Below the pieces are notes generated by a model. The model was not told the DNA's origin, did not search any database, and worked only from the letters and a program-made list of their open reading frames with translations. A stretch of 64,000 nucleotides of DNA from Styela clava (taxonomy: Eukaryota): the NCBI RefSeq assembly GCF_964204865.1, contig NC_135264.1, positions 10,726,001 to 10,790,000 on the forward strand, written 5' to 3'. Both the position numbers and the translations under genes were made by a program. Below, in pieces: positions 1 to 64,000 of the stretch (position 1 is the first letter of the stretch; each line of letters starts with the position of its first letter).

Positions 1-1429
1 GTTGTACAAGCGGACATTTATAGTATAAACAGGATGTGAAGTCGGGGTTCGCCAATATTTTCATCCTATTCGGAGTCATATATTTAAACTCTCCAGAGTT
101 GGAATAAAAATGATAAATTCCACGCAGTCAAGAATTTTTCGTAGCGATAATCGAAGTCAAAATGTTCTACAAAATTAAAAAAATAAAAATTCACTAAGCC
201 TATTTGAAAGTCTATTATTAATAAAGGATAGTATTCGACATTTTGATTTTTTAGAGTTTGGGAGCCGCAATCAAAGTCATTTTGTTTTAATTCGGAGTCA
301 AAAACAAAATATTTTAAACAGGAATCGGAGACTGATTGTGGATTTCCCGTCTCCCAACCCTGAATAAAATGCACAGACAACATATAGAGAATTTGGTTTG
401 TCTCTTTGTTAGAATCAGAAAAATTTATTTGAAAATTAGCTTCAAAGAATAAAATAGTTGCCTAGCTTAATAACTACTTAGCTGATTGAAACGACCGCTG
501 ACTCGGGCCAACCTGTCTGTCCCTCGTCATTTGAAAATGACAATTCAATGAAATGAGAGCATTTGATTTACTTTCTTTTTAAATCAAAGTATTGGGATAG
601 TATTTATATGAAGAAACCCAAAATTTGTGAATTGAGGGAGAGAGTTGAAAATATAAAAAAGACGTATCTATATTCTTGTTAGTTTCGAAACCAAAAAAAG
701 CAAAAGTAATGGCCTCAATCATTCTGTTTTGAAACTTTGGCTATATAAATCAGACAATAATAAAATGTGGTTGCTTAGAAGAGAGCACATTTTATTTTAG
801 AACTACCTACGTTGCGGAACATTCGGATCATCCTACACGTCATCCGTCCCGGCGATAGACCTAAATGTCCCGGTTTTGCAGTATGAAAGTTTCAATAATT
901 TTTCTATTTGATACTATTACAAAAAAAAAAATTTTTAAACGGAGGCAGCCGATTTACGACTGATTTATGTCTCACTTCACTAGTTCAGATACAGAAACAA
1001 ACATCTTAGCAAACACCAAAAGCTACCTGAGGCAAATATTTGTGGTGCATTACACGCCGGTTATAAATACCTGTTGTTAGAGACATATAATATTTTATAC
1101 GAAAAGACGCTCAAACGAAATGGAAACCTATTTCTTTGTGAAGTTATGGGCACCACTGAGGTACCAATACATGGAGCAAATCAATATTATATATAAGTGA
1201 TACGCTCGTTAGCGATTAGTGCAAAAACAGTTTTACATAAATTTATTTCTTGAATATACATTTATATTATATATATATATATATATTCCAAAAATATTTT
1301 GCCTTGAACATAATGAAAAAGAACCAACAGATTGAATAAAGTTGATCATGGTATTTTAAATGTCATCTATTTATAAATTTTCTCTGAATATGCATTATTC
1401 AGTTCTTTATCTCTTTTCTTGTATCAAAT

Positions 1430-2266
1430 TTACTTTCTGAACATTATCGTAGGGTAGGTGTACGTTAAAATAAATTTAACTTCATCATCAGGAAGGTCAT
1501 TCATGTCCAATATTCTCTTTACGTGACTTCCTAGTGCTTGTATTGGTGCATTCTCCTCGCCCAAACCGAGATTTAAATATTCGAGATATTTTGCTACTGT
1601 TTTGAAAAGGTTTTTATATTGTATTAACGTATTTTCTACTTCAAACTCGAGACCTTCAATCCTTTCTTTGGTGTTGGATTTCAATCTATCATAAATAATG
1701 TCATATTGACCAAATACATCTAAGATAAGATCCTGCGATCCCATGTTGCGATGGTATTGCTTTTCGATTTCTACAATGCTGGCGCGTTTGCTTTGAGGTT
1801 CATTTATTTTTCTGACAAAGCTGGGACAGTATGCGTATATCGCGCAATAACCACCAGGCTTCAAAACTCGATGACATTCGGTTTCAAAGGTTGCCAGATC
1901 CAGCCAATGCACTGCAGAAGCACATATGATAAGATCCACACTATTGTCTCCGACAGGAAAGACATTATCACGTACAATACGAAATTCCACATTTTTGTTT
2001 GAATTGTGTTTGTTTGCGTATTCTATCTGAGAATCACTAATATCAATTCCTAATATCGACTCAAAGTAAGGTGTAAATATGTAGATGCTTTGACCTCCTC
2101 CGCAGCCTACGTCGAGCATTTTCTTCAGCTTTCCATTTTTGCCATCGCCTTTTTTGCTACGCAAATAGTTCATGATTGCCTCAGCTACAATATCAGGATA
2201 CGGTGGTCTATGTTTGGCGTACAATTCAGACTTTTCTTTACCATTGTAACAATGGGCGTAAGACAT
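1430..2266 (-). CDS. Class I SAM-dependent methyltransferase (Methyltransf_11; Tmt1/Crg1-like small-molecule type), array copy A, intact and divergent
   Basis: 278 aa intronless ORF with N-terminal YAKHRPPYP, motif I LDVGCGGGQ, GIDIS, VDLIICASAVHWLD and RVLKPGG. Confidence 0.9.
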   Translation of the reverse strand: MSYAHCYNGKEKSELYAKHRPPYPDIVAEAIMNYLRSKKGDGKNGKLKKMLDVGCGGGQSIYIFTPYFESILGIDISDSQIEYANKHNSNKNVEFRIVRDNVFPVGDNSVDLIICASAVHWLDLATFETECHRVLKPGGYCAIYAYCPSFVRKINEPQSKRASIVEIEKQYHRNMGSQDLILDVFGQYDIIYDRLKSNTKERIEGLEFEVENTLIQYKNLFKTVAKYLEYLNLGLGEENAPIQALGSHVKRILDMNDLPDDEVKFILTYTYPTIMFRK

Positions 2267-2954
2267 TGCATTCGATTACTTTTATATATCCTATATTGAT
2301 ATTAAAATTGATGAAGAGTTACTTAACTTAGAATCAATGTGTAGTTAAAAATTAACATTCAATTAAACGTAAATCGAATTCGACATAGCTTCACTTCTGA
2401 ACTCATGCTGCAACTTATTTTATAATCCGCAAGCTGCTTCCTTTAATAAATTATCTCAAATCAATCAATAAAATTGTTTCATTGGTCATTCAGCGAAAGC
2501 ACAATAAAATGAAAGCGAAAAGGGGGATCACAACATATTTGCATAATGAATCAACAATTTGTTGAATTGCAGCGCCAATTGTTATGCGAGAGCGACACGA
2601 AGAATACCGAAACGTTATTCTTCCATAATTTTAAAAGAATTTCTTCCTTTACGCAGTTGTTTTTGACCTTTAATTGCGATAATCATAGAGAATATTGATT
2701 TAAAAAAATGTCATCATTGTTTGTAAATATAATTTTCAAACCATTTAAAAAATATTTCAAATATATATGTCAACTTTCAAGAAAAAATTTATGTCTTTAT
2801 TTGGGAACCCTTGGCACTCACCGAACCCTATTTCTTGTCTCGCTGGACCTAACCCTCCCGGTAAAGTCGGGTTAAAGAACACTGGTGCAGATATTGAAAC
2901 ACACACACATATATATACATACAAATAATCATTGCTTAAGATCGCTAAACACAA

Positions 2955-4620
2955 GAATATTAATTAGGATATACAAAACCACATGAGCCTCAGGCATTGA
3001 AAATAATAAGAAATTGCGATGATATATATAACAGGGAAAAAATTTATCGATAGTTTACATCGATAGGGTATGCAAGTTTGATAAAGGTACATCCTTTGAA
3101 TTTTTTCCTATTTCAACGGCCTGGATATTATTTACTGAATGTTAAAACAGTTGATATATATATAATCGATCTTCGTTTATAGACAAACGTTTATAAATAT
3201 CACATCCGAGACAATATGTATAGCAGGGATATGAAGGATGAAAAGGATATTCGTAAAATTTCAGACTAACTTGAAACATTCTTTATATCTTTTCTCCATG
3301 TCAATACCACTGATGTCGCCTGGGGTATTTCAAAATATGCTATGGGATAAACAAATAGATTAGACAATGTAAGACTTTTCTAAATACACGATATAGCACT
3401 CAATATAACAAAGAAGAATTATTTATGAAATGGGAAATTTGGTTGTTTAATGTTTCGTTAAGTTTCGTGTTGACTCGAAAAAGTAACACCTGCAAATGAT
3501 TGGATAACTGGAACTGATTTCTTGTATTTATATTACTGTCGGAGTTATCTTAAAACATCAAAGGTATAATTTTAGCATCCGTGAACACTGCAGGTTACTC
3601 TGGCTTTATAGAAACATGGAGAAGTACTAAGACAGTCAATAAGAAAATGATCAATAACTCACAGAGGTCTCAAATTTGTAGTGAAATATGAAAAGCAATT
3701 GAGGACGGAGATGGCTAATTGGGGATGAGACTGGGTTAAGAGATAAATGTCCAATAGTGAAGTCAAATAAAGAGACTTGCTACCCGTATGCGCAGTCAGG
3801 AGACACTGGTACAGCTATCGAAGCATGCAATAATATTCATTGTTTGTCATCGCTGGTTTAAAACAAGTCTACGAGAACATTAATTAAAACATACAAAACC
3901 ACAAAAGCCCTGGGCGTTGAATATAACAAGAACTAGCGATAATACAACAACGAAAACATTTGATCTTAAACTGTTAACAAAAGTTTGAACTGGATACGCA
4001 AGATTGCTGTAAAGTAATTTCTTCTGTATTCGGAGTGAATATATACAAAGCTCGTTTTTAAATTATCCAGAAACAGATCGATGCTGGAGGCCAAGTCAAT
4101 TTTATTTCTGAAATTCTCATTGTTTTTCACAGGTTGAAAGAATCTTAAAACTGATAATTTATTATGAGAAATTCGATTTTGTTAAGAAATACGAACATGC
4201 ATAGTAGACTATGTTTTTTATACAGAAATGCGGATCTTTATTTTTTTTTATGGAATTGTCATACAGTATGGGTGTTTGCGTGATTATTGTACATAATGTA
4301 TTTATTGTCATACTTTGCTAATATTGAATTTGTGCGAAAGTAATTTTTTTTTAATTAATCAAACATCAAATATATATGAAATGTTCAAAAACGATTGATC
4401 GAAAGTTCTCATTTGTATAACTGACGTCAGACGGTGCGTTTCAAGTTATAGTATGCGAGAGAACCACCAAATAACATCACATTATACTTTCCTCGCCTCT
4501 GTATTTATACCAAACAAAAAACTTTTTACGTACTATCATCATATTTTGGTATTAATGTTTTGTCACGTTGTCTAGAAAATATCCGCAAATGATTTGAAAA
4601 CTCGAAATCATATCTTTTTT
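2955..4620. repeat. Old, diverged direct duplication of non-coding sequence
   Basis: 2955-3045 resembles 3874-3960 (AGAA.ATTAATTA...ATACAAAACCACA..AGCC...GGC.TTGAA); 3440-3520 resembles 4548-4615 (GCAAATGATT.GA.AACT). Confidence 0.55.
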
Positions 4621-5837
4621 GCACTGGAGTAAAATTGCATCTTCAAACACCATCGACGCTGTATTTTATGATGTGCGCCCATTGCAAACTATTTTGGCTT
4701 CAAAGAAGTGTGAAAAAAAAAACGAAACAATATACGGAAAAAGGGTTTCAACCCACTAAGACCAGGGAGTCCGTGAAAATAAATATTGGACTTCGACCCC
4801 TTGTTGTAAACTCTAACTTGACTTGACTTGAAGGAGTGGAGAACCTTCTATTTCGACTTCCGCCCCAAATCTAATTTTGATATCCTAAACTTTGGGAGTA
4901 TCCAAGCCTTCTTTATTAAACTGTAAAAAGCGCTTAATAAACTTGATGTGTTTTGAGTTCTCCAAATAAATTTGACTTCTTACATAACCATGGAATGTCC
5001 GAAAATCCGATTCCAACACGGGGTATACAGAATTTCATCTGGGGTGAGTGCAAAAATACATCTCCGGATCCGGAAAAGCATGCCAAAATCCGATTCCTAC
5101 GGACTGTCTACAGATGTCTCAAGTTTAAAATGAACTTCCTTATCGAGGCTTTGCAACTCTGTGCCGACACCGAGTGGCAAGGTGATCATGAGATCATTTC
5201 ACTCCTGCAGGAAAATGCGATACTAAAGCTTTTTAGTGTAAACTGTCCTGGTGGGATTATAAATATATATCTGATAGAAAACAGTGGACAGCTCTTGTGG
5301 TACTTTTGATAATCACAAATGACGTAAATTTATATATGGTACGATGAATATGGTATGTAATGAAGTAGGCTATATTGAGGTACATTGAACCATAAATAGT
5401 ACATTACCTATACGGGCCGGGATTTTCTCACAGTTTTCTGTTTGACGTTTTAGACGCGTGAATATGGATAGTGGAGAAATTTATAAATGAATTGTGATGA
5501 ATAACCTTACACGGCATACAGAGACTTATCTTACACAAACAGCAGTAACATTCCAAGTAACGTTGAGATATTTAACTGTGTAACCGAATTATATATATAA
5601 ATATATACATTTATACATAAAATGAGTTATCGTTGCATATACTTCTCACGGGTTTCAGTGAGAATGAATGAATAAAATTTTCCCTCTGACAAAAAATGAT
5701 ATATATATATACCCTAGTCCCTAATTTAATGACATGTATATATCAATTTCTTTTTGTACTCTGTTTGACAATATTGATTAATTTATATGTATATTTAAAG
5801 TCATGCATAATTTTCAAATTCAAAGTTCTTACTAGTG

Positions 5838-6701
5838 TTAGATTGAAACAGCAGGTGCTGTAGATTTAGTAAACGCCATTGTAGGATACGTGTAAGTTAA
5901 AATAAACTTAACATCCTGGTCAGGAATGTCTTACACTTCTAATATTCTCTTGACATTTTCTCCCAATTCGCGCATCGGCGCTTTTTCTTCATCCAATACG
6001 AGCTTCAAATATTCAAGATATTTGGATGATGACTTAAAAAAGTCCTTATACTGTTGCAATGAAAATTCCAAGTCCATCTCGAGACCTTCTATTCTCTCTT
6101 TTGTAGACATTTGCAGTCTTTCGAATATACTATCGTAATTTTCAAACGGATGAAAACAACAATCCGGAAATTCCATGTCACGTAAAAATTGTTTTTCAGC
6201 CTCTATGAGGTTGATTTGTTTGCTTTTCGGTTCGTTTATTTTTCTGACGAAAGATGGACAATAGCCGTATATCACGCAACATCCGTTCGGTTTTAAGACT
6301 CGATGACATTCAGTTTCAAATGTTGCCAGATCAAGCCAATGTATTGCCATCGCACACGTAACAAGATCTACACTTTCATCTTCAACAGGAAAGAAATTGT
6401 CACCCACAAGACGAAATTCCACATTTTTGTTAGGGTTGTGCTCGCTTGCATGTTTTATCTGAGAATCACTAACATCAATTCCTAATATCGATTCAAAGTA
6501 AGGTGCAAACATGTGAGTACTTTGTCCTGCTCCACAGCCAACATCAAGCATTTTCATCAGTCTTCCTTTCTCGGAGTTACAGTTCTTCTGTTTGTGGATA
6601 TATTTCATGATTACTTCCGATATAAAACTGGGATACGATGGCCTATGTTGAACATAGAATTTCGTTATCTCATCGCCGTTGAAGAAATGTGAGTAAGCCA
6701 T
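5838..6701 (-). pseudogene. Methyltransferase copy B with a premature stop near the C-terminus
   Basis: ORF ends at TAA 5931-5933 where paralogs have GAA; the homologous frame continues DIPDQDVKFILTYTYPTMAFTKSTAPAVSI to a stop at 5838-5840. Confidence 0.75.
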
Positions 6702-8123
6702 CCTAAATCCGTTCGATAAATTAATAAATACAGAAGCAAAAATCTAATCAAATATGATATATATATTAATAGTCGATGGCTAGTTCTGAGTACCCTCCTT
6801 ATTCTTAAATTGACGGTTTTATAGCATCAATCACTTTGGCATGACACTTAGGCCATCGTCCCTACGCTCGTAATGTACGAAGAAGGGTGCCTGCTTATAC
6901 GCATAACCAAATAATTAGATAGGCATGACGGAAGCACGTATTTTTTCAGTATAAAGTTTTGTCATCGCTTCCGTTAGTAAATGATCGATTGCATTAAACA
7001 AATGTCTTCATGCTGAAAGGTATTTCTCCAAAGCACCGCACAACAAAATAAATAACTGACCACAGAACAACACGTTCGCTAGAGTCACTCCAGTGCACGC
7101 GACATTCCCTGGTTATTCGTTGGTCTAATGGTTCATTTATTGCACGGTTATTTCCAGTAATAATTGATATAAGTTGGCTAATTTGCAGAATTCATATTGT
7201 ATTTACCATTAATATCAGTAATTTTGAAAATCTCCTCCCCAATCTGTCGAATTAGATGTTTGAACCTTGGATGTCGCTGCTCGAAAACCAGTTTTGGTTC
7301 CCCGCGGCTCCCCTTCCCCAGGAATGTAAATATCATTGTTTCCTTATATTTTTTGCATGATTTTTGCCTTTTACTGGTTGGAAAAAATAAACTTGATTTG
7401 ACCACTTAAAAAACGTTGCTGCCGATGATTCCTATGTAATTTATTGAACACGGCGTGGACCTATGGATCATTTTGTTATTATTGGACACGAAATAGACAT
7501 ACCACTATGGATCGTATATTTTTAAAGGTCAGCCTCGTCAATAACAAATAGCAATTATTTTACATTGCGAGTAACTTTGGTCTACCAACAAGTTTAACAA
7601 GCTTCAGCATCAATTAGCAAAGATCAAATATAATAACAATATGTCAATGCTAAAATATATGGACATCAACGTCAAATGATTACTATAATGTCAGCAAAAC
7701 TCAATTAAAATATATATAAGGAAAAATTGCAACGAATGTTATATGAAGGTCCGCCCCAAATATTAAACAATCATGTGCCAGTGATTATAATAACCGGCAA
7801 CGTTTGGAGTGAAAAATTGGACTTCATAAAACTCAATGAGAACAAAAAAACGAGAGACGTTCAACGACTTTTTCCATCTTCAAGTAACGAGGAAAAGGAC
7901 GAGTTTTTCACATTAAAGAACAACAACAACTTTGTATACAATGGGAAAGCTTTTGTACAATTACTGTGTTAGTAATTATTTGCTTTGGCATAAATGTTCT
8001 AAAACAAATCGCCTATTCTTGTCGGGTTCTGAATCTATAGCTATTGATATCATTGTGCCAATTTGTAGTTCGAGCACCCTTGAAATATTATTTACATCTC
8101 ATAACACGAGATCTGAACAAGGC

Positions 8124-8996
8124 CTAACCGCTATCCTGTGAAACAGCAGGTGCTGTAGATTTAGTAAACGCCATTGTCGGATAGGTGTATGTTAAAATGA
8201 ACTTAATATCCTGGTCAGGAATGTCTTCCATTTCTAATATTCTTTTAACGCTATTTCCCAATTCGCACATCGGCGCTTTCTCCTCATCAAGCGCTAGCTT
8301 CAAATATTCGAGATATTTGGATGATGTCTTGAAAAGGTCTTTATACTGCTTCAATGAAAATTCCAAGTCAACTCCAAGGCCTTTTATCCTCTCTTTGGTG
8401 TCAGTTTTCAGCCTATCGAATATGCTATCGTAATTTTCAAATGAATGAAAAGAAGCATTCGAAGATTTGATTGTTCGTATAAATTGTTTTTCAGCCTCTA
8501 TGATACTGACTCGTTTGCTTTACGGTTCGTTTATTTTTCTGATAAAAGATGGACAGTAGCCGTATATTACGCAACATCCCCTTGGTTTTAAGACTCGATA
8601 ACATTCAGTTTCAAATGTTGTCAGATCAAGCCAGTGTATTGCCATAGCACATGTAACAAGATCTACACTTTCATCTTCAACAGGAAAGAAATTGTCACGT
8701 ACAAGACGAAATTCCACATTTTTGTTAGGGTTGTGCTCCTTTGCATGTTTTATCTGAGAATCACTTACATCAATTCCTAATATAGATTCAAAGTAAGATG
8801 CAAACATGTGGGTACTTTGTCCGGCTCCACAGCCAACATCAAGCATTTTCTTCAGCCTCCCGTTCTCGGAGTTATTGTCCTTCTGTTTGTGGATATATTT
8901 CATAATTACTTCCGATATAAAACTGGGATACGATGGTCTATGTTGAACATAGAATTTCGTTATATACTCGCCATTGAATAAATGTGAGTAAGCCAT
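8124..8996 (-). pseudogene. Methyltransferase copy C with a mid-gene nonsense codon
   Basis: Near-identical to copy D, but CAA>TAA at 8520-8522 splits it into ORFs 8520..8996 and 8124..8366. Confidence 0.85.
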
Positions 8997-9044
8997 CCTA
9001 AATTCGTTCGATAAATGAATGAATACAGAATCGATAATCTAATC

Positions 9045-10370
9045 CAGTGTTTCCCAACCCGAGTCCGCGGTCTCAAATGAGTCCGCAGAGCGTTTGAATG
9101 AGTCCGCAACGAGCCAGAAATTCACTGCGGGCCGCAAACGTTTTTGCGAAACTTAATTAACTATCAGCCAATTTTCGATTTACGTTAGAATTTACATAAA
9201 ACATAAAAAGCCAGTTTATTCACATAACATTAATCAAGTCAATAATTACCGGTTACTGAGTAGGGCTGGGCATATAATCGCATATTCAACTATTAGAATA
9301 GCAATTTACTATACGAAAATTTGGTAACAAGGGCGCGACAGGTCACTTGCGAGTCGTTTTATCAACAGATTGGATTTCACAACTCTCTTGCGGATCTTCG
9401 ACGAAAACAAGAGGTTGTAAACGCTTCGATAAATACGTATATAATGGGTGTTTCTCGCGAGTTCGAACAAGGAGGAATAATTTTTTTTTTTTGGTAGGTG
9501 TAAATGGTGGCAACGCAAATGTTCTAAATTGAAAAGCGGTCCGCGACCGATTGAAGACGCTTTTTTAGACATTTCAAATCGCAAAATTTAATTAAAAAAC
9601 TATTCGGGCACTTTACCACGCATTTTGGTGTCCACGGATTGTCATGGTATTTTCTGAGCAGTACTGCTCTTATTTAGTCAACACAACCGCAGATTCAAAG
9701 GATCACACATATGGATTGAGTATTTTATGCAACAGAAAAAATCATTGATAAGTCGGCTCTTTTAACGAGTGACGTATACGCGACGATTACTTCAGAAGTT
9801 GTTCGCGAGAATTTTAAGGCGATGAATATGTATTTTTGGTTTACTAATGTACTTCAAATATATTTTTTATAAATACTAAATTATGTTGTACATTCTGGAA
9901 ATTTATAGCAGATAGTAGGATTTTTTCTAACGGCGATAACAAATTCGCAAGATCGCAAAAAATATGTATATATCAAAGCCGAATATAATCGCGCAATATA
10001 TTCTCTCATTATTATGTTCGAAGATGGCCGTGGAATTTTAAAGAAGAGATGCTTTCATCTGGTCGTAAGTCGACGCAAGTCACGCAACCGCGAGTTACCA
10101 TGAACACAATTAAATTAAAATAGAAAAGACATTTTAAATTCTCGTCGTTGTCATGGATTGAATATTTTGCGACAGAAAAGTCCATTATACACCATAAAAA
10201 GTCAGCTCTTTTAACAAACGCGTAATTGAGGCGAGTTTCCGATTTTGAAATTCGTTGAATTTCTGTTGTGTTTGGCTTTATTGCTTCTTCACAATAAACG
10301 CACCTTGAGTCCGCGAAGGTTTTCGCCGGTGAGAAAATAGTCCGCGACCAAAAAAGGTGGGGAAACGCTG
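9045..10370 (+). mobile_element. Non-autonomous hAT-type element (MITE family 1), copy 1
   Basis: TIRs CAGTGTTTCCCAACC and GGTGGGGAAACGCTG; subterminal GAGTCCGC repeats; TCTAATC duplicated on both sides; empty site visible at 16331-16350. Confidence 0.88.
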
Positions 10371-11760
10371 AATTCTAATCACATCAAATATGATATATTA
10401 ATAGTCGATGGCTAGTTCTGAGTACCCTCCTCATTCTTAAATTGGCGGTTTCATAGCATCAATCACTTTGGCATGACACTTGGGCCATCGTCCCTACGCT
10501 CGTAATGTACGAAGAAGGGTGCCTGCTTATACGCATATCGTTAACCAAATAACTTAGATAAGCATAGGAAGCATGTTTTTTTTTCAGTATAAAGTTTTGT
10601 CATCGCTTCCTTTAGTAAATGATCCACTGCATTAAACAAATGTCTTCATGCTGAAAGGTATTTCTCCAAAGCACCACACAACAAAATAAATAACTGACCA
10701 CAGAACAACACACTCGCTAGAGTTACTCCAGTGCATACGGGGATTCCATGGGTATTCGCTGGTCTCATGGTTCATGCATGGTAATTTCTAGTTTTAATTG
10801 ATAGTAGTTGGCTAATTTGCAGAATTCATATTGTATTTACCATTAATATCAGTAATTTTGAAAATCGCTTCCCTAATCTGTCGAATTAGATGTTAGAACC
10901 TTGGGTGTCGCTGCTCGAAAACCAGTTTTGGATCCCCGCGGCTCCCCTTCCCAGTAATGTAAATTTCATTGTTTCCTTATATTTTTTGCATGATTTTTGT
11001 CTTTTATTGGCTGGAAAAAAGAAACTTGATCTGACCTCTTAATTAAAAAACGTTGCTGCCGATGATTCTTGTGTAATTTATTGAACACGGAGTGGACCTA
11101 TGGATCATTTTGTTATTATTGGACACGAAATAGAACTATCACTATGGATCGTATATTTTTTAAAGGTCAGCCTCGCCAATAACAAATGACAATTATTTTA
11201 CATTGCGATTAACTTTGGTCTACCAACAAGTTTAACAAGCTTCAGCATCAATTAGCAAAGATCAAATATAATAACAATATGTCAATGCTAAAATATATGG
11301 ACATCAACGTCAAATGATTACTATAATGTCAGCAAAACTCAATTAAAATATATATAAGGAAAAATTGCAACGAATGTTATATGAAGGTCCGCCCCAAATA
11401 TTAAACAATCATGGGCCAGTGATTATAATAACCGGCAACGTTTGGAGTAAAAAATTGGACTTCATAAAACTCAATGAGAACAAAAAACGAGAGACGTTCA
11501 ACGACTTTTTCCATCTTCAAGTAACGAGGAAAAAGACGAGTTTTTCACATTAAAGAACAACAACAACTTTGTATACAATGGGAAAGCTTTTGTACAATTA
11601 CTGTGTTAGTAATTATTTGCTTTGGCATAAATGTTCTGAAACAAATCGCCTATTCTTGTCGGGTTCTGAATCTATAGCTATTGATATCTTTGTGCCAATT
11701 TGTAGTTCGAGCACCCTTGAAATATTATTTACATCTCATAACACGAGATCTGAACAAGGC

Positions 11761-12633
11761 CTAACCGCTATCCTGTGAAACAGCAGGTGCTGTAGATTTA
11801 GTAAACGCCATTGTCGGATAGGTGTATGTTAAAATGAACTTAATATCCTGGTCAGGAATGTCTTCCATTTCTAATATTCTTTTAACGCTATTTCCCAATT
11901 CGCACATCGGCGCTTTCTCCTCATCAAGCGCTAGTTTCAAATATTCGAGATATTTGGATGATGTCTTGAAAAGGTCTTTATACTGCTTCAATGAAAATTC
12001 CAAGTCAACTCCAAGGCCTTTTATCCTCTCTTTGGTGTCAGTTTTCAGCCTATCGAATATGCTATCGTAATTTTCAAATGAATGAAAAGAAGCATTCGAA
12101 GATTTGATTGTTCGTAAGAATTGTTTTTCAGCCTCTATGATACTGACTCGTTTGCTTTGCGGTTCGTTTATTTTTCTGATAAAAGATGGACAGTAGCCGT
12201 ATATTACGCAACATCCTCTTGGTTTTAAGACTCGATAACATTCAGTTTCAAATGTTGTCAGATCAAGCCAGTGTATTGCCATAGCACATGTAACAAGATC
12301 TACACTTTCATCTTCAACAGGAAAGAAATTGTCACGTACAAGACGAAATTCCACATTTTTGTTAGGGTTGTGCTCGTTTGCATGTTTTATCTGAGAATCA
12401 CTTACATCAATTCCTAATATAGATTCAAAGTAAGATGCAAACATGTGGGTACTTTGTCCGGCTCCACAGCCAACATCAAGCATTTTCTTCAGCCTCCCGT
12501 TCTCGGAGTTATTGTCCTTCTGTTTGTGGATATATTTCATAATTACTTCCGATATAAAACTGGGATACGATGGCCTATGTTGAACATAGAATTTCGTTAT
12601 ATCCTCGCCATTGAATAAATGTGAGTAAGCCAT
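11761..12633 (-). CDS. Class I SAM methyltransferase copy D, intact
   Basis: 290 aa ORF with LDVGCGAGQ, VDLVTCAMAIHWLD and RVLKPRG. Confidence 0.9.
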   Translation of the reverse strand: MAYSHLFNGEDITKFYVQHRPSYPSFISEVIMKYIHKQKDNNSENGRLKKMLDVGCGAGQSTHMFASYFESILGIDVSDSQIKHANEHNPNKNVEFRLVRDNFFPVEDESVDLVTCAMAIHWLDLTTFETECYRVLKPRGCCVIYGYCPSFIRKINEPQSKRVSIIEAEKQFLRTIKSSNASFHSFENYDSIFDRLKTDTKERIKGLGVDLEFSLKQYKDLFKTSSKYLEYLKLALDEEKAPMCELGNSVKRILEMEDIPDQDIKFILTYTYPTMAFTKSTAPAVSQDSG

Positions 12634-12681
12634 CCTAAATTCGTTCGATAAATGAATGAATACAGAATCGATAATCTAATC

Positions 12682-14020
12682 CAGTGTTTCCCAACCCGAG
12701 TCCGCGGTCTCAAATGAGTCCGCAGAGCGTTTGAATGAGTCCGCAACGAGCCAGAAATTCACTGCGGGCCGCAAACGTTTTTGCGAAACTTAATTAACTA
12801 TCAGCCAATTTTCGATTTACGTTAGAATTTACATAAAACATAAAAAGCCAGTTTATTCACATAACATTAATCAAGTCAATAATTACCGGTTACTGAGTAG
12901 GGCTGGGCATATAATCGCATATTCAACTATTAGAATAGCAATTTACTATACGAAAATTTGGTAACAAGGGCGCGACAGGTCACTTGCGAGTCGTTTTATC
13001 AACAGATTGGATTTCACAACTCTCTTGCGGATCTTCGACGAAAACAAGAGTCTGTGAACGCTTCGATAAATACGTATATAATGGGTGTTTCTCGCGAGTT
13101 CGAACAAGGAGGAATAATTTTTTTTTTTGGTAGGTGTAAATGGTGGCAACGCAAATGTTCTAAATTGAAAAGCGGTCCGCGACCGATTGAAGACGCTTTT
13201 TTAGACATTGCAAATCGCAAAATTTAATTAAAAAACTATTCGGGCACTTTACCACGCATTTTGGTGTCCACGGATTGTCATGGTATTTTCTGAGCAGTAC
13301 TGCTCTTATTTAGTCAACACAACCGCAGATTCAAAGGATCACACATATGGATTGAGTATTTTATGCAACAGAAAAAATCATTGATAAGTCGGCTCTTTTA
13401 ACGAGTGACGTATACGCGACGATTACTTCAGAAGTTGTTCGCGAGAATTTTAAGGCGATGAATATGTATTTTTGGTTTACTAATGTACTTCAAATATATT
13501 TTTTATAAATACTAAATTATGTTGTACATCTGGAAATTTATAGCAGATAGTAGGATTTTTTCCAACGGCGATAACAAATTCGCAAGATCGCAAAAAATAT
13601 GTATATATCAAAGCCGAATATAATCGCGCAATATATTCTCTCATTATTATGTTCGAAGATGGCCGTGGAATTTTAAAGAAGAGATGCTTTCATCTTGTCG
13701 TAAGTCGACGCAAGTCACGCAACCGCGAGTTACCATGAACACAATTAAATTAAAATAGAAAAGACATTTTAAATTCTCGTCGTTGTCATGGATTGAATAT
13801 TTTGCGACAGAAAAGTCCATTATACACCATAAAAAGTCAGCTCTTTTAACAAACGCGTAATTGAGGCGAGTTTCCGATTTTGAAATTCGTTGAATTTCTG
13901 TTGTGTTTGGCTTTATTGCTTCTTCACACAGAGTACGGTTGCAATAAACGCACCTTGAGTCCGCGAAGGTTTTCGCCGGTGAGAAAATAGTCCGCGACCA
14001 AAAAAGGTGGGGAAACGCTG
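12682..14020 (+). mobile_element. MITE family 1, copy 2 (copied with the tandem unit)
   Basis: Same TIRs and flanks as 9045..10370. Confidence 0.88.
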
Positions 14021-15418
14021 AATTCTAATCACATCAAATATGATATATTAATAAACGATGGCTAGTTCTGAGTACCCTCCTCATTCTTAAATTGGCGGTT
14101 TCATAGCATCAATCACTTTGGCATGACACTTGGGCCATCGTCCCTACGCTCGTAATGTACGAAGAAGGGTGCCTGCTTAGTGCTTATACGCATATCGTTA
14201 ACCAAATAACTTAGATAAGCATAGAAAGCATGTTTTTTTTTCAGTATAAAGTTTTGTCATCGCTTCCTTTAGTAAATGATCCACTGCATTAAACAAATGT
14301 CTTCATGCTGAAAGGTATTTCTCCAAAGCACCACACAACAAAATAAATAACTGACCACAGAACAACACATTCGCTAGAGTTACTCCAGTGCATACGGAGA
14401 TTCCATGGTTATTCGCTGGTCTCATGGTTCATGCATGGTAATTTCTAGTAATAATTGATAGTAGTTGGCTAATTTGCAGAATTCATATTGTATTTACCAT
14501 TAATATCAGTAATTTTGAAAATCGCCTCCCTAATCTGTCGCATTAGATGTTAGAACCTTGGGTGTCGCTGCTCGAAAACCAGTTTTGGATCCCCGCGGCT
14601 CCCCTTCCCAGTAATGTAAATTTCATTGTTTCCTTATATTTTTTGCATGATTTTTGTCTTTTACTGGCTGGAAAAAAGAAACTTGATTTGACCTCTTAAT
14701 TAAAAAACGTTGCTGCCGATGATTCTTGTGTAATTTATTGAACACGGAGTGGAACTATGGATCATTTTGTTATTATTGGACACGAAATAGAACTATCACT
14801 ATGGATCGTATATTTTTTAAAGGTCAGCCTCGCCAATAACAAATGACAATTATTTTACATTGCGATTAACTTTGGTCTAGTAACAAGTTTAACAAGCCTC
14901 GGCATCAATTAGCAAAGATCAAATATAATAACAATATGTCAATGCTAAAATATATGGACATCAACGTCAAATGATTACTATAATGTCAGCAAAACTCAAT
15001 TAAAATATACATAAGGAAAAATTGCAACGAATGTTATATGAAGGTCCGCCCCAAATATTAAACAATCATGTGCCAGTGATTATAATAACCGGCAACGTTT
15101 GGAGTGAAAAATTGGACTTCATAAAACTCAATGAGAACAAAAAAACGAGAGACGTTCAACGACTTTTTCCATCTTCAAGTAACGAGGAAAAAGACGAGTT
15201 TTTCACATTAAAGAACAACAACAACTTTGTATACAATGGGAAAGCTTTTGTACAATTACTGTGTTAGTAATTATTTGCTTTGGCATAAATGTTCTAAAAC
15301 AAATCGCCTATTCTTGTCGGGTTCTGAATCTATAGCTATTGATATCATTGTGCCAATTTGTAGTTCGAGCACCCTTGAAATATTATTTACATTTCATAAC
15401 ACGAGATCTGAACAAGGC

Positions 15419-16291
15419 CTAACCGCTATCCTGTGAAACAGCAGGTGCTGTAGATTTAGTAAACGCCATTGTCGGATAGGTGTATGTTAAAATGAACTTA
15501 ATATCCTGGTCAGGAATGTCTTCCATTTCTAATATTCTTTTAACGCTATTTCCCAATTCGCACATCGGCGCTTTCTCCTTATCAAACGCTAGCTTCAAAT
15601 ATTCGAGATATTTGGATGATGTCTTGAAAAGGTCTTTATACTGCTTCAATGAAAATTCCAAGTCAACTCCAAGGCCTTTTATCCTCTCTTTGGTGTCAGT
15701 TTTCAGCCTATCGAATATGCTATCGTAATTTTCAAATGAATGAAAAGAAGCATTCGAAGATTTGATTGTTCGTAAGAATTGTTTTTCAGCCTCTATGATA
15801 CTGACTCGTTTGCTTTGCGGTTCGTTTATTTTTCTGATAAAAGATGGACAGTAGCCGTATATTACGCAACATCCTCTTGGTTTTAAGACTCGATAACATT
15901 CAGTTTCAAATGTTGTCAGATCAAGCCAGTGTATTGCCATAGCACATGTAACAAGATCTACACTTTCATCTTCAACAGGAAAGAAATTGTCACGTACAAG
16001 ACGAAATTCCACATTTTTGTTAGGGTTGTGCTCGTTTGCATGTTTTATCTGAGAATCACTTACATCAATTCCTAATATAGATTCAAAGTAAGATGCAAAC
16101 ATGTGGGTACTTTGTCCGGCTCCACAGCCAACATCAAGCATTTTCTTCAGTCTTCCGTTCTCGGAGTTATTGTCCTTCTGTTTGTGGATGTATTTCATAA
16201 TTACTTCCGATATAAAACTGGGATACGATGGCCTATGTTGAACATAGAATTTCGTTATCTCCTCGCCATTGAAGAAATGTGAGTAAGCCAT
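15419..16291 (-). CDS. Class I SAM methyltransferase copy E, intact
   Basis: 290 aa ORF differing from copy D at only a few residues. Confidence 0.9.
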   Translation of the reverse strand: MAYSHFFNGEEITKFYVQHRPSYPSFISEVIMKYIHKQKDNNSENGRLKKMLDVGCGAGQSTHMFASYFESILGIDVSDSQIKHANEHNPNKNVEFRLVRDNFFPVEDESVDLVTCAMAIHWLDLTTFETECYRVLKPRGCCVIYGYCPSFIRKINEPQSKRVSIIEAEKQFLRTIKSSNASFHSFENYDSIFDRLKTDTKERIKGLGVDLEFSLKQYKDLFKTSSKYLEYLKLAFDKEKAPMCELGNSVKRILEMEDIPDQDIKFILTYTYPTMAFTKSTAPAVSQDSG

Positions 16292-16842
16292 CCTAAATCC
16301 GTTCGATAAATGAATAAATACAGAATCAATAATCTAATCACATCAAATATAATATATTAATAGTCGGTGACTAGTTCTGAGTACCCTCTTCATTCTTAAA
16401 TTATCAGTTTTATAGCATCAATCACTTTGGCATGACACTTAGGCCATCGTCCCTACGCTCGTAATGTACGAAGAAGGGTGCCTGCTTATACGCATATCGT
16501 TAACCAAATAACTTAGATAGGCATAACGGAAGCACGTATTTTTTCAGTATATATAAAGTTTTGTCATCGAATCCGTTAGTAAATGATCCACTGCATTAAA
16601 CAAATGTGTTTTCCATCTCCAAGTAACGAGGAGAAAGACGAGTTTTTCACATTAAAGAACAACAACAACTTTGTATACAATGGGAAAGCTTTTGTACAAT
16701 TACTGTGTTAGTAATTATTTGCTTTGGCATAAATGTTCTAAAACAAATCGCCTATTCTTGTCGGGTTCTGAATCTATAGCTATTGATATCATTGTGCCAA
16801 TTTGTAGTTCGAGCACCCTTGAATTATTATTTACATCTAATA

Positions 16843-18086
16843 CAGTGTTTCCCAACCCGAGTTCGCGGAGCGTTTGAATGAGTCCGCAACGTACCAGAAA
16901 TTCACCGCGGGCCGCAAACGTTTTAATTATCAGCCAGGTTACGATTTACGTTAGAATTTACGTAAAACATAAAGAGCAAGTTTATTCACAATAATTACTG
17001 GTTACTGAGTAGGGCTGGGCATATATTCGAATATTCAACTATTAGAATAGCAATTTACTATTCGAAAATTTGGTAACAGGTGACCCGACAGGTCACTTGC
17101 GCGTCGCTTAAAAATCAAACGATGAGATTTCACAACTCACTTGCAGATTTCCGACGAAAACACGAGTCTGCACACGCGTTTTTCTAGTAGATGTCAATGG
17201 TGGCATCCCAAATTTTCTAAATTGAAAAGCGGCAATATAAAATACTAAAAATAAAACGGAGAACACCATAAGTTCTGTTTTATGATGGTCCGCGAGCGAT
17301 CAAAAACGCTTTTTTAGACATTGCAAATCGTAAAATTTCGGGTGCTACCGCAGTATGCGCACCAAGACATTTCCCCTAGGATTCTTTGCTTTCCTGATTC
17401 CACATTGGTACGAACAGTAGTGCCGTAGGTGTTGTACGAACAGCTCAGATTTGTCGAATTCACAAAAATACGAATCAAAACAAAATATAATCGGACACTT
17501 GTCCACTGATTGTCATGATATTTTCTGAGTAGTATTGCTTTTATTTCGTCAACACAGCCGCAGATTAAAAATAATCACAATTAAATTAATAATAAAGCAA
17601 GGCGATGGATATGTATTTTTGATTTACTAAAACAGTATACTTTAAAAATATATTTTTATAAGTACTAAGTCAAGTTGTACTTTCTGAAAATTTATAGCAG
17701 ATGGTAGGATTTTTGTAACGGCGATAACAAATTCGCAAGATCGCAAAAAATATGTATCAAAACTAAATATAATCGGGCAATATATTCACACATTATTATG
17801 TTCGCAGATTGCCGTAGCATTTTAAAGAAGTAATACTTTTATCTTGTCATAAGTCGACGCAACCGCGAATTAAATTAAAATGGAAAGACATTTTAAATTA
17901 TCGTCCTTGTCATGGATTCAATATTGTGCGACAGAAAGGCCATTGTTGAAATTCGTTAAAATTCTGTTGTGTTTGGTTTTATTGCTTCTTTACACAAAGT
18001 ACGATTGAAATAAACGCAACTTGAGTCGGCAAAGATTTTCGCCGGTGAGAAAATAGTCCGCGACCAAAAAAGGTTGGGAAACGCTG
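16843..18086 (+). mobile_element. MITE family 1, copy 3 (different insertion site, more diverged)
   Basis: TIRs CAGTGTTTCCCAACC and GGTTGGGAAACGCTG; TCTAATA duplicated; the corresponding empty site is at about 8091-8110. Confidence 0.85.
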
Positions 18087-18114
18087 AATTCTAATAACAC
18101 GAGATCTGAATATC

Positions 18115-18406
18115 CGTTATCCTGTGAAACAGCAGGTTCTGTAGATTTAGTAAACGTCATTGTCGGATAGGTGTATGTTAAAATGAACTTAATATCCTGG
18201 TCAGGAATGTCTTCCATTTCCAACATTCTTTTAACGCTTTTTCCCAATTCGCGCATCGGCGCTCTCTCCTCATCCAGCCCAAGCTTCAAATATTCAGAAT
18301 ATTTGTATGTTGTCTTGAAAAGGTCTTTGTATTTTAACAATGAATATTCCAAGTTCATCTCGAGGTTTTCAATTCTCTCTTTGGTGACAGTTTTTAGTTT
18401 ATCGAA
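18115..18406 (-). pseudogene. Methyltransferase copy F, 5'-truncated fragment (C-terminal third only)
   Basis: FDKLKTVTKERIENLE...YTYPTMTFTKSTEPAVSQD matches the paralog C-termini; homology ends at an A-run near 18407; the paralog stop codon is lost. Confidence 0.85.
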
Positions 18407-20453
18407 CAAAAAAAAAAATTTGTGAAATCCGGGAACACATAGCCCGACGAGCGAAATATTTTGTTTAGAGCCGAGCTCTGCCCACTTGGTATGTCAGAGC
18501 TGCACTAACATCTTTGACTTTTTGAGCATTTCCCGTAGGTGAAGTTTTCGTTTAATAACTAAAGAAGACATTACTGTTGGTATGATACGAAACTCTTTGA
18601 GTACCCAGCATGATTTTATTGTAGTGTTAGCGTACGCCTGATTGTACTACTCTATTATCAGATCTCAATTAACAACCAGACGTGGCCCGTCATTTTGTTG
18701 AACAGTTGTTCCTTGGGTTAAAACGAAATTGAACACGTCAAATCAGCAACAATCAATGTATTTTTAACTTTTATATATTGCATTCGCTATACCGCGCTCT
18801 TGACACAGCTGTCACCAGGCGAAAAGTATTACGAAAGGCGCGATGTGGTGACACTAGAAACGTGAGTAATCCCGATGAGTTGGCAGGCGGTGTTTTCGTT
18901 AAACTTTCGCTGTCGAATTCTTCTAGATTGCGGAAATGTAATGGCACGTTTGAATAAACGTCTTATCAGCATAGAAAATTTTACAATTCATATGACCCAC
19001 TTGGCTCGATATTTGTCAATAAGGTTAACTGACTTTACTTTTCGTACCTCGCTTATCTCAGTAGTATACCGGTATCGGTACCCTGTTTTAAGTTAAAACA
19101 GTACTGAAAAACTATTTCGTCGTCGACTCCCGCTGTCATGTAAACTTTAATCCGTCTAACAGGGCGTTTATTTTCACGTATCGCCCTCATTTATGTCATT
19201 CCATTATAAAGTGATAAATACTCTTTTGACGGTGCGTGGTGCAGTTGCTTGCTTCGCAGTTTGTCTTCCGCACTCTGTGCTTCTGTGTTTTGCATTCGCC
19301 AAGAAAATACTTTCGATTCAATGAGGCGAGATTGTCATGTCACTGCATATCTATACTTCTAGGCCAAAGTGAAATTCTTGTTTATTTTTGTATTATTTAG
19401 GCATGACGTATGCGTGCCATTACACGTTTTTCTGTTTTTGCGTTTTTACACTCGCAAAATAATTCAGAGTCGTGATGTTGAGATGAAGGTATCAGTATAT
19501 GCCATATGCTGTTGTACGAAACGGAAAATAAAAACACATGAAAAAACAAAATGATTTTGCCACAGAAAAGACAGATTACCGGTACAGCATTCCAGTAGTC
19601 AGATATTACTACAGACTGCTGGACTGACAGACAGACAGACAATTTTGCAAGTAGTCTACTATATTCTGATATTACACGAGATACTGTTTGACTGAATTAC
19701 AGAATTATGGCTGTATCAGTAAAAGATATCAGTATTTATTATTTTTCTTGATTCTGATAAATGTCACAATAGCCAGCTGTGTGTTATGCTGAGGTCAAGT
19801 TAGATTAGTGTCTGTTGGTACAAAGGTCAGAAATTAGGTCCAGTATTGAATATTCAGATATTATCTGAGCTGCGCAGCCTTTTGGTAAATGTTATTGAGA
19901 GGTATTCCTGTAATAAGTAAGCTATGCAGTATCTTTTTCAACAAATGAACTTTCTCAGTGTTATGAGTCGAGAACCATTTCATTTAGATTTCTCAAGTCA
20001 GTTCAGCGCTTAAGGAGTCTTTGGTTGAATGGCAACCCCAGTTCTACTCAAGTCGAGTCGATGACTCAAGCCTCTGAACACTATAATCTTCATCCAAGTT
20101 TTGTGTCCTGATAAAGCCGAGTATCACCAGGAAAAAACAACCCTTGCAACCAAGCTTCATGAAATTGATATTTATCAAAAAGAAATATGCTCTGCAGTAA
20201 TTCCCATACTGTATATATTACAATGTTTGCTTATTACTGTATCACTAACATAATACAACTTTTCTACTTTCAGCCTATTTTTAGTCTTATACAGTACTGA
20301 ATAAATCTCTGATCTGAAATTAACATATGTAAAAAGTGAACCTAAAATTTTGGGTTCCAAAGCCTATTGTGTTGGTTTTGTGATAGTTTTTGAATCGCGT
20401 GCTGTATCTTCTATATCTGGATCAGGAGTATTTTCAAAAAGTAATCCAAAGAC

Positions 20454-23400
20454 ATGGAGTTGAATATGATAAGTGTGGTCATATTTGCTGAACATTTGAG
20501 GTGTGAATTATTTCTATTTTGATATATTATACTGTGTTTGACAGTTTAGAAGTGAATTTTACTTTGTCAAATTATATATGCTTAATTCAATAATGAGTTT
20601 TGAGATGAAGACAGTTGTTCTGCAATGAATATGAAGCTTTGCTTTAATTTGATTTATGCTAATAACGTGAAATTCATTTTCAAATTATATCACATCATTT
20701 CTATGATTTTGTATTGGAGTGTTAAGAAATTAACATTTTCCAGGAATCGGTTACTTTCTGCGAAACCCCCTCTTATTAAAAGTCGACGGCAATTGTTTCG
20801 AAGTTATCCAAATACTTTTGTTGGAAGTGAAGTTGTCGAGTGGTGGACGAAAGAATGGAGGTCTGAAATTGAAGAAAAATCAGGTGTGAATACTATTGCC
20901 ATAACATAATAGGTTCTTATCTTTAAATCTGACAAAAACTTGTTTAGCTTGAGACTGAAGCTTGAATGTTGATTCCTGGTAGAAGTTTTCAATACTTTGT
21001 TGTGCTGGAAGGAGAAACATTCCAACAAACTTGATTGTCTCAATGGAACAAATACGTAATTTGATATCGGTAACGTGCTCGTTACTATAGTATTTCTTGT
21101 CTCTTAGAAAAAAACAATAACGAAGCGACGACGTCAGAAGACGCTTTTAATAATAAAGAAGAAACAATAGATATTACAGAAGAACACATTACTCAAGTCA
21201 TGCAGACATTAGCTGATTTTGGAATTTTGCACAGTTGTAAGCATTACGACTATATTATTTTGACAAGATGGATTGGATTTATGCACGGAAGAAATTTTAA
21301 ATGATTCCCTTATTTGGAAATATAAAGATGCAGAATTGAAACTAGAAATTTTTTATGATATGATCATCATTTATTATGGTTTCAGCTGTGACATTGAAAA
21401 TATTGGATCTTTTCTAAATGTTCTTTTACATAGCATATTCATATTCTTAATGATCTTTTTTTCTAAACATATCAGATATTAGATAATGCTTATCCTTGAA
21501 AACATTTGATATGCAACATTTGCATTGTTTATCAAATTTTATCTGCTCAAGTTATTGATTTTAAATGTGCCCAGTTTCAATTATTATGCAATAGATTGTC
21601 TCAATTATTTTTTGAAAAAATATATTAATGGTTAAAAATTTTACCGATCTAAATATATGCCTAAATTTTGACATTTTTATCTAGGGTAAATAGAAAGTGT
21701 TTTTTGGTTCAATATTTATTGATTTTCACAGTGCATGGAGAAATTCCATTCAAAAATGACAGTTCTTTGTATCGATTTACCACGGACGATGGGTCAAGTT
21801 GTGGTCTGGTTGAAGCTTTAGTTAAAGGAAAACGGTTACACGAAACGTAAGTTAAACATTCCCTTTTCATGAAACAAATTTTTTGTCTAATTTGAGAAAC
21901 GAAGGATTATTCCTCGAAACTTGCCACTTTAGAATGCTACTGACATATATTAAATATACTTTAAATAAATAGAATGTAAGAGGCTCTATATTTTGGATAT
22001 ACATATAAATTAAGGTTCCATCTGTTTGAATTGAAGTCTTTATTTCGCTGTCAATTTGCACTCAATTCTGGAATTTTAGAACAACATGTCCAAACTGTGC
22101 TCTGCTCCAACGTGTGTGCGAGTATGGTGAATTTATTTCTGACCAATGCATGAGAGGATCGGACTTGATTGCTTGGACAATAGAACATGGACTTGCAACA
22201 CATAAAGACGACGCTAATCGTTTATGCAGACTTATGTTTGATCATGGAATAATTAAACCAGGTAAATTACCTTTGACTTCTGACATTTCATTTTTTGATT
22301 TGAAACAAAATTTTTTTATAGTCTTACGCATAAAGATCGGTTTTCTTTTATTTTATCTCAGTAGTCTTAGGTTTGTTTTTATCTTCTGACTTCTGTAGCG
22401 CATAAATGAATTTTGTTTGTATCAACCACTTGTTAACTAAGCTAAGCACTCTTAAACAGCTTGTCATATATGTCTATATTGTTTATAATGGTGATATGAA
22501 ATAACACATGCTAGTGTAATTACTGCGAGTACCAAATGTGTTTGACCTCATTCAGGTGTTATGGCATTGCTTAAGGCAAAGTAATTTATTTTCTAAATTC
22601 GTTGTTCAAAATATTATTGCATAACATGTGAAAGTGTTTTTCTCGCTCACACTTGAAGCTCTTAAGTATAATTTATAATATAATGGGGATTTTTATTATG
22701 TTGTTTATGGATGTTGAATAACCCAATTATATGGATCATATTCATGTTTATTTTTTAAATTTTGACAATAGCTCAGTGATTGTTTACCACCTGAATTATA
22801 TAAAGTAAATCTCTTCTGATTGCTGGCACAATGTGCCACCGATCAGTGCCTGGCGTTTGCTGTGATTTATTTTTAAGTAAATATACATAGCGGAAGATTA
22901 TGGCGACTTTACTCAAATCAAATATTTGACTTTTTATGAGATGTGATGCAACTATGTGTCCATTGTGTTTGGTAGTTATGTGGTTATGTTGTAAATTATA
23001 CAATGTGTTATCTGAACGCTTACATTGCATGGATGTTATCTATGATGTGTAAGCATGGCAGGCACTATGGTGACTGCTGAACTATATCGTGTTTGATTGA
23101 TGTTTTGAGATTTTTACAAAAATTTGCAATGCAACCCTATATCATCATATAATATAAAAATATCCATGAATTCGGAAAATACAAAAATGGTGGACATTCA
23201 TTCGAATTCAGTTTTCTAGCATATTTTATTTCATTTTCATTTAACAATTCACTATGAGCGCAATTTTTTCAACCCAGGAAAGGAATGTAATATTGCTTTG
23301 ATTATTATAATAAAAAGAAAATTGTAAACCTAAATGTTATTTTTTTTAATTTACCCTATTTTTTAAGTGAAATACCAAACCATTATACATTACATCTTGA

Positions 23401-26400
23401 TACTGGAATCACGAAAATAAGCCAATTTTACTGAAACAATATTAATAATAAATTTCAATCTAAATTTTCATATTAAACTCTGTTATTTATAGCAATTTCA
23501 TTGATTTCCTGTTTTAGTTTATGTCATGCCATGCATGTTACGGAAGTAACTCCAACCTGCGAACACTAATACTAAAATTACATTAATAAAAGTTTATTTA
23601 TGGAATGTCTTCCTTGTGGGAGGGATATTATTAAGCATAAATTCTATAAGACCAAAGGGTATGGGTAGAAGGAGATTTTCTGGTTCAAAGTTCTCACTAA
23701 GCCTGTCTTTCCTATGTTATGGTCTGTGCAACACAGCCCCAATTATTTCGTCCTACAATCAAAAATTTTTTATCATTCCTTCATATTATCATAATCCAAA
23801 TTGTAGGTGTGCGTGCCATGGAAGGTATGAATTATTTGTAAAAATTTTTCTTCAAATTCAGTTTTCCATCTTTTCTTTACAAAACGTCTATATGGCTAAT
23901 GTACTATGAATGGAAGTTATATAACAAAATCCAATGACGCATGTCAGATCCTATTTTATATGTTTTACTGCATATAAATAGTAATATTTTAATTATTAAT
24001 CGATGGGGCGTTTCATGGGAGGGTTCATTTTGATGTTCTAAAGCATTTTTTCAGTTTTTACCAATAATGAATTATATGAGTAATGATGAAGTTTCGATAT
24101 TTGATAACACTGGGAAAAGAATTGTGTCCACTGATTTTCCCTACTCCGCCATTACTGAGTTTCTCTTATTACAAAGCTTCGGGGGATAGAATTGGTAATA
24201 TGCAGCTGAGTGGTGAATTTCCCTATAATACTTCACCATTTTCTCCAATACTGAATTTTAGCCATGTTAGTTATTGAGAATCGCTATCCGTTTTATTTAA
24301 TAACATTATACTACACGCAAGTCGTTGACGTGTTGCGTGGCTATTTTGCGTGATAACGCATGCTCAATTATGGTAATGTAACATCATACGTAACACTGTT
24401 GTCTGCGTCACGCAGTCGTGTCGTCTGCTACTTATACAAGTGAGACATTTATAATTTTGCATGACTATGATGTGACTGTAACGAACGATTGACCCCGATG
24501 TGAGTTCGTGTATTTTGCTGCCGTGGCCGCTTTTGTTGTCATTATACTGCCACGTCCAAAATTTGATTATTATGGTTCCTCATAAAATGAAGACGAGCGA
24601 TGGGTCTTGGATAAAATATAAATTTTTTTAACTGATAGCCTGATAGGACAAGTATTTTTAAACAACTCTATCTGGCCATCCGGATGTTTAATTTACGTAA
24701 GAAAAAGGCATTCAATTAAAGGTGATATATCTGGGCTTGGCTGAACATGGCGTTAAACGGTGTATGACTAATCGGCCATTTGCAATATGACGTCATATGT
24801 CGTTCTCAAGAATATTAGCGTAACGTCTGGTCGAGTGAAAGGTGTGAGGTATACCGTATAAAAGGTATACCGTATTTCACAGATAGATATGAGGACCAAG
24901 ACAGCTCTGTCTATGCTCATTTGCTGATTTGGGTTTCAATCAAGTTTCGTTTGGTCTATATTTAGATTTCTTTACACGCGAAGTCTTGCGATTATATTTT
25001 TTCATATCAATCAATAGCATGTCGCGTTTCCGCTTCCTACTAAAATCGGGTCAAAGTTTAATATCGTTATTAAGTAAGAATTGCCATGTCATGCATGATT
25101 CAATACCACACATAATTCTTATCCCATAGTCGGCGAAAGAATACGTAAACTCAAAAATTTTTTCCATTTTTTAAAACAAGACTGTTTTGTACTGTATATA
25201 TAAGAAGATTAGGTTATAAAACAATTGTGAAAAGCTCAATTTTAAAGTGCTTGAACTGTGGATCAGTCATAAACACAATCAGGTTGGCACCACTTGGCAC
25301 TAAAAAGTTCATCAGCTTAAATTTCGACGTTTCGCTGCAACGCAAACGAAAGATCATAAATTGGCGTGGTTAATTTTACATAATTGTACATAATAAAGCG
25401 ATGGAACTACCTATTATAAATCAGTGTTAATCATTATAAGAATATTAAGCCAACAAATTTGTTTTTTTTTTAATTCCACTTGATAGACGAGACAAAAGTG
25501 GATGACTTGGTCAACCAATTTGTTACTTATTACCACAGAAAATGTTTGTGAGAATAACATAGTACTTGTAATTCTGTTTTACTTGTTTTTCACGGATTAC
25601 AAATTTAACTTACACTTTAATAATAATTGTTTAAAATTTGTTTTGACGGCGTTGGACTACTCGCTCGTAATGCACCTCTAAGTGCCTTATTGAGATTGCA
25701 AATATAATCCCAAAAGACTAATATTTATGTTTACAGTGTGTCTAATATTTTATGGTCCTAATGATATTCCAGAGGTATTAAAATTTTTTGATTTTATCAA
25801 CGTGCCCTTAAATTTGTCGAAAGATAGTGATTCCAATTTTGGAAAAATGTGCTTGTTTGTAGCCTTATTCAAAGCAAAAATTTGCACACCTAAAAATAAA
25901 TAGCATGAATTTAAATGAAATATTTTTTCATGTCGGATTTGATGTTTTTGTAACTTCGCCTTGTGTTCCCAATTCAAAAAATATGTTTATTTATACGCGA
26001 CGCTCGACTGTGTACCGATCGGTGTGGTGAATGTATTTTAGTATTACAATGGTCTGTGCTCCATTTGCGAAATTTGTTTTGACGGCAATCTGTCCCGTGT
26101 CATATTCCAGTTTCAGACCTCAATGACCTAACCCTAATCTGTTATTATAACAGACATTTCCGTAACTATAGAGTATCTATGATTCTATGGGAATGGATAC
26201 ACAAATCGAATCGAGTTTCGATAAAGATTGTGTGTGTTGCATTGTGAAATACACTTTGATCATAACATACAACAAAAACAAAGTGTGAAATGGGATTTGG
26301 AAATGATTTTGTTGTTTTTTACTGAGTGCCTTGTCTCTAACAAAATTGTTAAGGTCATTTTCATTTGAGCGTTTAAATGGCGCCCAACAAACGTAGCACA

Positions 26401-29400
26401 GACCGTTCTTTTTATATCGCTCATTATCCTTTGAAGTTGCTCATTTTCGTTAAATATATGGACATTTCAGAAAAGTGAATATTCTTTGTAATATACTATG
26501 TCATCTGGTCTTAAATCAATCGAAGAAACCATTTTTCTACTTCATACTTTATCTTATTTTATACTTCATTTGGCGCTGGCCAGGTAATGGTGAACTACCT
26601 ACCACCGCGATCTATGCGTTCCCATTGCCTGTAACTCCATATTTACTTGTGGTGAACATTACAGCGTTTGAGTGATGTTGTTACTCATAATTGCAAACAC
26701 AATTAATAACACTAAACAAACGAGGCGGTTGAACCAAGGTGAAAATGCCTCCATTTTTCCCCATCGATATGTCACGTCGCCAAGAAGATTACTCTTTTTA
26801 TTAGGATATCAGACTATATTTGCGAATCAATAAGTCGACCACGCCCTCGAAACGCCTCCATTTTTGTCGACAATGCCGCCTTCCCGTCGTCCTTATTTAG
26901 GCGCGAAATGGGGTTATCAAAATTAGCTTGTACGCTTTCAAGTGTTGCGCGTCTAAAAGCGTTGTCGATTATGATTGAAATGCCATCTCGATAGTACATA
27001 TATCGATTGGTGTACCGTTTTGTAATGAAAAAGAACCCCAAATGGTGAGATGCATTTCAGTCATCATGATTTGTACAACGGCTTTCCCAAATCGAGTTCC
27101 AAATATTTGTTACATCTTGTTCGTCATTGCAATAAATTTTAGATGCATGCCATTTTAGAAATCTCTTTATGATATACTTTTTTAATTATGATGCGTTTCT
27201 ATTTTATCACCATTCCGTTCAACTATTTCTACGCGGACATTCCCCGCAATCAATTATTATAAATGATGTCATATTTATGCCCTTTCTCCTTAAGTTTATA
27301 TATCACTCACTTACTAACGTTCATCATTATCTTGTATAAATTTACAATTTGAATAATATTGATTAATAGCTTGTGCTGTCGTACCGGCTCACGGGTACGT
27401 TAATCTATTTTCACTGGTGTAAAGATTAGGTACGGCCAGCTTCCAATACCAGCTTGTAGCGAGGGCTTATGCAAATCATTCAACCTAGTTAAGGTCACTT
27501 GGCGATTTCAGGTCATGTTATCATCATTTATTTTTTTTATTATATCTCACGACTTGTATATGCGTGAATAGTGTAATTTCGTGTCGTAGTCTTAAAGTCT
27601 TTTGATATTTTTAACGGCTAAACCATGGGTTATAATGTAGCACTCCGGATGCGCAAAAATCGAAATGTATTGTGCAAAAAAAACTGTAATTTAGGTTATC
27701 CACACGTGAATATATGTGATCTTGATAACAATATCTTTATATTCACATACCAACTTATTCTATCTCATAGTAGCCCAAAAACGCTACCACTCTCAAAGGA
27801 AAAAAGCCTTCCGAATGATGCGCCGAGTCATATCCTGTTGTTTTTTTTCAACATGTTTGGCTATCACCAAAGTGAATAGTCACTTTGGAAATCACTATCT
27901 AATGATCGAAGGGAAGCATACTTTTAACCCTGTTACTTTCATCTTTCAAATGTTGTGCTATATTGTACTATTTAGAATTGTGAATTGTGAATTGTTAAAG
28001 AATCAATAAGTTGAAAGTTTTCCATAAAGTAGGTTTCGTTTTTCAAAAATACATCATTTTCTATGACATCGGTTAGTGGCGTAGTATGCTCTGACGATAA
28101 CAGCTGCGGGTCATACACATTAAAGCGGGGATTTCTACAATTTAATAAATAGCCTTTTGATTTGCATGTAAATGATTCCCCGCTCAACATATGCCTACGT
28201 TACGACGTCATTGTCTTGTAAGATATTTTTGAATATGATGGCCAACCTCAGCGTATCAATCGAATCATAAGTATTATGGTCACATTCCCCAAGGTAATGC
28301 CATTGGCACTGAAACTTAGTACACTGAGCCATAATAGTAATTTGACCACGCCTATACCGGATTTGTTCCATATGGACTTTCGGAATATGGCATCGCCCCA
28401 AATTTGCTTCGATTCTAAGGTTATACATACTTTATTTTGAGGTAGGCCTATTAAACATGAATATATTGGTAGCAAATCGAGCAATATCTTCAATTTTACG
28501 GGAATTTTGGGTTCTACTTGTTCTATTCCTAATACTACACTTCTACTTATTTATTTCTTTTTTAATGTGGGAGGTTTTTTGTTTCGCCCAGTACAAGATT
28601 TGCTTCTCCTGTTTTGATATTGTTTACGACTATGAAGACTCCTAAAAGTTCTCCTCGGACTATCAGCTTATTTGTTTTCATTTTGTCATTTTGCTTTTCC
28701 ACTTGACAAATGGTATTATTACGCATAAATTCAAGGCAACTGTTCTATTTTTTTTAAAAAGTATTCCTAGGGTCAAGAAAACCCGTATTTGTTTTGTTAT
28801 GTTGCGAAGACCAGACGGCTACGTGAAGGAATGTAAAAATTATAAGCTCCGTTATTTTGCAAATGCCTCATATGCCGCAATGAACAATTTATACTTATTT
28901 GCAAATCACTTCACGGGCCGTTAAGAAGAGACGGTGATTCATATTAGTAATGTAGGCTGCAGACAAATTTGTAAATTGTTTTTAATGTACAAGTAATTAT
29001 GATAACCTTGCCAAGCGCAATTCACTACAAAACACGAGTCGCTGATAGCCATGTTAATATATTTTCAATTTTCTCTTTCGCTACGAATTTATTAGATTAT
29101 TCGGACCTCGCAACAATTGCTGTGACATTCCATTTGTTTTGGAATTGTTTTTCATAGCGATGCTATCCACAAACATTGTTTTTTGTGCCTGAAGGTATTA
29201 TGTTCAAAGTTCAAAATGTATTGGAACTGATATACATGGCGATATGGAGACATTATACAACAGTATGCGGTAGGAAGAATTCCTGATGTCGATCCCTGCA
29301 GCCGATAAAACGGAAAATTAATTAAAAATATATTGATTTGAGAAACAAAAAATGTAAAAGTATTAAACCTGATTTGATATTACTGATTTACCAAGCCATC

Positions 29401-32400
29401 TTAAAGCGAAATTAGTTTTCAGCGTGTTCTTGTTATCACGGCAGAACGTAACCCTTTTATGATCATAGGCTTCTCTTATTTTTCTATTATCACGCCCACC
29501 TTAAATATTACCCTAATTTAGTCTCGTTGATTATTGCGTTTAGAAAATAAAATTAACCAAACAAATATCAAGCAAAAAATAGTTGTATTGAAGTTCCTAT
29601 TAATTAAAATGATATGAAGCTGCAAGGGTTACAATTGTTACCTAAAATGATATTGCTTAATATAAGTTCACGGTCAACTAATTTGGATTATGCAATCTCG
29701 GTTGCTTAACGTCAAGTTCAAGTAAGGCGAAATGCTGAAATAATACTTGAAAACGTTCGCCGTTTTTACACGCTCGAGGTGTTAGCGTGCAGACGACTTA
29801 GCCACAGATTATATACGTTCTATTCTTATATATAGTATTTATCGTAAACAAGTTATTTTTTGCAAACAATGCTTTTTTGTGTTTTTTTTTTTTGTAAAAA
29901 AAATGAAAATATCTTCTTCGATAACATCATGTTTTCGGACGATATCTTGATCGAACACTGAAGAGTTGAAATAATGTTAAAAAGCATATAGAATCCACAC
30001 TACTAAAATATTAACATTAGCTTATGGAACATGGAATGGTTGAGGTTTCATTAAATAAAATTTTGAAGAAATGGTAAATAATTGCACTAATCACGGCGTG
30101 CCTGTGCGCTCGAAGATCATCTTTAAATATTTTCAAATATAGAACTTCAATTTTCATCATCTCCGGAACCACTGCCTGATTCCTCTGAAATTGATCCATT
30201 TTCTTGGTCTGGTGGGCCGGATTCTTGATCTTCCGGACCACTTCCAGATTCTTGATCAGGAGGGATGCTTGCTTCTTCTTGGTCTCCACTCCCAGATTCC
30301 TGATCTGGTGGACCACTCCCCGATTCTTGGTCTGTGGGGCCACTACCGGATTCTTGGTCTGTGGGGCCACTACCATATTCTTGGTCTGTGGGACCACTAC
30401 CGGATTCTTGGTCCGGAAGACCACTTCGCGTTTTTTTGACTCTGGAGCCACTATAAGATTCTTGGTCTGGAGGACCACTCCCTGATTCTTGGTCTGTGGG
30501 GCCACTTCCACTTTCTTGGTCCGGCGGACCACTCCCTGATTCTTGGTCTGTGGGGCCACTTCCACTTTCTTGGTCCGGCGGACCACTCCCTGATTCTTGG
30601 TCTGTGGAACCACTTCCACTTTCTTGGTCCGGCGGACCACTCCCCGATTCTTCGTCTGTGGAGCCACTTTCTTGATCTGGTGGACCACTTCCGGATTCTT
30701 GGTCAGTTGGGCCACTCCCAGATTCTTGGTCTTCTGGATCGCTTTCAGACTCTTGGTCTGGTAGTCCGCCGTCCGATTCATCTACTTCACCGCTCCCACT
30801 GGCTTCTTGAGCTTGAGCTAGATGACATCTTTGAAGATTGTCCAAAGCGAGGAATAGCACAACACATATTGTTAATAATGACGTTATTTTCATTTTTAAG
30901 TTTATATATAATCTATATCCCTCTGAATTCGAAATTGAAAAGTTGCTGAAAGTTTTTTGACCCGACTTACGCTAATATAACCTTCCACGTACTTAAAAGG
31001 TATTGATAACTTTACTTGTCCAAGACGATAATTACGCCAACACTCTCCAAATGGACTATATTTCAATAGGTTGGAGGTTGTACATTACAATAGCGTGGCC
31101 TTTGTTGGTGGCTTTTTATCCCCCGGATTATACACCTCCCTGTGTCGGAAATTTTGGAAAGGCCGATATCGCATATATTCAATAGTTGGATAAAATACTG
31201 GTACCCGTAAGGCGTATCCGATACCTTAACGTGGTTTAAATTTTATAACGTTCCTTAAAATTTTTAACTTCTAAGAAAATTTATCAAGCTAAAAAAATAG
31301 TGACCAAAGTGTCCAGTCTGAAAACAGGTTGAAAAAGTATGAAACCACTTTTCTACATATACCCTACGCTTTCCTAAACTTTATCTCATTTTTTATTTCC
31401 CTTGATCTCCCCCTCAGTATTCCTGACAATGCCACAGATAGAAATTTCTCGATACTAGTAAATATTCATAGGAAAATGAACAGAGTACAACCGAGAATCA
31501 CGTTCTTTACTCGCTAATCGAAATCTAAATGTGATTGGACTTGCGTCAACCGTCTCTTTTTGTATTAGACAGTCTTTCTGTCATTTGCAAATTAAAATTA
31601 GATTGATCATTGATTAAGCATGATTCTTACATTGAATACACACGTATACGATTGATCAAAAATGGCCGTGCAATTTTGACTATGTAGTCCAAATATCACG
31701 ACTTTTCAAATCAATATATGCAGTTAACTTTCCCAGTAGACACGTCGTCAGCTATTGTAAAAATTACTAGAGTATCCATGTAGTAACGAGGAAAACGGAA
31801 TCAGTTGAATAGATATGTGAATTATGACATCAATATTATTAAAGAAAATTCAAAATTATATGAAAACCATTGTTTTATTTTTATATCAACGGGTTAAATG
31901 ATGTGGATTATAGCTTTTTGGGTAATTAATAGGTTTGGGGGATGATGAAACGATTAAGAACTAATGATCACGACTTGTGAAAATCAATTACCGTATTTAA
32001 TTAATCTACGTTTCAAGATGATGACGTTCTAACAGGTATGTCTGATAAGAAAGAATTGTCAATATCTTTTATGTGAATTTACTGAAAAGGATTGCACCAC
32101 ATATGTGATGTGAATTTCAACGACGGTCGTTTGAAAAAATGTGTGTGTGCGCTTGTGTTATGTGAAGCTTACCAAGAAAGATTTGACGTTATATGTTATT
32201 TTAATTTACCAAGTAACTATACACAAACTTTCACCTCGACTCGACTGCATTTCCATGAAATAAAAGTTAAAATATGTGTGTTTTTTTAAATTTGTCAGAT
32301 GTTATTATTTTTCTATATACCCAACTAACCTAAGCAATATTTATTACTGAAAAATAAAAAAATTGCAATATGGAATTTATCTCATAGTGTGAGCGTTAAT

Positions 32401-35400
32401 TGGTGGTCCACCTGAATGGTACGTATATTATCATCCCTCGTCAAGATTTTTATTACCCATATTTCTTGTGGAGTTTTGTCATAGTTATTCGATAAAGCTC
32501 TATACTTTGATTGTTCACAATCCATCATTGGGACATATACTGTTAATCTCGAATTCCGATTCCCGAATTCGCCATTGATTTCTTTTTGGCGTGTGTGAAT
32601 CAATTTTCCCAATTTCCTCAACTTTTACCTTATTTCCTCGTGGTGGTTTCAAATTTTTTTTCATATCATGTTACATGATTGAAGCGAACTTTTTCCTGTA
32701 TTTTTTTTGTTAAATTTACGCTATCGTGGCACCACGATTTGCTATTTTGTTTGCGAGCATTCCATGTTTTATGATCGCGATATACTTGGATCACGATTAT
32801 CCTGATTTTTTTTTAATTTTACAACTTGATCATGATGACAAATTCTTCTCTTTTTATTTTAGTATATTGTGAATGTATTTAATATAAGTGACTTTCAAAA
32901 TGCTGCGTTCGGAAGACTGTCCCGATATTTGAAGAAAATGTACGCCTTAAAAAAAACAAATTTTTGTCTAGTGTAGTCCATCTATTGAACCGAACAATGC
33001 GAATAAACTATCTTCACCACATCTCCAAAGCCCTATTCGGCACTGTGCGCTGGTAAAGTCAACCTGTACCTATCTTCAAAATCGAATGAACACTCGGCTT
33101 AGTAACGGTTGAGGACTTATCTGGAATATGCAATGGCTTGCCATCAGCAATTGTTCCACATGGGCGAGTCAAAATTGTCTCTCGAAAGGATTTGGACTTC
33201 AATATAAATCTATATCTCCATAATCTTCCACAGTCGATCTATGAATGATAACAAATCAGAAGAATATTTACTTCTCTAACACATTTTATGCTCACTGTAA
33301 CCATGTTAATTTTACAGCTACCCATGCTCAATGTACTACGGTGCTTAGATTGACCTGGGCATTGAATTGAATTGGAGGAAATCCATTTATTTCTTCTCGG
33401 TCATTCATTTCGATTTTACTTGAATCGTTACGTCACTTTTTAAAATAAGAACTTAGTTTTGAGAATGCTCATTGCGGTTTCGTTGGCCTACTGCGCCAGG
33501 TATCGTTTTCGAACGAGTTACTCATATGTTATGCCATTAGTCTTTTGAATGATTTTGAACGCCGGGTGATTTTATATACCATGAATAAAATTTGTATCTG
33601 ATATGATGAAGATTCTTGCATTCTGATCGCCGAGTTTTGAAAGAAATTTGAGAAAAGAATGTCGACGTTTAAATTTATTAGAAATCCAAATATCAAACGC
33701 ATTTTGTAGTGACTAAATGCTTCGTTATTGATTAGCTATTTAGGCCGCCATTACGATCACAATCGAGGCCGGATATCCGAATATCAACGCCAAATGATGA
33801 CAATTGTTTTTAAACTCAAAACCTCAGTCGAAGTCGAGAAAGTATATTTAATTAGAAACTGTCCGTAATATGGCGTAATGCTATGTAATAATTTGCGTAT
33901 TGGCTTGTGTTTCACACCACTTGAATGCGACATATAAAACAAATATTTGTCGAGATCTTCCGCGGAGGCAGCTTTGAGTATGAAGGCTATTACCCATTAT
34001 TTTATAGCTTTGATGGTGTAATCTTGGTTTCTCGTCTTTCGAAATGAATATTTTTTTTGAATATCTCGTTTTAGCATATTTCATGTATGATAACTGGTCG
34101 TCCAAAACTGACTTTTGTCAGTTATTTTCATTTAAAGAGTATAACGATCAAAAAATCGTATTGTTTCAATATTACTTGAAATTACAAAATTTGTTGAAGC
34201 GCACATATTACAGTTTTTCTGGTGGTCAAATCGGTAATAAACATTAAAAGTGAAATTCTTGTGCGTGAAAGCGGATAATTTGCATACTATATGATCCGCT
34301 TTCTGTGTCATGCACCGTACTTATTGGACGCGAAATGGACCTTTGGATCGTTTTTTTATTATGTTGTTCTTGTTGGTATTTTTACTCATAAATCGCATCC
34401 ATAATTCCGTTGTATTTTTATCAGATATAACCCGCGCATGACATTTCGATTTTGCACCGTTCAATTATTTGCAAGAAATTTTATCCCTGACTAACCTTCT
34501 ATGTAACTGACAGCAAATTTGGCCCAACAATCGATCATACTAGGAACATATAAGAATCTGCACACTTTTGTGAAGTGGTGATTTCCGAACGGCGGTGGGT
34601 TTCTTGCATGGATGATTTGTTTTTCAACGAGAAGAATTGTTTGAGAACATTATACGTCGGAAGTGGGGACTCTTTTTGCTTTATCTTTGCGTGTAACGTA
34701 ATATGCATACCCAATGTCCCTTCTGCAAAGCTTACTAGAGTATTTGTCAACTTTTCACTTCGAAAAAAATAAGTACCGTATTTGTTTATCCAACGGTTAT
34801 CCAAATAACTAAGATACATTGTGTTTTATTAAATTGTCGAAATCTGTAATTGTGATATCCAACTGAAGTTTTTAATTATGTCTGTATTTCGAAATTACAT
34901 AAGTTCCGTTTTTGAATGGTATCTTTTCTTTTCAATTCATGGTTCAATGTTTGGCCAAAATATTTAATCAATTCACGATCATTCATTTGCCTTCAAAAAT
35001 AATCGGGTAAACATGACCAGCCAATATTGTATGAGGTTGAAAATCATTGTGTGTCATCGACTTGGAACCGGTTAGAACTGGATTTTATTTTATTTGTTTT
35101 GATGTTGAAATATATATAATGCTGGTATTGTAGATCTCAGACGTTTGCGTGGCGCGTACCAGTGAAGCATGAAACGCGTGACATAATAACAATGGTCTTG
35201 TAAAGTCGCGAGCAACGTTTGTTTTTCGTTCGTCTGCGGACTCGATTTCTCACAATGCCTTTGAGGTATAAAATTGCAATCAAGCGTAAAGCACATGGCT
35301 GTTATTGTAAATGAACTCTAGGACGTTCAATATTGTCGATTTTCACAGGCTATATTTAGCGCCCCTTTTTCTTCGCGAAATAAAACAAAAACCCGTCGAT

Positions 35401-38400
35401 AACATATAATTTCAGCAAATTAGGCGCCACGGAAAGGCCAAATTGACGCCCTTAATTTGTGACGCGAAACAAACCGCATTTTAACAGTGTTTACTATAGA
35501 GATTTCATAGTCGTTTTCGATCGCCTCAAAAACATACCGTACGGTACCGGTGTCTTCAAATATGTGCGTCGTAGACTACTGAAACAATTCGAGTAGCTAG
35601 GGAAACAGTTCCGGCATCGTGTATTAAATGGGTTTGGCCGTTCGGTTTTATTTATGACCCACACCTGACAGTCTTAACATGAGCACGCCCTTTGTTGAAA
35701 TTTCGATGGTATTCACAACACTTTCCCGCCATTTTCGATGAAAAGTATCGGATAATGTCCCGTGTCGAATTACAACTTATTTTGTGATCTCTCGTATCAT
35801 CTGACCGATATGATCAGAAGCTTAATTCATTTAACGATACCAGGTATGGACTGGTTTGCGACTGCATGCCTGATATGTGGGCCTACCTTGATTTTATATA
35901 ACGAGGATAAATAAATAAGATCTTACGTAATTCTTTCGAGAGGTCATTTTGGCGGTTTGGAATGTTGCTTGACCTGATATGTCGTTGTGTAGTTTCTCAA
36001 CTGTAAAATACTTTCGGTTCAGAGTGGGCGCGGTTTCACTCTTTGCATTTTATATCATTATAAATTTTTTTCTCAGGCCAATTATACAAATTCAAAGTGC
36101 TAACTACGTAATTGGCTTGGCATTTATTTTCGATCATACTATTATAATTTGATATAAATAAACATGAATACGTGGGCGTTTTTTGGGCGTTGTATTTTTC
36201 ATATTCTTTGTATAAATAATGAGAAAAAAATGGTTTGTTGTATGATTATTCATTTTTTATTGATTTCCCTATGTTTGTTACCATCTGTTCAGCACTAGGT
36301 TAAGACTTCCCTATCCTTTCCTGTGATATTGTTATGTGTTTATAGTTGCTCTACCTAGCTTCCTGTCATATGGTGTCTGGAACTATTGAACTATTCAATT
36401 TTATTTAGTACCGGTAGTGTAGTATTGATCTAACTTCATTTAAATGATTGGTAAATCGAATAAAGTTTATTTTTTTAGTTTATTTGAATTATATTTGAAG
36501 GAAGATAAACTTGCTTTAATGAGCAAAATGAAACCAACAGTTTATTTATTACAAATAGGGAACATTATAGTGAATTTTGAATATGATATATATTCAGTAC
36601 CGGTACTTTCTTTTATTGCCCCAAAAATTTTAATCAGTCTCCGTTAAGTGGAAAGGTGTATAAGCCTATTCTTTGTTTGGACATCATATGTCAAAAGTCA
36701 GTTCGAAGTTAAACTATTTAGAATTATTTCATAAATCATGCATGCACAATCTCGAATAAAATTAATATTATGTCTATTAAATTGTTTGACAACTTTGAAA
36801 AAACCCTTCGATGTAGTTTCGTATAGGACATGATCAAAAAATTTGTGTCTTGAAAAATAAATTATTTTGTGCCCTAAAAACAATCCTCATTTGTATTTTT
36901 TTTCAGTAACTAATTCAGATATTCTGTCAACATTTTATTGCTGCCATCTATATTCATTTAAGCATATTGTTTTTCAGCCTCTAAGCAAGTTACAGAATTC
37001 ACTGATGGACGTCCTTTCTACCTCTTCGGAGTTTCTTATGGCAGTCCTCCAATGATGTTACAGACTTTTGTGTCACTTTTAAATTCATCGTTTTCAAAAC
37101 AGATCGCATCTACTAGCGCAATAGAAAATGGAGACAATAAAATTCAGCATGTTAGGTTGGTATTTTTAATGTTCAATTCTAATTTAAACCACAGCTGAGG
37201 AGCCTGTAAAAATGTAGTATCGGCTCAAAATTCAAACCCTGTAAAAAAACACTTATACTTTCGATTCCAGGTTGAAAATAAATAATTCGAGATTATCTCC
37301 AAACTCCAAGAAAACTAAATTTTGAATAAAAAAGCTTTTGTGTATGCAAGCTTTCTTTAATCATTTATGTCAGACTTCATTACCATCGAAAACCTAAAAT
37401 TCAGACTTGATTTCATACTAATATTCAATGAATCTCCCATCATATAATTCGAAGTATTACCTGTCGTTATCTAAATTATGACCTTACGAACTAGGTAACT
37501 CCCTAAGTCAACTTTGTTCACACAAAGGTATTTATTTATCTCGAATGTGGCTTTGAATTTTCTCTCATGATGATTTTCTCATTTATGAACTGTCTTGACA
37601 CTGGCATGTATCCCTAACCTTTTATTGACCTTGTTAAGAGATGAGAATGTTGGCTCGACATGCCCCGCCCTGGACACGCCATCTCTGTATTTTAATACCT
37701 TGTTACACCGCTCAGTCACTATATATATATATATATATCTGTAAATTATTAACTGCAATAGTTCATTCTTAAAATTGGTCTGAATCACGCACATTCTGAG
37801 CACTCCTTAAGAATTAACAACTCTTTTTAAGATTTCCTAAAACGTTTTTTGTTGACAAATGTCTGATAGTCCATTCCATCATTATGACGATATGGACTGA
37901 CTGTATTTCATAAATTCCAAACACAAAAGTTGTGAATTGATTGAGGTATTACGAATCTCCATCAAAAAAATATTACAACTCACATTAACATTCAATAGTA
38001 TATAACCTTCAAATTTCGGTAACTTTTCCCAAATGTTTAACAGTAACCATAACTATGTTTTGAAGGAAGTATTTGTCTGGAATTTCATTGCTAACAGTTA
38101 TCATAAGTTATCGCCATTTACATTCCTGTGGATGATGATATCATGGGACCCAATAAAATGTTCATTTTTTTTCCATTTTCAGTTCTGCAGTCTTTAATTT
38201 GCATACTGAAAGAATTAAAACTTGTTTTTATAGCTTTCCGTCTATTATTTCTATATACTAACACAAGGGAGTGGCCTATTTCTTGTTTTTTGCCATATTT
38301 TCATTCAACTGCTAGACTATGGTATTTATTCAATCCTTGACACTGACACGTGGCAATTTCAAATATGCCACACCCCACATACACCTTTTCCGACTCTTGT

Positions 38401-41160
38401 ATAATTTTGTATACATTGCCCCCTGTGTAAATGCTAATAATAGGCTATCATTAATTCTAAAAGGGTTTATTTAATATTTAACCTCAAGTTTGCTTGACAT
38501 CTGTGTACATATCAGGCTGTAAATGGATAATAGAGAAACTGGTTGTAGAGGTATGATAGCTGATAACTTTACGGCCGATAAGTGGCGATTTACAATAGTG
38601 CTTTTAATTTGTGAACAAATTATATGTTATTGATTTTTTGGTACTCCCGTAGTATGTGTACCAGGTTAGGGTTAGGCCATTATTTTATTCCGATTTTCCC
38701 TATTTTTGTTCTATCACAAGTTTAGGAACTGTCTGTGTTATCCCCCTGCCCATAGGTTTCAGTACCTTTACACAACGTAAAATAAGCGAACAAAATTAGT
38801 TACCTCGATATTGGTACACATACTTCTGGAGCATCGATGATTTTCATATGCCACTTATTCCCACTTTCTTTATTGAACGTTAATTTTTCATTTAGTTTCC
38901 AAATTTCTTGTATATTTATAGATCATGTTATTGCAGACATTCAGGGCAAAAACTGATTTATGGTCAATTTATTTGGATTGTAATTAACTGTGTTGTATTG
39001 TATTTTCAGGCAATTGAGTGGTCAGTTACTTGATCTTTCTGTACAAGATTCAAAAGGTCTCAACAAAAGACGGAAAAGTAAGTGAAATTGTGCCTTTGTA
39101 CTAAATAATCACGTTATTGAGAAATTTTGCAACGCGTTAATTGAATGCTGAAACCAAAATACTCTATGTACACATTGTGCATTGTGGCATATCATTTTGA
39201 AAATCTGATTCAAAGGTTTTCCAAATGGTCTATTATGTTTATATTCTAATAGTATATCATCCTAGAATTCTTATTTTCTATTTTATTCTTCGAATAATTT
39301 ACATTTTAAATGAATTTATTTTGTGTTCAAAGTCATGATATTTTATAAATTATATTTTATAAAATTTCAGTCAATTTGTGATTCAACTTCAAAAAAGAAA
39401 AATTTTAATATCATTTTATAGTATTCTTAAAAAATATTTTTTTGAATTACAAAAAAATATTGATCAATGCTTAAAATAAAGGAAAATTTCTTTAAATTTC
39501 AGACACGTCAAGCTCATCTATTGGATCAGATGATTCTGGGTACAATGAACATGCATTGTAAGCAATCTTATTCAATCCTACTGTAAAAATTTGTCCAAAT
39601 ATATACTAAAATTTAATTTTTTTTTTGCAATTTCAGAGTTGTATCATCGAGTACCTCAACTTCGACCTATACCTCGCTATTAAAACATGGTGGTAAAATA
39701 ACCGCAGAAGCACTAGCTCATCCAGATGCCCCTTTTACAAGAAGAGAGTTTAGGGTACGTCATCAGGAGTTATATTTATTGCTATATGTAGCATCAGATT
39801 TTGTATACATCTCGATGAATTTGCCAGAAAGCCACATCAATATTTCGAAACTTTAGAAAAAGACTTCTGAACCAGTCCATTAAATCGTTTGGATTCTTTT
39901 TGTACTTTTGTTGCATCGATTGCATACTGATTAAATAACACAAATGCATAGAGAAAGAAACAAGCTACTCCAATCAACAATGAATACATTATAATAATTT
40001 ATACAATTTCTGTGCTAACTGAGAGTCATACACAATGTATTGAATAAGTTCCTCCACTGATTGTTTTTATCTCTTCAGATTTACCCTGACGCTGTAGGAT
40101 ACGGCTTTATAATCAGAGGGTCATCACCTTGTTATGTCAAAATTGTCGACCCTGAGTCCCCTGCAGGAAAATCAGGCCTTAAGGTATGTTTTTTTTACTT
40201 TTTTATTCAAAAAACTGAAATATTTATGTTTATCTCATATGTAACTATATAAATTGTCATATTGGTTAATAGTATGTCTCAGTGGGAATAGATTTGAATT
40301 TAGAAAATTCTAAATAATTGAATTCCAATGACCTAATATCTGCCATCAACTTTTCAATCAACATAATATGCATGATTAACCATCTGTTTATGCCCTATTA
40401 ATATACTCAATCATAGTTTTTTGTGTTTATGCATGTATCTAACATCTTTGTCTTTGGAATTTACAGGCGTGGCAATTTATCACTGAAATTAATAATCGTG
40501 ATGTGACGCGGAAAAATCACACAGAAATTGAAGATTTAATATTAAACGGGCCAAAGTGTTTATTAATGACAGTGATGGTGCCTAAAAATGAATCAGATTA
40601 CTTGACATTGCAGAAACAGAATACAGTAAGTGACTTTGCATTTTTAACTGCAGTGGTTCTATAAGCTATTTTATTCTTTATATGTTTTATCTGATGCTTT
40701 GAGACAATGTAGTAGAATATTCCAGACCATGGTTTGAAATTTCTATTTGAGATTAATATTGCCATTTGAAATATTCAATATTTTAGGCTTAGAAACAATT
40801 GCCTGATAAGAGTAGGTAGCATGTATGAATACTTGCAATTGTAACTTTACTTGTATTCAGGAAAATTTTAATTGTATAATTCTTTATTACAAATTTATGA
40901 AACAAGACCCCTTCGTTTAATTAATAATAAAATTTTGAATTTTTTAGGATTTGCGGAAGTTATCTCAACCAGCTGACACGCATATTCCAAAGCCTGTGCT
41001 TTCTCATTTAAGCAGCTCACTAGGTCTTCGTCGGCAAAGCGTCCCGGTCAGCACCCGTCCGACTAACTTGCCAAGTGCGCAGCCGTGGATGAAAAAACAG
41101 CGGAAAGGTTCAGACTTTGGTGTAATACTGAACAATTCTAATCTGAAATATATTCACTGA
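20454..41160 (+). CDS. DEPTOR: DEP domain-containing mTOR-interacting protein-like (DEP-DEP-PDZ), 12 coding exons, about 502 aa
   Basis: Phase-consistent GT-AG exons: 20454-20500, 20744-20883, 21108-21236, 21732-21846, 22080-22261, 36978-37155, 39010-39077, 39503-39557, 39637-39754, 40079-40183, 40467-40625, 40948-41160. Motifs: IKSRRQLFRSYPNTFVGSEVVEW (DEP1), GSDLIAW...LMFDHGIIKP/EFTDGRPFYLF (DEP2), DSGY linker, PDAVGYGFIIRGSSPCYVKIVDPESPAGKSGLK (PDZ). Confidence 0.88.
30147..30893 (-). CDS. Secreted acidic Ser-Gly repeat protein (proteoglycan core-like), nested antisense in DEPTOR intron 5
   Basis: 248 aa ATG ORF; signal-peptide-like MKITSLLTICVVLFLAL...AQA; about 15 ESGSG motifs in 9-aa ESGSGP(T/P)DQ units; indels between units keep the frame. 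Confidence 0.8.
   Translation of the reverse strand: MKITSLLTICVVLFLALDNLQRCHLAQAQEASGSGEVDESDGGLPDQESESDPEDQESGSGPTDQESGSGPPDQESGSTDEESGSGPPDQESGSGSTDQESGSGPPDQESGSGPTDQESGSGPPDQESGSGPTDQESGSGPPDQESYSGSRVKKTRSGLPDQESGSGPTDQEYGSGPTDQESGSGPTDQESGSGPPDQESGSGDQEEASIPPDQESGSGPEDQESGPPDQENGSISEESGSGSGDDEN
30210..30760. repeat. 27-bp coding minisatellite with a 54-bp higher-order period
   Basis: Units such as TCTTGGTCTGTGGGGCCACTTCCACTT alternate with TCTTGGTCCGGCGGACCACTCCCTGAT. Confidence 0.9.
38640..38835. mobile_element. About 196-bp MITE in a DEPTOR intron
   Basis: Imperfect 24-bp TIRs GGTACTCCCGTAGTATGTGTACCA and TGGTACACATACTTCTGGAGCATC; internal GGTTAGGGTTAGG. Confidence 0.65.
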
Positions 41161-44100
41161 AACACTGTTTTTGGTCGATTGACATTTGACTGTTCGGATT
41201 TGTCTTGAAGATAGTATCAATTTTATTTGTCCGATACCAAATGTTGACCATATTTTTAGTTTAATGTCTTTCAACCAGAATATCTGCTTTTCGAAATCGC
41301 TTTCAACACTGCTTTTCAAAATCGCTGTATTCATATGAGCTGCCAATTAGCAATTAGCTCTAATTCTGCACGTATAACCCCTCTCCCCTGTAAATAAATC
41401 CCTATTTTCAACATTTTTCGATTTCATTTTCTTTCGAGTGAGATTTTTACTTTCCAAAGTTTTTTTGGTGAAAATATGGTGATTTTTTGTCACATTTTAT
41501 TTCCATGTTTTTGTGCTTCAATTTCATTCAAGGTTAAAATTGCAACTTCCATCTGATTTCTTTTTATCGGCTCTAGACGCCGTTTTTTTTTCATTATTTT
41601 AGGCACAACTTTAAATTCCAACTAAAATGGCTTTTTGATTACATATTTTAACAACTTTTTTGATTGACACTTGAATTTTCTCAATGCAAAATATTAGTCA
41701 TTAAAATGTTTTCACTATTTCTTGGTCACTAATCGTCTGTAGTCCAGACATATCTAATTACCGAGAATTCAATTATTTTAATAGTGAATTATAAAAACAG
41801 AGAATTTAAATTTATAAACTCTCAAAACGACTGAAAAGTTTCTAAATAACTAGAAAATACTAAAACATGCATCAGTTCAATGTTTTTTACCAACTATTAA
41901 TTAAGTTTCTTTTTTATACCTAACAGCATCAGAGCTAGGATAAATACCGTAATTGATTGTCCCTATATTAGGGATCTTACTATTTGTTAACATTTTTCAC
42001 GGTGTACAGTAATTTTGAGTAAAATAATGAAGAAACATCTAAAATTATATTCTTCCAGTTGTACCCAAAAGTTAAATTTTTGAAACAAATTTCAAAATTG
42101 TTAATATGGTATGAAATACTGGAGTGAACTACAATTTCAGTGGTGCTTGGTAATTCAAATTGTCTAAAATATAGTTACGAATCTTGACATTTGCCATAAA
42201 AGAGCTAAAATTATCAATGAGATGAACTAAACTTAATATTTGTCATACACTCATATCCCCAACCAAAGTTATCTAATTAAAAGACTGGAACGTGATCAGG
42301 GTTCAAAACGTTTCTTATATTCTCAGCATTCATCACACCTACTTTTCAATCCTTATTTACCTCCTCTGTGAACTTTCATCTAGTATCAAACACTCAAACA
42401 ATGTTATTTATTTTAAAGTTTTCTCAAATTTTAAATTGAAATAAGTACCAATATATACTACACTTGAGGAAAAGTCTTTAAACTACTCGAGTCGAGTCAA
42501 TATCTGAGTTAACCTTCATGACAGTTAGCCGATGATAAGTCTGTGTCTCTTCATTTTGATGACTAGGGTCACTCGGAGTTTTTAATAAATGTGACTTGAG
42601 TCAATGACTCGAGAAGCCTCCCCAACACTACGCTGATGTCGATATGAACAATATTCAGTAACACACATCACACATGCCATTAGCATTTGACACTTTAGCT
42701 TTTTTGCATGCTCATTCTTGTGGGTATCAAATCTCCATATTGAATGTTCACACTATTCAATGTTTAGTTACATCGTACACATTGTACCTGTACGATGTAT
42801 CTGTACCTATTGCATATGTGTCTCACATCTTTATTGTAGCTATTAATTCCTAATATAAATAAATAATTTGCATTATAGTACATAACCACCGCAGTGCTTG
42901 CACTCCCACCATCCTATCCTATTGCATTTTATTTTCCGACAAGCCTTTTTTTGTTATCACAGATATAATATTATCATGCATGCTTAATTTTTATTCTGCC
43001 TATTTTGATTTTAATCAAGCACAATCATGCTGATATGCCCTTCCGTCCAATATAGTAACGATACTATGTCTACCGTGTAGATTTTTAATTTTGTCAAATT
43101 TGTTGAGTTACCCTGGTTTGAAAGAGACCATCATGATTAGACCATCTTAACCCCTTATGAATTCATTTCCTATAAATAGTATATATCATACATTTGTCAA
43201 AATAATAGTATGGCCATTGGTTGATTTCAAACCAGGGTATCCAATCTATTTTCCTGTTATCCCAATAGATGCCTCGTTATAATCCGAACTAGTTCCATTC
43301 CTGATTTCCTTAGTTATTTTGTGTATTTTTTTTCAATTGATTTATGTTTTTCTTTGTTCTTGGTTGATTCAATGGAAATGTAAAGAGGTGATGGAGAGAT
43401 GTTGCAATTTCTTGATATTGGTTGTAGATGAAAATTGAGGTGCTTGATTCAAACAATTCAGAATTATTTATTATGTTAGGTGTTCGTGAGCTGCAGTTGT
43501 AGGGTGTGAAATCAAGCTTTCCAGTGTGGACTTATTCTGCTAAGACAGTGGTTACTAGTGCCTATCCTTAAAAAACATTACCTTATCTGCAACTGTGTGT
43601 TAAAATTAACATAGGGAAAAGTATGACTTGTTATATTGGACTGCGTTCTGAGGGTTCATGTTCACCCGTATGATATACTGATTAAATTAGTGTCATATAT
43701 GTCGGGAGTTCTCAAACTGGGGTACATTTCTACTTTAAGGGTTACATTAGAGTTTAATAATTGAGACCGAACACATTTTCATCTCGGTAGAAGCTTCAAC
43801 TCAGAGTATATTTGCAGTCGCATGACTTTTTTTGTCCAACCACAGCGGCCAAGGCAATTTTGGGGGATAAGCTATGATCTATAAACTGTCCAAAAGAAAG
43901 CTACCAACATTGAAATTGGGAAACCTTTTCTCTTTTCGTTAATAGCCTATTTCTCTCTTAAGATCTGTTTGGCTGAATAACTGCAGTTCCTTGTGGACTC
44001 AAATATGCAGATTCAGACCAAAACTGCAGACGAGTCTAATTATCCAAAACAAAGTTCTTGTTCATTGTTTAAAATGGACATTACAATCCCAAGTCTCAAT

Positions 44101-44522
44101 CCATACATACAGTATATTTCTCCAACCATCGACTTGTCCAGTCCTACATCAGTGCTCTGCTCTATCTGCTAATAAGAGGTTCCTAATGTTTGGTAGCAAT
44201 TTGATAGTAGTAGTATTTTATTTCGTCAACAATGTCAAAATCAAAATACAACATTTCAAAATTAATTTCCAAGGCATTGTGACGAGGCTGTGACGAAGCG
44301 ACCGTTAGGTCATCGAGTCAGTCACAGCCTTTAAAAAAATATAAAATTACCATTTTTTAAACGAAATTGAGCTGAAGTAGCATACACCGAAAATAAATTA
44401 ACAAAACTAACAGAGAGGTATTTAAAGCTTTGAGGCAGATCGTAAAATTCTCCCTATTTGAATCTTTGTTCATCCTGCCAAGCACAGGTTCTATTTGACC
44501 TCCCCACTTTTATATGCCGTAG

Positions 44523-47391
44523 GGCCTCAATATCGGTTGCACAGACTGTCTACACTAGCCATATTCTCCCGACATGGTTCATTTTTCGCTCGCAAAGCCT
44601 TCGCCGAACGTCGACGGGGCGACGCCGATTTTGCCCCGGTTGCTCATTGTATATCGTATTCTCTCTTTTATCTTCCACTCGCCGCGTTTGTCTCGTTTGT
44701 TTTCTGTTTCTTTTACTAAATCATCGGGGCCGATCGGGGCTAGCCCCGAAATTATGACGACACAATGCCGACGTTTCTTACAACAACGTGTTGACATATT
44801 CACGCATTCCTTCTTGTTCGTTGGTTGCTTGAAGAGTTGATAGTTTCCTCGCCTTGGTTTTTGTCGCTTGTTTCGCTATTTGAATCAGTTAGAGACCTTT
44901 AGTCCATTTGCTTTCGATTTTCCACATTCCTTTTGAGCTCCTCACTTCTTTCCGGCTTCGCATTTCTTAGCCTTAGACCTCATAATGAATAAGGTTGATG
45001 CACTACTTCGCACTCCGTTTTCGCAGCTGCCGCTGGAACAAAAATTAGAGGTACAACGTCTTGGGCCTTATCAACCGAAAAATTGTTCACTGGAACAATC
45101 CCATGACGGAGGAAAGCGTCGGCGTACATTCTGCGCAGAAACTTGGTATAACAAACACGAATGGTTGTGTTACAGCGAGGACAAAAATGCACAGGGATCA
45201 TCAATCTTCTATGGAGCATCTGGACAATGCAGTAAAATACCGAACATTCGGAAATGTTAATATTGCAGCACAGTTGGATGAAGGACGCGCGGTTTCTATT
45301 CGTCGGCACAACCAAAACGTCGAGAAAAACCGCCATGTTCTCGGTCGATTGATAGATGTTTTGAAGTTCATTGGTTGTCACGAGCTGTCCCTCCGTGGGC
45401 ACGATGAACGGGCTGGCTCTTCTAATAGAGGAGTATTTTTGGATATGGTGGAATACACCGCATCCCTAGATACAGTATTGAGAGATCATCTTGATGCCGC
45501 AACTGTTTCGAAAGGGACATCTAAGGATATCCAAAATGATTTGCTCGACTCAATGTATAAAATTTATTTACAACATTTGGCTCTGGAAATTGAGAATTGC
45601 CAGTTCCTTTCGATTCAGTCTGACGAGACAACTGACATCACGTGCGTTTCCCAACTGGCTGTGATTTTTCGGTTTGTGAAAGATGGTAAACCTACCGAAA
45701 GATTTCACAGCTTTGTACCAATCGTTGATCGCACGGCTTGCGGGATATCGGCTGTACTGAAAGAAGTGTTACAGCCTTACAACGCGAAGTCAAAATTGAT
45801 AGCTCAAACTTATGACGGCGCGGCAGTCATGAGTGGGTCGAAACATGGTGTTCAAGTTTATATAAAAGAAGATTTTCCTCATGCGCATTTTTTACATTGT
45901 TATGCACACCAATTTAACCTCGTTATTAAAAATATGTGTCTTGATACCCCTCTCGTCCGTATATTTTTTGCAAATGTTTCGGGGTTTTCTTCATTTTTTT
46001 CCGTTTCGCCGAAGCGCTCTGACCTCCTTCGCCAGATATGTAGCCGCCGTCTCCCAGCTTGTGCACCAACACGTTGGAACTTCCAATCACGCGTGGTGCA
46101 GGGCGTGTCCGAAATTAGGTCTGAGCTCATTGAGTGTTTCAATGGCATTCAGAGCTCTCCGGTTTGGGACGAACGCTCTTTGAGGGAGGCGGCAGGTCTA
46201 AAGCGTCTGCTAGAAGATGGTGAGTTTTCATTTTTTCTCGCTTTTTTCTCCACAATATTCTATCACGTGGATGTATTATACGGCGCATTGCAGTCAAGGC
46301 TAATGGATGGAGCGTCTGTGCAGTCGTGTATTTCAGACTTCTGCGATGCTGTATCTCGTATCCGGGAAACAATAAAATACGACGACACATGGAGTGCTTC
46401 TTTACGCCGCGGGCAAACAACGCAGCGTTTGATTTTGTCTGCAAAGGAATGCTGTGACATTCTGGTGAATCAAATAGGCGATCGTCTGCACACTGAACAC
46501 CTTGCCGCGTTCTCTTTGATGAACCCCAAAAATTTTTCAAAATTTGCACGTCAATTTCCCATCCATTCGTTGGCTACTGTCTCCAAATTTTACCCCATGA
46601 TAAACGTGGGTAAATTGGAAAATGAATTGCGATGTATATACACCAATCAAACTTTTTCGAACATCACATCAACTTGCGCGCTCTATGGGTTCCTCATAGA
46701 TAACACTCTAGTAACTACCTTTGCGGCGTCTGCAAAATTTCTGGACATCATTTTGACGTCGCCTATTTCTTCCGCCGACGCAGAGCGAACATTCAGCACG
46801 CTGAAGCGTATTAAAACGTATCTCAGAAACACAATGAAGCAAGATAGATTAAATTCCTTGGCTGTTTTATCCATTCACAGAGACGTTATTTCTGGGATGC
46901 ATGACTTTAATCAGCGCGTTATTGAGCATTTTGCTTCCAAGAAACCGCGGCGTGTTGCATATATGTTCAAGCAGTAGAAGTCTAGCAGCATATATATCTA
47001 TGAGTGAGCGACGCATGTCCTTATCTTTGCATTAACTTTCCTTTCTTCATAGTAACGTTTTAAACCTTATTTTAGGTTTTGTCTGCTTTCCCGAAGTTTC
47101 TATTAATATGTCATTATATTTATCTGGGTAAATATTGCCTTTCCTTTTGAAAGAGGTTTCAAAATAAACTATGTCTATATTTATTAATCCCTTGACTTGG
47201 ACCGGTTTTAAAGACACTTTCTTATCGTTAAAAATTGTCGCTTTTGCCGATTGGTTGTTACCGATGGAATGGTTTTTATACTCATAAAATGATGGGAGAA
47301 CTTACAGCGCTCATCCTGTCCCCGTAGATGGGGGTGACTTGGTCCCGCAGTTGCTTGCCCCGGTTGTCAAAATGACCACGCGCCGCCACTG
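44523..47391 (+). mobile_element. hAT DNA transposon (ZMYM1-like/DUF4371 transposase type), defective
   Basis: Encodes a transposase; right end CGCGCCGCCACTG followed by CCGTAGTC; CCGTAG also at 44517-44522 but no left TIR is visible; richer in GC than the flanks. The left boundary is approximate. Confidence 0.8.
44985..46977 (+). pseudogene. hAT transposase with a frameshift in the N-terminal TTF-type zinc finger
   Basis: N-terminus MNKVDALL...WYNKHEWLCYSEDKNA is in one frame; the remainder is in another (LRGHDE, TSKDIQND, DETTD, YDGA, HCYAH, PTRW, AERTFSTLKRIKTYLRNTMKQDRLNSLA dimerization motif); junction near 45190. Confidence 0.85.
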
Positions 47392-47725
47392 CCGTAGTCT
47401 ATGTACCTACATTAGCTCTTCGAGTGGGGTGGTAAATTTTGTATTCTGAAGCTTAGAGATGTAGACTATACATATGGAGTGTAAAATTATGAACTAGTTA
47501 TTTCTATTCTTTAACTACAAAACCTTTTAGAATTCAGAAACATCCTTCCAAATTTGCAACACTTATATGAACAATATTACTAGCTTTTATTCACATATCC
47601 GAATCATATTGCGGCATGCTTGTGCGACATGTATTGCCTGAATCTTGGCATATGAAAGCAGCCTTCAGATTGGAACTCGAAAAAAGTATCAAAATATTAA
47701 TTATCTATTCAGTCAATGTTCAGAA

Positions 47726-50643
<2,918 letters not shown>

Positions 50644-51834
50644 TCAATCTATTAAATGCCCAGTTCTGTCTTAAAATTATTTCATATAATTCAAAATATT
50701 TCCCGCAACGTCGCAAATTGCTTTTAAATCAGAATTGAAAGAAAAAATAATTAAAAAACGCCGAAGAATAACACTATAATGATATACTACAGGTACCCTA
50801 TGCTCTGGAAGCAGCAACAAACGCTTCGGATTATTAGATGACTCCGCAAATTAATAACCAGTCAACCAACACATTACTAAGCAAAATCGTTGGGTGCGCT
50901 GTTGTGGTATGTGCTTTTTTTTCAGTTCGTGCTTTTACACCTCGATTGATGATAGTACGATTCTATTTTTGTATCTACCGATATCTTCAGGGAGAGAAAA
51001 AGCGATTAAAATGACTTATTCTACCGTTGGCCTTGTTAAAAGTCCATGTCGAGTATGCGAATAGCATAGGTAATAGACTCCGAGTGAATTTTTTCGGGAG
51101 ATACCAAAAGGTTTCCAATTCAAATTGCCACCTAATTATGCAGTTTCGTTCGCCGGGCCAGATTTGTTTTGAAACAGTACTTTTAATTCTGAAGGCCTTC
51201 GGCAAAGTGATTGAATCGTAAATAAATACGAATACTATATGGTAATATTGGTTGAACAGTTAAATTTAGCACTTGTTTGGCGGAGACTTCTGCCATCATG
51301 TCGATTAGTTTCATTGAGCTTTTTTAATGTGATATATATTATTTTGTGGTGGTATATGATTGATGTAAACTATCTCTATGACATAATTTCAGCAGCAATG
51401 TATACTTGCTGCAATTGAGTCTTATTTGTGCAAGTAGTCTAATTGATCGGGAGTTCGCGGTGAAACCATTGCGGCATAGGAAATCGGTTGTCGATAAGGA
51501 AGGAAAGAATGGAAAAAATAATCCTGTTCCTTCATATAATTGAGATCTTGTGTTGCTGTCTGGCCTCTTGTTTTATTTTCAGCGTGGTTTTGGATTTACG
51601 ATTGTCATTTTTTTGGAATCAAAATACTCATGCTGATTAATCCAGTAGTCGGATAGGGTGTAATATTAAATTGAATATATTTTGATCATTAATCAGAATC
51701 CTAAACTATCGCTCAGTGTAAAATTATATGGCGCCCATTTCAAACTTAGGCTTTGACGTTCCTAGATATATAATCATTTAATCGAGATAGCTGCTTGTAT
51801 ATATTCTCGTAGGAAGCTTCATGATGTCTTAGCA

Positions 51835-51968
51835 CAGCGTTTCCTAACCTTTTTTGGTCGCGGGCTATTTCTCACTAGCGAAAATCTTAGCGGACTCAAG
51901 GTGCGTTTATTGTAACCGAAATATGTGTGAAGAAGCAATAAAACCAAACACTACAAAATTTTATCGAA
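51835..51968 (-). mobile_element. Right-end fragment of MITE family 1
   Basis: CAGCGTTTCCTAACCTTTTTTGGTCGCGGGCTATTTCTCAC... is the reverse complement of about 17945-18086. Confidence 0.8.
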
Positions 51969-52103
51969 GTCAGGTTATCCCGGACGTGTCCCACGAATCT
52001 GGGCTACTATTGCCGTGTCCAAGTCACGTGTTTCCAGGTATTTTAATAGTTTCATCAATTCGACCACGACACTAAAAGGCTTAGTGACCTTCACGAACTA
52101 AAC

Positions 52104-53176
52104 CAGGGCTTCCCAAACTTTTGAGCTCGCGGCCCTTTCAATATTGTAAAATTTTTCGCGGCCTCTGTTCACGTTAACCCTTTCCATGCGATTTTTATTT
52201 TTTATTAAATAATCGTATTTGCTACCCCGATTTTATGCATTTGTACCCCCACAACTAATCGATCGACTAACGAAAAAGTAATGATCCTCTGCTGCCCACT
52301 GACGGCTCGTTGGAAAGCTTATTTAAAGAGCTTGCAACTGGCGATTAAAAAAAAAATTTTTTTTTAAAGGGGTGGTCTGAGTCACAAACCGGATAGAAAA
52401 AGGGCATTTTTTCTTCTTGGGTGTTGAAACTTCAAACCGTGATAAAAAATAGAAATATTTGCTAAATCCTTTACTGTTACCGCTTCTTGGTTGGCAAACA
52501 ATAGCATAATATTGCTGTAGCAATTTCGTTATCTAACTCAAAATACTTTGGTAGATGGAAGGGATAATATGTCTTCTATTACCACCCAAAAAACACCGAA
52601 ATTTGCATAAATTTCAAAAACACTCCCTCGTTCCGCCGCAAATAAAATTCCCATGGTAAACGAAAGCGAGATTTACCGTCGCTTATGTTAATCTCGAAGA
52701 AGACTTCTTATCAATAAACTAAAACCCGGAAAAACTAGACCAACAGTTTGCGACCGATTGCTAAATAAAACAGTGGAGTACATCAACGTACCCGCCGCAA
52801 TCTAGCGAGTTTTGTCGTGGGTACGTATACGTGCCCACCGCACGGAAAGGGTTAATAATGCTAAACAGTTCGAAATATACATTTTAGATATTTTTATGAT
52901 ACGGTAAATTTTCATCTTTTAGTGGGCCTATTCGGTAACAAAAACAAACACGAATTTGTTCAGATGAACTTCACTCATCAATCAGTGTGATGGATGCGAA
53001 TGATTTTTGCCGCACAGCAAGTCCAGTCGTAGCTCGCTGTTTGTTAATGCAGGCCTCAATTATAATGAACAACGGTATAGGATGATGTATTCACTGGGAA
53101 TCGTGAATTTTTTGTTCAAAATAAAAGTCGCTTCGCGGCCCTTTGCGGGGCCGCGGCCCCTAGTTTGTGAAGACTG
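52104..53176. mobile_element. hAT-type MITE interrupted by a piggyBac-like MITE
   Basis: Ends CAGGGCTTCCCAAACT and AGTTTGTGAAGACTG; perfect 8-bp TSD AACTAAAC; subterminal CGCGGCC repeats. Confidence 0.82.
52178..52851. mobile_element. piggyBac-like non-autonomous element
   Basis: TTAA|CCCTTTCCATGCG ... CGCACGGAAAGGG|TTAA (12/13 TIR match, TTAA TSD). Confidence 0.85.
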
Positions 53177-53761
53177 AACTAAACCACTGCATAACGTTTC
53201 TAAAACGATATTGCTCATTGAGGATTCACGGAATTTTTTGAGATCAGAGAACCGGTTAGCATTACTAGTTATTGTCAATGACTTTTGTAACAGAACCGGC
53301 TGAAAAAATATGACTTTTGTGATGAAACCGGCTGACCAAAAATTTGAATCCCACTACTGGCTATACCATAAGTAAATGAACAAATGTGATTCCGAGGGAT
53401 GAAACATTTGTTTATTTAGCAATATTTGAGTTTACTTGAGCGTAGCTGCAAACACTGTGCGTCCATAAGTAGTTATAGTTTGCCTTGAAAGACTCTGTGC
53501 CTTATCCAAATATAATATAGCCTACCTCTAAAACCGCATGGGTTTATAGAATTTCGCCAGTCGCTAGATCAGATTGGTGTCGAATATAGAAGTGGTATTG
53601 TTATTCATGCCAGCTATGGTAGATATAACTTTACGTACATTTGCCTTACAACCTTAAGCATACGAATTTGCACTTAGTAGTGCCATTAGCGTGATCACCA
53701 GCACGCTAGTAATGTTGGCCTATCGTATGCATATAACTGTTCAACTTTTGTACAGAATAAT

Positions 53762-54963
53762 ATGAATGAAAAGTTAGCAGTTCGTAAGTTTCGTGAATAC
53801 TTACAGATCAAAACAGTGCATCCGAATCCGGATTATGCATCCGCAGTTTCGTTCTTGGATGATTACGCGAAAGAACTTGGCATTGACGCAAAGCATGTGA
53901 AGATTGACAAGGACCGAGAGGTTGTGGTTATGACAATACCAGGTCGAAATCCCAACTTGCCGTCGATTTTACTTAATTCTCATATAGATGTTGTTCCGGT
54001 GTTTGAAGACGACTGGAAATTTGATCCATGGGAAGCTCATAAGGACGAAAAAGGAAATATATATGGTAGAGGCTCCCAGGATATGAAATGCGTCGGCATA
54101 CAGTACCTGGAAGCATTGAAGATATTGACGAAAACTAAAAAAGAAACACATTTGAACGTACGATTCATCTCACATTTGTTCCTGATGAGGAAATCAATAA
54201 TGGCGACAAGGGGATGAAGCTTTTTTTAGACACACCTGTTTTCAGTGCCATGAACGTAGGCCTGGCTTTGGACGAAGGGATTGCTAATTCGGATAATAAT
54301 TATTCTGTTTTCTATGGTGAAAGATTGATGTGGGTGGTGCACATCAAGTGCAAAGGAAATCCAGGTCATGGATCGCGATTTATACAAGGCACTGCTGCTG
54401 GAAAATAGCAAAATGTTATCGATAAATTTCAGGAATTCAGAACATCAGAAGAAAAGCGACTATGCAACAATTCTGGTCTAACATTAGGAGATGTTACTAC
54501 AGTTAACTTGACCATGATCAAAGGTGGAGTGCAACCGAATGTAGTACCTGAAGAATTTGTAGCCACTTTTGATATCAGGTTCCCGCCAACGATTGACTTG
54601 GAAGCGTTCGAAAGCAGAATATCCTCTTGGTGCAAAGACGCCGGAAATGACGTCACATTTGAGTTTGAATGTAAAGATACGTGTCAAGCAATTACAACTG
54701 CGGATCAAACAAATCCATGGTGGCGGGCTTTTACATTCGCTTTTCATAAAAGAAACCTGCACTATACAAAAGAAATTTTCTGTGCCGGTACTGATGGGCG
54801 ATTTCTTCGTGAACGAGGTTATCAAGTTATTGGATTCAGTCCAATGCGAAATACACCTATTCTTCTTCATGATAACAACGAGTTTTTGAACGAGAGTGTG
54901 TTTTTGGAAGGAATCGAGCTTTACTGCGACATAATTTCGGCCATTGCAAACTTGAAGTGTTAA
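53762..54963 (+). pseudogene. ACY1: Aminoacylase-1 copy 1 (intronless), with a frameshift and a nonsense codon
   Basis: M20A motifs NSHIDVVP, GRGSQDMK, PDEE, LDEG, GHGS, TDGRF and PILLHDNNE; apparent 2-nt (CA) insertion near 54148; TAG at 54406-54408 where copy 2 has TTG. Confidence 0.88.
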
Positions 54964-55309
54964 CTTACACATATATACCAAATATATACAGTGGTGTGAT
55001 TCAGGGTGTTTGCGCGAACCCGTTCTTGGAATGTCGTGATAATCAGTGAACCCGTTCTTGAGTGTTTTTGTTTTAGTTCGGTATTATTTTTTGAAATAAG
55101 GGAACCTGTTGTTAGCGAGTTCGATGCAAATCGGTTTTGTGGCGATATGAACGTTCAAACGCCACCAGATTGTCTCGTGAATGAGGGGTTTTTGTTCATT
55201 GTTATCTTCGATGTCCTCTAGCTCATTTCCATATGTTATTCAGAGTAAACTTGTTGCCAAACCCTAAATTTATCATTAAATTGAATTTTCACTGATTTAA
55301 CATAATCAC

Positions 55310-55404
55310 CAGCATGACCAATCGCTTCCATTGCGTATTCGACTTGGTAAAGCCGTCCCTCTGGAAAAAAATATCGTCTTTCGTGAATCGTATCTACGAG
55401 ACAT
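55310..55404 (-). pseudogene. PSMA4: Duplicated PSMA4 exon 1 (orphan pseudo-exon)
   Basis: Near-identical to 50547-50640 but 1 nt longer (A-run frameshift); donor changed GTGAGT>GTGATT; no duplicated downstream exons. Confidence 0.9.
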
Positions 55405-55946
55405 TTTTCAATCTATTAAATGCCCAGTTCTGTCTTAAAAATATTTCATATAATTCTAAATATTTCCCGCAACGTCGCAAATTGCTTTTAAATCAAAATT
55501 GAAGGGCAAAAAATGCCGAAAAACAACGCTACACTGTTACACTAAAGCTTATGCTCTGGAATCAGTAATAAATAGTTCGAATTTTTGATGACTACAAATA
55601 AGTAATCAATCAGCCAACACATTACCAAGCAAAATCATAACGTGCTCTGTTGTAGTATGAGCGTTCGCACCTCGATTGATCATAGTATGATAAAATTTCC
55701 ATATCTACTGGTATCTTGAGGGAGAGGAAAGTTGATTAAAATGACTTAATCTGATGGAAAACGGCCGTTAGCCCGTTTAAAAGTCTATGTCGGGTATGCG
55801 AATGAGTAATAGACTCTGAATGAATTTTATTGGGAGATACCGAAAAGTTGCCACTTAATTATGCAGTTTCGTTGCCCGGGCCAGATTTGTTTTGAAACAG
55901 TACTATAGTCTTTTAATCGTAAAGAACTTCGGCGAAGTGTTTAAAC

Positions 55947-56775
55947 CAGTTGATTGCCTAGAACCAGTTGCGTGTTTCACAACAGGAAGAATACGGTACT
56001 TTACATGCGCAAAATACAATATACACATACAGTATTTGAGTCTGGGCAATTCCGATAAGGTAACAAATACAAGCAAATGCAAAAGCAAGCCCGATTACGT
56101 GACAAATTCAAGTTTTACCTCTGACAAGGTTTAAAAATGAAGTGCCGAATATCGCATGTCTAGACTGACAAACGATCCTACAATAACTTCTGCAGTACGC
56201 GAAACTTATTGTCTCACTCCAAGAGTACTGTGATAAACTTTATTCGCAATGGTAGCTGTGGCATCAAAATGCCCAATTTGTTCTAAATCTAAGCAAGCGA
56301 AGAATCGCATTTGGAGGAAATTGTAAATTAGATACTGAAGTTTGAGCAGTCATGTAACATTCATGGTTTGAGAATATTTATATTTCGCTGTTTATATAAT
56401 ACATGAATACTTTGCAAAGTTTCTTAAAGAATTTTCAACACTTACGACTAAAAATTAGGCAGGCCCTGGATCTGAATTGTATGATATTAAATAAATCTGA
56501 ATTAAATGATGAAACATTTACTCCGGGTACAATTAAATAATTAAATCAACAACTTAAATGGAACATAAAAAAAAAAAAAAAATTTGGTGTCGATTTTAGT
56601 AATAATGTGCCCACAAAGCCTCCTTATTGACAGCGGTGGAATTTTTTGTATGCGTGTGTGCAGTTATCTGCACTTTCAGTGCTCATTCGTTTTTGTGTAT
56701 GACCTTATTACCGATCAGCCGATCGCGATATATTTTGAAGATTTTAGTCGATCGAAAGCAGGTTGGCCACCCCTG
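55947..56775. mobile_element. Probable hAT-type MITE specific to duplicate copy 2
   Basis: Right end GCAGGTTGGCCACCCCTG; flanks GTTTAAAC / GTTTATAT; absent from copy 1; left TIR degenerate. Confidence 0.5.
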
Positions 56776-57387
56776 GTTTATATGATTGAGATCTTGTGTT
56801 GCTGTCTGGTCTCTTGTTTTATTCTCAGCGTGGTTCTTGTTTTACGATTGTAATTTTTTTTGAGAGAAAAAAAACCTATTCTGATTAATACAGTAGGCCG
56901 GTAGAGTGTATGCTTACTTTTAAATTGAATATATTTTGATCATAATTCTCAACTATCGCTCAGTGTAAGATTATATAGCGCCCATTTCAAACTTGGGCTT
57001 TAATGTTCCTAATTATATAATCATTTAATTGGGATGGTTGCTTGTATAAAATCTCGCAGACGGCTATTGGTAAATGAACAAATGTGATCCCGAGGGATGA
57101 AATGTTTGTGTTTATTTGGGCGTAGCTGCAAACATTGTGCGTCCATAGCGGGAATAAGTGATTATAGTTTGCCGTAAAAGACTCTGTTCTTTAACTAAAT
57201 ATAGGCTACCGCTAAGACAGCAGGGGTTTCTAGGATAATATAGGCCCTATTAGGGTAATCAGATTGATGTTGAATATTGAAGCGGTGTTATTATGCCAGC
57301 TATGGTAGATATTACTTCACGTGCATTTGCATTACGGCCTAGAAATATACGAATTTGCACTTAGTAGTGCCATGATGGCGTGATCAT

Positions 57388-57440
57388 TAGTACGCTAGTA
57401 ATGTTTGCCTATCGGATAGGCAAACATTACTAGCGTACTA
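57388..57440. repeat. Perfect inverted repeat with 26-bp arms and a 1-nt spacer
   Basis: TAGTACGCTAGTAATGTTTGCCTATC-G-GATAGGCAAACATTACTAGCGTACTA. Confidence 0.95.
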
Positions 57441-57479
57441 TCGTATGCATATAACTGTTCAACTTTTGTACAGAATAAT

Positions 57480-58680
57480 ATGAATGAAAAGTTAGCAGTT
57501 CGTAAGTTTCGTGAATACTTACAGATCAAAACAGTGCATCCGAATCCGGATTATGCATCCGCAGTTTCGTTTTTGGATGATTACGCGGAAGAACTTGGCA
57601 TTGACGCAAAGCATGTAAAGATTGACAAGGACCGAGAGGTTGTGGTTATGACAATACCAGGTCGAAATAAAAAATTGCCGTCGATTTTACTTAATTCTCA
57701 TGTAGATGTTGTTCCGGTGTTTGAAGACGACTGGAAATTTGATCCATGGGAAGCTCATAAGGACGACAAAGGAAATATATATGGTAGAGGCGCTCAGGAC
57801 ATGAAATGTGTCGGCATACAGTACCTGGAAGCATTGAGAATATTGACGAAAACAAAAAAAACAAACATTTGAACGTACGATTCATCTCACATTTGTTCCT
57901 GATGAGGAAATCAATAATGGCGACATGGGAATGAAGCTTTTTCTAGACACACCTGAATTCAGTGTCATGAACGTAGGTCTGGCTTTGGACGAAGGGATTG
58001 CTAATTCGGATAATAATTATTCTGTTTTCTATGGTGAAAGATTGATGTGGGTGGTACACATCAAGTGCAAGGGAAGCCCAGGTCATGGATCGCGATTTAT
58101 ACAAGGCACTGCTGCTGAAAAATTGCAAAATGTCATCGATAATTTTCTGGCATTTAGAACTTCAGAGGAAAATCGACTAAGCAACAATCCTGGTCTAACA
58201 TTAGGAGATGTTACTACAGTTAACTTGACTATGATTAAAGGAGGAGTCCATCAGAATGTAGTGCCTGGAGAAATTGTAGCCACTTTCGATATCAGGCTTC
58301 CGCCAACGATTGATCTGAAAGCGTTGGAAGAAAAAATTGCCTCGTGGTGCAACGAAGCAGGAAACGACGTAACGTCTGAGTTTGAATGTAAAGATACCTG
58401 TCAAACAATCACAACTGCAGATCAAACAAACCCATGGTGGCGAGCTTTTACATTCGCCTTTCATGAAAGAAACCTTCAGTATACAAAAGAAATATTCTGT
58501 GGCTGTACTGATGGGCGATTTCTTCGTGAACGAGGTTATCAAGTTATTGGATTCAGTCCAATGCGAAATACACCTATTCTTCTTCATGATAACAATGAGT
58601 TTTTGAACGAGAGTGTGTTTTTGGAAGGAATCGAGCTTTACTGCGACATAATTTCGGCCATTGCGAACTTGAAGTGTTAA
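57480..58680 (+). CDS. ACY1: Aminoacylase-1 copy 2 (intronless), with one apparent frameshift in an A8 run (real or a sequencing error)
   Basis: All M20A motifs present; removing one A from 57854-57861 gives a continuous 399-aa ORF (...KTKKQTFERTIHLTFVPDEE...). Confidence 0.82.
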
Positions 58681-60007
58681 CTTACACATATATACCAAAT
58701 ATATATATACAGTTGGGTTTGCGCGAACCCGTTCTTGGAATGTCGTGATACTCAGTAAATCCGTTTTTGAGTGTTTTTATTATTTTTTTGAAACAAGGGA
58801 ACCTGTTGTTAGCAATTTCTCAATGCAAAAGAGACTGTTGTTAAACTTCACAAACCCCAGCATATATATATCATATTTTGAGCGTGTTTATTAAACATCA
58901 TTAGAGGTTTTTGTCAACCTATTATTGTTTTTCCTATGTATTTGTCCTTTGCGTTGTGTTTTTGTTAAAAACCTAATATATATAAATATATCCCCAGCGA
59001 CCACGTAAGCAATACTGCTATCATATATGATTGAAACTGGCGAACGTCTATCACGGACACAATTTCATCAGAGAAAAAGTTGAATGAACCACGAATGCAT
59101 ATGACGAAACGCGGAATTTCATAGGTTATTAGGATATATATGAGTATATCAAAATAACAATCATAAATTACCGTACGATCTATATCACTCACATTCATTG
59201 TTCATTATATTTAAATTGAAGTTGATATTTTGTTAGAAATGTTGAATGTTTTTGTATTCCCCCTGTATATTTTTACGCGCAAACTGTTTCTAGCTAGCCC
59301 ATGTTCGTAATTTTACATTTACATGTACATAATACATTTCAATTTCGTCTAGTTATATCAATATAGGCTGCTCAAGTTTATGCTTACAAAGATATAGTTA
59401 CAGTATTTATGTATCATTATTATTTTGACCTGTGTTAAACAAAAGAAATCGCATTGCCGAATTGCTTCATTTAATTGATTTTAGGCTCCTATATTTGAAT
59501 GAGTAAGATATTCATCAGTCATCAATTCTGAATGGCCGAAAATGAAGCATTGTACCACGAAGTTAGATATAACAATTCAAAAAGTCGAACATGCACTCAA
59601 AGAGAAATAAAACTTAAGTACAAATCATGTCAGTTATATTGTCAGCGTCCGGGCATTTCGAAGTGTTAGATAAGATAAATACTGTAACATATTTAAAGCT
59701 TCGCCCTGGTATAATAAAATGACAAAATACGAGATAGAAGTTCTGGAAAGTTGCTAAAGTTCTGAATATGCTTTATATACACCGCACTTTGTGACAAAGA
59801 ATATAAGCGAAAAGACACGATCAGATAGAGCTGTCAAATCGGGCGCTGGGCTAATGAGCAATGTGCAATACACGACTAATGTTGAACATTTGGAACACGA
59901 AAAAGCAATCTCAAAAGCAGTGCTCTTCATTTAAGTAAATGGATAGCGGTTTTCATATTTTTATAATTTGTAAATCTCTATAGTTTGTAATTTTGTATTT
60001 TGATAAA

Positions 60008-60101
60008 TGAAAATAAAATACATCCCCCGAAAATAAGCCCTAGTGGTATTTTTTGAAAAGAAATTGAAATAAGACACTGTTTTATTTTCGGGGAAACGCG
60101 G
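60008..60101. mobile_element. Possible Tc1/mariner/pogo-type MITE terminus
   Basis: CCCCGAAAATAAG ... TTATTTTCGGGGAAACGCGG followed by TA; partner end not found. Confidence 0.4.
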
Positions 60102-63031
60102 TACCTACTAGTAGTCGTTATATCGTGAATAAATATATATAATTTGGAAATCCGAATAAATTGAAACATATTGCGTGACTGTTACCATATATTTACATAT
60201 CAACACGTTACATGTCATGGTCGTAACCTGCTCTAAAATAAATGAATAAGTACGAAAAATACATCAATGTTATCTATTAAAAAGTACTGGTCCAATTATT
60301 TGGCCATTTTATTAGACATCGGTGTTAATAACTCATGCATCACGTTCATTTGCTTGGTGTTAGTCAGTTTTTAATTGTGTTTCGGAAATTTGGGTATGAA
60401 TTAAAAAAAGATTTGTCTTCCGAAGAGTTCGTTCATTTGCAGTAGTTAAATATAGTCCCGAAAATCTGCAATAGACTAAAATTATCTATCTGTACTCTGA
60501 ATCGTAGGTGGTTAAGGTTAAACCTGTTGAATTAAAATAGTATTCATGTCCTTTTCACATATACTGCGTGTTAAGGTGCCCGAGATAAATGTTATGTTTA
60601 TGTGGTTTTAGGCATTTGTTTATAACGGTTCACGTGTTCCATAGTGATGATACGTGTATATAAAATTATTTTCAACGCCTACTTTTCTAATTGCACTGCA
60701 ACGTTTGCGTTTTTATTTCATTTTTTTGTATATCCATGTTAAGTAGCCAAACGGCGTGCATTCCTTGTCCACGATATAATAATAGCGGAAAGATTGTAAA
60801 CATTTCTCCTGTTCTCGTATGTTTTCTCATTTCAATTTGATTTAAAAGTATTTTTAAATTTAACGATTTAAATCGTGTTCACTCTTTTGCGCATTGTTTT
60901 TGTTCGTAAGTGGGCGCGCACTTGTACGTTTTTTTAAACTTTATTCATAGTTATGCTCGTCTTCCGGGTATCTCTGTGTTTTGTCTGTTTGTTCCCTTTT
61001 TGTGTTGTTTTGATTTATGTCAGAATACCGAAATAAAATGATTGGTTGATTTTATTTTTGTTCGTCTGTTTTTGATATTTTAAAAATCTGGCATCATGAA
61101 TTGAAATTTGTGAAGCTATTATTACGTCATAATTTTGTTACTATGTAATTACTTCGTCACGTAGTAACTGCAAAAAAAATTTAAAGTGTCGAAATACTTT
61201 TATTTTACGTTTTTTTTCACCCAGGTTGCTGATTTAGGCTAGTGGAAATTCGCAATTTATAGATATTGCTAATCTGTACGAAAAAGTGGGTTATACAGCG
61301 GATGGTAAGTTGTGATAACCGGCATATATATTAGATTAGTGCAGTATCAGTCCTCCCGTAACTAGGCTATAACATTAATGGCACGGCAATCAAGTGATCG
61401 CAGTTTGCCGTTTTCTTGTTTGTTTAGTTCTGTCACGTCTTGGGCTATATTTTTGCTCACCCATTTTGCTTTTACTAACCGGCGCTATTCTAACCGCTTT
61501 AAAAAAGACTGAAAAATGAACCTAATGATGACTGGCAGGCAGTGGGCTTCATTCAGTTGCAACAATGGTAGACGATCTGTTAGTGTTACGGGTGTTTTGC
61601 GAGGTCGTTCGTGAAAATTCGATATTAATGTTGGAGGCATTGGAACGGATACAATGGTTTTAAATTGAACTAATCGAAAACGACAAAAGAGCCCGATACC
61701 CCAATCTATGTTTGTGCATAAGGTGTTATGAAACATTCAATCTATTTACAGAGCTCGTTTTTTTAGTATCAATTTTTTGTCACTATGTTTTTTTTGCAAT
61801 GAAATTGAACTACAGCATCACCATTTTACGTCAACGAGTGTTTTTTATTCCATATTTTTGTAGGAAAAGCACTGTTGTGATACACATACCATAGCCATGC
61901 ATTCCATTCTATCGAAATGTATTGTGTCCTATCAAAGTGTATTTATTAGGATTGGGACCTACCGAGTGTTTATGTTACACGCGAACGATACCCGTTCGTG
62001 TCTTTTTGTATGTATATATGTTTGTGTGTTGAATGTGGGTAAACTGGCGTATGTATATTTACATGTATTAAACCTCTATAAAGGTTTGGCCAGTTTCCCC
62101 GATTATCCCAATATTCTGTGTGTTCATTGTTTGTGTTTTGTGTATGATTTTACTGCGGGAAAATCAAAATATACATATAATCGGAATGAAGGGTTGGAGA
62201 CTGAAATATGTTGGACAATCCTTGTTATTTACTTTTGCTTCCGTGCGCAGTTCTCACTGCATCCATATTTTAATTACTTTTTCTAATATCTGTATCGGTC
62301 CGTGTTTTTTTAAAATTAATTGAATGATAATCTAAATAACTTACGCCCTGATATCAAAACATGCCGTATTTTATCGCGCCATGCCCCGCGGACCACACAG
62401 CACTAATGAGACTTATAGATGTCACACGTGATGCTTGGCACGGCAGCGGGAGATCGTTTTCCTTCGCGCAGTCTTGGTGCAGGGAAGGAAGGATTTTCAT
62501 ATTTTCCTGGTGGAGAATAGATGAGCAGTCCTCTTGTCCAATTACCAGTACTAATCGATGTCGGGTTATATAAATTGAATAGGTAAATAGCAATTCGTTC
62601 CAGCTGCATGGTAGGCTACTGTGGTGGGGTGGCTGCAAAGACATGAAGATTTTTTTATTTCTGTTCCGTGGTCAGGTGATGAATACCGTACTGGAAAATG
62701 TGAGCAGAACAGGTTAATGGGTTACGTACCATAAGTACAGTTACCGTATACGATTATATGTCGAGCTTGAATACAAATACTTGAATGCAAATTTCGGAAT
62801 TTGTTGTGTGTCAACTTATCATTCAGTCATTATTACCGGTATTATCATCTTTAATACGGTACGGTACCGGTACCAATTTATTGCCTTCGATTTGTTTTTT
62901 TATATTTGTTTAAATGCCAATTTTCAGTTTCGATTTTCTGATTTCTGTATTTGGCTAAATATATGCTCCTAAATCTACTGGCTAGATTTATTAAATCGCA
63001 CAAAGTTTCATCTCTTTTTAATATCAATAAA

Positions 63032-64000
63032 ATGTCAATGTATGATGGCCCTATTGTGGTCGTTTTGGGTGCCACTGGAGCTGGAAAGTCAAAACTTGCT
63101 TTAGATATTGCTAGCAGGGTAAATGGAGAAATTATTAACGCAGACTCAATGCAAGTTTACAAAGGTTTGGACATTGTTACTAATAAAGTTACACCGGAAG
63201 AACTAAAAATATGTGAGCATCATTTAATTGGGTTTCTATCACCTCTGCAAGAATACACAGTAATTGATTTTCAAAGACAAGCTCTAAAAGCAATAGAAAA
63301 AATACAATGTCGCAGAAAATTACCAATAATATGTGGTGGTACAAACTATTACATTGAAGCAATTCTGTGGAAGTTTTTGACTCCGACAAATAAGGAACAA
63401 TTAAGAATTGATGACACTTCAGTGCGGCAAGTTGATGATAATTCTAAAAAGGAATTAGAGGTTCTTTCATCAACGGAATTATATGAAATTCTAGATAAAG
63501 TTGATCCAAAAAGAGCTTTATCACTTCACCCACACGATCGCCGAAAAATTATCCGATCTATCGAAGTTTATCGACAATCTGGACAAAAGCACAGTGATAT
63601 TTTAAAACTACAGACTGGCGATCAACGAATCGGTGGGCCACTACTTTTTAAAAACGCTTGTTTAATATATGTTGATTGTGATAGAGAAATACTGAATGAA
63701 AGAATAAATAAAAGAGTGGATAAAATGGTAGAAACGGGATTAATTGACGAACTGAAACTTTTTCATGAGGATTATAATAAAGACCGCCTGCAAAGTGGTT
63801 TACAAGCCGACTATGAGCGTGGAATATTTCAAAGTATTGGTTTTAAAGAATTTCATGATTATTTAACAAAAGAAGTTTCTGATAATAATGAAAGAAATGT
63901 TTTATTAAATGAATCAATTGAACGAATGAAAATATCGACTCGACAATATGCAAAATATCAGAGAAAATGGATAAGAAATCGAATAGTGAACAGAGAAAAT
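63032..64000 (+). CDS. TRIT1: tRNA dimethylallyltransferase (MiaA/Mod5 family), runs off the window end, no introns seen
   Basis: MSMYDGPIVVVLGATGAGKSKLA (P-loop), EIINADSMQVYKGLDIVTNK, PIICGGTNYY, LHPHDRRKIIRS, GIFQSIGFKEF, STRQYAKYQRKWIRNR; missing from the ORF track because there is no stop within the window. Confidence 0.95.
   Translation, partial: MSMYDGPIVVVLGATGAGKSKLALDIASRVNGEIINADSMQVYKGLDIVTNKVTPEELKICEHHLIGFLSPLQEYTVIDFQRQALKAIEKIQCRRKLPIICGGTNYYIEAILWKFLTPTNKEQLRIDDTSVRQVDDNSKKELEVLSSTELYEILDKVDPKRALSLHPHDRRKIIRSIEVYRQSGQKHSDILKLQTGDQRIGGPLLFKNACLIYVDCDREILNERINKRVDKMVETGLIDELKLFHEDYNKDRLQSGLQADYERGIFQSIGFKEFHDYLTKEVSDNNERNVLLNESIERMKISTRQYAKYQRKWIRNRIVNREN

Follow-up and report, generated by a model that had tools for sequence, protein, structure and literature searches.

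A transcribed Ser-Gly repeat gene nested within a DEPTOR intron of Styela clava, a candidate for a small secreted proteoglycan core

The window analyzed here is a 64,000-nucleotide stretch of the Styela clava genome (NCBI RefSeq assembly GCF_964204865.1, contig NC_135264.1, positions 10,726,001 to 10,790,000 of the forward strand), and all coordinates below refer to it. The plus strand carries a DEPTOR gene: Pfam DEP matches fall on exon pieces 20742-20909 and 22114-22263, the latter corresponds in alignment to residues 164-200 of human DEPTOR, and a piece at 40061-40180 aligns to DEPTOR PDZ residues 332-366. An earlier note had proposed that the second DEP domain of this gene is split by a 14.7-kb intron (22262..36977, plus strand), which is borne out by its GT..AG ends and by a reading frame that continues across it. 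The mapped DEPTOR exons at 36978 and 40061 lie 3 kb apart.

Within this intron, on the opposite strand, lies a single-exon open reading frame (ORF; 30147..30893, minus strand) with an ATG start, 248 codons and a TGA stop; it was found intact, as the note had claimed, and its translation is 248 aa long. The base at −3 before its ATG is A, and across the 747 nt of 30147-30893 the coding frame alone among the six is stop-free. Transcript-like coverage from ~29700 to 31099 falls wholly within the host intron. The ORF therefore appears to be a nested intronic gene that lies antisense to DEPTOR, its strand being read from the coding frame.

The predicted product begins with a hydrophobic leader, MKITSLLTICVVLFLALDNLQRCHLAQA followed by Q, that stands in frame directly before a repeat array. 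It is a predicted signal peptide (residues 1-28; 30810..30893, minus strand) on the basis of hydropathy and an AlphaFold2 helix, with AQA before Q29 as a cleavage site that was placed by eye and, judged in the same way, fits the −3/−1 rule. The n, h and c regions of the leader are well formed; the Kyte-Doolittle value (11-residue window) peaks at 3.14 over residues 6-17, and single-sequence AlphaFold2 modeling gives only one helix, over residues 3-31 (pLDDT 82-93; ~46-56 elsewhere). Past residue 30 hydropathy never rises above −0.7, in agreement with the proposed absence of a transmembrane segment, and both cysteines (residues 10 and 23) lie inside the leader, so that none follows it. The product would enter the secretory pathway.

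What follows is built, as had been suggested from the letters alone, almost exclusively of acidic units of the type DQESGSGP(T/P). Twenty-one such units, with a D[QE]E start, occupy residues 46-248 (30150..30758, minus strand) as a 27/54-nt tandem array, which Tandem Repeats Finder (TRF) places at 30286-30762; a length of exactly 27 nt is shared by 16 of them, and near-identical 54-nt copies make up the middle of the array, suggestive of recent expansion. The mature part, counted from residue 29 (220 aa), is dominated by few residues (S48, G42, E32, D26, P26, Q21, T9), with 58 acidic residues, 83 Ser, Thr or Pro residues and a net charge of −54. It contains 38 SG, 17 SGSG and 15 [DE]SG.G motifs, and every regular unit has D-Q-E on both sides of SGSG; an NGS sequon occurs once in the protein, and two Tyr have acidic surroundings. 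The sole basic island of the mature protein (RVKKTR) lies in a diverged double unit, DQESYSGSRVKKTRSGLP (30414..30467, minus strand). A compensated frameshift was considered as the origin of this unit and rejected, as its alignment with two regular units is gap-free; it therefore arose by substitutions. No folded domain was found, as the note had supposed: Pfam returned 0 families at E up to 1, and AlphaFold2 modeled nothing but the leader helix.

A repeat array of this kind could be open by chance, and the distribution of differences between its units bears directly on that question. In the units of 27 nt (16 of 21), minor bases at the three codon positions number 16, 11 and 43, and 64% of the differing codon pairs between units are synonymous in the ORF frame. 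The synonymous share is 5% and 4% in the other two minus frames and 4%, 7% and 55% in the plus frames, so that the codon test alone leaves a wobble-aligned antisense frame (55%) standing; this frame was ruled out because it has 9 stops and no ATG. An antisense frame with a single stop was likewise excluded, its units being only 0.50 identical, and over the ORF span no second frame among the six is both open and conserved. Mean identity between units is 0.82 for protein vs. 0.765 for DNA. The first Ser codon of the unit (n = 16) is TCN in 11 cases, AGT in 3 and non-Ser in 2. The third-position excess and the retention of Ser through TCN/AGT switches argue for a coding sequence and against a minisatellite that is open by chance: the ORF is a coding gene under peptide-level constraint across its units. 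In other individuals, the six base differences listed within the ORF (64 more differences lie beyond the listing) comprise three that change a residue (N19D, S96P, and E238A) and three that are silent, and no indel lies inside the ORF among 12 of the 15 indel rows.

Transcription of the locus was assessed from contigs of sequencing runs, which are strand-blind, and the RNA or DNA nature of the runs, given below as RNA-like or DNA-like, is a guess. In run X1 (RNA-like, 56 M letters of contigs) depth reaches 134-170 from ~29926 to 31099, with 0-16 adjoining; its peaks stand on non-repetitive sequence at either side of the array, at 29926-30339 (134) and 30623-31099 (169.8), and elsewhere in the 5.9 kb examined depth is mostly 0-4, with any depth at all in 22 of 30 bins. 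Run X11 (DNA-like, 316 M letters) stays flat at ~11, and each of its 30 bins is covered. Two further studies contribute runs X5 and X6, which reach a depth of 3-10 over the same part as the X1 peak and whose contigs span 29785-30352 and 29634-29865, so that RNA-like runs of three studies contain the gene. The RNA-like peak, set against the flat DNA-like run, establishes that the ORF locus is transcribed. The claim of an antisense gene accordingly gains transcript-like coverage, and its strand side stands on the coding frame, from which the RNA would come from the minus strand.

The ends of the transcript can be approximated from the same contigs. A putative 5′ UTR (30894..31099, minus strand) ends at an X1 contig end, as distinct from a mapped start, with depth of ~0 at 31100-31257; it contains one short upstream ATG at 31085 (9 codons), and a TATAAT hexamer at 31127..31132 (minus strand), 28-33 nt upstream of the contig end, may be a TATA box. 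From X1 coverage the putative 3′ UTR spans 29690..30146 (minus strand), with depth of ~65-80 at 29691-29875, 11-17 at 29285-29690 and weaker coverage on to ~28831. Neither AATAAA nor ATTAAA occurs between the stop and 29094 (~1 kb past the stop). Contig alignment over 5.9 kb revealed no splice joints over the locus; trans-splicing or an upstream exon was also considered and dismissed, the contigs having no joint and no loose end at the 5′ side. Weak RNA-like contigs also cover 32100-33900, where no notable ORF was found.

The ORF is single copy in its own genome, and neither word searches nor a full HMMER search found a true relative. The latter returned 112 proteins (E ≤ 0.001), in every one of which the best stretch begins at query residue 20 or later. 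The 12 of these that were inspected are unrelated proteins with other repeats of 9-residue period (e.g., a Tudor-domain protein); by composition, 2 of all 112 reach the thresholds of 18% for D+E and 25% for S+G, 15 have a hydrophobic N-terminus, and none combines such a composition with such an N-terminus, and they were therefore rejected as homologues. Three weak matches in the same genome (L002, L003, and L005) proved to be unrelated tandem repeats. The view that the protein is lineage-specific and corresponds to no named gene thus holds within the databases searched (0 Pfam families and no detectable relative), and a search of the article texts available found no description of this protein or of an ascidian serglycin-like core.

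For the protein itself, the best reading is a core that would carry glycosaminoglycan (GAG) chains, to judge from its acceptor-like units. In the general rule for xylosylation, as given in the portion of the source available, Ser is followed by Gly with acidic residues within ~8 positions (PMC2063922), and 38 Ser-Gly sites of the mature part conform to it. The human enzyme is described in more specific terms: in the accessible part of a peptide-library study, XT1 strictly requires Gly or Ala at +1 and prefers acidic surroundings generally, tolerates uncharged residues at −1 and accommodates Pro at −3 and +3 (PMC5992326). Both serines of the unit have Gly at +1; the first has Glu at −1 and the second has Pro at +2, neither of which is among the tolerances stated there, so that priming efficiency is uncertain, and the consensus is human and the sea-squirt enzyme may differ. 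The proposal of a densely glycanated core consequently stands on the general Ser-Gly rule and agrees only in part with the human preferences. The same genome also encodes enzymes that prime and modify such chains: profile searches located a xylosyltransferase locus (Xylo_C, PF12529; 100 and 56 bits) and an NDST-type (PF12062) locus (four exon pieces, 27-82 bits).

As a whole, the locus is best explained, tentatively and with somewhat less than even confidence, as an independent nested gene for a secreted, densely glycanated small proteoglycan core. A single-exon, single-copy minus-strand gene in the DEPTOR intron would be transcribed from ~31099 to ~29700, and the signal peptide would target the pre-protein to the secretory pathway. 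The mature chain, ~220 residues long, would be disordered and polyanionic, with ~20 Asp-Gln-Glu-Ser-Gly-Ser-Gly-Pro units, each presenting Ser-Gly acceptors among acidic residues. Most likely, xylosyltransferase would prime many of the unit serines in the Golgi, where the GAG chains would be built, and the resulting small, dense proteoglycan would belong to a secretory granule or to an extracellular matrix (e.g., the tunic). Heparan sulfate is favored by repeated Ser-Gly together with acidic residues C-terminal of Ser-Gly, according to the sections consulted of two sources (PMC10570366, PMC4598785); if sea-squirt enzymes act as the mammalian ones do, SGSG with downstream acidic residues may thus direct heparan/heparin-type chains.

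Known proteoglycan cores share parts of this design. The chondroitin-sulfate attachment region of aggrecan consists of tandem acidic Ser-Gly units with many adjacent GAG sites and in this respect resembles the ORF protein; aggrecan, however, is a very large protein of many domains, among them globular lectin and link domains, whereas the ORF protein has none. Closer in scale is serglycin, the vertebrate granule core (PF04360), which is likewise small and combines a signal peptide with a Ser-Gly run in the absence of a folded domain, and which carries dense heparin or chondroitin sulfate chains, as stated in the excerpts of two sources (PMC13494187, PMC4598785). This likeness is one of design and not of homology: serglycin has a pure (Ser-Gly)n run, whereas in the ORF protein SGSG sits inside a 9-residue acidic unit, and the latter protein is longer (248 aa) and its gene intronless. 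In a search of the whole genome with PF04360 the best match (17.4 bits, cut-off 30) fell at another locus and not on the ORF. The CPG-1 to CPG-9 proteins of C. elegans offer a further parallel as lineage-restricted secreted cores with a signal peptide and Ser-Gly near acidic residues, some of them very small, and the available portion of their description reports nematode cores without homologues beyond close relatives (PMC2063922). For the CPGs, however, purification and mass spectrometry provided proof, and chitin-binding or lectin domains are present in several, whereas the ORF protein is a pure repeat known from its sequence.

Imperfect agreement of both unit serines with the human XT1 preferences, as far as the available part of that study gives them, leaves room for a secreted polyanionic glycoprotein that bears no GAGs, either mucin-like (O-GalNAc on Ser/Thr near Pro) or a bare acidic disordered chain, which would act through charge and hydration (e.g., as a lubricant, a filler of tunic or egg coat, or a cation binder). 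The tandem repeats, the lack of a fold, the share of Ser, Thr and Pro (83 of 220 mature residues), the NGS sequon and the two Tyr in acidic context all accord with such a protein, which we regard as a serious but unlikely contender; a mucin-like chain is at odds with the scarcity of Thr (9 residues) amid a remainder dominated by Gly (42) and acidic residues (58), and the units keep Ser-Gly-Ser-Gly, as opposed to Ser/Thr at large, and the preceding acidic triplet, which is the pattern of GAG sites and not that of mucins. A net charge of −54 and the single basic island at the center of the chain, where Arg occupies P1 and Lys P4, might instead speak for an acidic protein of the matrix that handles mineral or metal, or for a precursor cut at RVKKTR into two acidic halves, but either has a very slight chance of being right. 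Mineral-binding phosphoproteins typically carry S-x-E motifs for secretory kinases, and these are nearly absent from the units; no link to mineralizing tissue was found, and a single basic site does not make a polyprotein.

It is also conceivable, albeit improbable, that the locus yields a young orphan transcript with little or no settled function, in which case a minisatellite would have gained an ATG and a leader by chance and its transcription, perhaps also its translation, would serve no role. The lack of relatives in the databases searched, the near-identical 54-nt middle units with the recent expansion that they suggest, the residue changes in three of the six ORF polymorphisms listed and the absence of a canonical poly(A) signal within ~1 kb of the stop are all what such an origin might leave behind. 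Against it, selection on the peptide across units is evident from the excess of third-position differences and from the switches between Ser codon families; the leader has well-formed n, h and c regions, and the gene reaches a depth of 134-170 in one study and is present in three RNA-like studies.

If the proteoglycan reading is correct, one specific role can be imagined, to which we give little credence at present: the ORF protein may be an independently arisen stand-in for serglycin, a core for heparin in the granules of ascidian test cells and basophil-like haemocytes. Granule heparin stored with histamine and proteases has been described in ascidians, with its core protein unnamed in the parts of the sources available (PMC5487770, PMC9505265, PMC13494187). 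The idea rests on this unnamed core, on the absence of a serglycin-family match above the profile cut-off in the genome and on a unit type that favors heparan/heparin in mammals, as the partial sources have it.

The sulfated glycans that ascidians produce include heparin and oversulfated dermatan sulfates; their carrier proteins are unnamed in the portions of the literature examined, and a transcribed single-copy gene with ~20 consensus-like acceptor units is a concrete and cheap candidate for such a carrier. Should its product not be glycanated, the gene would simply add to the fast-evolving orphan repeat genes that sit within introns. If it is glycanated, it would represent another independent origin of proteoglycan cores, as in nematodes, and would open a way to study granules or the tunic in the invertebrates most closely related to vertebrates.

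The repeat-protein open reading frame (ORF) runs without introns from ATG to TGA on the minus strand (30147–30893; 248 codons), and it has the make-up that the earlier note had described for it: a hydrophobic leader followed by acidic Ser-Gly units. The N-terminus of the product is MKITSLLTICVVLFLALDNLQRCHLAQA, then Q29, and past the leader stand 21 units, each starting D[QE]E; among the 16 regular units, which are exactly 27 nt long, DQESGSGPT and DQESGSGPP are the commonest, with five copies apiece. Tandem Repeats Finder places a 27-nt array at 30286–30762, for which a 54-nt period fits better, and one double unit diverged by substitutions, DQESYSGSRVKKTRSGLP (30414–30467, minus strand), is the sole basic patch of the protein. 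After residue 28 the composition is dominated by S48, G42, E32, D26, P26, and Q21, with a net charge of −54, and contains 38 SG, 17 SGSG, and 15 [DE]SG.G motifs. The proposed lack of a folded domain, a transmembrane segment, and post-leader cysteines was also borne out: no family was matched in a Pfam scan, hydropathy does not exceed −0.7 in any 11-residue window beyond residue 30, and both cysteines lie within the leader. An AlphaFold2 single-sequence model, weak evidence by itself, gives a helix at residues 3–31 only and low confidence elsewhere.

Openness alone proves little here, because a 27-nt repeat readily escapes stop codons and the array is open in another minus-strand frame as well. 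The pattern of variation among the 16 regular units is more telling. In the ORF frame, minor bases number 16, 11, and 43 at codon positions 1, 2, and 3, respectively, and 64% of differing codon pairs are synonymous; the corresponding shares are 5% and 4% for the remaining minus frames, and 4%, 7%, and 55% for those of the plus strand. The 55% frame is the antisense frame that shares its wobble positions with the ORF; it was rejected as coding, having nine stops in 747 nt and no ATG-started ORF, and the sole antisense frame with a single stop was set aside at a unit identity of just 0.50. Unit identity in the ORF frame is higher for protein (0.82) than for DNA (0.765). For the first Ser of the unit, 3 of the 16 regular units use AGT and 11 use TCN, a switch of two base changes that retains Ser. 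Directly ahead of the array, and in its frame, come an ATG preceded by A at −3 and, after it, a well-formed hydrophobic leader. Third-position variation, the Ser codon switch, and the in-frame ATG and leader thus mark the ORF as more than a chance-open repeat, and the gene is very probably real. Six of the base differences listed for other individuals fall within the ORF, three synonymous (D73, R151, P160) and three non-synonymous (N19D, S96P, E238A); 64 more differences over 5.9 kb lie beyond those listed. Among the 12 indel rows listed, of 15 in all, none falls inside the ORF.

The gene is also expressed. By index search, runs of five studies contain the stretch with the ORF: nine runs are small contig sets (53–79 M letters), guessed to be RNA, and four are large sets (316–349 M letters) with the behaviour of DNA from a 377-Mb genome. 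Contigs of runs X1, X5, and X6, from three RNA-like studies, and of the DNA-like run X11 were placed on 28300–34200. Depth in X11 is flat, at about 11 in every one of the 30 bins. Contigs of X1 reach depth 134 (29926–30339), 133 (30310–30501), and 170 (30623–31099), the last ending abruptly at 31099; depth declines to about 65–80 at 29691–29875, 11–17 at 29285–29690, and 7 at 28831–29247, and stays at 0–4 across most of the rest of the intron, with some coverage in 22 of 30 bins. In X5 and X6, contigs cover the same part at depth 3–10, and no splice joints were reported in the contigs of these four sets over 28300–34200. The profile is that of an independent transcript, unspliced and about 1.4 kb long, which spans the whole ORF, as read from runs of guessed type and contigs uninformative on strand, exact ends, and level. 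On the minus strand, a TATAAT hexamer lies 28–33 nt upstream of the contig end and, if transcription starts near 31099, the presumed 206-nt 5′ leader carries a nine-codon upstream ORF (31059–31085, ATG at 31085). Downstream of the stop, AATAAA and ATTAAA are absent as far as 29094. The presumed 3′ UTR contains an A/T-rich stretch (29869–29909) at which contigs tend to break in every run; it could give rise to internal priming or be the site of an alternative 3′ end. Run X10, labeled as another organism, holds 8% of sampled words of 29600–31400; it could represent a related species, or else the sample could be mixed.

The plus strand of the window carries a DEPTOR orthologue by sequence comparison, identified exon by exon as separate pieces rather than as a joined model. 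Pfam DEP pieces lie at 20742–20909 and 22114–22263, the latter aligned to residues 164–200 of human DEPTOR structures, and a PDZ piece at 40061–40180 aligns to PDZ residues 332–366. The 14.7-kb intron at 22262–36977 has GT..AG borders, and the reading frame runs on past it into ASKQVTEFTDGRPFYLFG, the end of a DEP domain. These features together place the repeat-protein ORF about 8 kb into a DEPTOR intron that splits a DEP domain, on the opposite strand, in agreement with the earlier note. Elsewhere in the window, SAM-dependent methyltransferases closely related to one another are encoded on the minus strand by intronless ORFs in tandem over 1430–18409 (1430–2266, 5931–6701, 11761–12633, and 15419–16291, with shorter pieces at 8520–8996 and 17990–18409); the one scanned matched Methyltransf_11 at 5.8e-21. 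Downstream of the PDZ exon, an intact plus-strand ORF of 638 aa (45061–46977) combines DUF4371 with a hAT C-terminal dimerisation domain and is, judged by its domains, a hAT-type transposase or transposase-derived gene; it is followed by two adjacent, highly similar plus-strand M20-family peptidase (aminoacylase-like) genes (53762–54963 and 57480–58680), one piece of which matched M20_dimer at 3.3e-14.

The repeat-protein locus is single copy in the 377-Mb genome by protein and DNA search; weak protein matches elsewhere in it were dismissed as unrelated repeats. The exact protein is absent from a collection of 15 billion sequences, and word searches returned no relative with the whole protein, the first 90 residues, or residues 1–48 scored by themselves. 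In a HMMER search against 1.84 billion representatives, 112 proteins matched at E up to 0.001, all on the repeat part: none of the 112 extends to the leader's hydrophobic core, none pairs a leader with a similar content of acidic residues and Ser/Gly, and the 12 inspected have different 9-residue repeats. They were taken as shared periodicity, not kinship, and the protein is an orphan in the sense of having no relative among called proteins of the searched libraries.

The plan of the protein, acidic Ser-Gly units and nothing else after a leader, is that of a glycosaminoglycan acceptor. Xylose is described as added only to Ser before Gly, usually with acidic residue(s) within eight positions (PMC2063922), a rule that every regular unit satisfies twice. 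Human xylosyltransferase XT1 is reported to require Gly or Ala strictly at +1 and generally to prefer acidic surroundings, both of which the units provide; it is also reported to tolerate uncharged residues at −1 and to accommodate Pro at −3 and +3 (PMC5992326). Measured against these preferences, neither Ser of the unit is a standard site for the human enzyme: the first is preceded by Glu (−1), and the second carries Pro at +2. Acidic residues C-terminal of Ser-Gly are described as driving EXTL3, hence heparan sulfate, which repeated Ser-Gly favours too (PMC10570366, PMC4598785); the units bear both features, and the same genome contains a xylosyltransferase locus and an NDST-type locus. On this design, motif fit, and enzyme complement, a densely glycanated proteoglycan core is the preferred single reading, held tentatively at a little below an even chance. 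A secreted acidic or mucin-like protein free of glycosaminoglycan ranks second and is somewhat unlikely; a young orphan of little function, for which the empty searches and against which the third-position pattern speaks, is third and unlikely; and a mineral- or metal-binding protein or cleaved precursor is fourth and very unlikely.

The proteoglycan interpretation is plausible from sequence features, and known systems offer two comparisons. C. elegans chondroitin proteoglycans belong to the same lineage-specific category, being recognised by the same features and described as having no homologues beyond close relatives (PMC2063922). Serglycin, the vertebrate secretory-granule core, is nearest in design, yet the repeat protein is not a member: its unit differs, its gene is intronless, and the serglycin profile (PF04360) matched neither the ORF nor, above its cut-off, any other part of the genome. 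In ascidians, test cells and haemocytes are described as storing heparin with histamine and proteases, the core protein going unnamed in these accounts (PMC5487770, PMC9505265, PMC13494187), which leaves room for a serglycin analogue; the repeat protein may be considered a candidate for that role by analogy, though a quite unlikely one.
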